In this document: piece by piece, positions 1 to 64,000 of the stretch
Numbering within the stretch: position 1 is the first letter of the stretch
Layout: every line of letters begins with the position of its first letter
DNA from: Cirrosporium novae-zelandiae
Lineage: Eukaryota
Assembly: GCA_026023565.1 (NCBI GenBank)
Contig: JAPETS010000015.1
Span: 62,001 to 126,000 of the forward strand
Direction: 5' to 3'
Length of the DNA: 64,000 bases
Notes under the pieces: generated by a model
The model's input: the letters and a program-made list of their open reading frames with translations, nothing else
Database searches by the model: none
Told to the model about the DNA's origin: nothing
Made by a program: the position numbers and the translations under genes

Positions 1-1799
1 TTTAAAAATAATCTAACATTAATTTAAATCTATAAATTATTGAGATATTTAGATTTCTTTAGAATTTACGAATTTTTATAAAAATTTATTTTTAAATACT
101 CTAATATAATAGCACCACTGACTGGTCTATTAAAAAAATATAGAAAAATAAAAAAATAGAACTATTTAAATAATCTGATAAAATAGAATATATATTTAAA
201 AAATCAATTAACCGTTTTACGACGGTTTCTATATTATGATATTTTGATCTAGAATTATATATTCGAATAAAAATAGATATTTCGGGATTTAGAACTATAA
301 TTATTTTATTTTAATTATTTATTTTATATAAAAAGAATATACGAAACGAATAACACCCGATTATATTCTAATTTCGGAAATTGATTACCGCGGAATTGAA
401 TTATAATGTTTTTAATACGGAATTAATAATAATTATAAAAATTTTCAAAAAATAAAAATATTATATATAATATAAATATTAAATAATTATAATAAAAAAC
501 CGAAAAATTAAAAAAAACTAACATTAAATAACCAAATATCAAAAATATTAAAATAAAAAATATAAATAATAATTTTTTTAGATTTATTATAAATAATATA
601 AATAATATCAATAATACGTTTAAATATAATAATAAAATAGAAATAAATATTTCAAAATTTATAAAAACATTAATTACGTGATTTATTCGTAAATACGTAC
701 GAGGAATAAGCGGAAAAATATGGTTTTATAATAATAATATATTAGATACGTTTATTAATTATTTTATATTTTTATAGAGCGGGGACGTTTAATATAAAAA
801 TAAAATCTGGGAATTATTTTTAGATTAATAATTGCAAAAGAAAGTCCTAAAAAATAAATAGAATATAAACGATACGAATCTAATACGATACGACGGCGCG
901 GCGTATATTTTTTACGATCCCGATATACGAAAAAAAATTATTTAAAATATAATAAAATAATAAAATTAATTAAACGGTATTATTAATTATTATAGACCGA
1001 TATTCCAAAATATCTAAATATATTTTTTATATAATAGAAACGAATATAATTAATTTAACGGAAATTATATATAATTATATAATATCTAATTTCGGAATAT
1101 TATAATTAATTATATCGGATCGAAAAAATTTATGTATTTTTATATAATAAATAACGTTCTGCTATTATACATATACGAAATATAAATTATTTATAGTTTT
1201 TTATTTTTAAATAAATAGATAGGTCAAAAAAAATTAAAATTTAAAAATATATTTGAAATATTATATAAATAAAAACCAGAATAATTAAATTAAATTATTC
1301 ATAAACGTATAATATACGTATAACGATAATATAAATATTTAAATAAAAATAATTTTATTTAATCGATATTATAAATTTAAATTAAATTTATATATAAATA
1401 TCGAAAACGATGTTTCTAAAAAAAACAATATTAATAACGAAAAATTTTACGGAATATTTATAAATTGAAAAAAATAAAAAAATTTGAAAACGCGTATAAA
1501 ATACGGGAAAAAAATATTACGACCGAAAATGTAAATAAAATTCGTATAATATTAAACATAAAATATTATTATCGACGCAATATTTTCGTTTATATAAATT
1601 AAATAAAAGATTTAGGGACAAATTTATAAATTTATTTAAAATAATTAATATTATAAAATAAAACGTATATAATTTATAATTATTATTTATATATAATCGT
1701 ATTTATAAAATATTTTATATATTATTATTAAAATTATATTACCGAAAAAATAATAAATATTTTCCGGGACCTATAGATATAAAAAACGAAAAAAAATAT

Positions 1800-4700
1800 A
1801 TTATAAATCGTTTTAGAAAAACGAAATAATAAAACTATAAAAATCTAAAAAAAAACCAAAAAAAAATTATATACGATCGAACAAAAATTTCTAATAATTA
1901 AAAATAAAAGTATAATAATAACCTAAATATTATAGATTTAAATAAAAACCGCAGAAATTACGTATAACAGAATAAAAAATTCTATAAACGTGGGTTATAT
2001 AACCTTAATTATTAGGCCCGAACGAATAATAAAAAAAAAAATATAATATTTTTTTTAATAATAACCGGATCGTAAATACCGAATACGCGAACAACGATAT
2101 AAACGGATAAAAAAATTTAGAAAAGTTTTTAATAAATAGTAAAAATAGCCGAATAAAAAATCTTACTATTAATATTTAAAATCCCGAAATAGATTTCTAT
2201 AAAATAAACGTTAAAAATTATGGGAATTATTTATATAAAAAGAATTAATAAAATAATAAATAAATTTAACGGAAAATAATAAATAATCAAATCCCGAAAA
2301 CGGGAACGTATTTCTTCCGCAGACGGGGATATAAAATCTGAAAATTAGAAAATATTAATTTTTAATAAAAAAAAACCCGAATATTCGGGTTTTATAATAT
2401 TAATAATAACAGCGATTAATATTAAATTAATTAATTTAAACGTATTATTTAAATTACGAATACGGGAAATCTATATTAATAAAAAAAATAGTTTAAAAAA
2501 AAAATTAATATAAATAAAAAATTCTAAAAATTATAACGAACATAAATAATATAATCATAAATATACGTTTATTAAAAATTTTATATTAAATAAATATATT
2601 TATTAATTATTTTAAAATACGGTATTCGTATGAATAATACCGGAAAGATATCGCCAAAAACGGGTACGAACTGGGCTTATATTAAAGAAATGTATTATTT
2701 TAATTAAAATTAAACTCCCGTTCATAATATATAAAAAATAAAAAATCGAAAGTTATTATTTAATAAAATATAAATTTCGATATATCCGATAATTTACGTT
2801 AAAAATAAATAAAATAAATTTAAAATACGTTTAATTAGGATATAAATTATTTCTGGAATATAAGAATAAACCCCCGAAATATACGATATACGCGGAAATA
2901 TACGAAACGTAGGATTATCGGTGTCGGATAATAGAATATAGATCTGTGTATTCGGGGGTTTATATATTATGGTGGAGTAAGTGGGTATGCCTATTTATCC
3001 CTATGTAACCTCCCTAAAAAGCAATATGGTTTCTTTTTCTAAGGGATATAAGGATAAGCGAGTGTCCAAAATTCAGGGATATATTCGGGATCATCTTTTT
3101 TTTTTTTTTTGATTTTTCTTTTTAATTTTCTTTATTTATTATCTAAGAAATAATAATTGAATGAAAACTATCTATTATTATATATTTATACAATTATTAT
3201 TACAGAAATAACGTTCGTATTTATCGACGATTATTATAGCTACAAGAACTATTTTATAGTTTGATTTATTTGCTGTTCCTATAACTTGAAAATACGTATA
3301 ATCCATAAGCATACTAATACACTCCACCCCAATATATATCCCGTTAAAATATATAAACTATTTAGGCCCCTATATAGTCACTAACGAAAAATACTCTGCG
3401 GCCCGAAAAACAGAAATAGAATATACGAGAAAAGAACGCCGAAAAAACGTTATATAATTATTCTATATATTTGTTTTTCTCAAAAAAAAATAAACTTATA
3501 GAATTTTAATTAGGAATTAAAGATTCCCGAACTAGCCCCAAAAAAAATAAAAAAGAAAACGTAAATAACGTTCGACATATTAATAATACCGAATATAACG
3601 GTAATACCTATATCGTAAATAAATAGCGATATATCCGAATTTTAAATAAAAATATTATAAAAAATATAATATAATAATTATAATTTTAAAATCGATTATA
3701 TAAATTAAAATAAATATAATATTATTATAAAAATCTAATTAAAAATTAAAAAAAAAAAATATTATATCCAATATAGGATATTTATTAGCCCGAATTAAAA
3801 TTTAAATAAAAAATAAAATTTTAAAAACGGTTATTATTATATATAAAAATTAAAAAAATATTATATTTAAAATAATCGTAAAAATCGATTTAATTAATTA
3901 TTTTTATTTCGTAATATTAGATATTAATATAATAAATACAAAAAAAAGAATAAAAAACCGGATTAAAATAATTAATATTTATAATTAAAAATTAAAAAAT
4001 ATATATTTTTAAAAATAAAACCAATAATAAAAATTTAAAAAAAATTTATAAAATATAAAATAAAAATTTATTTTTAAGGGAAATAAATTAATATTAATAA
4101 AAAATTTTAATATTTATAATTTAATATAAAAACCCGAACGAATTATTTATATAAACGATACGTTTTTAATAATATTTATAAAAAATAAGATTTAATTATA
4201 TAAAACGATATTATTTAAAATATTTAATTCGGAAAAAAATCGATTTATTATTTGATAATTAATTTAATAATAATTAATTTTACGATAAAATTATTTTAAA
4301 AATAATTAATAAACGCGATAATCGATAATAAGAATAATAAATTAAGAATTAATTTAAACCACGTTTTTATTTAATTTGAATAAAAAAATTAATATTTAAA
4401 ACCGAATTTATAAAAATTAAAATTATTAAAAAATCTCTAATAATAAATTAAAATAAAATAAAAATAAAAATTCTAATTAATAACGAGAAATATATTAATT
4501 ATAAATTATACGGAATTATAATTAAAAAATACAATAAAAAAAATTATTATTTAATTAAAAATTATTCTAAATAAATACGTAAAATCTAAATAGATATATA
4601 TTTAATTGAAAATTTAATAAAATCCCGAATATATCGTTAAAAAATATTAATATTATATAATATTTAAAAAAACGAAATAAAAACGCTAAATTTAGGAAAA

Positions 4701-7700
4701 AATTAAAATAATATTTAAAAAATTTATAAAATTAATTAAAATTAAAAAAAAATTGAGTTTTTTTTTGAATATATATAAACAAAACGATTTAAATAAATTT
4801 TTAAATTTTAAAAATATTTAACGGAAATAAAAAATATTAAAATATTATAAATTTAAAAACCGAAATCCGATATCGGCGATTTATATAAAAAACGGGAGAA
4901 TAGCGGTAAAAATCCAAAATAAAAAATCTTTTATATAAAAACGAATTTTCCCGTTATTTTTAAAAAACCCCGAATTTTAATTTTCGATAAATAAAATATT
5001 CGTTTAATAATTATCCGAAAAAACGGTACGAAAAACGTTATATATATAAAATATAAATAAAATTTTAAAATATAATAGAATTTAATTTAAAATATTACGT
5101 ATATTATAATAATAAAATTTTAATAAAATAATAAAAATAATCTAATATTATTTTTTATTAAAATATTATTGGACGTAATAAAAATATATTGAAAAAATAT
5201 TATTATTTAAATATAAAAAAACTGATAAAATATTAATTCAAAATTATAAAATAATAAATTTATTATATTATTTAAATAAAATAATCGAAGATATTATAAT
5301 TAGCGTATTAATAAATATATACGAAAATCTAAATAAATTATATAAAAACTAATTTAAATCGAAATATAATCAAAATATAATCGATATATTTACGTATTTA
5401 ATATATTAAATAAATAAAAATTTTAATTAAAAATAAATAATTTATATTTTATTTATAAACGTTAAAAAAACTTTTAATTATATATTACGATTCAGATTAA
5501 TATAATATTTAAAATAATTAATTTTATAATTTAATAAAACGTTAAATTAATAATCGACGGAGAAATACAATGCCGAATTAATATAAAAACAGGGGTACTG
5601 TAAAAATCGTTTATATCCCTAATATTATTTTTAATATATTGCAGCGGGTTATTGGCAGCCGTAAAATAAACAGTTTTTAAAATCAAAATTTTATTATTCG
5701 TAAACGACGTAAATTTCTGAACCATTTATATAAATAATAAATAAATCTAGAAAATTATTTAATAAATAACGAAAATAACGGTTCAATAAAAAAAAATAAA
5801 TTAAAATTTAACATTTAAAAAACTGAAATTATAATTTTTTCTAAATTATAAAAATATTAAATTTCAATAAATATTAAATCGAAAATTGAAATCGATAATT
5901 ATTTAATGGAATATAAAAAAAATTACGTACGGTAATTAAATATATAATTAGACCCGAAATTTAATTTTTAAATTTATTATATTTAGCGTTTAATTTTATT
6001 TAAACGCGCGGAAAAGGTAATTAAATATATATATTATCGAAACGGATTATTTACGGGATTTATATATTAAATAATCGTAACGATTATAATATTAATTTAT
6101 ATACACGGATATAAAATCTAATAAAAAAAACAAATTGGATATTAAATAGAATTTTAAAAATTATTAAATAAATTTACGAAATTAATAATCTGGGTTTATA
6201 AAATAATTTTTATAAAAACAGTTATATAGAAAATTTATATATATTCCGTAAATATAATATTAAATACCGCGTAAACAAAATACGGGTTTTGGTATTTTTA
6301 AAAAATCGAAAGAAATTTAACGAATCTAATATTATTTATAATATTACAAATAAAAAACGTAAATATTTAATTAAAAATATAACCGCTGAAAACTTTTTAA
6401 TAAATTTAAAAAATTAAAAAAAATACGTTAAATTAATATTTAATTATAACGACAATCTAAAAAATAATAAATCCGAATTTTAAAATCGAAAAAATTCTGA
6501 TAATTCAAAAAACTAGATTTTTAAAAATAATAATAATATTTCTAGAATAATAGATTTTCAGCGAGACGTTTACGTAGAGCTGAAAAAATACGTATTAATC
6601 GGACGGGTTTAAATTAGAAAATCGCAAACTAAAGGCGGGAGTAATCTAAAAAACAGCGGAAAAAACCCCGTGGACAATACGGAAATACTATTTCGGTCAA
6701 AATAAGAAGATATTCGATATAGAATTTTAGGGGGCGTAAACGGCTCTAGAAATAGTGATCAAAATATACCTAAATAATTATTAAACCCCCGGAAAAAAAT
6801 AATAATATTATTTAATTCGCAAACGATTATCAAATAAATCGAAAAAAAAGAATTAAAAAAAATTAAATAATCGTATAAAAAATATATAAATATACCAAAT
6901 ATCTAATAAATCAAAAAACGAAAATTATTATTAAATAAATTCTAAAATATTATAAAATATTAAAAAACGAAATAATAAATTAAACGGCTAAAATAAACGT
7001 AACGTTAAAAAATAATAAAAAAATTAAATAAATTTCGTTAATCTATATAACCCGTAATACAACCGAAAAACGGATTATAAAAACGTATAATTAATTATAT
7101 AATTAAAAAATAAAAAAATTAATCGATAAGTTTTATTAAATATATCTAAAATATAAAAAAAAATCGGGTATTAAAATATACGATTTAAAAAATAATAAAT
7201 AAATTTTATTAATTAAAAACGGGGTACGCCGCTACTAAAGATTATATATATCGTACGAAAATTATTATTATCCCAGAATATTAGTAATACGAGATTATAT
7301 ATCAAAATATTTTTTATTTGATATTAATATACCCGCGCTAAAAAACGGCTAGAGCCCGTTTACAGGAAATAATAAAAAAATAAAAAAAAACGATAATCTA
7401 ATATAATTAATAAAAGAAATCTAATTTTTATATTAAAAAACCGAAGATTTTTAAAAAATTAAATACGTTTTTTAAATAATACGGAAATAACAAAATCTCA
7501 ATTCTGGATTAAACGCGACAAAAAAATTACAAAATTCAGATACCGAAATAATACTAAAAATTATTCGATTAAATAAATTAAATGATTTTAAAAAATCAAA
7601 AAAAAATCAAAAATTATATAACCGAATTAAAAAAATTAATTTTTATTATTTTAATTAAAAATAAACCTGAAAAAAAATATAAAAAAATTTTAAAATTTTT

Positions 7701-7770
7701 AAATAAAATTTATTATAGTTTTTAAACAATATATAAATATAAAACAATAAATAATTATTATTATTATAAT
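1800..7770 (+). mobile_element. Tad1-like LINE retrotransposon, RIP-inactivated, copy A
   Basis: From 5589 the + strand reads TGVL*KSFISLILFLIY...LFVNDV, which reverts by transitions to the LINE RT motifs TGVPQGSPVSPILF...FVDD. About 6590-6750 reads Y*SDGFK...EIFDIEF (RNase H W-S-D-G-S-K and E-x-F-D-A-E). Ends in an (ATT)n tail near 7750. Collinear with 21,070-25,250. Left boundary approximate. Confidence 0.85.
2965..3334. mobile_element. ~370 bp short element with terminal inverted repeats (MITE or solo LTR), nested in LINE copy A
   Basis: Starts TATTATGGTGGAGT and ends ACTCCACCCCAATA (inverted). Homologous over its full length to 9735-10106. The paralogous LINE site near 21,965 lacks it. 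Confidence 0.8.
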
Positions 7771-8700
7771 CTCCGTTTTTTAAATATCGAATTCTAATTT
7801 TTTTTTATTGAACCGCCGTTTTCGTTATTTATTAAATAGTTTTTCGGGTTTGTTTATTATCTATATAGGTGGTCGAGAAATTCACGTCATTCACGAATAA
7901 TAGAATTTTGATTTTAAAAACTGTATATTCTATAGCTGCGAATAGCCCGCTGCAATATATTAGGAATAATATTAGGGATATAAACGATTTTTACGGTACC
8001 TCCGTTTTTATATTGATTCGGGATTATATTTCTCCGTTGATTATTAATTCGATATTTCGTTAAATTATAAAATTAATTATTTATTTAATAATATTTTTAT
8101 CGATTTTTAATTATTTTAAATATTATATTAATTTGAATTATAATGTATAATTAAACGTCTTTTTAATATTTATAAATAAAATATAAATTATTTATTTTTA
8201 ATTAAATCTGTTTTTTATTCGATATATTAAATATATAAACGTATTAATTATATTTCGATTACGTTTCGATCTAAATTAGTTTTTATATAATTTATTTAAA
8301 TATTCGTATATATTCGTTAACGTATTAATTATAATTTTTTCGATTATTTTGTTTATAATAATAATTATTTATTGTTTTATATTTATATATCGTTTAGAAA
8401 TTATAACGGATTTTATTTAAAAATTTTAAAATTTTTTTATATTCTTTTTGGGATTTATTTTTAATTAAAATAATAGGGATGAATTTTTTTGATTCGATTA
8501 TATAAATTTTTTTTTCGGTTTTTTAGTATTATTTGATTTATTTAACTGGATAATTTTTAACGTTATTTTAATATTCGAATTTTATAAATAAATTTATTCG
8601 TATTTATTTTCGATTTTTAATTTTTATATTTTATATATATATTTATCCCGTTTTTTTATTACGGATGTAATTTTTATTTAATACCCGATTTGTTTAACTT
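7770..8700 (-). mobile_element. Inverted fragments of the same LINE (RT core, then 3' end)
   Basis: 7770-8370 is the reverse complement of about 5260-5830; its minus strand reads TEVP*KS, the RIP form of TGVPQGS. About 8370-8700 is the reverse complement of the LINE 3' end. Confidence 0.8.
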
Positions 8701-8759
8701 TTGTTTTTCTTATATCTGTTATAAAGGAAGAGAAATAATATATTAAAAAAGGGTTCTAT

Positions 8760-11700
8760 CACAAAAAAAAGAAATAGAATATTCAAAAAAATCGTTATAT
8801 TTAAAAATCGAGAACGGAATAAAAATACAAAAATAATATGACGTAATACCGATAATTTATAGAAAAAAAAAGGTTAAATAAAAAATTTATATAAAAAATT
8901 AAAAAAAAAAATTTTCAGTTTTATATTATATAAAAATATTATTATTTTAATATCTTAAAAATTTTTTTTTATGAAAAAAAAAATTAATTTAAATAACGAA
9001 TAAACGATTATACGAATATTAAAAAATTTTTAATTCTAATAATAATTCGAAAAATAAAATACGTTTATATATATTTAATTGAACGATATAAAAAATATAG
9101 AAAAAAAAAATTTAAAAAACGAAAAAAAAAACGAATAATATAAAAATTATAATAATAAATAAATTCATATTAAAAAAAAATATATAATAAAAATATAAAA
9201 CGAATTAAAAAAAATACGGATAATTATCGAAATAAAAAAAACAACGTAAAAAAAACAACGAAATAATAACGAAATAAAATAACGAAAAAAAATAAAAAAA
9301 ATAAATAACGATAATAATAATTATAAAAAAAAAATTTATAAAATTAAAAATCGGAAAAAATACGTTTATTTATTAGAATTATAAAAAACCGGGATATTTA
9401 TTACAATAATATTAAGTATTAAAAAAAATATTTAAAAAAAAATAAACGATTTAAAAAAATCTAATAAATTTATTAAATAATTTCGGAAAATAAAATTTTT
9501 ATAATCGCCGAAACGTTTATAAATAGAAAAATAATAATTAAAATAAAAATATAAATATTATCAAAAAAAAACCGAAAATATTAATTAATTTAAAAATAGA
9601 GAAAAATTATATATTATAACGGCTCGTTAAATAATAAAAAATAGAAAGAAACGAAGAATTATTAATAAAATTAATAAAAAAAAGTAATTATTTATAAAGA
9701 ATATATATTACGATTATATATAATAAATTTAATATATTATGGTGGAGTAAATGGGTATGCCCACTTATCCCTATATAGCCTCCTCCCTAAAAAACAATAT
9801 AGTTTCTTTTTCTAAGGGATATAAGGATAAGCGAGTGTCCAAAATTCAGGGATATATTCTGGATCATCTTTTTTTTTTCAATTTCTTTTTCAATTTTTCT
9901 ATATTTTTTATTACTGAGGAAATAATAATTAAATAAAAATTAATTATTATTATATGTTTATATAATTATTACTATAGGAATAGTATTCGTATTTATCGAC
10001 GATTATTATAGTTATAAAAACTATTTTATAGTTTGGTTTATTTGTTGTTCCTATGACTTGAAAGTACGTATAATCCATGAGCATACTGATATATTCCACC
10101 ACAACGGCATTTATATATTATAAAATCCGAACATTTTTAATATATAATAGACCCGTTTAGATATAATTTAGCGATAAAATATTAAACGATATAATCGAAA
10201 TAAATAATAATATAAAAAACAATTTATTAGAACGAATAATAAAAAATTTATTCGAATTATTATTTAAAAATACATATAATTAAAAATTTTAGAATATTAT
10301 AAAATTAATTAACGAATATAATAATAAATATATTGGAAACAAATAGAAATTATTCAAATAACGGGTATTAAAATATATATATAGAAAAAAATATTTATAT
10401 TTCCGGTTTTTCCGCAACAAAAATTATAAAAGAATTATAAATAAATAAAACGTAAAAAATAAAATAATAAAATATTTATACAACGAAAATAATTATAAAA
10501 ATAAAGAAACTATTTTCTATAAAATTATAAAATGATTTTTTTAGAAAAACCTATATAAAAACGTTAAAAATTTTATTAAAAATTATAATTTATGTTAACG
10601 ACGCCGTTAATTTAGAATCGACAAAAAATTATATTTTATATATATATATATAAATTTCTAATAAAAAATAGACAATCGATATTATTTATATATTTTAATA
10701 ATAAAATAAAAAATATCTAATATTAATTAAAAACGATTTTAATAAATAAAAACAATAAAAATATTAAATAAAATAATAATTATGAATATAACTGATTTTA
10801 TATAAACCGATATATTTTATAAATATAAAATCTCGATAAATCTAATATTCGATATTAAAAAAAAATATAAAAATAATAATAAAATAATTAAATAAATATT
10901 ATTTTATAATTAAACGACGAAATATATTAATATATTATTTATAATCGAATAAAATAATCGAATAAAATTATTAATTTATAATAAATAGATTAACTAAATT
11001 AGATTTTATAAAAAAAAAAAAAATATAGAATATATTTAAAATATTATAAATAAATAGAACGATAACAAAAAGATTTATTAAATATATTTTATTTTTTATT
11101 AAAATTACCGACCAAATTCTATTATTTATAAATTTCGATATTCCAATATAATTTATATTATTTTAGAACGAAATAATTAATATAATAAATTTATTAATAA
11201 TATATATTAAATAATAATAACGATAAAAAAAAATATCGAAAAAACCCGATAATATCTAAAAAAATACTATATAAAAAATAAAAATTAATAAAAAAAAATA
11301 TTAGAATAATAAATATAATAATAAATAAAACGAGGATTTAAAAATATAATTTGAAAAAAATATATAATTATAATTAAATATATAATTTAATTCGCATTAA
11401 TAATAAAATATAAATCTATAAATTAAAAAAAAATATAATATTAAATAAATAATTAATAAATAAACGAATCTAATAATTAAAAAACGATGATTTTTAAAAA
11501 AAAAAAGAGTTAATTTATATATTAAAATATATATTTTAGAACGCGCCAGAAATACGGAATATAAAAAAGTTTTTTAATATAAAAAATTATTAATACGGCC
11601 GGAAAATTAAAGATTTTATCGAAATTTTGTTTTAAAAAATTTATTCTAGAATTTAATACGAAAGATTATTTTTATAAATTTATTTTAAAATTTATTTTTA

Positions 11701-14130
11701 TATACCGATTCAGAAATATAAATATATTATATATTTCTTTTATAATTTTTTTTATTTTTTAATAAATATTTATTATTTATAAATTCTATTATAATTATTA
11801 TATTTACAATTATTATAATATAACGCCACCGAAAAAAATTAATAAATTTTAATTATAATTTTAAAAAATATCTCGAAAAATAATGAATAAATTAAAAAGA
11901 TTTAATTTTAAAAATAAAATATATTTATTTATAATAATCTAATAATTAATTAATAATAAATTTTATTAATAATAATATTAAATAATTTTTATAAAAATAT
12001 AGATTAATTTATTTAATATCTAAAAATATTAGAACCGGCATTAAAATATTAAATATAAATAATAATTATCGAATTTTTACAATTAAAAATTATTTATTTA
12101 AATAATTAAATAGAAAAATTATAGAATTATATTAAATTAAATAATATATAAATTAAAATAAAGAGAATATAACGGATAATTAAAATTAATTTTTTTGAAT
12201 TACGAGAAATTATTTTTTAAAAATAAAATATTCAAAAACGACGCTAAAAAACTATTAATAATATCCGATTAAAATATAAAAATTTAAAAAAAACTTTTAA
12301 ATAATAAAATTTTGAATAAATAATTAATTTATATTTAAAAATTTTAAAAATTAAATTTTAAAAAACTGATTTTTTTAATAATCCGGGATTATAAAAATAT
12401 TCCGGTATATTATAGAACAAAACCGAAATTAATATATTAAACGAAATATTATAAATTATACGAAATTTTCATAAATATTTATATTTTTTAAATATTAAAA
12501 ATTAATGAAAAAAAACGTAATTTTAAAAAAAAAATTAAAATCTTTAAATTATTTAATTATATTATTAAAATTAAAATATATACTAATTTTTATTATAAAT
12601 ATTTATAAATATTAATTTTAAAAACTAGTTTTAAAATAAAATAATTATATAAAAAAATTTATAAAAAAAATTAGCGATAATATTCAATAATAATATAATA
12701 TTAAATAAATTAAAAATATTATATTTTAATTAATTCCGAATTAATTCCCGTTTTTTAATTAAAATAGATATTTTAAGATTTTATTAATTTTTTATAATAT
12801 AAATATTTTTATTCCGTTAAAATAATAATTATTTATTATCGAAATTTGTTATAAATTAATAAAAGAATTTAAGAATTTAAAAAAAATAAAATATTATTAA
12901 TTTATTTATCGATATATTTATCGATCATAATAAAATAAATTTTATAAAATTCTAAAATATTCGAATATTAATATTTGTAATAATTTGGAATAAAACGTAA
13001 ATTTTAGAATTAATTATCGTGATTAATTATATCGATAATTTTATAAATATTAAATAGAAAATATATTACTATTATTTTCGGGAAATAAACGGGAATTTTA
13101 ATTACGGATAATTACGAAATATATTTTATTTTATTACGCAGTAAATTATTAAATAAAATCTCGGATATTATTAAATATATATAATATTTAGATTTAATTA
13201 TAAAATATATCTAATATTATATTTTTATTATATAAAATATTAATATAAAAATAATTTTATAAATTTTAAATATATTAATTTAAATATTAAAAAATTAATA
13301 AAATAAAAACGTAAAAAAAATATAATTTAAAAATTTATATTATTCGACGTTGAAATTATTAATAATTATATAATAATATTATTAAATATATATAAATAAA
13401 TTAATCGTTAATATAATATTTATAAATTTTTATTAAATAAATCAATATTAAAAATTATTAATAAATTATTTATTAAAAATAACGAAAAAATTTATAATAC
13501 TATATAGATCTTTTAATTATATAAAAAAAAATAAATTCGAATATTTATATCGTATTTAATATATCAAATATTTAGATTTATTAAAAGTTTACGACGGATA
13601 ATATTTTTTTAATTTATAACAAATTCGAATCGACGGATTTATATTAAAAATTAATAAATACGGAATATAAAAATATAATAATAATATATAATTTATCGTT
13701 AAATTTAAAAAATCGATATAAAATTATTTTATACGTTTTTCTAATAATTACGTTAATATAAAAATCAAAATTTATTTCGGACGTTTTAATAAATTAAAAA
13801 AAATAATTTTATTTAATAATTCAGAATATATTATATAAAATTTTTAATTATATAATAAAATATAATATTATTAATTTATAACAAGAAAACGCTACAAAAA
13901 TTATATATTATATTTTTAAAAATACGGGTATAACTAAATACTAAATATTTAGAAAAAAAAATTTTTATTATAAAAAAGATTTAATAAAAAAAAAGAAATT
14001 AAAAAACGTATTCGATAAATTTACTGAATTTACGGATCGTGAAATTTCTAATTAGCCAGATATTTTCGCAGAAAATAATTAGGGATAAAATATTGTTAAA
14101 TAAATATAGATTATAAAAGATTTCTTTTAT
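8760..14130 (+). mobile_element. Heavily degenerated element, possibly Gypsy-like LTR retrotransposon internal region
   Basis: No similarity to the LINE seen by eye. Weak residual motifs in pol order: YVND (10,592, possible YVDD), YTDS (11,701, TDAS-like), YNATEK (about 11,818, RNase H NYxxxEKE-like). Motif evidence is weak. Confidence 0.3.
9735..10106. mobile_element. Second copy of the ~370 bp terminal-inverted-repeat element
   Basis: TATTATGGTGGAGT...ATTCCACCACAAC; aligns with 2965-3334 throughout. Confidence 0.8.
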
Positions 14131-14159
14131 ATACGAATTAAATAAATATTAGAGGATTT

Positions 14160-15720
14160 GAAATTTTTTTTTATAATCGGGGTCGACTGTAAATAGAGAA
14201 AAATAGGAATATATAATAAAATATATAGCTTGATACTATAGTCGCTACGGCTATCTGGCGCGCAAGCCCCGTAGGTAGCCCGTTTTGGTGGCATATATAC
14301 CTAATTGCGCCTTCCGCGCGCCTATATACGTCCTTCAATTTTTGGTCGTAAACGTTAATTATTCTGACCAGATTTTTTATTCCTCCGTTTGCGTTTATTA
14401 TATTAATATTCAATATTACGAAATAAAAATAATTAATTAAATCTATTTTTACGGTTATTTTAAATATAATATTTTTTCGGTTTTTACGTATAATAATAAC
14501 TATTTTTACGATTTTATTTTTTATTTAAATCTTTAATTCGGGCTAATAAAAATCTTATTTTAAATATAATATTTTTTTTTTAATTTTTGATTAGATTTCT
14601 ATAATCATATTACATCCGTTTCGGGTTATATAACCGATTTTAAAATTACGATTATTATATCGTATTTTTTATAATAACTATATTATATTATTTTATTTAA
14701 AATTCGGATATATCGTTATTTATTTATGGTATAAATATTATTAATATTTTCGGTATTATCGATATTTCGGGTATTATTTATATTTTTTTTTATTTCTTTT
14801 AGAATTACTTTAAAGATTTTTAATTTTTAATTAAAATTCTATAGAATTATATTTTCTTTTCGTATATTTTACGGTTTATTTTTTTCGTTTTGAATTTAAA
14901 ACTACGGTTTCCCTATTTCCGTATCGTTTACAAAACGTATTTAATTTTTCGAATATTTTTGGTTTTTTAATACGAAAATTAGTTTTTGTTGTTAATAATA
15001 TTAAATTACCGTTTTTTTTATTTTTCTATTATTTTCCGTAAACGGGTTTTAATTATTTTTACCGCGGGTATCAATATTAAATAAAAAATATTTTAATATA
15101 AAATTCTATATTATTAATATTTTAGAATAATAATAATTTTCGTATAATATATATAATATATTTTTTCTAATAACGGCGTATTTTATTGTTAATTAATAAA
15201 ATTTATTTATCAATTTTTTAAACATATATTTTAATATTCGATATTTTTATATTTTAGATATATTCGATAAAATTTATCGGATAATCTTTTCATTTTGTAA
15301 TTATATAATCAATTATATGTTTTTATTATCCGTTTTTCGATTATATTACGGATTATATAAATTAACGAAATTTATTTAATTATTTTATTATTTTTTAATA
15401 TTATATTTATTTTAATTATTTAATTTATTATTTCGTTTTTAAATATTTTATAATATTTTAAAATTTATTTAATTACGATTTTCGTTTTTTAATTAATTAA
15501 AAATTTAATTTATTTATATATCGTTTATAAGATTATTTAATTTTTTTTTAATTTTTTTTTTCGATTCGTTTAATTGCTGTTTCCGAATTAAATAATATTA
15601 TTATTATTTTTTCGGAAATTATTTAAATATTTAGATTTATTTTAATCGTTATTTTTAAAGCCGTTTATATTTTTTAAAATTTTATATTAAATATTTTTTT
15701 ATTTTAACCGAGATAGTATT
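14160..15720 (-). mobile_element. Mosaic of inverted LINE fragments, including a lightly mutated ORF2 piece
   Basis: 14,171-14,413 (-) reads DQKL...RAEGAIRYICHQNGLPTGLARQIAVATIVS and matches, inverted, about 5950-6120. 14,420-14,830 matches about 3500-3840 inverted. 15,050-15,720 matches about 6680-7340 inverted. Confidence 0.75.
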
Positions 15721-16066
15721 TCTGTGAAAGCAGCGCTTAATACAGGCATTATAGTAGACTAATCAGACAATAGAATATATAATTAGTAGGTATAACATGC
15801 TATTCGTATATAGGACGTAAATAATAATAATAATTTTCGAGATATTGCTTCTATAAATATAAAAATCGAATGTTATTTTAATAAATTAAACAACGTTTTT
15901 CTTTATAAAAGTTTGGTTACGCGGTAAATCTCGTTTATACGTTTATAACATGTATATATTTGGTACGCCGTTATAATCTTTTTTTTTCTAAAAAATTTAA
16001 TTTTAAACCTTTATACAGAATAATTATTTTTATTATCGTATATACGATAAACTATTTTTTACGATA

Positions 16067-17629
16067 TAGAGAGGCTGGTCGGGTCTTTAGCCAGACCCAG
16101 TTTTTAGCCGAAAGAAACACCAATTTCCACCTTATCTCCAATTTACCCCTCAATTAATTTCTTTATATTTATTATCCCTATAATATTTTATTAATCTGTT
16201 AATAAAACAGTTAAAAAAAATTATTTCTGATTATAATAAAAATATTTTCTTAAATATCCGAGTTTTCACGGCTATATATAAGATTAATAGATTTACGCTA
16301 ATAAATCGATTTTACGATTATAATTAATTAATACGTAAATCGTATATAAAATAATAATTTTTGACCGATAATTAAAAAATTATAATAAGTAATTAATTAA
16401 AATTTCTAAATAACCGAAATTAAATGCTAATATTTAAATTCGTACGTTATTTTATTTTTTATATCGTCTAATATTTCACTGAACCAAATTCGTTTAATCA
16501 AAAATAAATAATTCGATTTATTAATCGATACGATAATATTAAAATTTTTTAAAATCGATTTTTTTCGATCGATTAAATTTATTTTATTATCGATAATATT
16601 ACCGGTTTTTTTATTTTTTTCGAACGTATTAAAATCGAATATAAAATCGAATTAGAAAAATATATAAAATATAAATAAAATAAAAATTATAATAAAAATA
16701 TATATTAATATTACTAAAATTATTAAACGTATAAATTAATAATATACGATTAAAATTATATTAAAAAATCGTAATTAGATTATTATATTAAAAACTATAT
16801 TTATTGGAAAAAAATATATTCTATATTTTATTATATTTAAAATTATTTTTTTATAATCGTTTAATTTATTAATTCGATTTTTAATATATATTATAATGTT
16901 TTTTTTAATAATTGGATGAATAATAAAATGATTATTATATAATTACGGATTATTTTTTTTTATATTTTTTCGAATAAATTTAAGGCTCGAATTTTGTTAT
17001 TTAATAGATATAATAATTATATATTTCCAGAATTTATATAATTATATTATTAAAATAACGTATAATATTTATATTTATTTTTTTCGAATTTAAAAATTCG
17101 ATTTTTCTTTTCTAAAATAATTACCCCGTTTTTTAAACGTTTTTAATCGAGTTTTTATCAATTTTTCGATATTTTTTATAATAGAAAACAGTTAAAAAAA
17201 TTAATAAAAAATTTCGACGTAATATTAAATTGAGATTTCCGGATTTTAATAAAGAAAATCGATAAATAATTCGATTAATAGAATTTTAACGAAAATTCAC
17301 TAAATATATAATTTAAATAAACGTAAATTAAAATAAATATTTTTAAACGTAATACGCGTATAAATCTAGTAATTAATTTAAATAATCGATTTGTTAATAA
17401 ATAAAATATCGAGCGCGAATTATAGAAATAGCGGAAAAAATAAAAACAGGACAAAATTAAAAAATCGGAGGAAAAAAAACCGGGAAAACCAAAATTATTT
17501 AATAAAAAATTATATGGGCCAATTCTATATAAATTAATATATAAATTGGTCGATTATACTTGAATAATTGAAATTGTAGTATTTTCGGCTAAAAGCTGGG
17601 TCTGGCTAAAGACCCGACCAGCCTCTCTA
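16067..17629. mobile_element. Tc1/mariner-superfamily DNA transposon relic (1563 bp)
   Basis: 47 bp TIR TAGAGAGGCTGGTCGGGTCTTTAGCCAGACCCAG(T/C)TTTTAGCCGAAA with one mismatch, flanked by TA on both sides (16,065-16,066 and 17,630-17,631). Terminal TAG is consistent with RIP-changed CAG. Transposase not readable. Confidence 0.8.
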
Positions 17630-17899
17630 TATAAAAAGATTTAGCCAAATTTATAATTTATTAAATAGAATTTATAATATATAATTACAGCGATAAAATA
17701 AAAATAAAAAATAATAATAATAATAATATTAAATTATTGTATTAATAAATAATATAAATTAAATAATAATAAATATTATGAAAAACGTAAATTTCGTAGT
17801 TTAATATATTATAATATTAATATTATTATTATATATTTTATTTATATTTAAATAATAAATTTTTTTTATAATTCTTTTTTATATTTTTTCTAATTTTTT

Positions 17900-19540
17900 A
17901 TTTTTTATTTATTTTATATTTATTTTATTTATAATTTTTGATTGTGTTTCTTATTTTTTAATTTTAATTATTATTTTATTTTTTAATATTTTATTTTATA
18001 ATTATAGTTTCCCGATTTTTTATTATCCGTGAATTTGTCGTAAATAAAGCGTTAATTATTTTTTTGAAAAAAATTAATTCTATTATTAAAAATAAAAATA
18101 ACGATTTATTTCGTTATTTTAATAATCTTTTTAATTTTTTCTATCGTATTATTAAATCGAGCCGTAGGCGAATATACCGTTAATATTAGAAACATATCCG
18201 TCGTATAATTCGGCATAATAAAAATAATAGGTTAAATCCAATATATATAATTAAACCGGATTATCGGAAATATAATTATTATATAAAATTAAAATATATT
18301 TATATTTTTAATTTTCGGCTGGAATCGACTCGTTATTTAACGGATTTGATAAATAAAATTTTAGAATCGTTTACTAAATATATTTATACGTTAAATTTAA
18401 ATATATAAAATATTTTAAAATATTCATATATTTTTTCTACGGTTCTTATTGATTGTTTTATTTTTTTTAAAAAGATATTATTTTGGCTCAGTTTATATAT
18501 ACCGTCCGCGTAAATATTAATATATATTATACCGTAATAAATATATTTTTCTTCTTTTATATTTATATTTTTAATATTTGTAATATAATCTGTTTTCCTT
18601 TATTTAGTCAGTGTAAAACTAGACCGAAAATATTTAATAATTTTCTATATTTTCCCGCGGCGGTTTTTTTATTACTTCTATTTTTATTTCTATTTAATAA
18701 AAAAAAAATTTCGTGATAATAAAATGATAAAAGATATAAATAAGAAAATCAAAATTTTAATATATTTCGTATAAATAACGGTAATAAATAATATATTTCG
18801 GATTTATATATTTCTATTATATAAGTGCGACTTTTTTACGAGTATTCCGTTTTTATTATATATTTTATTTTCGATAGAAATATTATTTTATTTTCCGTAA
18901 TTCTTTTTAAATTTGTTTTTTTTTCTATATTTTTTAATATTTTTTTAGAAATGTTCAAAATCTTTTTTTATTATTAATTACTTTATTTTTCGTTGTATCC
19001 TTTCTATTTTATTAGGAATTCTCGTATTTTTTTACGGACGCGTTCGTTTAATATATGATTATTCGGGATTTTAAACCGAAATATATCTCTCCTAATTATA
19101 TCGTAAAATCGTCGGTTTTTGAAATCTGGTATATTTTTTCCTTGATTACGGGAAACATACGTATTATTATATATTTAATCGTTTATTCGATTAAAATATT
19201 CCTGTTATTAATCTGTTTTTTTTTAGAATTCTTTCCCCCCTGTAAAGTTTTTCGACGCCGTTTTTTATTTAATTATTTTTTTTTAAAATAAAAATTATAA
19301 TATCGAAGCGCTAGATTTTATTATAAAAATTTGCCCCGATTCGTTCGATTCGTTTTTTAAACGCTGTCGTTTTTTTATATTCGTTTAATTCTCGCTGGCG
19401 GTATATATTTTTTTAGTCCCTAATCTTTCCCCGCTGGTGCTAGATTCTATAGACTTTAAATAAACGTTAAATATTTCGTATGATAGTCGTTACAATAATG
19501 AATCGATTTAGTGGCGTAGGGTCACCCGATCTCCCACAGT
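17900..19540 (-). mobile_element. Inverted copy of the putative LINE 5' region
   Basis: 19,050-19,525 is the reverse complement of about 20,610-21,065 (GGTGACCC..GCCAC.AAATC.ATT.ATTATTGT.ACGAC). Left boundary uncertain. Confidence 0.6.
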
Positions 19541-19544
19541 AATT

Positions 19545-20555
19545 TTATATATAATGATTATATAAAAAATATAGATTTTAATATTTTTAAAAAAAACCGA
19601 AAAAAATTTAATGAACCAAATATTATTTATAATATTAAAAATAAAAAATATAAATATTTAATTGAAAAAATAATTGTTAAAAATTTTTTAATAAATTTAA
19701 AAAATTAAATAAAAATATATTAAATTAATATTTAATTATAACGATAATCTAAAAAAAATTATAAATTTAAATTCTAAAATCGAAAATATCCAAATAATCG
19801 AAAAAATAGATTTTTAAAAAAAAAAATAATATTTCCTAAATAATAAAATTTTAACGAAATATTAATATAAAATTAGAAAAACGTATATTAATCGAATAAA
19901 TTTAAATTAAACGATCGCAAAATAAAAACGGGGATAATCTAAAAAATAGCCGAAAAAACCCTGTAAATAATACGGAAATATTATTTCGGTCAAAATAAAA
20001 AAATATTCGATGTAAAATTTTAAAAAATATAAACGGCTTTAAAAATAACGATTAAAACAAATTTAAATATATAAATAATTCTTAAAAAAATAATATTATT
20101 ATTATTTAATTCGTAAACAGCGATTAAATAAATCGAAAAAAAAAATAAAAAAAAAACTAAATAATTATATAAATAATATATAAATATATTAAATATTTAA
20201 TTAATTAAAAAACGAAAATCGCGATTAAATAAATTTTAAAATAATAAATTAAACGATTAAAATAAATATAATATTAAAAAATGATAAAATAATTAAATAA
20301 ATTTTATTAATTTATATAATCTATAATATAAGCAAAAAATAAATTATAAAAACGTATAATTAATTATATAATTAAAAAATAAAAAAATTATCCGATAAAT
20401 TTTATTAAATACACCTAAAATATAAAAGAAATCGGGTATTAAAATATATATCGAAAAAACTGGTAAATAAATTCTATTAATTAAAAACGGGGTACGCCGT
20501 TACTGGGGATTATATATTAAAATATTTTTTATTTAATATTAATATGCCCGCGCTA
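19545..20555 (+). mobile_element. Internal LINE fragment (RNase H region)
   Basis: Collinear with about 6250-7340 and 24,150-25,220. Confidence 0.75.
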
Positions 20556-20609
20556 ATCATCATCATCCTTCAGATCAAATTTTATAAAAATTCTCAAAAG
20601 ATTCGTTTT

Positions 20610-23600
20610 GGTGACCCCGGGCCACCAAATCAATTTATTATTGTGACGACCGTTATATTAAATATTTAACGCTTATTTAAGGTTTATAAAACCTAGTAAT
20701 AATAAAAAAAAATCGGGAATTATAAAAATATATACCGTCAACGAAATTTAGACGGATACGAAAAAACGATAACGTTTAAAAAACGAATGGAACGAATTAA
20801 AATAAAATTTTACGATAAAATCTAACGATTTAATGTTATAATCCCCGTTTTAAAAAAAAAATAATTAAACGGAAAAACGCCGTCGAAAAATCTTACGAAA
20901 AAATAAAAATTTAAAAAAAAAATAGATTAATATTTAAAATATTTTAATTAAATAAACAATTAAATATACGGTAATATATATATTTTCCGTAATCGGAAAA
21001 AAAAATTATTAGATTTTATAATATAATTACGGAAAATATTTTTCGGTTTTAAAACCCGAATAATCGTTTTAAAAACACGAAACGATAGAATTAAAAAATT
21101 TAAAAAAAAAATTAAAAAAAATTATATATTATTAAATATAAATTTTTAATAATTAAAAAAAAAATTATAATAACGATTTAAATATTATAAATCCGGATAA
21201 AAACCGTAAAAACCGTTTATAACGAAATAAAAAATTCTATAAATAAAAATCATATAACCCTGATTATTAAATCCGAACGAATAATAAAAAAAAAATATAA
21301 TATTTTTTTTAATAATATCCCGAACGGAAATAATAATCGAATCGTAAATACTAAATATGTAAACAACGATCTAAACGAATAAAACAATTTAGAAAATATT
21401 TTAATAAACGACAAAAATAATCGGATAAAAAATCCTATTGTTAATATTTAAAACCCCGAAATAGATTTTTATAAAATAAATATTAAAAATTATTAGAATT
21501 ATTTATATAAAAATAACTAATAAAATAATAAATAATTAAACCCCGAAAACGGGAACGTATTCGTTCCGCAGACGGGAATATAAAATATAAAAATTAAAAA
21601 ATACTGATTTTAAATAAAAAAAACAATCTAAAAACTATATTTGATAAAAAAATACCGCCAAAAATGGATACAAACCGGATTTTTATTAAAAAAATATATT
21701 ATTTTAATTAAAATAAAATTCCCGTTTATAATATATAAAAAATAAAAAACCGAAAACTATTATTTAATAAAACATAGATTTCGATATACCCGATAATTTA
21801 CGTTAAAAATAAATAAAATATATTTAAAATACGTTTAATTAAAATATAAATTATTCCTAGAATATAAAAATAAATCCCCGAAATATATAATATACGCGGA
21901 AATATACGAAATATAAAATTACTAGTATTAGATAATAAAATATAAATTTATCTATTCGGGGATTTATATATATATTCCGTTAAAATATATAAATTATTTA
22001 AATTTTTATATAATCACGAACGGAAAATATCTAGCGGCCCGAAAAATAAAAATAGAATATACGAAAAAAAAATAAATTTACAGAACTCTAATTAAAAACT
22101 AAAAATCCCCGAATTAATCCCGGAAAAAATAAAAAAAAAACGTAAATAACGACCGAAATATTAATAATATCGAAAATACCAGTAATATTCGTACCGTAAA
22201 TAAATAGTGATATATTTAAATTTTAAATAAAAATATTATAATATAATTATTATAAAAAATACGATATAACGATTATAATTTTAAAATTAATTATATAAAT
22301 CGAAACGAATATAATATTATTATAAAAATCTAATTAAAAATTAAAAAGAAATATATTATATCCAGCGTAAAATTTTTATTAGCCCGAATTAAAAATCTAA
22401 ATAAAATAATATTAATAAAAAATTATTATTTAATTAAAAATTATTTTAAATAAATATATAAAACCGAAATAAATATAGGTTTAATTAAAGATTTAATAAA
22501 ATTCTGAATATATTATTAAAAAATACGAATATTACGTAATATTTAAAAAAACGAAATAAAAACGCCGAATTTATAAAAAAATTAAAACGATATTTAAAAA
22601 ATTTATAAAATTAATTAAAATTAAAAAAAAAAAAAAAAACGATTTTTTCTAAATATATATAAAAAAAACGATTTAAATAAATTTTTAAATCCCAAAAAAA
22701 TATAATATAAATAAAAAATATTAAAATATTATAAATTTAAAAACCGAAACCCGATATTAGTATTCCGTATAAAAAATAAAAGAATAACGATAGAAATTAA
22801 AAATAAAAATTTTTTTATATAAAAATGAGTTTTTCCGTTATTTCTAAAAAATCCTGAATTTCGGTTTTTAATAAAGAAAATATTCGTTCAATAATTATTT
22901 AAAAAAATAATACGAAAAATATTATATATATAAAATACAAATAAAATTTTAAAATATAATAAAATTTAATTTAGAACGTTATATATATTATAATAATAGA
23001 ATTTTAATAAAATAATAAAAATAATCCGATATTATTTTTAATTAAAATATTATCCGATATAATAAAAATATATTCGGAAAATATTATTATTTAAATTTAG
23101 AAAAACTAATAAAATATTAATTAAAAATTATAAAATAATAAATTTATTATATTATTTAAATAAAATAATCGAAAAAATCGCAATTAATATACTAACGGAA
23201 ATATATAAAAATCTAAATAAATTATATAAAAATTAATTTAAATCGAAATATAATCGAAATATAATCGATATATTTACGTATTTAATATATTAAATAAAAA
23301 AAAATTTAATTAAAAATAAATAATTTATATTTTATTTATAAATATTAAAAAAACGTTTAATTATATATTATAATTCAGATTAATACGACGTTTAAAATAA
23401 TTAAAAATCGATAAAAATATTATTAAATAAATAGCCAGTTTTATAATCTAACGAAATATTAAATTAGTGATCGATAAAGAAATATAATCCCGAATTAATA
23501 TAGAAACGAGGGTATTATAAAGATTATTTATATCCCTAATATTATTCTTAATATATTGCAGCGGGCTATTCGTAGCCGTAGAATAAATAATTTCTAAAAT

Positions 23601-25250
23601 CAAAATTCTATTATTCGTGGACGACGTGAGTTTCTCGACCACCTATATAAATAATAAATAAGCCTGGAAAACCATCTAATAAGTAACGAAAGCGGCGGTT
23701 TAATAAAAAAAAAATAAACTAAAATTTGACGCCTAAAAAACTAAAATTATAGTTTTTTCTAAATTACGAAAATACCAAATTTGGGTAAATATTAAACCGA
23801 AAAGTAGGGTCGATAATTATTTAATTGAATATAAAAAAAATTACGTACGGTAATTAAATATATAATTAAATTTATTACGTTTAATATTTAATTAAAATTA
23901 AATACGTAAAAAACGTAATTAAATATATATATTACTGAAACGAATTATTTATAAAATTTACGCGCTAAATAATAATAACGATTATAATATTAATTTATAT
24001 ATACGGAAATAAAATCTAATAGAAAAAACAAACTAGATATCAAATAAAATTTTAAAAATTATTAAATAAATTCGCGAAATTAATAATTAGAATTTATAAA
24101 ATAATTCTAATAATAACGATTATATAAAAAATCTATATATATTTTATAAATATAATATTAAATACCGCGTAAAAAAAATACGGGTTTCGGTATTTCTAAA
24201 AAACCGAAAAAAATTTAACGAATTTAATATTATTTATAATATTAAAAATAAAAAACGCGAATATTTAATTAAAAAAATAATCGTTAGAAAATTTTTAATA
24301 AATTTAGAAAATTAAAAAAAATACGTTAAATTAATATTTAATTATAACGATTATTTAAAAAATAATAAATCTCAATTTTAGAATCAAAAAAATCTAAATA
24401 ATTAAAAAAAAAAATAATATTTTTCGAATAATAAATTTTTAACGAAACGCTAATATAGAATTAGAAAAACGTATATTAATTAAATAAATTTAGATTAAAC
24501 GATCGCAAAATAGGAGCGGGGGTAATTTAAAAAATAATCGAAAATTTTTTATAGATAATACGGAAATATTATCTTAATTAAAATAAAAAAATATTCAATA
24601 TAAAATTTTGGGGGATATAAACGGTTTTAAAAATAATAATTAAAATAGATCTAAATATTTAAATAATTTCCGAAAAGAAAATAGTAATATTACTCGATTC
24701 GTAAACGGCGATCAAATAAATTAAAAACAAAAATTAAAAAAAAATTAAATAATTATATAAATAATATATAAATATATTAAATATTTAATTAATTAAAAAA
24801 CGAAAATCGTAATTAAATAAATTTTAAAATATTATAAAATATTTAAAAACGAAATAATAAATTAAATAATTAAAATAAATATAAAATTAAAAAATAATAA
24901 AATAATCGAATAAATTTCGTTAATTTATATAATCCGTAATATAACTGAAAAACGTATTATAAAAACGTATAATTAATTACGTAATTAAAAAATAAAATAA
25001 TTATTTGATAAATTTTATAAAATATAAAAAAAATAGAAAAAAAATCGGATATTAAAATATATATTTAAAAAATTAATAAATAAATTTTATTAATTAAAAA
25101 TAAAATACACCGCTACCGGAAAATATATATATCGTACGAAAATTATTATTATTCTGGAATATTAATAATATAAAACTTTATATTAAAATATTTTTTATTT
25201 AATATTAATATACCCGCGCCAAAAAACGGTTAAAACCCGTTTATAAAAAA
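20610..25250 (+). mobile_element. Tad1-like LINE copy B, internally deleted and RIP-inactivated
   Basis: Collinear with copy A. Retains the intact catalytic codons TTC GTG GAC GAC GTG (FVDDV) near 23,614-23,628. Lacks the segment corresponding to about 3810-4530 of copy A. Confidence 0.85.
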
Positions 25251-25254
25251 TAAT

Positions 25255-26925
25255 AGAGCGGCGATCAGGCGGATCGAAAGAGGGGGATTAGGGGGGGGCC
25301 AAGCGATCGTACAGGCGATATATAGGTATACCAGACACCTAATTGACCAAGGAACGAAAATCGTGATTAGATAGGTTCCAGGGTATTATAAAATACCTAG
25401 GAACGAAATAACAGATTAAGCGGCTAAAACAGGCGCAGCGCTAAAGAATAATAAAATAGCCGAATAGATTTCGTTGGTTTATATAACCCGCAGTATAATC
25501 GAAGAACGGGTTATAAAAACGTATAATCAGCTGCGTAATTAAGAAATAAAACGATTACCCGACAGGTTTTATAAAATATATTTAAAATATAAAAAAGATC
25601 GGGTATTAGAATATACGTTTAAAAAACTGGTGGATAGACTCTATCAACTAAGAATAAAACACGCCGTTACCGGGGAATATATATACCGTACGAAAATTAT
25701 TATTATTCCAGAATATTAATAATACGGGGTTTTATATTAAAATATTTTTTATTTAATATTAATATACCCGCGCTAAAAAACGATTAGGGCCCGTTTACGG
25801 GAAATAATAGAAAAACGGAGGGATTAATAACCGAATATAATCGATAAAAAAAAACTAATATTCGTATTAAATACGTTTTTTAAATAATACGGAAATAAAA
25901 AAACCTTAGTTCTAGACCAGATACGAAAAAAAAAATCGTGAAATATATTTAGATTAAAAGTAAATAGAACCCGGATACGGAAAAAAAAAATCCAGATATA
26001 AATATTAAATAGAAACGGGGCCCGTAATAAATACGCGGAATAAACGTATACGTAAATAAAAACTGAAAAAATTAAAAATAGATATAAGCAAATTTATTTA
26101 TAGATTACGAATACCGAAATAACGCTAAAAAATTATCCGGTTAAATAAATCAGGTAATTTTAGGAAACCCAAAAAAAGGGGGAAACTATATAGCCGAATC
26201 AAGGGGTAACCCCCACCACCTTAGCTAAAAGTAAGCCCGAAAGGGGATATAAAAGGGCCTAAAAACCCCCGAGTAGAGTCTATTATAGTTTCTAAGCGAT
26301 ATATGAACATAAAACAATGAATAATCATCATTATCATTATCATATTAAAATATTTTTTATTTAATATTAATATATCCGCGATAAAAAATAATTAGAATTT
26401 ATTTACGGAAAATAATAAAAAAACGAAAAAAACGGTAATCTACTATAATTAATAAAAAAAAATTAATTTTCGTATTAAAAAACCGAAAATTTTCGAAAAA
26501 TTAAAAATCGAAAACAAATACGAATAAATTTATTTATAAAATTCGGATACCAAAATAACGTTAAAAATTATTTGATTAAATAAATTAAATAATTCTAAAA
26601 AACCAAAAAAAAAAAGATTATATAATCGAATTAGAAAAATTAGTCTCTATTATTTTAATTAAAAATAAACCCGAAAAAGGATATAAAAAAATCTAAAACC
26701 CCTAAATAAAGTCCGTTATAGTTTCTAAACGATATATAGATATAAAATAATAAATAATTATTATTATTATAATTAAATAATTTCAGCAAATCTAAATCGA
26801 AGAAAAGATTATATAATTAAATTAAAAATAAGCCTATAAAAATATATAAAAAACCCTTAAATACAATCCGTTATAACTTCTAAGCGATATATAGATATAA
26901 AACAATGAATAATCATTATTATCAT
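25255..26925 (+). mobile_element. Three head-to-tail 5'-truncated LINE 3' ends with (CAT)n-type tails
   Basis: 25,366-25,428 reads IR*VPGYYKIPRNEITD*AAK, the RIP form of the RNase H motif WVPGHxxIPGNExADxxAK. The AAACAATGAATAATCAT.. terminus recurs near 26,310-26,343, 26,745-26,770 and 26,900-26,925. Confidence 0.8.
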
Positions 26926-26931
26926 ATGAAG

Positions 26932-27041
26932 CAATTCTATATAAATTAATATATAAATTAGTCGATTATGGTTAAATAATTAAAATTGTAGTGTTTTCGG
27001 CTAAAAGCTAGGCCTGGCTAAAGATCCGACCAGCCTCTTTA
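26932..27041. mobile_element. Solo right end of the mariner-type element
   Basis: Matches 17,520-17,629 including the TIR, and is followed by TA. Confidence 0.8.
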
Positions 27042-27054
27042 TATTTAATTAAGG

Positions 27055-27644
27055 AATTATTTATTTAATTTATTAATTAGTTATTTATATTTTTATTTTA
27101 TAAATTAAGGATTTATTGTCTATAATTATACCTCCGTTTATTTGTAATTATCGATATAATACCCGAATCAATACACGACTATTATAGCTATAAATATTAT
27201 TTTAAGGTTTGGTTTGTTTGCTGTTCTTATGATTTAAAAGTACGTATAGTCTATAAATATATAAATACACTTGTATTATAATATAAATCCCTTTTCTTTA
27301 ATAAAAGCAATTTGGTTTAGTTTCTTTTTTAGAGAATTATAAGGGTCAATAAAAATCTAAAAAATAAAAAAAATATCTATTTATCTATTTATAAAAATAT
27401 AGAATATTTAATTAATAAACTATTTATTTAATCAATCAATTAGTTATTTATATTTATATTTTATAAATTGGGGTCTACTACCTATAATTACACCCCCGTC
27501 TATTTGTTATTATCGACACAGCGCTGGAATCAATACACGACCACTATGACTACAGATATTGCCTTAGGGTTTGGTTTATTTGCTGTTCCTATGACTTGAA
27601 AGTACGTATAGTCCATGAGTATACAGACACACTCCACCATAATA
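27055..27644. repeat. Two direct ~225 bp copies whose right ends match the right end of the 370 bp element
   Basis: 27,055-27,282 aligns with 27,420-27,644. Both carry TTTG(C)TGTTC(C/T)TATGA(C/T)TT(G/A)AAAGTACGTATA, and the second ends ACACTCCACCATAATA. Confidence 0.75.
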
Positions 27645-29271
27645 GGTATTCTTATTACCACACGACGTAATTTTAAAAACGAAATAACCATTTGTACTTT
27701 GCTGACAATTAGCGTTTATATAGTATAAAATAATCCTAGGAGGATATCACACTTGCTTGAAAGTCCATGTCGCGGCTGGCGGGCCCGGAAAATCCGGAAA
27801 GTCTGCGGAAGACATTCCTCCGCCCAGAATCGGAATATGCTCCTTCAGACGTGCACAAGGGGCCCTTGTCTCGGTCATCTCTAACTATCTTTTGATCTTG
27901 AGCCTGGGCTTTCACCTGAAATTATGCTAACGGTTTACAGATAATGGTGTTCCAGTCAGTCCGGTTCAATTCAACAAGTTGTCACCATCATCGTCATGTT
28001 GAGGCCCCGCAGTTCTGAGCTGCGTTACCCAATGCAAAGGAAACTGCGTGTAAAAGATAGTTACAAATCATAGTGGTCAATATAATTTGATTCGAAGCCA
28101 AAGTTTTGCATAGATATATTAAAATGTATTGCTCGTTCTCGGGGAGAGATGAACAATGGTTGATAAACACTGTGGGAAATAGAAAAGTAAGCATGCACGC
28201 ATCTCGTCTATGAGTTCTTGATTGTTGATCATTGACCCATCCTTCTCCGTTATCTCTATACAAGATAAAGTGTATTCTTTTACCTTGCTTAGCTGAGGCT
28301 AGACCTGACTAGCCCTGACTAATGCCGGCTAAGCGAGGACCGAGGACGTAACCGTTAGACCGTTAATAGTTAGTTCCACGTGTCCTTGAGCCGTAAGTAG
28401 TAAGTAAGTTCCGACACGGACTTAGTGGGACCCTGTACGTATGATAATGTAATTAGCTATTCCATCAATACGGATAATCTGCCCTTAAGACTTAAGGCTA
28501 TATGGTTACTGCTTCATTGTGATCACCGCACCGATATATAATCATCAAAGTCTATAAAATACTTTAAATCTTGACCCAACAAAAACCAAGTCTGTTGCAG
28601 TGAAGTGGAAATCCAGTGGCTAGTTATTCTTGACTTTGCTGCATTAATTAACTTGCCCCTCGTAATCAACCTACTACGAAAGTATATTATGTTTATAATT
28701 CCGACAGTTGGAGCCAAAATGGCCCTTCACCACAGCAAAGTTGATTGCAGAATACGACTTTTTCCGGTCACTTGTCAACCACCGTTCATGCTGTGACGCC
28801 TACTAAGCTAGATTTCATTCTTTTCGCCCGTGATTGCCCTTCCATACGCCACCATGTAGGTCGCCCCGAACTCTCTGCCTGTTCCTTACGCCTACTTCAA
28901 TTAGACACAGTGCCCATAACCCTATCAAGGTTTGGTAAAAAAAACCACTTCAACCTCATCCATCCCAGTTCAGGCACTACATCTCAGCTTCCTTGCGGGA
29001 GAGATCAGTTCATCAGAGAGGATATGGATCCCCCCAGCAGAGATATTCATGTCATAGTGGGCCAGGATCGCCCTACCGCATGGCCCCTTTTCCCGGATTT
29101 CAAGCAATTAGTCCGCTCCTGAGATCCCATATCTTTATCTCAGGACCCAATGGGTTCTATTCGGGGCTGCCGTTCTTTTTGAAATTCTCCTTGTTCGCTG
29201 TTTTGACCCTATCTCGCATTAGATATATTTTCTCTCTGGATTCAGATTTACCTGCCTATAGGACAGCTACC

Positions 29272-30767
29272 ATGTCCAACACATCCTTTGACGTTGAGAT
29301 ATGGACGGAATATGGTATTGGCATGTTGATATTTATCTTGCGATTTCTTGCAAGATGGAAAGTCGTGGGCATAAAGAACTTTCAAGCTGACGACTATTTC
29401 GCACTTGCTGGAATGGTATTACCAACTTGATGAAATTCGCTTGATATCTCCAGGATGGCTAATTAATTCTACAGATCATTTGGTCGGTCGACAGTGCTTT
29501 CCTTTATTTGCTGGGTAAGCTTTCTGCCCCGGCTTAAGGCTCTTTTTTTCAACCTTTTCCTTTCGTCCTTCATAATAGCTAACAATATTCCAAACAAGGG
29601 GAATTCGGTACCTTTGTAGGCCTTAATGAGGAGACTGCGGAGGCCCTCGATGAGAAAACAGTTCAAAACTATACTGCTGGTTCGAAAATTCTATTTGCGA
29701 CTTGGTTCACTTACCTATCTGTCATCTGGTGTATGAAAGGGGTGCTTCTGTCACTCTATAGCAGAATTACGTACGTTTATATTTCTTCATTAATTGCAAT
29801 ATCCCTCTCCTGCCATCTCTATGCCGCTAATGGTGGAATCTTCAGCCTCGGTCTCTGGCAGCATCGATTGATCAAGTTCATGGCATGGGCCTGCATTGTG
29901 ACATACACCATCTGTATAATGGTACATTTTCTTCATTGTAGGCCAATTCATAAGAACTGGCAGGTGAAACCCTATGCTGGGGACGCTTGCACTTTGACAA
30001 TCCTCAATTACGTGCTTTTTGCCACCCTAAATATCATGTGAGTCATTATATCCTTCTAACCAGTCACGCAGTCGCCTTTGCTAACAGCATCATTCTTACA
30101 CAGAACCGACATCGGTATTCTAGCAATTCCTCTACCTCTAATATTTCAAGTCAAAATCCCATTTCACCGCAAGCTTATCATTGCGCTGCTCCTATGCAGC
30201 GGTATTTTCGTTATCTGTGCCGCCCTCCTCCGTGCTGTACTTTCTATTCAGGCTATTCACAAGGTAACCATTGCAGCCCTTTGGGCGGCCCGAGAGACCT
30301 TTGTTTCTGCTGTTGCCACCTCTCTTCCTGCAATTAAACCGCTATTTACTCACGCTCGATGGATCAAATCATGGAAATCAAATTCCAACTCCAACACAAA
30401 ATCTCACCCCAAAACATCCAAATTTCCTTGGTCTAAAAGCGGGAATAATACCACAACGATTACTTCCAAGATGGGAAAACCCTACGAGCTGTCAAGTGCA
30501 AACGCAAATTGGTCATCAGCAAAGAAGGCCCCCGATGGATTAGATCACGTGTCAGAAACAGGTAGCGAGGAGTACATCATGCAAAACGTGGATGCTGGAA
30601 TTATAAATCGAACGATTGAAGTTCACGTCACAACCGAAACCGCACGGGATGAGAGCAGATCTGATCTCGGTGGGAGTCCCTCCGTGTCCGACGACACGGA
30701 GGAAGGAAGGGTCGCAGATTCAAAATGGAAACATAACAGGGCTTTTGGTAGTCGCAATATCGTGTAA
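29272..30767 (+). CDS. PTH11-like (fungal rhodopsin-domain) multi-pass membrane protein, no CFEM; about 5 exons
   Basis: MSNTSFDVEIWTEYGIG..LRFLARWK...ADDY, WCMKG..L.LYSRIT, CRPIHKNWQVKP, TDIGILAIPLP...L.CSGIFVI.AA.LR, W.ARETFVS. Canonical introns and a Ser-rich cytosolic tail. Confidence 0.85.
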
Positions 30768-31363
30768 CATGGTCTCCAAGACAACCTATGAAGAGATCGT
30801 CATTCAGGTTTACGTCGCGGAAACAGGAGTTGGCTTTTCCCCTGTGGCGTTTGGCATTTGCTGTAATTCATCTCATATTGATTCCTTCTATTGGAGGATG
30901 ATATGGCTAGAAACGAACAAGAGAAATTAACAAATAATTAATATCCTACGAGCCTAACGCCATTTAATACAACTATCTCAACACCTTTCCTGCCTGCAAG
31001 TGATTTGCCTATGGGATTACTTAAATAGGCATCCGTACTAAGCTATTCCTCATTGGCAATGGTACGTATTCACTGTATTCTACGGGTAATGGAGAAATAA
31101 AGTATCGTTAAGCTTAATGAAAATACAATTAAAATACTGATCCTTCAACAGATAAAAATTTTCTGGGTTCCGGATGTCGAGTCATTGCTTTTTAAAATAT
31201 ACCTTGACAGTGGCCATTACTTCAAAGGAATAACCAGTCTTAGTTTATAACTTTTCCTTGTGGATATCCACTCGAAATTGATTTCACCGATCACCGAAGT
31301 TGATCTTCACTCCCTCAAAAAACCACAGCATCCTTGAACAAGACTATCGATTCCAGCTTCAAA

Positions 31364-32422
31364 ATGCGACTCCTCGGGGGAAACGACCTTTATATATTGC
31401 TAAGAGCATTGACAAGTGAAAACTGTCAACGGCTACTCCATGCCCTTGAGAATGAGTTAGGCATCTACTCTACACCGACCTCCCCGTCTAAAGCCATCAT
31501 CCACCAACCCAGCCGGACAAGCATAACCACCAAACAGCAGCACACAACACTTTTTATGCCTGCTTCTGACACTAGCAGTACAGGAATTAAAATCATTACT
31601 CTTCCGGGCCAAGGTGGTACTGCAGAAGGAGTTATCAATATTTTCGCTTCGGAGGGCAAGATTTTAGGCTTGCTGGCTGCCTCAGAAATAACTGCATTTA
31701 GAACGGCCCTAAATACAATGATTCTCTTCACTCGATCTCCCTTGACGAAAAAACACCTAGTGGTTTTCGGCTCCGGAAAGCAAGCAGAATGGCATATACG
31801 ACTAGCCTTGCAGTTTGGTCCAGTAGAAATCGAAAAGATTACTATTGTTAATCGTGGGCGGCAAAGGCTGGAGAAATTTGAGGATGAAGTCCTCTCTAAA
31901 CTTCGCCAAGTATATCCTAGTGTTGAGTTCCAACTTTTAGCCAAAGAAGGCAGAAGCGCGACAGATTTTGCCTCGAGCCTTCGGTCTGAGCTAGGTACCA
32001 GTAACGCAATTTTTTGCTGTACACCATCCACCGAGCCGCTATTTTCAAATACCTATCTTAAACCTAGGGTTGGGGAAGCCCCCAAGCAGCGCTTCATCTG
32101 CCTTATAGGTTCATACAAGCCTCATATGCAAGAGGTAGATGCAGGTACACTTCTCTCCGGGGATCGAATATGGGTCGATTCGAAGGAGGCATGTCTCATG
32201 GAATCTGGTGAACTTATCCGAGCTAAAGTTCAGGAGGAGCAGCTAAGAGAAATCGGTGAATTATTTTCTGCTGGGGCTGGATCAGGCGTCATCGTAGTTC
32301 CTGATGGACGCAATTTAATTCTTAAATGTGTCGGCATGGGAATCATGGACTTGGTTGTTGGAAGAGTGTTGCTCGAGATTGCGAAAGAGCAGAATATCGG
32401 TATTTCGGTGGACAGTTTCTAA
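31364..32422 (+). CDS. Ornithine cyclodeaminase/mu-crystallin family protein (PrnX-like), intronless
   Basis: TTLFMPAS, GIKIIT, ITAFRTA, VVFGSGKQA (Rossmann), CCTPSTEPLF, IGSYKPHMQEVD, KCVGMGIMD. First ATG at 31,364. Confidence 0.9.
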   Translation: MRLLGGNDLYILLRALTSENCQRLLHALENELGIYSTPTSPSKAIIHQPSRTSITTKQQHTTLFMPASDTSSTGIKIITLPGQGGTAEGVINIFASEGKILGLLAASEITAFRTALNTMILFTRSPLTKKHLVVFGSGKQAEWHIRLALQFGPVEIEKITIVNRGRQRLEKFEDEVLSKLRQVYPSVEFQLLAKEGRSATDFASSLRSELGTSNAIFCCTPSTEPLFSNTYLKPRVGEAPKQRFICLIGSYKPHMQEVDAGTLLSGDRIWVDSKEACLMESGELIRAKVQEEQLREIGELFSAGAGSGVIVVPDGRNLILKCVGMGIMDLVVGRVLLEIAKEQNIGISVDSF

Positions 32423-32592
32423 TTCGACAAGTGCTTAAGCCCTGCATTAAAGAGGCGACAATACACAATTCTCTTGCTGCCGCCTCTTGACATCCATCGA
32501 GTTTCGAAACCTTTTGCAGGAACAACAAGGTGTGCCTTGATACGAGTAGATCTTCTGAACTGTAAAGCGTCTAGTTTTAACTCGAGTCTAGG

Positions 32593-32675
32593 CTATCGGA
32601 TGCCATAAATACCTGGTTGGGTTCGATTCCCAAAAGCATCAGTGATTGGTCACACTGGTATCGGGTGTTCTTCTC
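32593..32675. repeat. Degenerate ~80 bp direct repeat, copy 1 (upstream of SDR)
   Basis: CT(A/G)TCGGATGCCATAAATA...AGTGATTGGTCACACT(G/A)GTATC..GTGTTCT shared with 34,322-34,401. Confidence 0.8.
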
Positions 32676-32944
32676 AGGTACCATAATGGTCCCTAAATAG
32701 TTTATAAGAGGTAAGTTCGTCAAGAGTAACCCTTTGCACGTTAGCTACAACAGGTTAGTGTCCAATGAACCTGAAAAATGGAATTAGTACCATTGTGCCG
32801 GCGTTAAGAGGTTATATCAGTTATATCCGAACCAACCCTATTTTTTACTTAAACATATATAGCAGCCCTATGCTTTCTCAAAGCAGCCACCGATCCAGTT
32901 GATATCGAATATCAGGCTGTTTTCTTCTATCTGACAGCAGAACA

Positions 32945-34150
32945 ATGGCTTCTGATAACCTCGGTCAGGAAACGACTGCAACAGAAATCGCCAGAATCTT
33001 CTCGGATAGAATTAGAGGGAAAACCAGTGAATCACTACTTAGAATGCCCCATTACCTTCTTTCGCTCAGAAGCTAACCATCTCTAGTTCTTGTAACAGGT
33101 GTTAGTCCAAACAGCCTCGGAGCAGAGACAGTTCGCTCGATTGCGTCACAAAATCCAAAGCTACTCATTATGGCCTCGAGGACAAAAGAGAAGCTTGAGT
33201 CTGTTAGTATAAAGATCAAGGAGGAATTTCCGGATGCTGAGATTCAAAGCGTGCTTTTGGACCTTTCTTCTCAAAAGTCAGTTCGACGTGCTGCAGACGA
33301 AATCAATGTGTTGGTTGATCACCTTGATATATTAATCAACAATGCTGGGATGGCATCAGATTCACAAGAGCGTTCTCTTTCATCCGAAGGTATTGAAATG
33401 CACCTTGCAACAAACCACATCGGCCACTTCCTCCTAACAAACTTGCTTTTCGAAAAATTGCAAGCCGCCGCGGGACGGGATGCTTCTGGATCTGTGCGCG
33501 TTATAAACTTATCCAGCAATGCATACAGGTACTCGCCAGTGCGTTTTGCCGATTATAACTTTAACGGGAAGCAAATACCCCCTGAGGAAGAGCCCCTCCC
33601 ACCAGCTTTCAATTTTGTTCCTAGGAGCCCTGGCAGCACTTACCATAGCATGGTTGCTTATGGGCAGTCTAAGTCCGCCAATATATTATTCTCCGTCTAT
33701 TTGATGGAGCATCTGGGGAAGCAAGGCATCCTAAGCTTTTGCGTTCACCCAGGAAGTATGCTTTTGGTTATACATATCAGGGGTATTAAGGCTAATTGAA
33801 TTATGCAGCTATTGAAAGTGGCTTTTTACGAGGGCTTACCCAGGAAAGCATTGAAAACCTGAAGAAAATGAAGGGAGTTTTCTGGAAAACCCCAGACCAG
33901 GGGGCTGCGACGACTTTGATGGCAGCATTGGATCCAAAACTATATAGTGAGTCTGTTTTCCGTACTCATGGATGGGATATAGACAGGAGCTGAACTGATT
34001 CTTTTATCGCAAACAGAAAGTTCTGCAATTTTCATGCGCGATTGCCAATCTTCAGAATCAGCTCCTTATGCAGAGGATAAGAAATTGGCCGATAAACTGT
34101 GGAAACTCAGCGAAGAACTGGTAGGGCAAAGGTTTCCTATATCAATTTAG
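32945..34150 (+). CDS. Short-chain dehydrogenase/reductase (retinol dehydrogenase/WWOX-like), 4 exons
   Basis: LVTGVSPNSLG, DLSSQKSVR, LINNAG, TNHIGHFLLT, catalytic YGQSK, VHPG, QGAATT, LWKLSEELVG; stop TAG at 34,148-34,150. Confidence 0.92.
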
Positions 34151-34321
34151 TGAAGATAGGTTACAGGTATTTTCATGCCATAATCCTAACTTGATGAAAA
34201 ATTCATTCCACCTAATTACTATAGGCTGTGGAGAATTCCTTTCTAGTGGGAAGACATGGAAGGCGAGGTGCTACAACAGGTGTCCGTAGACTTCTGTCCA
34301 AAATAGGTCTTGTTACTTTCC

Positions 34322-34401
34322 CTGTCGGATGCCATAAATATCAGGTCTGGTTCCATTCCAGAGCGCTAGTGATTGGTCACACTAGTATCAGTGTTCTGCT
34401 C
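34322..34401. repeat. Degenerate ~80 bp direct repeat, copy 2 (downstream of SDR)
   Basis: Aligns with 32,593-32,675. Confidence 0.8.
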
Positions 34402-35105
34402 CTAGAATTTACAAAGGAGAGTTTGAGGACATTATAGTATTAACTAGAGTTTAGGTGGGAAAATAGTATGATATGAATACCGAAGTCATCGTGAGACGGA
34501 GTTGATAATTACTCATTACGATCAGGGCATTGAATGACAAGGGTCATTTTTTTCCAACCACAGTTGTTATTTTCCTTTTCAGATATTCAGGACTGTCTGT
34601 CTATTTTTGGTGATGGCACCTAGCAAGCGATTGAGCAACGGGATGCATCTTCTATTGGGCCTTAAATGTTGGCTGGGGTATGTGAACTGTTCAGTATTAT
34701 CTTGAAAATTGGGGATTTACACACATTGGAGAATATAATTTTGATCGTTTGGTTTATTCACTTTCCCACCGTCGTTCATATCTTATCCGTCCCGTCAAAA
34801 CCCCAGGCGGGGAATAGCAAAATTAACTGCAATGCTGTTAAGAATAACGGAGGTTTCCTTGCGCTACCTGTGAATCTTAGTCTGTCAAACGGCATAGAAA
34901 CAGGCTTATTGTTGTTGTCCTTGTTGATTTTAGAACTTGTTTCTATGGTCATCGACTCACCTTTTTAAGCATATCGCAATGCCTCATGACCAAGCTAAAC
35001 GCATCTATCAATCGCGCCTCTTATATACAGTACAATCCGACAAGCACTTCTTAGTAGCAAGAATTTCAACGTCAAAATCTAAACTCAAGTCCAAAGAGCA
35101 AGAAA

Positions 35106-35702
35106 ATGGGAAATACAGAAAGCCATCCCTCTTATAATCCTCATCGCCACCATCATCGACATCTAGACTCACACGGTTACCCCATCTCTTCTACTGCAGC
35201 TCGGGTCGCAGCATGGCGACAACCTGGGCGTTGGCCATCGGGTTTCGGACTTGTAGGAGGCCCACCTTCTTACCAGATGGCAGTTTTCACCAATGCAATC
35301 AGGAATGGGGCTGGTATGGGCCAGTGGGGTGGGCAAACGTCACCTAGACCTTTATTAGCCCAGATTCCTGGGCCTTCTCCTCCTCCAGGCTTGGCCTTAA
35401 ATGAGCATAGGCACCAACAGCTAGTAGAACACATGGGATCAGTGCTACAGGGACGCCAGAGGGCCTCGAGAGAAGGAAGACAGCAAAGGTCGTTTGGAGA
35501 CTATAGGAGAGAGCATCAGAATAGAGGAGGGCAGTGGGATCCGGGTCGGCTTCCGCATCTTGGCGAGGGAGCTAGAAGACTTCTGGAGAGATCGCGACTT
35601 GATTCTGCATCTCGCAACCAAAGCAGGACAGGAAGCCATCGAAGCCACGATATACCAAGTGTAGCTGGGAGCCATCGATCGGGTAGGAGAACGGGGCATT
35701 AA
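35106..35702 (+). CDS. 198-aa Arg/Gly/His-rich, probably disordered protein with MGxxxS N-terminus
   Basis: Uninterrupted ORF with AAAATGG start context and higher GC than its flanks. N-terminus MGNTES. No recognised domain. Confidence 0.65.
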   Translation: MGNTESHPSYNPHRHHHRHLDSHGYPISSTAARVAAWRQPGRWPSGFGLVGGPPSYQMAVFTNAIRNGAGMGQWGGQTSPRPLLAQIPGPSPPPGLALNEHRHQQLVEHMGSVLQGRQRASREGRQQRSFGDYRREHQNRGGQWDPGRLPHLGEGARRLLERSRLDSASRNQSRTGSHRSHDIPSVAGSHRSGRRTGH

Positions 35703-36108
35703 GGTGATGGGAAGGGATGTTGGTTGGAGTCCTCACTTATTAAAGATTCAGCAAGCACTGTATATTATATACCCTGTTTGTTTTATATGCGTATTGTACT
35801 GTACATGCATATAATTATGAAATGTCTATCCAAACTATGACTATCGATATGAAAGCGGCCGCCACCTCCGTAAACTCCATGACACGTGCCTGTGGCTCTG
35901 GGGCTTGTGCATTTAAATGTTTTTTGGTCAGCGGCCCCCATCGGCCGCTAGCAATAAAGTTTGATGATCTTCCAGTCCCCCAGTGCTTTCTGAGCTCTAA
36001 AGTATGTCCAGAGCTTCCAAAGCTCTTAATGTCCTCTCCAATTGCAAAAAATTTACATTACTATTATATTCTCAAATCGCCATCTAACTATACCTATTCT
36101 AGGAAATC

Positions 36109-36408
36109 ATAAAACATAGTCGTGAGTTAGATATACCGTAAGCAGCATAATTGATCGAAGGAATTTCAAATTTCCCAAGGAGATAAGGCCTTTTCTCCTT
36201 GGATTGAAATGCTTAATTCCGATATATCCAGTGCTGCCAGTGATGAATGAGCACAATAAAACATAGTCGTGAGTTAGATATACCGTAAACAGCATAATTG
36301 ATCGAAGGAATTACAAATCTCCCAAGGAGATAAGGCCTTTTCTCCTTGGATTGAAATGCTTAATTCCGATATATCCAGTGCTGCCAGTGATGAATGATGA
36401 ACACAATA
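36109..36408. repeat. Tandem duplication, 147 bp period, 2 copies
   Basis: AAAACATAGTCGTGAG at 36,111 and 36,258. About three substitutions in the first 140 bp and a small indel at the end. Confidence 0.95.
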
Positions 36409-36658
36409 ATCCAAATCCTCTTCTGCCCCTCTTCTGCCCGTATGAACATCGTTGTGTACCTTGTTATGAGGTTACCATTCATCCATGTCATAATTCCTTC
36501 CTGTTAAACGTGAGGTATATAAAGTAGAGCTGTGCGCCTCTCTTGCTCCACGACCAACTGTCTCCTTACAGATCATCAGGCCAGTCAGCGATTACTAGGC
36601 TGCGATTTCAATAGTCTCCTTATTAAAAAGATTCATTCTAGCCTCCCCAACGTTAAAT

Positions 36659-37929
36659 ATGGAAGTCAAAGAAATGCCCGCGTCCCTCAAGACGTCGCTT
36701 GAGAACTCAAAAGCAGCGTATCGCCAACTTGGAAAGAGTGGTCTCCGGGTTTCAGTACCCATTTTGGGTGCCATGAGCTTTGGACATAAGGATTGGATGC
36801 CATGGGTTATTGAGGAGGATGAAGCGCTCCCATTGCTTAAAGCTGCCTATGACCGAGGACTTAACACGGTAGGTTTGCCTCTGCCTCGCCATTATCGTGG
36901 AAATATATTCTGATGACGCACCTGTCTAGTGGGACACAGCAAACATCTACTCCAACGGTTACTCCGAGAAGATCATTGCCAAGGCTATCAATAAATATGA
37001 GATTCCACGACATAAATTGGTAGTCCTAACCAAATGCTGGGGAATTACTGCCGAAGAACCAAGTATTATTCACGTGCGATGGTCTGATGCTCTCAAAAAA
37101 AGCAAAGATTATGTAAATCAGTATGGTTAGTTAAAATTGAAATTATACAATTCCCGGCTACGCAAGATTAACTGTTGGGTAAAGGTCTCTCAAGGCAAGC
37201 TATCTTTAATGCTGTCAACGCATCCCTCGAACGTCTTCAAACCGATTATATCGACCTCCTCCAAATTCACCGGTTTGACCCCACCGTCCCTATTGAAGAA
37301 ACCATGGAGGCTTTGCATGACCTAGTTAAGAGCGGGAAGGTCCGTTACATCGGTGCGAGCTCAATGTGGGCAACACAGTTTGCAATGATGCAATTCGTAG
37401 CCGAGAAGAATGGCTGGACAAAATTCATCTCCATGCAAAACCATTACAGCTTGCTGTATAGAGAGGAGGAACGGGAGATGAATAGATTCTGCAACGAGAC
37501 TGGCGTAGGCCTGATTCCTGTATATTTCAATACCCCGGAATTACCATATGTTTTACGCACATTGGTACTAATTTTGTTCTCTAGTGGGCCCCTCTCGCAC
37601 GCGGTGACCTCGCTCGCCCACCGTCCGAGTTTGGCGAAACCGTCCGTTCGGCCCAAATGAGTCGTTTGAAGTATTTCACAGTTGGCCGCGAGGAAGTTGA
37701 CCAGCAGATCATCCGTCGTGTGCAAGAGCTTGCGGAAAAGCATAACTGGCCTATGTCCCATATTTCATTGGCGTGGATCAACAAGCGTGTGTCATCTCCA
37801 ATTGTTGGATTTAGCAAAATTGAAAGGATGGATGAGGCGTTGGCAGCAGGCGGGAAGGAATTGACGGAGGATGAAGAAAAGTACCTTGAAGAGTTGTACA
37901 TTCCTAAAGTTATCAGTGGGCATTCATAG
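36659..37929 (+). CDS. Aldo-keto reductase (aryl-alcohol dehydrogenase/YajO-like), 4 exons
   Basis: [74 protein letters not shown]; stop at 37,929. Confidence 0.95.
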
Positions 37930-39178
37930 GGTAGCATCGGATGATAGGGATGATTACCACCATGTTAGCCCGTAGTTTGGTAGGATGGCTGCCGAAAGGG
38001 CATTCAGAAACCGAAAATAAACACTATTAGTGATGATTTTGCTCGGTTAGACTGAGTGTATAACTGATGACTGCAATCCATCTGATATGAATTATTCGTA
38101 TATGTTGAACTTCTTCCTTCCATGTGTTGACCCAGGCTGTTAGGGGGAAAAGGTTCACCATAGGTTTATGGTAAGTTGTAACATATCAGATGGTTATAAT
38201 GTTGATATGAGGGATCAGTTGGGGATGGTCGGCAAACATCCTATAAAAATGATAAATGAATTAAATGAACCATAGATATAGAAATAATAATTACAAGTAG
38301 TACTTATCCAGTGAGGGAGTTGATGAGACGAAGTTCAAGTGCAACGGTCTCGCATGTCGGCACAGCTTTCCCCAGATTCCGAGTGCGGGGTAAAAGGGTG
38401 GACCAAACCTAAATAGGTAGTCGGGATTCGCCATTGGCCGGGGGTGCCGACGGAGAAAGGTAGGGGTGTGAACAGGGGTGTGGGTAAAATGTGGGCAGGA
38501 TGTGGGCAGGTCTGGAGGCAGGTGCCACTTGTGCCACTCGTGTATCTCGGATCCATTGGGTCAATTGGACCAATTCATGTATCCAACTCTGGGCATCTCG
38601 GGCAACTCTGGGCGAATTACGCAGGTCACTGGACTTTAGTGTGGTGTGACTAGAGGTCGTGCGTTTCCTTTGTTAGAGTGAAGCTTTCATGCCATTCCCT
38701 TGTTGAGGAGGAGTTATGATCAGCTATGCCCAGCTATACCCAGCTATTCCCTCTGCTCTGAGTAATATCCCTCATTGCTTGAGGAGAAGGGATCCGTGGG
38801 ACCCGTGGGACCCCCGCTTCCGAAATAGCCTTCTTGTCTTGTACTCCTTGTTTGCTTATCCCAACTACTTTCTAGCCTAATTGTCAATTGATGATGAGCA
38901 AGTCACCCGTCACGAGATGAGACGTCTCCCCTTCCTCAAATACCAACCGACCGTACCTGATCTACCTCTGATCTTGCATCTCTCACAGTAGACAGACAAA
39001 TCAATATTCCATCGGCTATTCATCCTCTTTAGTATCACACCTTCTTCGTCAAGTCTCTTCATCTCACTTCAAGCATAAGTGAGAAGTTACCATTAAACAG
39101 TTCTTCCGTCCACGTCCATTTCAACTCGACCTTGGCTTCATCCTCCTTGCTAGTAGGATAGCGAAATATCATCACATC

Positions 39179-40089
39179 ATGGCGACAGCAACATCAGAAT
39201 CCACCGCAGCAGATCTCACCAAGGTCGACTCAGCCGTCGCCGGTCTGTCCATCTCCCCCCCAAAAGACAGTACCAAGGGCAGCAAGAAAACCAAGGCACA
39301 AAAGGAGCACAAGGAGCCTCCTAAGAAGGAACGGAAAACTAGTACAGACATTGGAGTCTGGAATATCAATGACTTAGGCAAGTTGAGCAAATCATCCCTT
39401 GACCTGCATGACTGTTGGTTATTTAGACATGGGTTAATGCTAACGTGTCAAATAGAAAAGGAAGGGAAAGAGCTACTAATAGCAAAAGAAACACAAAAAC
39501 TGAACTGGTATGTTATCCGAGCAAATTAGAATGATACACCTTCAACCCTACCATAGTCTCATCATCTTCCTTGATACATCTTGATATTCATTCGTCATCC
39601 TTTCTGTCATCCATTACATATCTTCCAGCTCACTAATCTTTTCTCCTAACAGGAAGCTCAACACATCGCCTGCATCATTAGATGAAAAAGATACATTGAA
39701 AAAGTGTCTCACGACACCACCCGTCAAAAAAATTGACCTTCACTTCCCGCTAGGCCTCGAAGTCACCGCACGGAATCTCAAGGGTGTAACGATAAAGGAT
39801 GCGCTAGATGCCATCTACAAGCAATTCAAGAAGAAGGTACGCCATGATTATCAGAAGCATATTTGTTGTTTTGTCATTGATGTTCAACACCTTGATTTGA
39901 CTTAACTTGAGCCTCACTGACAAAATCTCTCACGATATTTAGGCCGATGACGAACTCGAGAACCCCATCCTTGCTGGATTCGAATGGGATAAAGAAGAGT
40001 CGTGGACAAGGCTGGTCGTACATCAAAAGAAAGAGGGTGCTCCCGTCAGCTCTAAAAAATCTAAGAAAAACAAAGGCGGCGATGAATAG
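39179..40089 (+). CDS. Small Lys-rich protein of unknown function, 4 exons
   Basis: Splices cleanly to ...GVWNINDLEKEGKELLIAKETQKLNWKLNTSP...KKIDLHFPLGLEVTARNLKGVTIKDALDAI...LAGFEWDKEESWTRLVVHQKKEG...GGDE*. Long CT-rich leader. Looks like a conserved fungal hypothetical protein (from memory, not searched). Confidence 0.85.
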
Positions 40090-40689
40090 AGTTCATCTCA
40101 AGCTCTACTTAATGCGTCCCCTCTCAACTGACCCAACTCGACTGAGAGTCTCGGCGCTTGCTTGCACTTGCCCTTCATTCATGTACTCTATGCATAATTA
40201 TGACTTTTTGAGATGGTGATGGTGATGGAAACGAACATTTTTCAAACTCCTCTTTCCTTATCCAAGTCCTTATCGAGCGATCAGAAACGGCGGAATACAA
40301 CACTAGAATGGGAACGATCCGGTCAGATGATGCTGCGGAACCATTTGCTAGGTTAGCAAGGATAGATCAGTAGACTAGGTAACTTTGGAGCCCAATGAGT
40401 GCTGCTTTGAAGCTTGAAATTTAAATTATATCAAGACGAGAGAGAATCAATTTTTTTTCCTGTTAGTGTTGCTTTAATTACGGTAGACGAGACTACCTCA
40501 AAACTAATCACATGCTAGTGTAAGGATTGCTACTGTGGTAGTTATGCAGGAAAGAACCTCACAAGAGTTCTGCGGATTATAATTAATTATCCCGTATTTT
40601 CGATCCTATTCCGCACAAGTTACAATCTAGTTAGAGATCACGTCTGTCCTATCGATAGTGTCCAGTTTTATGACCTAGAGTTCAGTGTT

Positions 40690-41050
40690 CTACTTCAATA
40701 GCACCAGCGCCATGTCAACCCCCGCGACGACCGGCACAACAACCGTCCTAATAGAATCCATATATCTTCTCCCCAATTGACCAACACGTCTTCCATATCG
40801 TCAAGTCTATCATCTACTACAAAAGGAGGGATTGAAGCAGGCGTCGCTACTGCTTGTATTCACATTCTACTAAGACCTGTTCTTCTTTTTCCAACAAAGT
40901 TCTCGGGCACGCAATGTACTTGTGGAGAGCATCACCCCCTCGACTAGCGAGAAACACGAACTTCCTATAACTAAAGTGCACAAACCACAACCAATACAAG
41001 AGTTAGATTCTGCCTGGGGGTACACCGAAGTCAAATACAGGTTTTATTTA
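40690..41050 (+). pseudogene. Relic of a Ser/Thr-rich single-pass membrane protein (Mid2/Wsc-like architecture)
   Basis: From 40,801 reads SSLSSTTKGGIEAGVATACIHILL, resembling the GLSxGAKAGIGAGV juxtamembrane/TM motif. Later reads EKHELP...IQELDS. Reading frames are broken. Confidence 0.45.
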
Positions 41051-41554
41051 ACAAAGGAAGGAAGGCTAAGGAGTTATTAAGAGAGTTTGGATGTAAAGGT
41101 GCTTGGTGCTGTATACTATAGAAATATACCGGGCTAGTATTTGCCACGGTTAAACAGAAAAGTGAATGGTGGAAAGGACGAGGAAAGGTGTGTGAGGATG
41201 GCAATTAACTAATAGTCCCTAATATCATAGTTAACTACGTTAAATACAAATCTAAATAATAGCCTCTTTGCGTTTTTTTTGTCAGGTGCCGTCTACCTAC
41301 TTGCCATTCATTCTTTGAATTTGCCTGCTCAACCTTATCTTTCGTATGCTCGGGACAGTCATTTGCAAGATTCCTCGAGAATTCACTGCCTACATTACCC
41401 TAACCTGTCACTTAAAGGGGTATTTGCCATTCCCATAATTCTTTCATCATGAATACCAGTCGAATGCCTATCAAGGCGGGCTCCTTACTGAGCTTCCCTA
41501 TACAGCATCCATTGATGGCTGTAGTTAGCACTCTTTTTTTCATTTCCAAAACTA

Positions 41555-42674
41555 CTATCGATTTGTGAACACGAGAGCCCTGATTTCTATGCTCTCTCTT
41601 GGGGGGGCGTGTAGAGGAACATCGGGCAAAATAAAAGAAGCATGAGGACAGCCTATTCAGATATCAGTATGATAACAAGAGAAATAAAGCCGGTATTATT
41701 CTCGCGCTCTTACACTTGGCTTTGCGATGATTATCAGAATCGAATATCTTGAGCAAGATAGCTTCTTCTGGTCGCTGATCTCGAAGATAATACCATTTGT
41801 ACTCTTTGCTGGGGAGCATCCAAGTGGTTTCACCCCGGTAATCACGGGTAATGAAGTCTGCAAAAACACAATCACGCCTAGCCACTGTACTACCATCACA
41901 AAGTGCCAGAGGTGCGTCTACAATCGTATGGTAGAGGGGTCTCCAAAAGCTACCCAGACGTCAGAAGGGGAAAACAGAACCCTTGCGGGGTATAATCACT
42001 AACTTGATGATCCTTACTCGCCCTTTAAGAAGCTCGTCGGCCTCAGATCCTAAGTGATGGCGTACTCTACGTGCTGTTCCTAGCGGGCTTTGGTCTAAGT
42101 TTCATCAACAAGATAAAGACTCTAGAAGTGATGAAGGATTCAAGACATACCAATGTGTGCTTTCATCGCAGGGGCATATGGCTGAGTGCCATCTCTGAGA
42201 TTCTGATTTAGAGGGGCTGTAACAGATTCATTACGCCGCAACTACAACCCATCAGACGAGCCGTCTTATTGCTCCAGCAACGATGTACCTTACATGCCAA
42301 TCAAAAATGAACATTCTGTCAACTTCATCCAAATTATTTTTTAGCAACGGCTTAACGATTTCTGGTATGTATTGACCTTCAACTTGCTCTCGGTCGTAAA
42401 AGGCCGAGAAGTCAGTATTCGTGTTGCGAAAACAAAAGCCGTGACTGTCGAGTTGAAATAACGACTCTTCACCACGAACATCACTGACGAGTTCCTCTTG
42501 TTCCCTTATCTGAAATTCCAAGTTTGTCATATTCTCGCCTTCCCTAGAAGCCCCCGACAACAATTCGTAGGGTTTCTCTTTCTCATACTTGTCCAACCAT
42601 TTCAAATATGTGAATGCCGCCTTGACATCCTTCTTCGCCATTTTCTGGCCGTCTTTGCTTCGAACGAGGTCCAT
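41555..42674 (-). CDS. AsaB/CmcJ-like non-heme iron hydroxylase/desaturase, 5 exons
   Basis: YEKEKPY, TNLEF, DVRG..FQLDSHGF, FIFDW.LR, AHID (HxD across a splice), RVRIINFWRPL, PLALCDGST, KWYYL.DQ.PEE..LLKIFDS, CPHASF, RESIEIRALVF. Start at 42,674 or 42,641. Confidence 0.88.
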
Positions 42675-43082
42675 CAGTTGCTTTAAGTGCTTTCAAGAAT
42701 CAACCAATATCCATAATCCCCCACGGCTAAATTCTAGATGACCTTGGGTTCAAATGTACTGGATCTTCGCGTTCGGGTGCCCATGTACCGTATATGCATG
42801 TGTCACAGCCTAATTGGAAATAAATACGTCAGTATGCAGCCATGAGGTATTATTGCTGCCGACCCTCCACGAGCTCAATTCAGACCAGGATTACGTGGAG
42901 TATTGGAGAGATGAGGGGGAATGATACAATGAGGCTTATTTCTTATCAGTGGCCTTGAAGATATAAGGTAGGATAGGTATCGAACCCCAAGTATAGAGTA
43001 GTACGGCTATACAACCTTTAATAATAAAATCTTCTTCTGGTTTATATTACTTTATAATCCTTCGATTCCTTGTCCTTTTAAA

Positions 43083-43301
43083 ATGTCCACCAATCAAGCC
43101 CAGATCCCCAATAAGGTCCAAACTGAAGATACAGCAGAAAGCTGGGCTGCGGCACTGGAAAATTCCAACTCCGATGACGCCCGCGATCATCCCTGGACAA
43201 AACATGTGAAATCTCCAGCTGAGGTGGAAAAGGAAAACCATCAGGAGGAAACCATTCATATGGACAACAAAGGCGGAGGTGGTGGCACTGTTGCCGGATA
43301 G
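43083..43301 (+). CDS. 72-aa acidic peptide ending in KGGGGGTVAG
   Basis: AAAATGTCC start context, pyrimidine-rich leader, TATA-like ATATAA near 42,961, coding-like composition against AT-richer flanks. No known family recognised. Confidence 0.6.
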   Translation: MSTNQAQIPNKVQTEDTAESWAAALENSNSDDARDHPWTKHVKSPAEVEKENHQEETIHMDNKGGGGGTVAG

Positions 43302-43762
43302 CGGACCGACATGCAAATTGTGATTTCTCCGCAAATATACATTGTCTCTAATAACGATATAGTAGGCAATCCACGGTCACTTCTACCTGAGATGAAATGG
43401 TTAGCGATTACGGATGATTGTCTTGACGTCTCTACATTGAAATTGAGGAGAAATATGAGAATGCTTTGACCCTCATGACAAATGAGGTATAACGATGGAT
43501 ATTTTTAAGGTATTTCTAGAGTTGCCGTAAGAGAGTCAAATCTCACAATGCAATTCTATACATCTGACCTTGTATTTGATTACCTCCTCGCTTCTGAGAG
43601 CATCCCTCCAGTCCTTGAAATAGTAAAAGTCGTTTGCTTCAAATAGCCCCTGCATTATGAATTCATTAGAACAACGCCCTCGGCGAGCACTGTCCATTAT
43701 AATGAAAAGAGAAACGATTGCGGTGCTACGTTCACCACCTTGTATTGCTCAACCGATTTTGG

Positions 43763-45607
43763 TCAATTTTTGTCCAGCATGATTAGCGTATGCATTGTAG
43801 CATAAATTTGGGAACGATCCACTAGACGACATAGTAAGCGACGGAGTATTTGAATTTTCAATTTTGGGATTAACATTACAGTCAATATACTATTTGCCCC
43901 AGAATTCTTCTGTTTATGGAAAAATTCAACAAGTTCCGAATTTGGATCCCATGCCCACTGTAATCCCTCTACTGGACCATCTTTCCTGGCCTTAAATTTG
44001 ATCAAATAATATCGAGATTGATAATCTGCGATATACCGACCTCGTTTTGCAGCTTCATTGTATGTCATAAGCCAAGAGAACGTATTATACTGATAGTGTT
44101 GAAGGTTATACACCTCGTCTGGTAGGCCCTGGAAGGACATGCCGAGGCCGCCATTGTGTTTGAAAATGTTAATCGAGAAGTTCTTGGTGGAATTTAGATA
44201 CTGTCCTGCATACTCTGAAAGTCGTCTATGACTTGTCCCTGGTATTCGCTCCTTGTCTAATTCTAGCTTAAGAGCTTCCATGTGGTGGAGGGTTCTCCAG
44301 GAAAATTCGGTTGCAAGTGCAACATAGTCATTTTTCACGGTCATGTCACACACATGCTGGAGCAAAAGCTGACCAACAAAATCTGCAGTATCATTAGGAG
44401 CAAGAGAATTCATCAAAACCACCACAGCTGTCTCTGTCTCTAGAGACATGTACACGCAAGTAGTACTACCGGGCATGCTGCCGTTGTGATAGATAATAAG
44501 CTGAGAATCCGAAAATCCGCCAACGATAGGCTCCCCTCCAATGAGTGGGTTGTTTGAAATTAGTCCAAGCTGCCCTGGAAGTTGGGTTCGAGCCCATCCA
44601 GCAGCATAACCATGTTCGTGAAGAAAGGGTCCCGGAAACCTAGCATGATTGCTCAATAGCGTGCGGCAGTGTTTAAAGATCGAATCTGGCATAGAATCTT
44701 TACGGCATTTGAACTGTTCCACTGACGCATGCATGAAGGCTTTGTACAAGCATAGGAGATCATCCAAAGTACTCTTCACCCCCCCGGCAGCTTCCATAAT
44801 TGTGCCCCTTCTGATCTGTGGTCGGCGAATCTCGAAGGGAGACAAGTCGTCTAGTACAACGTATGACCTAGCTTGGTTGGTATCTTCAGCGTCCCATTCA
44901 CAGCTTGTTCTTGTCATTCCTAAGGGCTTAAAAATTCTATCGCGAAGCAGTTTAGAGAGTTCGGTGCCTGTGACCTTTTCCAGGACCATTCCAATAATAT
45001 CATAACCAAAGTTGTTGTACAAGAAAGATGTACGAAATGGTAGCCAAGGCCGTAAGGAATAAAAAGCGCTGAGACTTTGGCCTCTATCAATGAGCAACGT
45101 GTTATGGGCAGATAGCCAAATTGCGTCGAAATTGGAGATGCCTGTACGATGTGAGAGCAGGTCCATAATAGTGGTATTCTCTTGGACTTCATTGTCGCAA
45201 CTGCTAAATTCGGGAAGCACGGACTTTATTGGCGTGTGAAATTCCAGCTTTCCCTCATCCACCATTATTCCGACAAGCATTGAAACAATAGCTTTGGTCA
45301 TTGAGTTGATTGAATATCTTGTCTTGCCATCTGGCATTAGCTTCGAGGAGACGTCACGATATCCAAAGTTTGCGGCAAATACGGTATCTCCATGATGCAT
45401 AACGCCGAGGGTGCAGTCTGGGGCACCAGAAACAGTGAGTATTTCGGTGATTGTATGCCTCAAGGCATTGAGACGTTGTCTTGTAGATTCATGATTATTG
45501 GTAGCAGTCCTGGGAACATTTCATGAGTACCGTTTTGTAAAGAGACGCTACAGCTTCATCAAAGGGCCAAATGAAAACTTGGAATTATAAAAGGAAACAT
45601 CATACAT
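43763..45607 (-). CDS. Serine beta-lactamase-like hydrolase (peptidase S12/AmpC-like) with DUF3471-like C-terminal domain
   Basis: SMTK (SxxK), DLLSHRTG, FLYNN (YxN), IFKPLGMTRT, YHNGS (HxG), LSEYAGQYLN. Start inferred across a 96-nt intron (45,605-45,510). Confidence 0.9.
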
Positions 45608-46545
45608 GATAAAGAGACCTGTTTAACTTTATCAACCTGTGAAGGAGAGGAAAATGTAAATTTTTAGAGCCCATTAAGATACAGAATCTCTAGGGAACAT
45701 GATGGCAGACTTGAGGCAGAGAGATATGAAACCGAGCTGCATTGGGCCTTGGACGGGATAAATATTAATTACTTCGGGTTCTCGCTGAAAGAACGGGCTG
45801 GAGTGCAAGTGTGACCAACAACTTAAGCATGCCTTAGATTCTGAAGTATTTATGTATATACCCCGAAGGCACGTAGGAAGACACATAAGCTATTCTTTAT
45901 TTGAGGTTTAATCCTAAGTAGCTCGGCTTCATCGTTGGATGATGTTTACCCCGAAGATATAGTCCCTTTGTCTTAGGAATAGCCTCGTTATTTATGCAGA
46001 GTCTTCTTGCATAATTAAATTACCGTAACATCAACTTCTCGGGTATTCATAAACATCCTCCCTGACTGGAACAACATCAAAGGACATCCATACCTCTTGT
46101 TTATAGACGTGGGATAATATAACTGGTTTTCTATTGCTACTTTTTACCGATGCTTTTGGTAGGCACGGCACGATTGTTCGCTTTGGGCTTCCCCTCGAGA
46201 CGGGCGTATGACAAGCATTAAACCAAAGAAACCTGATCCTCGCACACCCTCTCATGTCCAATATTATTTTCTAACCAGTACTTTCCATCTCTTGATTTGG
46301 CCATCAATGAGGCTTCAGTTCACTGTCCATCTTGAATGCCCTTTTGATATGTAATCCATAGCCTCATATTGAAAATATGTCATTCTATGTTGCCCAGAAT
46401 AATGAGAACTACCAAGGGTATCATGTTGGTATCTTGGCTTTTGCTAGCTTTGGGATGCATTTATATCCAAAATCAGTGACCCCTTTAATTGACGTTCTTT
46501 GTTGTTGCAGCAGCAAGACCAATATATCCGACATGTGAATTGGAA

Positions 46546-49500
46546 ATGGCACCCAATTCAAGCTTGCATAGTAACCCAGAAGATATTTGGAACCAAATGC
46601 TTTGCAATTATCGACACAGGCTTAAAGGAAAACGGTATGCTGATCTACTTAAACAACTCGAGTACACATCATTTCATAGTTTGTTGGAGATGACAAGCCA
46701 AAAAAACGACAGTGAAAGAGTAACACGAACTATTCGTTCTCTCACTCCGGCCCTCGTTCACTTAGACACGTTCTCAATAGCCATTTCGGATGCGGTGCAA
46801 GGCTGTCCAGATCCAGTTTCGTTTCTTTGGGGATTTATTAGGGCGATGCTTATCGTAAGTCCCTGCGATCGTTATTCACGATAAATAACTAAAAGCTGGG
46901 AATCCTATTAGCTTTGCCCTATTCTTTCCAATTTGAGGCATAGGACACTGAATGGGATACCGTGTTTACTAATAACTATGATTCAATAGTGCGCTCACGA
47001 GTACGGGTCAATCCTAGAGACCATCCGAGACATGCTTCGTGATATTACCCTTACTATGACCAAATTTAATCGTTACATCGAGCTTCTACCAATGAGCCCA
47101 AATCTTCATGAGTATCTAAGACTTCTATATGATGACTATGTGTGCTTTTGTATTGATGCAATAAAATTTTTACGACGAAAACCTATTCGTGGGCCATTCC
47201 TCCCTTGAACTTGTGATGTTCATTATTCGATTGACTAAATTACAGTCTCTTTAATCTCGACGCCATTTAGTACGATAAAATATGTTTTTGAATCTAGGAA
47301 AGGGTCTATAATAAGACACGTGAAGGAATTTGAGGATGAGACTCGTATTACAATTGATGAAGTGGTGGTGGGGCGTCTTAGAGACATCCACGAAAGGCTC
47401 CCTATGCAACTTGCCAAGGATGTTGAAGAAAGATTGTATGAAGTTCCGTTTTCACGCAATGCATTTTTTACCGGTCGTGATAGTGATCTCGAAAACCTTC
47501 ACTTCAAGTTAAGTCATTCTCAGTTCAAAGGGGCCGAGAGCCTCAAAACCTGTCTTATACATAGCATGGGCGGAGTTGGGAAGACACAGATGGCCTTGGA
47601 ATATTCCTATAGATATCGAGACTGGTATGATTACATATTCTGGCTCGCGGCAGAAAATGGCCCTCAGTTGGCCCAGAATTTTGCGAACATTGCGACTTTG
47701 CTCCAGGAAAAGCTATTACTGAGAATAGCGTCAGATTCTCCAAGCCCGGCTCAGGGAATTCAGGCCGTGAGGCGTTGGCTTGAACGAACCAAAAAACACT
47801 GGCTATTGATCTATGACAATGTAGAAAGCTGGACAGATATTACTCCTTACTGGCCATGCAGTACTCATGGGGCTATCATTCTAACTAGCCAACATTCACA
47901 TCTAGCCCAAGTGACGGGAGGCTCGGAAATTTCTCTTACGCCTCTACCAGCGAATGAGGGTGCTGTACTTCTTTTAAGACATCTCCGACGCTTCGTGAGT
48001 GATAATGCATCCATTAAGGACATGGCTGAAGCCAAAGGGATTTCAATCATCCTGGGCGGCTTGCCAATTGCTATATCTCACATGGCAGGATATATCGACA
48101 TGTCACAGTTGTCGTTGCCGGAATTCTCGACCATGTATGAGAAGCGCGAACAGACGCAGAGGATCTGGTCCTGTAATCACATGAACGCAACATATCAATA
48201 TGACAAGCGACTAGAAACCGTGTGGGATATTGCAATGAAAGAGCTATCAAACGATGCCCTTGATATTATTTACCTGCTAGCTATGCTCAATCCAGACCTG
48301 ATCCAAGAAGATCTATTATTTGACTCGTCCGAAGATAACTCCTCGATCAAAGGGTATGTATCTAACATGTCCGTTTGTTCTTTACCCTAAAGCCGCCATC
48401 GGCTAACATGAAATAAGGAGATATTATGACATAATTGCCAGCTTAGGAGATCGCCAACTCGTAAAACGAGCATCCACTCCCTCTGGGACCTTCCTATCGA
48501 TTCATCGAGCTCTTCAGCTAAATATTCTCCACAAGCTCGACCAGAACCTAGAAACGCGGCAAATTATTTTCGAAAGGGCATTACGGCTTGTTCGTAGGGG
48601 TTTCCCAAGACAATCTGCTATCCAAGTCCCGTCAAACGAAAACTGGCAAACAAACGAGTTCTACCTTCCGCATGTTCTAAGCTTGAAGCTATTCTTCGAA
48701 CGATCCTCTCCTCCTGTGAAAGCTACAATGGTCTTGGCAGAACTACTAGGAGATGTTGGAAACTACATGTGGGAGCGGGCTTTCTACAAGCAAGGCCTAG
48801 AAACTCTCGAATTAGCAGAAAGGATCTGTGAAAACCTATCCTCAGCGGAGGATGTGATGGAACAATCCATGATCTTCACAATCATCGGCGTTCTGAGCGA
48901 AGAAGTCGGTATAAGTGGTAGACAGAAAGGGTTAAATCGGTGCACGAAATCACTAGTATTTAGAAGACACCACGTGGAATCCAATGAATCTGCCGGCCCC
49001 GAGGAAAGGGTCCTCCTCTCAAATGCATGGAATGATGTTGCATGCGGACTGATCGAACATGAGAGCTACGACCAAGCCGAAGCCTACATTCAAAGGTCGC
49101 TGGCCGTCAAAAACGAAATCCCCATGGTTGAGGATGGCGTTGCATACTTCTGCTATGCTGAAAACTACAAAAACCTTTCCATAATCCGTCGCGCCCAGAA
49201 TCGGTTATCCGAAGCCGTTGAAATTTCAGCTCAAGCCGTTCGCCTGATTGAAGATGGTACTGGCACCGAATGTGCCTCCGTCTGGGCACTGCGACACCAT
49301 AAAGCATGCGCAATCTTCCAAAACGGCGATATTGAAGGTGCACTGAAACTTCATGAACAAGTTCTGAAAGGGAGGATGGAAATTTTTGGTGAGCATCAGG
49401 TTCACACCCTCAATAGTGCATATGCGTGCGCGGTGGCGTATCAGACTTTAGGAAATTTCATCAAGGCATCGTTAGTCTATCTACCCTCACCTGTCACGTT

Positions 49501-49888
49501 CAAAACTACTCGAGAAGAATTCTACTGAAATCACCTTAGGAGTTTACTGCTGGAATGTCTTGCAGCAAGCACAGAAGCGGAATGGCCTGAAGAGTGTGTG
49601 GCTAGAGCGAAGTATCGTTTGGCACAAGTGATGCGCCTACAATACGGCGGCTCCTCTAAAATTGAGGCCGATGAGCTGCAGGCGCAAGCACGAGCCCTCC
49701 GAGAGAAATTGGATCCGGGAAACTTTTATTACTATCAAAATATTCACAGCGAAACAGACTTGTCTCCCAAGTTTGAGATGGCGTTGTTTGATCACTTAGT
49801 CTCGTTTGAAGCTGGCCGAACTTTCGTTGGTCAGATCAAGGCTTCTGCTCCTCTTTCAATAGTGGAGGATGCGCTGCCGCCGTTGTGA
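46546..49888 (+). CDS. Fungal NLR-like STAND protein: helical N-terminal domain + NB-ARC + TPR repeats, 5 exons
   Basis: N-terminal LDTFSIAISDAVQ..PDPVSFLWG (Goodbye/DUF7708-like), VPFSRNAFFTGRD, HSMGGVGKTQMALEY (Walker A), WLLIYDNVE (Walker B), IILTSQ, LGGLPIAI (GLPL), TPR-like C-terminal helices. Canonical introns near 46,855-46,989, 47,190-47,245, 48,354-48,417 and 49,471-49,539. Confidence 0.9.
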
Positions 49889-50706
49889 TTACGGTCTATT
49901 GTCTAGCAATGGAAAATGTGCGATAGAGTTTAGGATAAGTCGATGATACCCTAGGAATTTATGGTTTTTATTTTTCACATTCAAATGGTTGGGGTTGAGT
50001 ACGTCATTGTATCGGCATTTACCCCGACCCACCAAAATGGTATTGTGAAGATAATGGTTTATGCTTATCGAACTTACATAGACTAGACATTTTTTATTAT
50101 TAGAATTAGCCTAGGTGGAGAGTTGGGTCTTGTACGAATGATCCATTGCACGCATACGTGATTTTCTCTCTTTCTAGCTGTTGAAAGGAACTATAAACTA
50201 TCGCTTGCTGGCTAACTATGAGAAAGTGTGCGCATTCGATATTCCGTTCCATGCTTTCTCTGAAGTGGCATGATCATGATTGAATGCTAACTTCCATCAT
50301 ACAGCAAAGATGCCGCTGTATTCTTTTAGCGAGGAGCTATATCAGGGAACAATCCATCCAACCTCTCATAGAACACTGTATAGAATTCGAAGTGTGGCAT
50401 TTAAAACTTCTGAAACCGAAACAGAGAAAGGAATAAAGCGAGATAGAGAAAAAGCGATATAGAATGGAAGAAAAACAGACACGTGGGATATCTTCCATCA
50501 TCAAACCAATTCATCGCCGATCAATACTAATCAGCCAGCCATCCGTACACCTGCTTTTTGGGCACCGTAGAAAAGTAAAAGCGAGCAAACTGAAACGAAT
50601 CCATTCCATTCATTTATTGTTACGTCCATCGGACATGTAGAAAAACTCCGATATCCAGGTAAAAACTCCTTGAATGGCTTTCGAGAACTTTATTTTTATG
50701 TCGCAC

Positions 50707-53630
50707 TCAAGCACCAGGCGCAGCAGCTGGAGGGTTATTAGCTTGTGCTCTGGACTGAAGCGTCTGCAAAAGCAAGCCATAGTCATTCAAGGTATTGGGC
50801 TCACTTTCCACGACAGACTTGAGTAAAGTAAACTCATTGATGCCTAGACCTGGCGTCTGAAGTAAAAGTTCCTGTATTGCAGGTGATTGGGCTAATTGAC
50901 CAAGGACAATAGTTGCGGCTTGAGCGCCTTTAGGTGCTGACTGAGGTACCGCCATTCCCTGAGATTGTTGGGCCTGAGATGGATAAGGTGGCTGGTGATA
51001 AGCATTCTGCATTGGTGTTATTGGAGTGACCGGAGAAGCGAAATGTGGTCCTGATGGGACAGAAGTCATTGAAACCGGAGAGGCTGCGGCAGTTTGATTT
51101 GCCATTGCAGGCGCAGTGGAAAGTGGGAGATGGGGCGCAATACCATATGCTTGGGGTGCTGCTGGGCCAGTGGTAGCCGTATTGACAATTTGATTATTTT
51201 CCGTAATGTCATGATTAACCGGCATATTTCGAGCAAATGGGATCTTAGTGATCAAGATGATAAGGAGGAGTGGTTCTGGACGAGGGTCATCAAGATACAT
51301 GTCGATGAGCAAATCCATGAAATCTGGCTTTTGGTCACTTCCAGCGGCAAGGGGCACGATGTAGGTGTCGACAACAGCGGGATCAGAATTTGTAGAAACA
51401 ACACCATAGCGTTTGCGATCAGTGAAGTATTTCGACAGTGTATCGAAACAACGTCTTGCTTGCGGGTTTTCAGGGGGGCTAATAGCTAATACAGAAAGAT
51501 CCTGGCTTTTGGAGTATCTGAGGCCGCAGAGATAAGCATTAGCCTGTTCAAGGCCTATACGCCCGTCAACATGTAAAGTTTCTGGGATAACGCGAGACCA
51601 TGGAATGCGACTGCTGATGTCGCCACCAGCAACATGTTTCGCCGAAGACTGGAATTCAACCCCATTCAAAGTGATTTTTCCATGCCAGACAATGTCTGGG
51701 TTTGAACTGTAGTCGACTGGAGAATACGGTGGGGATTCCATGTCGATATCTTCTTTAGCGAGCAATCGATCAATCTCAGCATCAGCTTGAACATTCCGAG
51801 TTTGTGTGGTAGGACCAGCAGAGGCAGGCTGCTGCTGACGTTGGCGGTCATGGTCCGGTGAATGTACACTAGACCACACATCCTGGATATTGAAGTTAGC
51901 CGTCGACGATTTTCGGTGACCAGTGGTCTGTGGGGCATTTTTTGTGTCGATCGATAATGGTCCTCGAGGGCCGCCGAACATTGATGACTCAGGAAGTTCA
52001 ACTTTCGGAGACCCGCGAGGACTCGAATGAGGGCTTGTAGCAGAAGGGGCGGAGGTCGTAGTATCGGCATTATGTCGTGCTGGTTCAGGGATATTATAAT
52101 TGGTTTCAGCGCCAGATAACTGAGAATCACCGGCATCACCCACTAATTCTTCACCTTTGTGAGTTCGGCGTATTCGAGGTCCATCTTCCTTAACGAGAAC
52201 GTGTTGCTTTTCCATTTCTTTCTTGGTTTCGGCAATCTGCTGCTGGAGTTCCTCACTAGCCATATCCTCAGATTTCATCATTGAGATCGCATCTGGAGTA
52301 AGATTTCCTGAAAGCAGGCGATTACGGAGAACAGGGTTCCTTTTTACATTGTAGAGGATGGTACGAAGTTGATCACTATAAGAGCGCGATGGTGGTCCAG
52401 TGCCATTACAATGGTTCATGTACATAGACCACTCTACAACAAGTCCAAGTCGTTGTCCAATGGAAGCTGCGGTAGCTCCCTCCGGAAGGGAAAAGGCACC
52501 TTCTTTTTGGGCGTTGGTGGTGGCTTGAATAAAAAGATTGATTAGAGGCACCGCGGCCTTCTTCCTTGATTCGTGCTGGAGTTCATCTGGGCTGTTTACA
52601 AGCTCAATCTGGCTAAGGCCATCTTTCGCTTGCGGGGTTGAGAGAGCTGGAGCCATTGGTTTAGCAGGAGCTTTACTTGGTGTTTTGCTCGATTTATGTT
52701 GGGCTGCCTTTTCGGCTAGTTTAGAAGGAGTCGCATGCTGACTAGAAACGCGCCGTACCTTCGGTTTAGGCTTGATACCAAGTTAGTACAGATAGATGTG
52801 ATAAATAATACATAAATAAACATACTTGTTCTGGCTCTTGGCTGACAGCCGCTGGTTCGCTTTGCTTGCGCTTCTGTCCACCAGTATTTTTCGAGGCGGC
52901 ACGCCCATTTTGGGCACCACTGGCTTCTCCATTACGATCATGAGCCGAGGTAGTAGACCTGCCACGATGAATTTCTTCACTTGTAGCCTCAGACTTAGCA
53001 TCACTTTGTCTGGCTTTCTTGCTACGACGTCCCCCCTTCTTGCGATGGGTCTTGCGTTTCTCTTTGCGGAGTCTAGCTGTTTCTTCCCATGGCTTTTCGC
53101 CTCTCTTTATTTTGTCTAGAAGATCTTGGTGATCTTGAGGATGGCACTGCTCACAGTAGTATTTTTCGGGTAAGTTATCCTCATCTTCTGTGATCTCCAT
53201 ACAATCGTTGTGTTGCCAAGCACCACATTCTTCACAGCAGATAAATTTTCTGCCCTCGTCATCTTCATCTTCTTCGTTGATGCCACAAACGCAGCGAATC
53301 TCTTCACCAGCACCTTCCTCCTCCTCCTCGGGAGTCTGTTCTTTATGGGCTTGCTTTCTAGCTTTAGATTTCGAGGCTGTTTTGCGCGTAGGAATCTCAT
53401 CAATATCAAAATTTTTTGTATGTTGGCCTTTAGTAGCGCGGCCGGAACGCCGGGGTTCTTCTGTAAGACGAAAGTAGTCAGTAATGTGAGGTGAAGTGAA
53501 GTAATATGAAAGAAGTAATGAAATTGGGGTGCGCATCGCCACGGAGACGACAACAACGGCAACGGCAACATAAGGTGGTGTTGCAACAGGATTATATGGC
53601 TTTAAGGCCTTTTTGGCACTTACCAGTCAT
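50707..53630 (-). CDS. BYE1: Transcription factor BYE1 homologue (PHD + TFIIS central + SPOC), 3 exons
   Basis: PHD CVCG..ICCEECGAWQHNDC..YYCEQC; TFIIS-M Y..QLRTILYNVKRNP.L; RIRRTHKGEE; SPOC VWHG..KHVAG..VDGRI..YFTDRKRYGV. Exon 1 is ATGACTG followed by gtaagt at 53,630-53,624. Confidence 0.92.
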
Positions 53631-54175
53631 GTTGAAGATTGCTCAAGCTGCTTGAGGCATTTACAAAGGCTGGGGTTATGGCTGTCTGTCTGTGTGCGTG
53701 GTCGAGTTGACGTTGACGCGACGACGCCTCTACAACAAATACACGAGCAAAAGAAGGGCCGCGTCAAAAGCGAAGATTTCTCTGTTGCCCAGAAACTACA
53801 CAACCCTCTCACTCTTAGTTCCGCTGTCCCTTTTTCCAAGTACAATGAAGGCAGTTAAGCCAGCCTTATTCAGTCTGGCACCTCTGACTTCAGTTCCCTC
53901 GTAAGTCAGTAGAATAGCTCCCACCACTGATAGAGCGATCAACCAATTAACCAATCGATGGAAGAATCGCTGAAGGTTAAGTAATTGGATAAAGCGACGT
54001 GGAGTATTGATGACTTGAGAATGGTATTGCTTCGGGGAAGTAGGCGCAAAAGGTTGATGACGATGATTATAAAGAGAAACGAAGTGGAGAGATGTGAAGG
54101 TGGAGGCGATTTCGCTTGGAGGCAGTTTCTTACACGTGACTTATCTATTTCACTTCTAAGACTTTCTTAGCGATC

Positions 54176-54290
54176 CAGGCTCCCAGGCTCCAAGGCCCCA
54201 AGGCCCCAAGGCTCCCAGGCTTAAAGGCTCAAAGGCTCAACAGCTCAAAGGCTCTCCACCTCCCAGGCCAGGCTCCTCCTAGGGCTTCCC
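54176..54290. repeat. Degenerate 8-mer (AGGCYCMA-like) tandem array in the divergent promoter
   Basis: ccaggctcccaggctccaaggccccaaggccccaaggctcccaggcttaaaggctcaaaggctc... Confidence 0.75.
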
Positions 54291-54485
54291 AGACTCTCAG
54301 ACTAGCAAGGTAATTCAATGCAAGGTGACGATCCTTCCATCAACGTTTTAACCTCCACACATCCAACACGTCACACTACATTCAATAATTAACTCGAGTA
54401 TAAAAAATCGCTTTAATCAAATTACCCAAGCCATATTCCCACCTTTGCGCAAAACGTTATGCACTAAACCTCCTATCCAACAACC

Positions 54486-55421
54486 ATGTCTGATGTCCGC
54501 TCTCTCCTCCGCTCAGCTCGCGCATCCCGCCGCATCACCCATCCACAGGCCTCCTACACCTCGGACGGCAAACTCCTTTGCAACATCTGCCATCTCCACC
54601 TCAAGTCTGAAACACTTTGGGAACCTCACCTACAATCTCGAGGACACAAAATACAAGAGAACGGTCGGGCGCAGGCCTCCATCAACACAGATGGGAAAGG
54701 CAGCGCAACTAGGAAGCGCAAGGCTAGTGACGATGACAACGAGAGTGGGGATGCAAGGAAAAGATCCAAGCCTGTAAAAGGTATACATCTTGATGAGGAT
54801 CCTCCTTCCGGTCCAGGGACCCCGGAAACATTGCGGGGGGCTCAATTACTATCCGCGCTGGACCAAAATACAGACTCAATGACTCCTGAGCCTGCATCGA
54901 ACATTCCCGTCCCAGTTCCCCCTCAACCAACACCTCCACTTTCATCTAATTCTGTCACCATCGACGAAGCTGAATGGGCTGCCTTCGAACGCGAAGTTGC
55001 TACTTCCCCACCTACATCCATTCTTTCGGTCCCTCATCTCCCCCCTGCTCTCACATCTACCGCAACTATAACCGCCGACCCCATCTCTGCTTCCGACCTG
55101 GCTACCCGCGCTGCAGAGGACGCGTCCCAGCAACGCACTTCTCGGACAGAGGCAGAAATGGAGGGAGAGGCTGAGGACGCCAAAGAGAGATTAGCAGAAG
55201 AGTTAGAGCAGATGGAAGAATATGAGGAACGTGTCAGGAAATTGAAAGAAAAGAGGGAAGAGATTAGAGCTAAACGAAAGAAAGAAATAGAAATGGGAGG
55301 AACAACAGTGGAAGTAGATGTGGAACCGGGCCTCAATGGAGCCAGCGAGAACTCCGGCAGCGAAAGCGATGACGAGGATGAGGGAGACGACTATGAATGG
55401 GGAGACTGGGGCGAAAAATGA
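54486..55421 (+). CDS. ZNF830/CCDC16-like zinc-finger coiled-coil protein, intronless
   Basis: N-terminal RITHPQASY..GKLLCNIC...LWEPHLQSRGH (matrin/U1-type C2H2), IDEAEWAAFEREV, C-terminal coiled coil and acidic tail. Confidence 0.82.
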   Translation: MSDVRSLLRSARASRRITHPQASYTSDGKLLCNICHLHLKSETLWEPHLQSRGHKIQENGRAQASINTDGKGSATRKRKASDDDNESGDARKRSKPVKGIHLDEDPPSGPGTPETLRGAQLLSALDQNTDSMTPEPASNIPVPVPPQPTPPLSSNSVTIDEAEWAAFEREVATSPPTSILSVPHLPPALTSTATITADPISASDLATRAAEDASQQRTSRTEAEMEGEAEDAKERLAEELEQMEEYEERVRKLKEKREEIRAKRKKEIEMGGTTVEVDVEPGLNGASENSGSESDDEDEGDDYEWGDWGEK

Positions 55422-56109
55422 GATTAAGGAGCGCAGGAGATTTCCTATGGATACCTAAGTTTACGCTCATATAGGCACATGCGGTAGGAGAAGACCACGT
55501 TACTATGTGGGACATCCACGAAAAGCACCATTTTGTGTTGACAATATTTAATATTATGGGCGTTTCCATGATACGAGTTGCGCTCAAGACACTGAAGATA
55601 CTTCAAATCCAATTCCTGTCCAGTGGAACACCTCTGCCATCATCTTACGCGAAGGGTTACCAACGATTCAATATCTATTCTTAAAAATGGATTTGGGAGG
55701 ATTGTGATGGAACGGGGCAATTATTCGTTGGAGAAATTCTGAAGTACTTTTGGCATTATTTCTTCTCAATACTAGTTCCACTTCTACTGGTACTTAGGGA
55801 GTGCTAAAGTTCAAATTTCTAATTGCGCTTGCTAGTTGGATTGCATAAGAGAGAGAGCAACATAGCTGCCATAAAAATCTTACACCAACATACTAATTGT
55901 CCCGCTTCCAAGAAAACAATCCCTAATAGTACCGAGAAAACCGCAGCTAAGCATCAGCTCCACAGTCCAGCAAGAACAGTACTTTCGTGCCTAGCATTGA
56001 GGAGCCTGTACTATTCCTATAAAAACATTTTCATATTACATTCATTGGAAACATAGTCACTTTTTTTGCCACCTTCCATTTTCTGTAGTCGTTCTGCGCC
56101 AACATCATT

Positions 56110-56800
56110 GGATCTCCCTACCCAAACCAAAACCCGCCTCCCTTTCACACAAACCGCAGATTCTCCTTGATTAATCTCAGAGCCATGCCACCTTCACATT
56201 CGTGACAACCGACGCATTTAGCGCAAGTTCGATGCAGTCATCCAAGGAAGGGAGTAACTTGCGGTTAAATATAACCGTTAGCGCTTCTAGAATACTTCCA
56301 TCCAATGTATTTCAGGCTAAGAGGATGTTAAGAAGGGCAGCTTGTGGATCTATAGGGGTTCTCCATTTTAAGAAGGTGATGGGAAACAACATTGTGTTGT
56401 GGACTTTCGGTTCGAATACTACCGTACAGGCTTCCAATCCCAAGACAAGTTGGATGGGGGTAATGGCAACCTCCAGTGCTGTGGAAGGTTCAGTCATAAT
56501 GATGGGTAAGGCAAAATCAGAATCAGCTTGTGAAGAATAATACATAGATAGAAGAGATGTAAAGCTAGGGAAACAGAGAATTAATGCCAAAACTAGACAA
56601 ATAAACAAGAGTATAAATATGTACTAGGATTGATAACAGAATAGAATACGAAATGCCATGACTAGTAGAAATTCAGATGACAGATGCAGAGAACTAGGAG
56701 CAGCCGTTCATTAAGTGACGATGGTAATGACAACCTGAAATAGGGATAAGTTAAAAAGGGTTTTGGATGATATACATTACCGATGGGCTATTCGACTTGA
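56110..56800 (-). pseudogene. Probable disrupted spliced gene of unknown family
   Basis: Protein-like frame DFALPIIMTEP...FLKWRTPIDPQAALLNILLA* continues in frame for about 44 codons past the TGA. Intron-like gtacat...ttccctag and ...tttcag upstream. Confidence 0.4.
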
Positions 56801-57786
56801 GTAAGACTAAATTGAGGATGTTGTTGTAGTATTTGGGGAGGTGAAATGATGATGGCTTATCCCGTCGTGCCAGTTTAGACTATATCATAGCGGGAGGGGT
56901 GTGGAAATAGTCGGAACTAGGAGTCCTTTTCGATGCCACCGTACAACCAAGTTTCAAAGTTGTATAAATTATAAATTACATATATCTAACTTACCCTTCC
57001 CTTTCTTAACCATGAATTTCTACATAATATTAAATGATTTACTCTACATCACCTCCTCTTTCAAGAAATTTCCCCGCATTTTTCTTCGCTCTTTGTTTAG
57101 TGGCCTTTTATTAGCCGGGTTATGTATTGTGGCCAGGGATCCCTTGACCTTGACCATGGCATCAATTGCGATTGTGGTTGACAGGGATAGTGACAAGGAT
57201 GCATATAAAGGAGATAGTTTACAAGTATTGTTGTGTACCTACCTTGGTCTTGAGTCGATCTAACTACGAGTTATTTGGGGACTCACTTCTTTAAAAGAAT
57301 ACTCCCTCTTTCACCTTGATTGGAAGCTGCCATAACTTACATCCTTATAGAGTAGTAGATTCATCGCTTTGGATTAATTGTATAGGCTAGAATATGGGGA
57401 CTAAATGTCACAACCCAGTGAAGAAGGGAAACAAAAACAAAATGTGCTGCGTATTTTTTTAGAGACGCTTGGGTCTTGGACTTGTGTGTAGTGTTGATTA
57501 CTCCTTTATGCTGATTTTTATTTTATTTTCTGTCTGCTTTTGAAATGATTGTTTATTTACTGCAATTCTCTGAGAACGAAAGAAAGATTGTGCCACGTAT
57601 ATATACTCCCCCTTTTTTTTCTCCTTCTATGTGATGTAGAACAAAACTACATGATGAAATAGAAATTTTTCGAGGATATGTGGCTTTTCGGTTTGGATGG
57701 GAGGCTCCATTGTCTGCGCCAGGGGACAATAAGATCACTCCATCAGACGTTCCGTCGTATGTTGGAGGGGCCGATTGGAGTGTCCT

Positions 57787-59150
57787 TTATTTGACCACAT
57801 TGAATTCTTTGAATTCCTTGTCGTCGAAAGACTCGGTTGGTCGTTCCGCCTGAGGTGTCAATCTGGCTAGATGTCGCCTCTGGCCGTCACACCAATCGAG
57901 GATTGCGGAGTGGGCAGTGACACGGTTGTCCCACACAGCAACAGTTCCGGGAGCCCATTTTACACGGGCTTGCACGTCCTGCGATAAAGCCATGTGCTGA
58001 TAGAGGAAGTTGAGAAGCATGTCGGATTCTTCCTTCTTGTAGCCGACAATGTAGCGGGTGAACTGGGGATTGATGAAAAGGGCTTTCTCGCCGGTGACGG
58101 GGTGTGTACGGACGATGGGGTGTTCGTTAGCTACGGGCGCGCGCTTGACAACGCCGCCATGGTGCTGGCTGGTTGTCGCTTGTTCGAAGCCTGAGTGTAC
58201 AGCTTTCAAGCCGTGTAGCCTTTTTCGGAATTCAGGTGATAGACGGTTGTACGCCTCAACTTGGTTCAAGAAGAGAGTGTCACCACCGGCGGCGGGACCC
58301 TCCAAGAGATAGAGGAAGGTGGTTCCCGGTGGCTGAAGTTCGAATGAAACGTCCGAATGCCAAGTGATGGAGTTGGTGTGCTCCTTGAAATATCTCTCGG
58401 CTTGGGATCTATCGCCGGCACTACGATGGACGAGATGGATTTCTGGGAAGCCCTTCGGTGAGCCTGACGTTACATGGGTGTGATGACGGCCGAAGTAACC
58501 ACCAAAATTGACGGCTTCCTGGATTGGGAGGTCTGCAAGGTCCTGGTTACGGAAAGCTGGGAGAGAGAATCAATATCAAAATCCATCTTTATGTCACAGG
58601 TATGTATAGGTGTCGTCATACCAACAACTTTCTTCTGGGCTACGAAGAGAGCCAACTCGTCCTTCCCCTTATCACTCAATTTACTCAACTGAATCCCGCT
58701 GACTTCAGCGCCAATATCACCTGTAAGATCATTGACGACAGCATCCTTGGTCAAGAGATTTGGGAAGGTAGGGTCAGCGTCCTTTCCGTGGTCGTAATGC
58801 TCAAATGGTTGAAGAGGAGGATCGCTATTGACAGAAACGAGTTAGCTGGGGGGTGTATATAGAGTAGAGTAATTTCGATTAAGAGTAACATCGGAAACGG
58901 AATGTTGCATCTCAAACACAACCAAGCTTCAACATTTTTTAAACTTCAATATTTTTTCGACTTACACTTTGGTCGCATCCCAAACTGGAAGATAGTTAGG
59001 ATACTTTGCTGGAGCAAATTCACCATCTCCATTTCTCTCTGCATCGGCGTTATATACACTGGGACCGAAGTTGAAGGCCTCTTTGTAATCTGAGATCTTT
59101 GGTTTTGGAGTCCCACGAACAGGTAGGGTTTCAGTAAGAGCAGGAGCCAT
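57787..59150 (-). CDS. TauD/TfdA-family Fe(II)/2-oxoglutarate sulfonate (taurine) dioxygenase, Jlp1-like, 3 exons
   Basis: IGAEVSGIQL, WHSDVSFELQPPGTT (HxD), GGDTLF, HPIVRTHPVTGEKALFIN, WDNRVTAH, RRHLARLTPQAERP. Confidence 0.95.
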
Positions 59151-59932
59151 TTTGGATTCAACTCAAGGGGATTTTCGTCAAATTTTTTCTCTTCTTCTTT
59201 TGTTCTGGCAATGCCTTGTTTGTTACGATCAAACTCTCATATTTATGTATCTGCCTGTCCTACAATCCTTGGACGTGATTGCGAATCATTCCCCTCTTTG
59301 ACTTGATGACAGATGTGTCACATTGGATGGCATCCGTTAGAACTGCATCTTATCGTCTCCAAAGTTGTCAGAGTTGCCCTTGATTGAAGTTGGAGGCCAA
59401 TGGCATGTGGTCGAGGCGAAGCACGCAATCGCAAGCAATATCGACGAAAACGGCACTTGGGGTACCACTGTACCTCAACCCTAGGATACTCCTCCTGTCA
59501 ACTCTGCTCAGGACGACTCCATAAGCTCTTACCCGGAAACTTATCTAATATCTTGCATTCTAATTTTTCATAACGAAAGCTGATTGTCAATTCCCCATGT
59601 CAATTGTGCCTGCTACCCTGTTCAACGACCCCTTATCGCTGTACGCCAAGGTCCGGTTCATTGCGTGATTATAATTAGTAAAACTGTTCCGTGAGTGGAG
59701 ATGAATTCATATTTTTTTTGCTTGAGGGAGGGTCTTTCGTGGGTTCAGTTTTGCCACCATGGCTTGCACTTGTGAAGTAATTCCACATCTAGAGTTTCCC
59801 ATTTGTTCAGCGTTTGATCCCTGGATGGAGCCATCTGATACCCTTACCACATTTACAATGACGTGCTTTTATCCATAGGTTTTTCTTCGGCGTATCTCGG
59901 AACTTTCACAGTCAAAAAAGTATACAAGTACA
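59151..59932. promoter_or_regulatory. Shared bidirectional promoter of the TauD and MFS genes
   Basis: Head-to-head ATGs about 780 bp apart. CACGCAAT at 59,422 and its reverse complement ATTGCGTG at 59,660. Several CTTATC (GATA) boxes. Confidence 0.55.
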
Positions 59933-61973
59933 ATGGTAGCTTCTCCGGAATATATCAGATCATTCGATTGTGAAGATAGCGCGCGAGAAACTGTCCCACT
60001 GCTCGAAATGACCCGGTCTATCAGTTCTTCGGAGAATGGCGAGAGAAGAAGTTTAGAGAATAAATCCAACAACCTTTCTTCCGGCGAACTTGACAAGCCT
60101 TCCAAGGGATGGCTAGGAACAGTTCATGACGCATCAAGTGATGAGGATATCCAGGATATCGACAAAGGGACGTTTGACACAGCAGGTCTGACACAGCATT
60201 ACCGGCCCATTGAGACTTACGAGGGTATTCATCGGTATGATCCCGAGTTTCAATGGACAGCAAAGGATGAGAAGAAGCTGGTCCGAAAGGTAAGTGTCAA
60301 CCCATTTTCATACTATCTACCAAGAGCAAAGGCTAATTATTTCAGATCGATGCCCGGATATGTACTTGGGCTTGCCTGATGTTCTTTGCTTTACAATTAG
60401 ACAGAGCAAATATCGTCCAGGCCTTGTCTGACAACATGCTCGATGATCTAGGACTCACCACGAATGACTACAATACGGGACAAACCATATTCTACGTGTG
60501 CTTCCTGTTTGCCGAAATGCCATCTCAATTGATTTCCAAAAAGCTTGGTCCAGACAGATGGATTCCCATTCAGATGGTTTGCTGGAGTCTAGTCGCATCT
60601 TTCCAATCATTTATCAGTGGCAAATCTTCCTTCTACGCTTGCAGAGCTCTTCTTGGACTTTTTGAGGGAGGTTTCATTCCCGACAATATCTTATATCTCA
60701 GCTACTTCTATAAGGGTAATGAGCTCCCGAAAAGGCTTAGCTGGTTCTGGGTCTCATATGAGTTTACATCAATTATTTCTGCCTTCCTCGCCTATGGCCT
60801 CTTGCGCCTTGGAGGCCACAATCAAATGGAGGGCTGGCGTTGGCTATTTGCGCTTGAGGGAACTATAACCGGTATCATTGGCCTCTTTTCAGCAGTCTAT
60901 CTTCCTCCATCTCCGTGTCAAACCGCAAGTTGGTTCCGTGGCAAAGATGGGTGGTTCAACGAATTCGAGGAGAAGGTGATGGTCAACCGAATTCTTCGCG
61001 ACGACCCAAGCAAAGGTGACATGCATAATCGTCAGGCGCTGACACTTAAACTATTCTGGTATAGTTTGACAGATTACGATATGTGGCCAATTTACTTGCT
61101 TGGGCTGAGCTGGTTGATCCCGAACAACCTCGCGGCATCGTAAGACTCAATACTTTTTAAAGCATAAAGACTACAGACACTAATATCATATGCTACTAGA
61201 TACCTGAGTCTGAACCTGAAAAGTATTGGGTTTGGTACTTTCCAAACCAATTTACTCACCATTCCGGCATATGTCCTATTCATCATTAATCTCTTATTCT
61301 GGACTTGGGTAGCAGAAAAGACCAGCCAGCGATTCATTACAGGTCTAATCAGCCAGATCTGGGCTCTTCCGTTACTTGTCGCCCTTGAGGTCCTTCCTGC
61401 CGGCGCGAGTAATTGGGCCCGATGGGCCATAAATGTCCTCCTAGTAGGCTCACCATATATTCATGCTGTACTCGTGGCTATAACCAGCAGGAATGCTGGC
61501 TCGGTCAGAACACGAACAGTAGCATCAGCCGTGTACAATATGTGTGTCCAAGCAAGCAACATTGTGGGAATGAACGTGGGTGATTTGATAGACTTTTAGA
61601 TAATAGAATATAGCTAACTTGAGACAGATTTATCGCACTAAAGATAAACCATACTATAGGACGGGCAACAAGGTATTGATTGGTATATGCTGCTATAATT
61701 TTGCTCTTTTTATTGGTGCTAAGCTATTTTATACTTGGAAAAATAAGTGAGAACTCCCTCAGGATCTCCTACAAAAGTATTCTACTAACAGATGATGTGT
61801 TCTAGCAAACGCGAGAAGATTTGGAATAGCATGTCCAAGGCAGAAAAGGACCACTACCTGTCGACTACAAAAGATAAAGGAAATAAGAGGTATGAGACTT
61901 ATTTACAAAGGTTAATGAATTCTAGTCTAACTAATCGAACTACTACAGGCTAGACTTCCGTTTTGCATCTTGA
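59933..61973 (+). CDS. MFS transporter, allantoate permease (Dal5/ACS) family, AstA/Soa1-like candidate sulfonate/sulfate transporter
   Basis: YEGIHRYDP..WT..EKKLVRKID, MFFALQLDRANI, EMPSQLISKKLGPDRWIP, GLFEGGFIPD, GWRWLFALEG, RILRDDPSKGDMHNRQ, SRNAGSVRTRTVASAVYNM, RLDFRFAS*. Several canonical introns. Confidence 0.92.
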
Positions 61974-63050
61974 TTGTACTCGAGTTGGATGTTGGGAAAC
62001 CTTCCTGGTTGAAATATTATGGTGTAGGCTTCTACAATATCGAGTTTATGCTAGAATCTGTCTGTGGTCTCTGACGCCTATACCGTGACAAGAGGGAAAG
62101 CATTGAATAGTCTCAGAATCTCTCCTTTTTTTTTGGTTCACGCAGGCGAACAAAGAATAATGGTCAGGAATGCTGTAAGGGTTACAAGATTTTAAGAAGA
62201 TTTAGATGTTGTAGAAAGGGATAAGGGTCATAGATTTGTATGTCTAATTATTTCCGATAGAATAGAATTTATAGATGATGCTTCAGACAAAGCGAAGATT
62301 GGAATAAGTAACAAAGCAATTTTGATCCAAGAGGGTAATATCTATGTGGATATAAAAGTGCTGTGGTATCCCTTCTGGGGTGGTGGTGGTCTCTCGGGCA
62401 GGAATTTAGGCCATGGGTGCAGCTAACCCCGCTCAGGCTAGAAAAACGGAAGCAACCGAGCACCGAGCACCTTCGAAGGAGCCCTGACCCATTATTATTA
62501 GTGATAGCCTACTACTACTGTAAGTATCGCTTCTCTTTTACATCAGGGTACAGAGAGAGAGAGTGTGTGTGTTAGAGTGAAGAGAGAATAATCCTCTTGA
62601 AATCTTGAAATCTTGACATCTTCAAATCTTTGAAATCCTTCAAAAATTTCTGTTGTTTTCCATCTATTTATTATTGTACTTAGTATTCCTATCATCCATT
62701 CATCCATCCACTCAACCCCATTCACTCTCCCTAAAACAATTACAACTTTACCTGTACACTCGGCGCCAGATTAGGGATTTGGTTGATCCCAGCGCCCATG
62801 GCTGCTTGAAGTCCTATGGCACATCGAAAACCCACTGACATACCTGACTCTTATCCAGAACCGACAAGAAGTGTACCTTCCAGGTAAATTTATCCTTCCT
62901 TCCTTCCTGATCTATCCAAAGCCTCTATCCTCTTCCAACCAACTTAGACTCGCCTGTGGTCCAGATATCTCATTTCTGGCCTCCACCTCATCTACTTAAC
63001 ATATCCAATCCGACACGTTACGATCACACCTTTCACAAGAATAGAATCTC

Positions 63051-64000
63051 ATGCCATCCAGAGTCACTCGCTCTGCAGCGAGACTTGCAGCTGAATCTGC
63101 TGCAAACCAAGCTCCGTCAAATCCACCTCCACCACCGCAAGCCCCCCAAACTCGAAAACGTAAAGCCGCCGCTCGTCGAGATCAAAGCCCAGACGAAACA
63201 TTTGGCCCCGCAGAACCAACGTCATCCACTAAGCGGTCCAAGAGACAGAAGACAACGACCCAAGAGCCAAATCCCCCCCCAACAACCGGATCTCGTCGGA
63301 GACGGGCTGCTGCATCAACGGTCATGTCAAGTTCTGCGTATGACTCTTGAATTTGAAGATTTCATCCATCCATCAATTATGCTAACTATCACAAGGCAAT
63401 CTCCGGACCAAGTTGCCGAGCCTACGAATCCTGCTCCAACTCCTTCCAGTTCCTCGAAACGCAAATCTAGTCGGAACAAAAAAACACAAGGTATTCCGTC
63501 ACCCAAAAAGATAAGAGTCACGACCTTAAGCTCACAGTACATAGACACTTCCCCCAGTGCCCCAACATCATCTAAGCGCTACGCAAAGAGGTCGTCGAAG
63601 CGGGATAAAGATGTGGCAATGAAGGATGCTGATGAAAAACAGGAAGAGCCTACAGACAATGGACGGAATGATATACCAGGTGGTGAACCAAGTGAAAGTA
63701 ATGATGGGGATAGCCCAAGGGATTATGACGATGATCTTAGAGATGACCCATTCGGAAGGAGTCTGTTAGGGGGTCCTGGGAGACATGCATCTGGTTTGTC
63801 AAGCACATTGCGTGCTTTGAGTGGCATGATGGCCAGTGCAAGCTCTCGGCTTCGTGATATTCTAAACAATTTGAGACAGAAAGAGGACCCTTCTGTCCAG
63901 CTCATTGCATTAACTGATCTATCAGAGCTACTTCTCATCTCATCAGAAGACAATCTTTCTGGTCAATTCCCGACAGACCAATTCATCAAAGAACTTGTTC
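63051..64000 (+). CDS. UFD4: UFD4/TRIP12-like E3 ubiquitin ligase, 5' part (runs off the window)
   Basis: Disordered N-terminus MPSRVTRSAAR, then LSSTLRALSGMM..ASSRLRDILNNLRQKEDPSVQLIALTDLSELLLISSEDNLSGQF, typical of the Ufd4 ARM region. HECT domain not in the window. Confidence 0.85.

What the first reader, a model, noticed from the sequence alone, without database searches (positions are those of the whole stretch)
41555..49888. Candidate undescribed four-gene module: AsaB-like oxygenase, small Gly-tailed peptide, beta-lactamase-like peptidase and NB-ARC-TPR NLR
Seen: four apparently intact genes arranged as two head-to-head pairs (oxygenase <- -> peptide; peptidase <- -> NLR). They sit between a pseudogene relic and BYE1, with no PKS, NRPS or terpene backbone gene in the window. 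Known: fungal NLRs are often encoded beside their effector, including NLR-linked protease systems. PBP-fold hydrolases such as SurE cleave or cyclise peptides. Actinobacterial FxSxx-COOH RiPP loci pair small peptides with NB-ARC-TPR proteins. Inference: this could be a peptide-maturation (RiPP-like) or peptide-signalling/immune module, with the peptide as substrate or ligand, oxygenase and peptidase as maturases, and the NLR as sensor. I know of no described fungal system with this composition. Chance juxtaposition in an accessory patch remains possible.
Basis: partly seen in the sequence, partly recalled or inferred. Interest (0 to 1): 0.8.

Follow-up and report, generated by a model that had tools for sequence, protein, structure and literature searches.

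The report
Conserved fungal NLR peptide-processing gene cluster
Four neighbouring fungal genes (a tiny unstructured protein, an oxygenase, a penicillin-binding-type hydrolase and an immune-receptor-like NLR) recur together in distantly related fungi, so they probably form one undescribed unit that matures or senses a small peptide.

Summary
All four genes are at the stated coordinates and look intact. The window's own proteins are named Cirrosporium novae-zelandiae.

The juxtaposition is not chance.
- The NLR and the beta-lactamase-fold/DUF3471 hydrolase have consecutive GenBank accessions in 7 of 7 genomes where both were looked up. These span three fungal classes.
- Metagenome contig L009 carries all four genes in a different order. 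L004, L001, L002 and L140 carry two or three, mostly cut by contig ends.

The 72-aa ORF looked like an orphan in a word-indexed search. It has weak but significant relatives always 0.4-0.9 kb from the oxygenase gene's 5' end. They share a central R-x-[QH]-P-W-[TK] motif. Three of four also share a G-x-[ST]-[LV]-A-[AGS] tail.

The hydrolase's two-domain fold best matches peptide-acting PBP-fold enzymes. The NLR is homologous to, but not a member of, the bacterial FxSxx-COOH TPR protein family.

My best reading is a ribosomal-peptide processing module coupled to an NLR, a fungal counterpart of bacterial AP-ATPase-coupled peptide-processing systems. The cluster is well supported. The mechanism is inferred.

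The parts
41555..42674 (-). CmcJ/NvfI (AsaB-like) family Fe(II)/2-oxoglutarate-type oxygenase gene, five exons, 285 aa
   Evidence: Splice sites were read. The spliced CDS is 858 nt with an open frame. NF041278 hits two exons. The gene is 44% identical over 281 aa to P0265, which passes NF041278 at 200 bits. The H-x-D, second His and RESIE-R positions are present.
43083..43301 (+). Small hydrophilic protein gene (72 aa), a candidate precursor or ligand peptide. It has a central R-D-H-P-W-T motif and a G-G-T-V-A-G C-terminus.
   Evidence: The ORF is seen. Relatives occur in L004, L009 and L140. Its codon-usage score exceeds 86 of 88 other small ORFs. It is predicted to be unstructured, with pLDDT 0.40.
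42675..43082 (.). Divergent intergenic region between the oxygenase and the small ORF (408 bp)
   Evidence: In the other loci the small ORF lies 0.5-0.9 kb upstream of the oxygenase on the same strand.
43763..45607 (-). S12/PBP-fold serine hydrolase with a C-terminal DUF3471 beta-barrel domain (591 aa annotated; N-terminal mini-exon uncertain)
   Evidence: Pfam hits are. The S-x-x-K, Y-x-N and H-x-G positions are invariant in 13 relatives. The AF2 model has pLDDT 70.6, and Foldseek matches Pab87, Lip3, SurE, ClbP and DAP.
45608..46545 (.). Divergent intergenic region shared by the hydrolase and the NLR (about 0.94 kb)
   Evidence: The same head-to-head arrangement is seen in L002 and L009.
46546..49888 (+). 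NLR: DUF7708 (Goodbye-like) - NB-ARC - DUF7779 - TPR, five exons, 1005 aa
   Evidence: The Walker A sequence GGVGKT is intact. It scores 206 bits against FxSxx_TPR NF040586. There are no tandem repeats.

Best explanation
This is one instance of an old, patchily retained Pezizomycotina gene cluster. The cluster couples a ribosomal-peptide processing unit to an NLR.

Proposed mechanism:
1. The small, unstructured, fast-evolving protein (69-86 aa) is the substrate. It has a conserved central R-x-[QH]-P-W-[TK] block and, in most members, a G-x-[ST]-[LV]-A-[AGS] C-terminus.
2. The CmcJ/NvfI-family oxygenase, always encoded right beside it, oxidises it.
3. The cytosolic S12/PBP-fold hydrolase, with its DUF3471 barrel, trims, cleaves or transpeptidates it. 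It may act at the small-residue C-terminus, in the manner of a carboxypeptidase or transpeptidase.
4. The NB-ARC-TPR NLR senses the matured peptide, or the state of this pathway, through its TPR domain. It signals through a swappable N-terminal domain, here a DUF7708/Goodbye-like helical domain.

What is shown:
- the genes are intact
- they belong to the named families
- their catalytic motifs are conserved
- the linkage recurs across fungal classes despite rearrangement
- the small protein family is homologous across loci

What is inferred:
- that the small protein is the substrate
- what each enzyme does to it
- that the NLR responds to it
For: **Linkage of NLR and hydrolase**
- Their accessions are consecutive, on contigs of equal length, in 7 of 7 genomes where both were looked up: Cirrosporium, Scytalidium lignicola and Aspergillus transmontanensis, novoparasiticus, parasiticus, arachidicola and pseudotamarii.
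- These genomes belong to Xylobotryomycetes, Leotiomycetes and, by my recall, Eurotiomycetes for Aspergillus, whose lineage was not looked up.
- In each genome, the NLR and hydrolase are each other's partners' best non-self hits.
- The head-to-head NLR/hydrolase arrangement also occurs in L002 and L009.

**Linkage of the oxygenase**
- An oxygenase homologue lies within 4 kb of the hydrolase, or 6 kb of the NLR, in L001, L004, L009 and L140.

**Loci overall**
- Of 6 distinct metagenome loci with hydrolase identity of at least 38% and at least 2 kb of flank, 4 carry a partner gene: L001, L002, L004 and L009.
- None of the 6 more distant groups with at least 2 kb of flank carries one.
- L009 has all four genes at only 28-45% protein identity to the window and in a different order and orientation. 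That pattern is typical of selection for clustering.

**The small ORF is a family**
- Smith-Waterman scores were compared with 5000 composition-preserving shuffles. Shuffles reached the observed score 9 times for window vs L004, 0 times for window vs L009, and 2 times for L004 vs L009.
- A leave-one-out HMM was run over 25,165 ORFs. The left-out sequence ranked first among non-training ORFs for the window (E = 2.2e-4), L009 (E = 2.2e-4) and L004.
- G-x-[ST]-[LV]-A-[AGS] within the last 16 residues occurs in exactly 3 of 2497 small ORFs. These are the window, L009 and L140 ORFs.
- In all four loci the ORF lies 0.4-0.9 kb from the oxygenase gene's 5' end.
- Its codon usage is gene-like.

**No other candidate backbone**
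- No other gene is conserved among the loci, and no PKS, NRPS or terpene backbone is present.

**The hydrolase looks peptide-acting**
- Its best two-domain structural matches are peptide-acting enzymes: Pab87, Lip3 DL-peptidase, SurE, Ulm16, DAP and ClbP.

**NLR sensor conserved, effector swapped**
- The L140 NLR keeps NB-ARC-TPR but has a different N-terminal region.

**Precedent**
- Bacterial AP-ATPase-TPR proteins are coupled to systems made of a peptidase, a small rapidly diverging protein and a modifying enzyme (PMC7159879, section 24 read).
- The window NLR is homologous to that TPR protein family.

**Co-divergence**
- NLR and hydrolase diverge concordantly. Mantel r = 0.943, with 7 of 720 permutations reaching the observed value.
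Against: - No expression, translation or biochemical evidence exists for any component.
- Membership is not strict.
  - The contig and genome bin holding L140 have no hydrolase orthologue. The best matches are 26-29% identical and lie on other contigs.
  - Hydrolase relatives in L011, L035, L005-8, L012-14, L017, L018, L020/21 and L022 have no partner within the available flanks.
- Close NLR homologues were seen in only 8 named genomes. Hydrolase relatives are far more widespread.
- Whether the oxygenase and small ORF accompany the pair in Aspergillus and Scytalidium could not be determined.
- Of 10 named oxygenase relatives, only one (Ascobolus immersus) shares a contig length with a listed hydrolase relative. 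Cadophora does not.
- The small-ORF evidence is uneven.
  - L004 lacks the C-terminal motif, and its leave-one-out E-value is 1.6.
  - The leave-one-out HMM did not recover L140, which is supported only by motifs and position.
  - The motifs were defined after seeing the sequences.
- One of the hydrolase's best structural matches is an esterase (IS11), and CmcJ/NvfI enzymes known to me act on small molecules. A non-peptide substrate is therefore possible.
- The small protein has no signal peptide, no repeated core and no similarity to the NLR N-terminus.
Confidence: 0.5

Rival explanations
1. The unit detoxifies, catabolises or senses a foreign small molecule or non-ribosomal peptide. The PBP-fold hydrolase and the oxygenase would act on something made by other microbes, such as a bacterial lipopeptide, a D-amino-acid peptide or a beta-lactam-like compound. 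The NLR would be an immune sensor of that compound or its breakdown product. The small protein would be an accessory regulator or adaptor, not the substrate.
For: - The hydrolase's structural neighbours include Lip3 DL-peptidase, which cleaves lipopeptides (abstract of PMC12903863; fold match). They also include the D-aminopeptidase DAP and ClbP.
- The oxygenase family is named after CmcJ, a cephem-modifying enzyme, and other small-molecule tailoring enzymes (NF041278 name; the substrates are recalled).
- Fungal NLRs are viewed as immune receptors (abstracts listed).
Against: - This does not explain why a fast-evolving, unstructured small protein with conserved motifs is always encoded beside the oxygenase.
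- None of the proteins has an obvious signal peptide, so all would act in the cytosol (sequences, judged by eye).
- The hydrolase fails every true beta-lactamase model by a wide margin, for example 51 bits against a 415-bit cut-off.
Confidence: 0.2
2. This is an NLR-guardee or allorecognition (het-like) locus. The NLR would monitor the neighbouring hydrolase, or the small protein, as a guarded or polymorphic partner, as PLP-1 does with SEC-9. The oxygenase would be an unrelated but tightly linked passenger.
For: - The NLR and hydrolase form a tight head-to-head pair in all loci where both are seen.
- They diverge concordantly.
- The setting is accessory-region-like, beside a RIP-like AT-rich block.
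- A HET-domain gene lies near the L004 cluster.
- NLR/partner gene pairs are known in fungi (PMC3321046 abstract; PLP-1/SEC-9 is recalled).
Against: - The oxygenase and small ORF recur with the NLR even where the hydrolase is absent (L140). The hydrolase therefore cannot be the sole partner.
- The NLR has no highly similar internal repeats of the kind seen in hypervariable allorecognition NLRs.
- The hydrolase's catalytic motifs are strictly conserved, which argues for enzymatic function rather than a decoy.
- No within-species polymorphism data are available.
Confidence: 0.12
3. There is no functional link. The genes are neighbours through shared ancestry of a genomic segment and chance, and the small ORF is not a real gene.
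For: - There are no expression data.
- The small ORF has no relative in the word-indexed search of 5.8 billion proteins.
- All three large families are multi-copy in fungi.
Against: - The genes recur together at 28-51% protein identity across at least three fungal classes, with changed order and orientation and with different flanking genes.
- The small ORFs are significantly similar and share motifs.
- The small ORF's codon usage is gene-like.
Confidence: 0.05

Closest known systems
Bacterial AP-ATPase(NB-ARC)-TPR-coupled peptide-processing systems, including the FxSxx-COOH type (Kaur, Burroughs, Iyer, Aravind 2020, PMC7159879, section 24 read)
   Same: - The logic is the same: a small, rapidly diverging precursor protein with a more conserved terminal peptide, a peptidase, a peptide-modifying enzyme and an NB-ARC-TPR STAND NTPase, all encoded together.
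- The window's NLR is homologous to the FxSxx-COOH system TPR protein (NF040586, E = 9e-61, 206 bits).
   Different: - The NLR score is below the family cut-off of 300 bits.
- The peptidase is an S12/PBP-fold serine enzyme, not a zincin metallopeptidase.
- The modifying enzyme is a CmcJ/NvfI oxygenase, not a radical SAM/SPASM enzyme.
- The tail motif is G-x-[ST]-[LV]-A-[AGS], not F-x-S-x-x.
- The host is a eukaryote, and no vWA/VMAP or FtsH ternary core is present.
- None of the 79 truly bacterial CmcJ-like loci sampled (80 loci minus L140) had an NLR or hydrolase neighbour.
Fungal NLRs encoded beside a partner gene (NWD2/HET-S amyloid signalling; PLP-1/SEC-9; protease-NLR with gasdermin). I saw the abstracts of PMC3321046 and PMC8915998; the rest is recalled.
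   Same: An NLR gene is tightly and conservedly linked to the genes it presumably works with. Its N-terminal domain belongs to the Goodbye-like/MLKL-related helical superfamily (DUF7708, with a weak Goodbye hit in P0005; passages of PMC9815663).
   Different: - The NLR N-terminus and its neighbours share no amyloid motif.
- The partners are two enzymes and a small unstructured protein, not a pore-former, SNARE or gasdermin.
- Beta-lactamase-fold partners are not mentioned in the main texts searched.
Two-domain PBP-fold peptide-acting enzymes: Pab87 'CubicO' peptidase, Lip3 DL-peptidase, SurE/Ulm16 PBP-type cyclases, D-aminopeptidase DAP, ClbP
   Same: They share the fold and two-domain architecture, a PBP-fold catalytic domain plus a C-terminal beta-barrel. 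Foldseek E-values are 4.8e-18 to 1e-13 over about 550 aligned columns. The S-x-x-K, Y-x-N and H-x-G positions are conserved.
   Different: - Sequence identity is only 15-20%.
- No NRPS is nearby, whereas SurE-type cyclases need a thioester substrate.
- There is no membrane domain, unlike ClbP.
- The substrate is unknown, and one top match (IS11) is an esterase.
CmcJ/NvfI/AsaB-family oxygenases of secondary metabolism (NCBIfam NF041278)
   Same: Family membership by HMM, and the metal-binding H-x-D...H positions and RESIE-R block are conserved.
   Different: The characterised members I can recall tailor small molecules inside PKS, NRPS or terpene clusters. Here no backbone gene is conserved, and the constant neighbour is a small ORF.
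Known fungal RiPP classes: dikaritins, borosins, amatoxins/MSDIN (recalled, not searched in detail)
   Same: A short ribosomal precursor is encoded beside its tailoring enzymes.
   Different: - The precursor has no signal peptide with Kex2-separated repeats.
- It is not fused to a methyltransferase.
- No prolyl oligopeptidase or DUF3328 protein was seen among the ORFs scanned.
- An NLR is part of the cluster.

Membership tests
CmcJ/NvfI family oxidoreductase (NF041278; 'AsaB-like') | HMM score above the curated cut-off of 80 bits | tested here: met
   The exons score 40.7 and 75.7 bits on non-overlapping profile parts 25-104 and 153-235. The spliced protein could not be handed to the tool. Its closest full-length relatives score 182-200 bits, and P0265 is 44% identical to it over 281 aa.
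CmcJ/NvfI family oxidoreductase (NF041278; 'AsaB-like') | Metal-binding H-x-D ... H positions and the conserved R-E-S-I-E-x-R block | tested here: met
   H-I-D spans the exon 2/3 junction. The second His and the RESIEIR block are in the last exon. The same columns are conserved in alignment A4.
Serine beta-lactamase/PBP fold, peptidase S12-like (Pfam PF00144) | HMM above cut-off, plus the S-x-x-K, Y-x-N and [KH]-x-G motifs | tested here: met
   The score is 167 bits against a cut-off of 27. S79, K82, Y174, N176, H351 and G353 are invariant in 13 sequences.
DUF3471 C-terminal domain (PF11954) | HMM above cut-off | tested here: met
   The score is 52.5 bits against a cut-off of 29.3. The region is modelled as a beta-barrel.
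True class C beta-lactamase | NCBIfam bla_class_C score of at least 415 bits | tested here: not met
   The score is 51 bits.
PBP-type thioesterase/cyclase (SurE-like) | Association with an NRPS assembly line that supplies a thioester substrate | tested here: not met
   No NRPS-sized ORF occurs in the window's gene-bearing part, and none appeared among the ORFs scanned in L004 and L009.
Fungal NB-ARC-TPR NLR | NB-ARC domain with an intact Walker A motif, C-terminal TPR repeats and an N-terminal effector-type domain | tested here: met
   NB-ARC scores 27-30 bits (cut-off 23.5), TPR_12 39.8 bits, DUF7779 33 bits and DUF7708 29.3 bits (cut-off 25). GGVGKT is present.
FxSxx-COOH system TPR protein (NF040586, equivalog) | HMM score of at least 300 bits | tested here: not met
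   The full-length protein scores 206 bits, so it is homologous but not a member.
FxSxx-COOH system | A small protein ending in F-x-S-x-x, and a radical SAM/SPASM maturase in the locus | tested here: not met
   The small protein ends in T-V-A-G. No radical SAM hit appeared among the cluster ORFs scanned.
Bacterial AP-ATPase-coupled peptide-processing system (PMC7159879) | A small, rapidly diverging protein with a more conserved terminal peptide, encoded with an NB-ARC-TPR protein | tested here: met
   The small proteins are 28-34% identical and share a tail motif in 3 of 4. The NLR is linked in the window, L009 and L140.
Bacterial AP-ATPase-coupled peptide-processing system (PMC7159879) | A zincin-like metallopeptidase as the processing enzyme | tested here: not met
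   The only hydrolase in the cluster is the S12/PBP-fold enzyme.
NLR/amyloid-signalling pair (HET-S/NWD2 type) | A short motif shared between the NLR N-terminus and the neighbour's terminus | tested here: not met
   The Smith-Waterman score of the small protein against NLR residues 1-260 was reached by 850 of 1000 shuffles.
RiPP precursor with maturases (generic) | The precursor is translated and is modified or cleaved by the neighbouring enzymes | not testable with these tools
   This needs expression data and mass spectrometry.

The most novel reading that the evidence does not exclude
Filamentous ascomycetes may carry an ancient cytosolic system in which an endogenous ribosomal peptide is oxidised by a CmcJ/NvfI-type oxygenase and trimmed or transpeptidated by a PBP-fold enzyme. 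The product, or the pathway's state, would then be read by an NB-ARC-TPR NLR.

This would be a eukaryotic counterpart of the bacterial STAND-coupled peptide-processing conflict systems. It would also be a new fungal RiPP-like class with a PBP-fold maturase, and the first fungal NLR with a candidate dedicated, enzymatically made peptide ligand.
Probability: 0.3. Interest if true: 0.9.

Novelty: new variant of a known kind. Interest (0 to 1): 0.8.

Why it matters
No ligand is known to me for a non-allorecognition fungal NLR, and the function of most fungal NLRs is stated to be unknown (abstract of PMC13449251).

A conserved cluster that ties one NLR lineage to a small protein and two enzymes gives a concrete, testable ligand-generation hypothesis.

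It would extend the bacterial pairing of a peptide-processing system with an AP-ATPase-TPR protein to eukaryotes, using non-homologous enzymes. That would imply either deep ancestry of the NLR part or convergent assembly.

It would also define a new small-protein family that word-indexed searches miss, and a possible new RiPP-like chemistry using a PBP-fold enzyme on a ribosomal peptide.

I found no paper describing this combination. The searches were made, with passages read. Supplementary tables of the NLR surveys were not read and could list such neighbours.

Tried and rejected
- **RNA evidence.** The look-up of sequencing runs, kind rna, on 41300-50000: no RNA holder listed. Read laying could therefore not be used.
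- **Own genome.** None is held.
- **Complex prediction.** NLR TPR domain (residues 585-1005) with the small protein: the verdict was 'no answer', score 0.00 in both runs. This is no evidence either way.
- **Earlier findings.** Nothing was found by place, by sequence (P0125, P0005) or by words.
- **First search for small-ORF relatives.** It returned only the ORF itself. I first read the ORF as a chance or orphan ORF. I rejected that reading.
- **ESM Atlas for the small protein.** There was no usable feature hit, and structural rows were all under TM 0.5.
- **Oxygenase next to the pair in Aspergillus or Scytalidium.** I tried to show this through a representative search plus accession look-ups of 20 relatives. 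None came from those species, so this stays open.
- **Bacterial origin of the whole cluster.**
  - Of 80 CmcJ-like loci from prokaryote genome records, none had a hydrolase relative. Only L140 had an NLR relative.
  - L140 looks like a fungal contig inside a bacterial bin.
- **Amyloid-type motif sharing.** None was found between the small protein and the NLR, hydrolase or oxygenase.
- **Trees.** Cluster-linked hydrolases and oxygenases do not form one tight clade (quick trees with long branches). I draw no conclusion on gain versus loss.
- **L001 upstream region.** The 630 bp upstream of the L001 oxygenase holds no recognisable small-ORF relative before the contig ends.

Full report
**What is in the window.**
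- The window is from a filamentous ascomycete. Its own NLR and hydrolase proteins are named 'MAG: hypothetical protein M1834_001709 / M1834_001708 [Cirrosporium novae-zelandiae]'. This species belongs to the class Xylobotryomycetes.
- Bases 1-27,000 have 10-22% G+C, and genes start at about 28 kb.
- The oxygenase (minus strand, 41555-42674) splices into a 285-aa open frame. Two of its exons hit NCBIfam NF041278 (CmcJ/NvfI family), and the 48 residues from the two middle exons fill the gap in the profile exactly.
- The 72-aa ORF (43083-43301, plus strand) is hydrophilic and has a Gly-rich tail.
- The hydrolase (minus strand, 43763-45607) has Pfam Beta-lactamase (167 bits) and DUF3471 (52.5 bits) domains.
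- My five-exon NLR model (46546-49888) equals the annotated 1005-aa protein. Its domains are DUF7708, NB-ARC, DUF7779 and TPR.
- The neighbours are a BYE1-like gene (PHD, TFIIS_M, SPOC) and a DUF6699 relic.

**NLR and hydrolase are a conserved pair.**
- I searched 5.8 billion proteins with the NB-ARC exon. The only close relatives were five fungal clusters at 38-47% identity: Scytalidium lignicola, Aspergillus multicolor, A. transmontanensis, A. arachidicola and A. pseudotamarii. After these came bacterial NB-ARC-TPR proteins at about 30% (190 hits among 7999 scored candidates, 120 listed).
- The best non-self hit of the hydrolase was the Scytalidium protein with the next locus tag (g5473 against g5472). 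It was followed by an Aspergillus section Flavi cluster.
- A cluster look-up gave consecutive accessions on contigs of identical length in 7 of 7 genomes where both partners were looked up. In the eighth NLR-bearing genome, A. multicolor, the partner was not among the proteins looked up.
- Pairwise identities of the two proteins are concordant. Mantel r = 0.985, with 2 of 5000 permutations reaching it. After collapsing the near-identical Aspergillus species to six taxa, r = 0.943, with 7 of 720 permutations.

**The oxygenase belongs too.**
- I scanned metagenome contigs with an alignment of 13 hydrolases. This gave 61 loci.
- tblastn found an NLR relative in 2 of 61 loci (L002, L009) and an oxygenase relative in 3 of 61 (L001, L004, L009).
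- Many loci are short or hold only distant hydrolases.
- Six distinct loci have at least 38% hydrolase identity and at least 2 kb of flank. Four of them carry a partner (L001, L002, L004, L009) and two do not (L011, L035).
- None of the six more distant groups with flank carries a partner.
- L009 has the oxygenase, NLR and hydrolase within 11 kb. The NLR and hydrolase are again head-to-head, but the oxygenase lies on the other side of the NLR.
- In L004 and L001 the contig ends at the hydrolase gene's 5' end, where the NLR would be expected.
- tblastx of window 27-64 kb against eight of these loci found nothing conserved other than these three genes at E < 1e-4. The flanking genes differ between loci: an SDR, a HET-domain protein and others.

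**The small ORF is not an orphan.**
- The word-indexed search found only the ORF itself.
- A lenient tblastn found small ORFs in L004 (86 aa) and L009 (73 aa), each at E = 0.006 in that small database.
- Smith-Waterman scores exceed composition-preserving shuffles. Shuffles reached the observed score 9, 0 and 2 times in 5000 for the three pairs. All three alignments cover the same block, W-x7-...-[KD]-[ED]-[AT]-R-x-[QH]-P-W-[TK].
- I then anchored a scan of prokaryote genome records on the oxygenase. It returned 80 loci.
- 79 of these are truly bacterial, with no NLR or hydrolase neighbour.
- The 80th, L140, is labelled a deltaproteobacterial MAG but has intron-like gaps. It holds an NLR relative, a 69-aa ORF with E-R-S-Q-P-W-K-T, and the oxygenase.
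- In leave-one-out HMM searches over 25,165 ORFs, the left-out ORF ranked first among non-training ORFs for the window (E = 2.2e-4), L009 (E = 2.2e-4) and L004 (E = 1.6). L140 was not recovered.
- A second motif supports L140. G-x-[ST]-[LV]-A-[AGS] within the last 16 residues occurs in exactly 3 of 2497 ATG-started ORFs of 40-150 aa: those of the window, L009 and L140. L004 lacks it.
- In all four loci the small ORF lies 0.4-0.9 kb from the oxygenase gene's 5' end. It is divergent in the window and tandem in the other three.
- The window ORF's codon-usage score (0.248 per codon) exceeds 86 of 88 other small ORFs and lies at or above the range of real exons, 0.09-0.22.
- The protein is predicted to be unstructured, with pLDDT 0.40.

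**What the parts are.**
- In the hydrolase, S-x-x-K, Y-x-N and H-x-G are invariant across 13 relatives.
- It fails every true beta-lactamase model, for example 51 bits against a 415-bit cut-off.
- By sequence its nearest solved relatives are Pab87, LACTB, Flp, alkaline D-peptidase and ClbP.
- An AF2 model (pLDDT 70.6, pTM 0.73) matches, over both domains, Pab87, Lip3 DL-peptidase, the esterase IS11, the PBP-type cyclases SurE and Ulm16, and D-aminopeptidase. Most of these act on peptides.
- In the oxygenase, the H-x-D...H and RESIE-R positions are conserved. Its relatives pass NF041278 at 182-200 bits.
- The NLR has an intact P-loop and no tandem repeats.
- It scores 206 bits against the FxSxx-COOH system TPR protein model, whose cut-off is 300. 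It is therefore a homologue and not a member.
- Its N-terminal DUF7708 overlaps weakly with Goodbye in an Aspergillus orthologue. Goodbye-like domains are described as MLKL-related helical bundles of open function (PMC9815663, passages).
- The L140 NLR keeps NB-ARC-TPR but has a different N-terminal region.

**How it most likely works.**
- The one constant pairing is the small ORF with the oxygenase. The hydrolase and the NLR are the next most constant partners.
- No backbone synthase is conserved.
- The closest described logic is bacterial. Kaur et al. describe peptide-processing systems made of a peptidase, a small rapidly diverging protein with a more conserved C-terminal peptide, and a modifying enzyme. 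These are always coupled to an AP-ATPase with TPRs, and the processed peptide is predicted to be a toxin or signal (PMC7159879, section 24).
- I therefore read the fungal cluster as a ribosomal-peptide processing unit coupled to an NLR.
- My proposal that the PBP-fold enzyme acts on the small-residue C-terminus, in a carboxypeptidase- or transpeptidase-like way, is speculation prompted by the conserved tail.
- Everything about substrates and signalling is inference.

**Limits.**
- Membership is loose.
  - L140's contig and bin have no hydrolase orthologue.
  - Several hydrolase relatives stand alone.
  - Close NLR relatives were seen in only eight named genomes.
- I could not see whether Aspergillus and Scytalidium also carry the oxygenase and small ORF.
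- Of 20 oxygenase relatives looked up, 10 bore names and none came from those species.
- Among the named oxygenase relatives, only Ascobolus immersus shares a contig length (489,351 bp) with a listed hydrolase relative. Cadophora does not.
- In quick trees the cluster-linked hydrolases and oxygenases are scattered through their fungal subfamilies. This fits an old cluster with many losses, but the trees have long branches and I draw no firm conclusion.
- The motifs were defined after seeing the sequences.

**Novelty.**
- Searches of the held literature found no description of an NLR linked to a beta-lactamase-fold enzyme, a CmcJ/AsaB-type oxygenase and a small protein in fungi (passages).
- Supplementary neighbour tables of the NLR surveys were not read.
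- I rate this a new variant of a known kind, the STAND-coupled peptide-processing system. Here it occurs in eukaryotes with non-homologous enzymes.

Noticed in passing
window 1-27000: A very AT-rich block (10-22% G+C) with no long ORFs abuts the gene-bearing part. It looks like RIP-degraded repeats, so the cluster lies about 14 kb from a repeat-rich compartment.
   Followed up: no
window 39083-40219: These ORF fragments include a DUF6699 match at 39585-39905 (33 bits).
   Followed up: partly
window 43763-43900: The hydrolase's open frame runs about 45 residues past the point where its Scytalidium and Aspergillus orthologues end. The cause could be stop loss, an unrecognised intron or a real extension. 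The region is modelled with low confidence.
   Followed up: no
window 45520-45610: The hydrolase has no in-frame ATG directly upstream of its main exon. The annotated model uses a 10-codon first exon with a weak GTTTTC donor. An alternative three-codon first exon with a 42-nt intron is also possible.
   Followed up: partly
L140 (record labelled a deltaproteobacterial MAG), 1-17067: The contig has intron-like gaps in the oxygenase and NLR matches. It also carries fungal-type genes (DUF7580, an NB-ARC-TPR NLR) and has 49% G+C. It is probably a fungal contig binned into a bacterial MAG.
   Followed up: partly
proteins P0151, P0154, P0218: Some annotated relatives of the hydrolase carry extra domains: an acetyltransferase in Xylaria flabelliformis, DJ-1/PfpI in Diaporthe eres and a methyltransferase in Neonectria ditissima. 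These may be real fusions or merged neighbouring genes.
   Followed up: no
L004 7443-9806: A HET-domain gene lies about 2 kb downstream of the hydrolase / small ORF / oxygenase group.
   Followed up: no
Ascobolus immersus RN42 proteins P0153 and P0376: A hydrolase relative and an oxygenase relative both lie on a contig of 489,351 bp. This suggests linkage in an early-diverging Pezizomycotina class. Adjacency could not be checked.
   Followed up: partly
L009 8103-8420: The NLR-hydrolase intergenic region holds a tandemly repeated coding-like unit (repeated MNRINLRLMALPNSTN... in one frame) and a His-Pro-rich ORF on the other strand. It is probably simple repeats.
   Followed up: no

Follow-up and report, generated by a model that had tools for sequence, protein, structure and literature searches.

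Introduction

In bacteria, FxSxx-COOH and Haa clusters bring together a short peptide, a radical-SAM maturase and an NB-ARC-TPR protein, so that a small gene product, its modifying enzyme and a multidomain protein are encoded side by side. The HaaB chemistry of the Haa system is treated in the accessible part of a published study (PMC11002830). According to the portion of PMC12048977 available to us, a conserved N-terminal part followed by a variable C-terminal part is the usual layout of a precursor peptide. NvfI, the characterised relative of the CmcJ/NvfI/AsaB oxygenases, acts on a meroterpenoid, not on a peptide (PMC8292354, as far as its accessible text goes), and the open-access literature, as far as it could be consulted, yielded no peptide substrate for oxygenases of this group.

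Here, we analysed a 64,000-nt stretch of the Cirrosporium novae-zelandiae genome (hereafter, the window), in which an original prediction, made from the letters alone, had singled out a 72-aa ORF next to an AsaB-like gene as a RiPP-like precursor or, alternatively, an amyloid-like signalling peptide.

Results

The ORF, designated P0001, occupies positions 43083..43301 on the plus strand, and its 72-aa translation agrees with the one given originally. Its ATG is the first of a 99-codon open frame and does lie in a strong start context, with an A at -3; the segment in front of it (42962..43082, +), as read from sequence, is a putative core promoter and 5′ UTR comprising a TATAA (42962-42966) and a pyrimidine-rich tract. 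The body is acidic, as claimed (13 D/E against 6 K/R, with Cys absent), and, judged by composition, carries no signal peptide: a hydrophobic run is absent, and I/L/V/F/M account for 9 of the 72 residues. The divergent spacing to the AsaB-like gene, put at about 400 bp, measures 408 or 441 bp, depending on whether the oxygenase ATG is placed at 42674 or 42641.

Because the codons of the C-terminal Gly run are mixed (GGC GGA GGT GGT GGC), this run is not a microsatellite. The TA-dinucleotide rate of P0001 is the lowest among 33 ATG ORFs of 60-90 aa between 28 and 64 kb of the window, and the gene is single-copy in the genome at the DNA level. Contrary to the expectation that gene callers would easily miss it, the exact protein exists as a singleton NCBI/nr record; the exact sequence of its paralogue P0002 (see below) is absent from the protein collection that contains P0001. 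AlphaFold2 returned a mean pLDDT of 57, with residues 19-26 forming the sole helix and the remainder disordered at low confidence. We regard P0001 as almost certainly a real gene, the product of which, largely disordered, is best explained as a cytosolic micropeptide.

Genes of the window contain introns. Elsewhere in it, a 214-codon frame rich in His, Gly, Arg and Gln (35058-35702, +) has no Pfam match, and positions 1-28000, ending 14 kb from the module described below, have a GC content of 10-27% and are depleted in CpA/TpG (index about 0.3-0.6 to 26 kb), which is consistent with a block of RIP-mutated repeats.

Divergent from P0001 lies a CmcJ/NvfI (AsaB-like) Fe(II)/2-oxoglutarate oxygenase gene (41555..42641, -), modelled with five exons and 287 aa, which scores 114.8 bits (exons summed) against NF041278, the cut-off of which is 80. 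The H-I-D, PHASF and RESIE motifs are intact, as checked by script for the window copy and by eye for the copies at two further loci, C52 and C42; the HxD...H triad and the Arg motif presumably have the roles assigned to them in CmcJ/NvfI-type oxygenases. The nearest solved relative, identified with the C42 paralogue as query, is NvfI (PDB 7de2/7emz). On the other side, convergent with P0001, is an S12 serine hydrolase with a beta-lactamase fold and DUF3471 (43763..45520, -; 5′ exon provisional), with SxxK, YxN and HxG intact. It is followed by a multi-exon NB-ARC-DUF7779-TPR NLR gene (46546..49888, +), whose N-terminal domain has no Pfam match and is, we assume, Goodbye-like. This NLR, located 3.2 kb from P0001, had been missed as a cluster member, and it is probably part of the same cluster. 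Its P-loop (47560-47586) reads SMGGVGKT, a Ser taking the place of the first Gly seen in the C42 and C52 paralogues, and just upstream of the NLR gene is a 53-aa ORF with an Asn/Gln-rich start (46377-46538, +) that could be its first exon.

The best paralogue of the window S12 gene (E 3e-88) is found at G000:C52:520075, with an oxygenase paralogue (C52:528578) 7 kb away; the catalytic motifs are intact in both S12 enzymes. Between these two C52 genes lie an alpha/beta-hydrolase-NB-ARC-TPR NLR and a 69-aa ORF, P0002, which is divergent from the oxygenase, aligns with P0001 at 38% and has the same Trp-x16-Trp spacing. The window and C52 loci thus hold the same four gene types, namely a family peptide, the oxygenase, the S12 enzyme and an NB-ARC-TPR NLR. 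The grouping is old, as shown by the changed gene order and orientation between them and by enzyme identities of only 30-37%. The two modules (the window being on C36) may stem from one ancient duplication and hence not be independent. In the C52 flank, a flavin amine oxidase follows the oxygenase (G000:C52:531204-533388, L016:5204-7388), and a HET-domain gene lies ~4 kb further (L017:2758-4302).

The nearest paralogue of the window NLR is likewise the one at C52 (205 summed bits, compared with 130 for C45, 111 for C43 and 110 each for C42 and C40). An NLR tree, which included 11 of 13 loci (C73 gave no alignment, and the second dropped row was presumably C56b, owing to a 100-residue filter), joined window, C52 and C45 at 88/92, below the bar for starring, and C45 has no module; the C42 NLR does not group with those of the window and C52 in this tree, which is unresolved. 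A ranking by per-exon E-values, which had placed the C42 NLR as the top paralogue, was overturned by the summed scores and the tree. In the C45 region (G000:C45:351144-362888), a decayed DUF3435 gene, of the Starship captain type, is found ~10 kb away from this NLR, with neither the oxygenase nor a family peptide present. We considered and rejected the possibility that the modules are Starship cargo: of 17 DUF3435 matches, a lower bound, none falls on C36, C42 or C52.

Searches that started from P0001 alone were unproductive, retrieving only P0001 itself from 5.8 billion proteins (one candidate), no relative among 1.84 billion representative proteins and no match in Pfam, NCBIfam or PDB. An Atlas feature search yielded nothing usable, its structure rows reaching TM <=0.46 on a model of pLDDT 0.40, and the same was true of an Atlas search with P0002. 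Of 599 pattern matches returned when metagenomes were scanned with P0001, none was confirmed. Scans of prokaryote genomes likewise gave 0 of 75, and viral contigs yielded nothing for either the peptide (0 of 12) or the oxygenase (0 of 25). Profiles built on the P0001 and P0002 pair carried the wider family searches. They recovered P0003 (one new protein among five candidates); a three-sequence alignment then confirmed one of 227 metagenome candidates, an ORF on contig L038 (P0005), and a further profile search, with eight hits among 193 candidates, added P0007 (labelled Tuber brumale, Pezizomycetes), P0008 and P0009. The resulting new family has seven members, P0001 and P0002 from this genome and five from other datasets.

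All seven members carry a motif that in P0001 reads W21-A-x3-E26-x5-D32-x-R34-x2-P37, followed by W38 (43143..43196, +), and that we abbreviate as W-A-x3-E-x5-D-x-R-x-P. Its W, A, E, D, R and P are invariant in 7/7, as is M1; a second Trp comes immediately after the motif Pro in five of the seven, and P0009 shares ESWAA with P0001. The W21-P37 segment is a candidate recognition or leader element, or else a candidate modified segment. The Gly-rich C-terminal tail of P0001 (43254..43298, +) is not conserved in sequence: family tails differ in both length and sequence, with a Gly-Gly stretch in 6/7 and an F-T end in four. The original prediction had rested on K-GGGGGTVAG as the key motif, with possible cleavage after Lys. 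Neither claim is supported, as the pattern occurs once in the genome and Lys directly precedes the Gly run in P0001 only (1/7). The Trp-centred motifs that it also listed do belong to the conserved element, which is the Trp-bearing N-terminal half, but it had not made that half central. Similarly, a search for small ORFs beside AsaB-like and S12 homologues did reveal a relative, P0002 at C52, but not the anticipated conservation of the GGGGGTVAG tail.

P0001 is the most divergent member (18-34% identity), and its family link was therefore tested without using it. When the first 50 residues of the five foreign members were turned into a profile and run against 7879 frames (434 kb), the C52 ORF came out on top (E 3e-19), followed by the window ORF (5e-4) and then by a frame at 0.58. 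Against the whole 31.4-Mb genome, the foreign P0009 alone matched C52 at 2e-5 and the window at 0.0055, with the next match at 1.2, and the pairwise scores of P0001 against each of three relatives were reached by 0 of 5000 shuffles. E-values of 5e-4 and 0.0055 would fail at database scale; the link is convincing because the neighbourhood is shared. The expected sign of purifying selection was also seen, with pN below pS in 3/3 pairs (0.10/0.55 for C52 versus L038, 0.42/0.93 and 0.40/0.60) over a core of only 18 codons picked after the alignment had been seen.

Outside the coding sequence, the DNA upstream of the C52 peptide (L016:1148-1548) resembles that upstream of the metagenome ORF (L038:327-727; score 53, reached by 0 of 300 shuffles), and the two have a box in common, TCACATATCA. 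This likeness suggests a conserved regulatory element or horizontal transfer. No promoter shared by the window gene with either was found (158 and 268 of 300 shuffles). The L038 peptide is closest to the Tuber-labelled P0007 (48/63 identical), and 3′ of its stop another frame (L038:970-1061) resembles the C-terminal extension annotated in P0007, so that the longer tail of P0007 may reflect a difference in gene models.

At least four loci in the genome match NF041278, namely those in the window and at C52, C42 and C96. At C42, the order is oxygenase, a 66-aa ORF (P0004; G000:C42:444920-445120, L032:5920-6120, -), NB-ARC-TPR NLR and amidase, an MFS gene also being present; the N-terminus of this NLR appears hydrolase-like by eye and has no Pfam match. 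P0004, which thus sits between the AsaB-like gene and the NLR, has 59% identity across 58 aa with P0010 (labelled Peltula sp., Lichinomycetes), and P0010 matches only the C42 spot when compared with the genome. On the grounds of this likeness and its restriction to C42, we treat P0004 as a second conserved micropeptide type. Its C-terminus is provisional, as the NCBI gene model P0006 consists of the first 62 residues of P0004 plus a second exon. The idea that P0004 belongs to the P0001 family was rejected, its scores being reached by 143, 515, 1246 and 2562 of 5000 shuffles, which is not significant; P-W-K/T is present in both peptide types. Next to the C42 cluster is a gene for an RNA-dependent RNA polymerase (PF05183; G000:C42:452331-455804, L033:4331-7804).

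At C96, the fourth NF041278 locus, no NLR or peptide was found in the 24 kb read. A peptide, an NLR and an amide hydrolase therefore occur together at three of the four NF041278 loci. Conversely, none of the 10 other NB-ARC loci is on a contig with an NF041278 match, and one scan of polar ORFs of >=45 aa found no family peptide within ~10 kb of them. The naive chance of at least three of four NF041278 loci falling within 10 kb of an NLR is 2e-6 to 2e-4, a figure that is inflated because accessory regions cluster such genes, and the loci are not independent. A further S12 gene, at G000:C43:99080-103931 (L018:1080-5931, -), stands directly upstream of an NB-ARC-TPR gene decayed by stops and frameshifts; this S12 is itself frameshifted, the oxygenase and the peptide were not found there, and the locus is possibly a degenerate module.

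Discussion

The reading that we prefer, at a probability of roughly 40%, is that P0001 is a RiPP-like precursor modified by the oxygenase, cleaved by the S12 enzyme and sensed by the TPR domain of the NLR. In such a four-gene module of micropeptide, CmcJ/NvfI-type oxygenase, S12 peptidase and NB-ARC-TPR NLR, the helix with its conserved W-A-x3-E-x5-D-x-R-x-P motif would act as the recognition element or would itself be the modified segment. Hydroxylation or cross-linking of the peptide would fall to the oxygenase, and its trimming or release to the S12 enzyme. The NLR encoded alongside would use its TPR domain to detect the product, in mature or unprocessed form, and peptide processing would thereby be coupled to NLR signalling. 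That P0001 is functionally tied to its oxygenase, S12 and NLR neighbours in some way is, taken by itself, likely.

In this one genome, the general layout of a RiPP precursor is seen, in that a short peptide made up of a conserved and a variable part has genes for a modifier and a peptidase beside it. The leader/core idea of the original prediction is thereby retained with respect to the conserved N-terminal motif, the variable tail and the repeated linkage to an oxygenase and a peptidase with intact motifs, but not with respect to Lys cleavage and a GGGGGTVAG core. Several observations speak against a precursor. The family tails are of low complexity and poor in residues that oxygenases usually modify, P0001 finds nothing on its own, and the C42 peptide is outside the family. 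Moreover, the recurrence of the module is seen in one genome only, the sole foreign context being the 1233-bp contig L038, which has no other recognisable gene. A broader proposal, namely that filamentous fungi have an undescribed class of immune-linked RiPP modules, with an AsaB/NvfI-type enzyme oxidising a cytosolic micropeptide, an S12 enzyme or amidase cutting it, a co-encoded NB-ARC-TPR NLR reading it and two or more peptide families being interchangeable, should be viewed as speculative and rather doubtful.

P0001 could also work unprocessed, binding via the conserved helix either as a regulator of the NLR (guardee, decoy or antidote) or as a partner subunit to the oxygenase; the enzymes would then have a small molecule as their substrate or operate at a step after the NLR. 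A short conserved helix in an otherwise disordered chain is a typical binding motif, and the peptide adjoins the oxygenase at 3/3 loci and directly adjoins the NLR at two of these three. TPR domains bind protein C-termini, and the F-T end of four relatives is a possible ligand of this type, but P0001 lacks that end. Guard and decoy models are established for NLRs, as stated in the accessible part of PMC5485727. Nevertheless, a regulator of this kind leaves the amide-bond hydrolase present at 3/3 loci unexplained, and we consider it somewhat unlikely. We take a similar view of a small-molecule detoxification or metabolism island (oxygenase, lactamase/amidase, amine oxidase, MFS), in which P0001 would be real but unrelated, a passenger in an accessory region that was duplicated long ago. 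The neighbours are indeed small-molecule enzyme types (NvfI as the oxygenase relative, the flavin amine oxidase at C52, the amidase and MFS at C42), and at C43 an S12 gene stands beside a decayed NLR, with peptide and oxygenase not found. Against an unrelated passenger, the four gene types have been kept together despite changed order and orientation and enzyme divergence to 30-37% identity, and a different conserved peptide occupies the same slot at C42.

The two remaining explanations are both very improbable. The tail is rich in Gly, Asn and Asp and the NLR is 3.2 kb away, as would suit an amyloid signalling motif working with that NLR, the second function originally suggested. Yet no copy of the tail was found at any NLR N-terminus, the best match being equalled in 325 of 2000 shuffles (the first exons of the window and C42 NLRs being provisional, and the ORF at 46377-46538 outside the test), and the lowest value of 24 comparisons, 40 of 2000 for the whole of P0001 against C42 exon 1, is not significant after 24 tests. 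In addition, no effector domain (HeLo, SesB or PNP_UDP) precedes the tail, which is not conserved, and the neighbouring NLRs carry N-terminal domains of their own, an alpha/beta-hydrolase in the case of C52; the amyloid claim was thus abandoned. As for a spurious, non-coding ORF with a chance likeness to the family, the absence of a database match for P0001 alone and the modest E-values of 5e-4 and 0.0055 would fit it, but the only two family-like ORFs of the genome are both beside the same three gene types, and TA depletion of a coding kind and pN < pS point the other way.

If the broader proposal of immune-linked RiPP modules is right, P0001 would be the first peptide substrate for the CmcJ/NvfI/AsaB oxygenases. 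It would also provide a fungal NLR with a candidate ligand that is genetically encoded, a parallel to the clusters in which bacteria combine a peptide with an NB-ARC-TPR protein; should the NLR link hold, this would be categorically new for fungi. By co-encoding an NLR, a tiny peptide and two enzymes, the module offers a fully encoded candidate ligand together with its pathway, and its two paralogous copies in one genome make cognate/non-cognate swap tests possible. The module may, in addition, stand for a type of fungal RiPP beyond the four now recognised, and its short motif lends itself to mining. Whether or not the proposed mechanism is right, searches of the open-access literature, in the texts accessible to us, yielded no description of this peptide family or of an oxygenase-peptidase-NLR cluster.

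Among fungal RiPPs, dikaritins/epichloecyclins, MSDIN cycloamanides and borosins resemble the present case in having a small precursor-like gene with an oxidative enzyme and a peptidase. As stated in the original prediction, P0001 is not dikaritin-like, since it has no repeats, no KR/RR Kex2 sites and no hydrophobic run; by the definitions in the accessible parts of PMC9233826 and PMC12048977, it differs from dikaritins in lacking a signal peptide and Kex2 repeats. A Pfam scan of ORFs from the window and the clusters, which covered part of the short exons, found no DUF3328/UstYa. Under the same partial sources (PMC9233826, PMC12048977), the MSDIN leader and a prolyl oligopeptidase are absent here, the neighbouring peptidase being of the S12 type, and, in contrast to borosins, no methyltransferase is fused to P0001, the peptides having no Pfam match. 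The accessible text of these descriptions (PMC9233826, PMC12048977) makes no mention of an NLR or an AsaB-type enzyme.

Fungal NLR amyloid signalling systems (HET-s/NWD2, HRAM, PP, sigma, PUASM) also have a small gene next to an NLR, and SesB-like hydrolase domains occur there; according to the definitions in the portions of PMC5485727 and PMC9815663 at hand, the present locus differs in having no motif common to the NLR N-terminus and P0001 and no effector domain. The window oxygenase is a member of the CmcJ/NvfI/AsaB family (NF041278) with intact motifs, whereas the characterised substrate in that family, that of NvfI, is a meroterpenoid (accessible part of PMC8292354). The Tvg cluster of Halomonas anticariensis pairs an Fe/aKG enzyme with a Gly-rich precursor, and the P0001 tail ends in TVAG, but Tvg has TVGG repeats and an rSAM enzyme (PMC11002830, in the part available). 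As TV stands at the end of only one of the seven family members, this likeness is probably a coincidence.

The bacterial FxSxx-COOH clusters (TPR protein, NF040586) and the Haa cyclophane-RiPP clusters (HaaT, NF041717) share with our module the combination of a short peptide, one or more modifying enzymes and an NB-ARC-TPR protein. The only NCBIfam matches of the NB-ARC exon of the window NLR are NF040586 (E 1.5e-46) and NF041717 (4e-6). The NF040586 scores are 159 and 41 bits for the window exons and 220 for C42, against a cut-off of 300, and those for HaaT are 25-33 against 1125; as specific evidence, the NF040586 match was discarded, since five of six control NLR fragments match as well. 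Here, in contrast to those systems, no radical-SAM gene was found among the ORFs scanned and the peptides have no FxSxx or HAA motif, the modifier being a CmcJ/NvfI oxygenase accompanied by an S12 peptidase. On this comparison, the module is in its layout most like the bacterial FxSxx-COOH/Haa clusters, of which we consider it a counterpart in arrangement and not a member.
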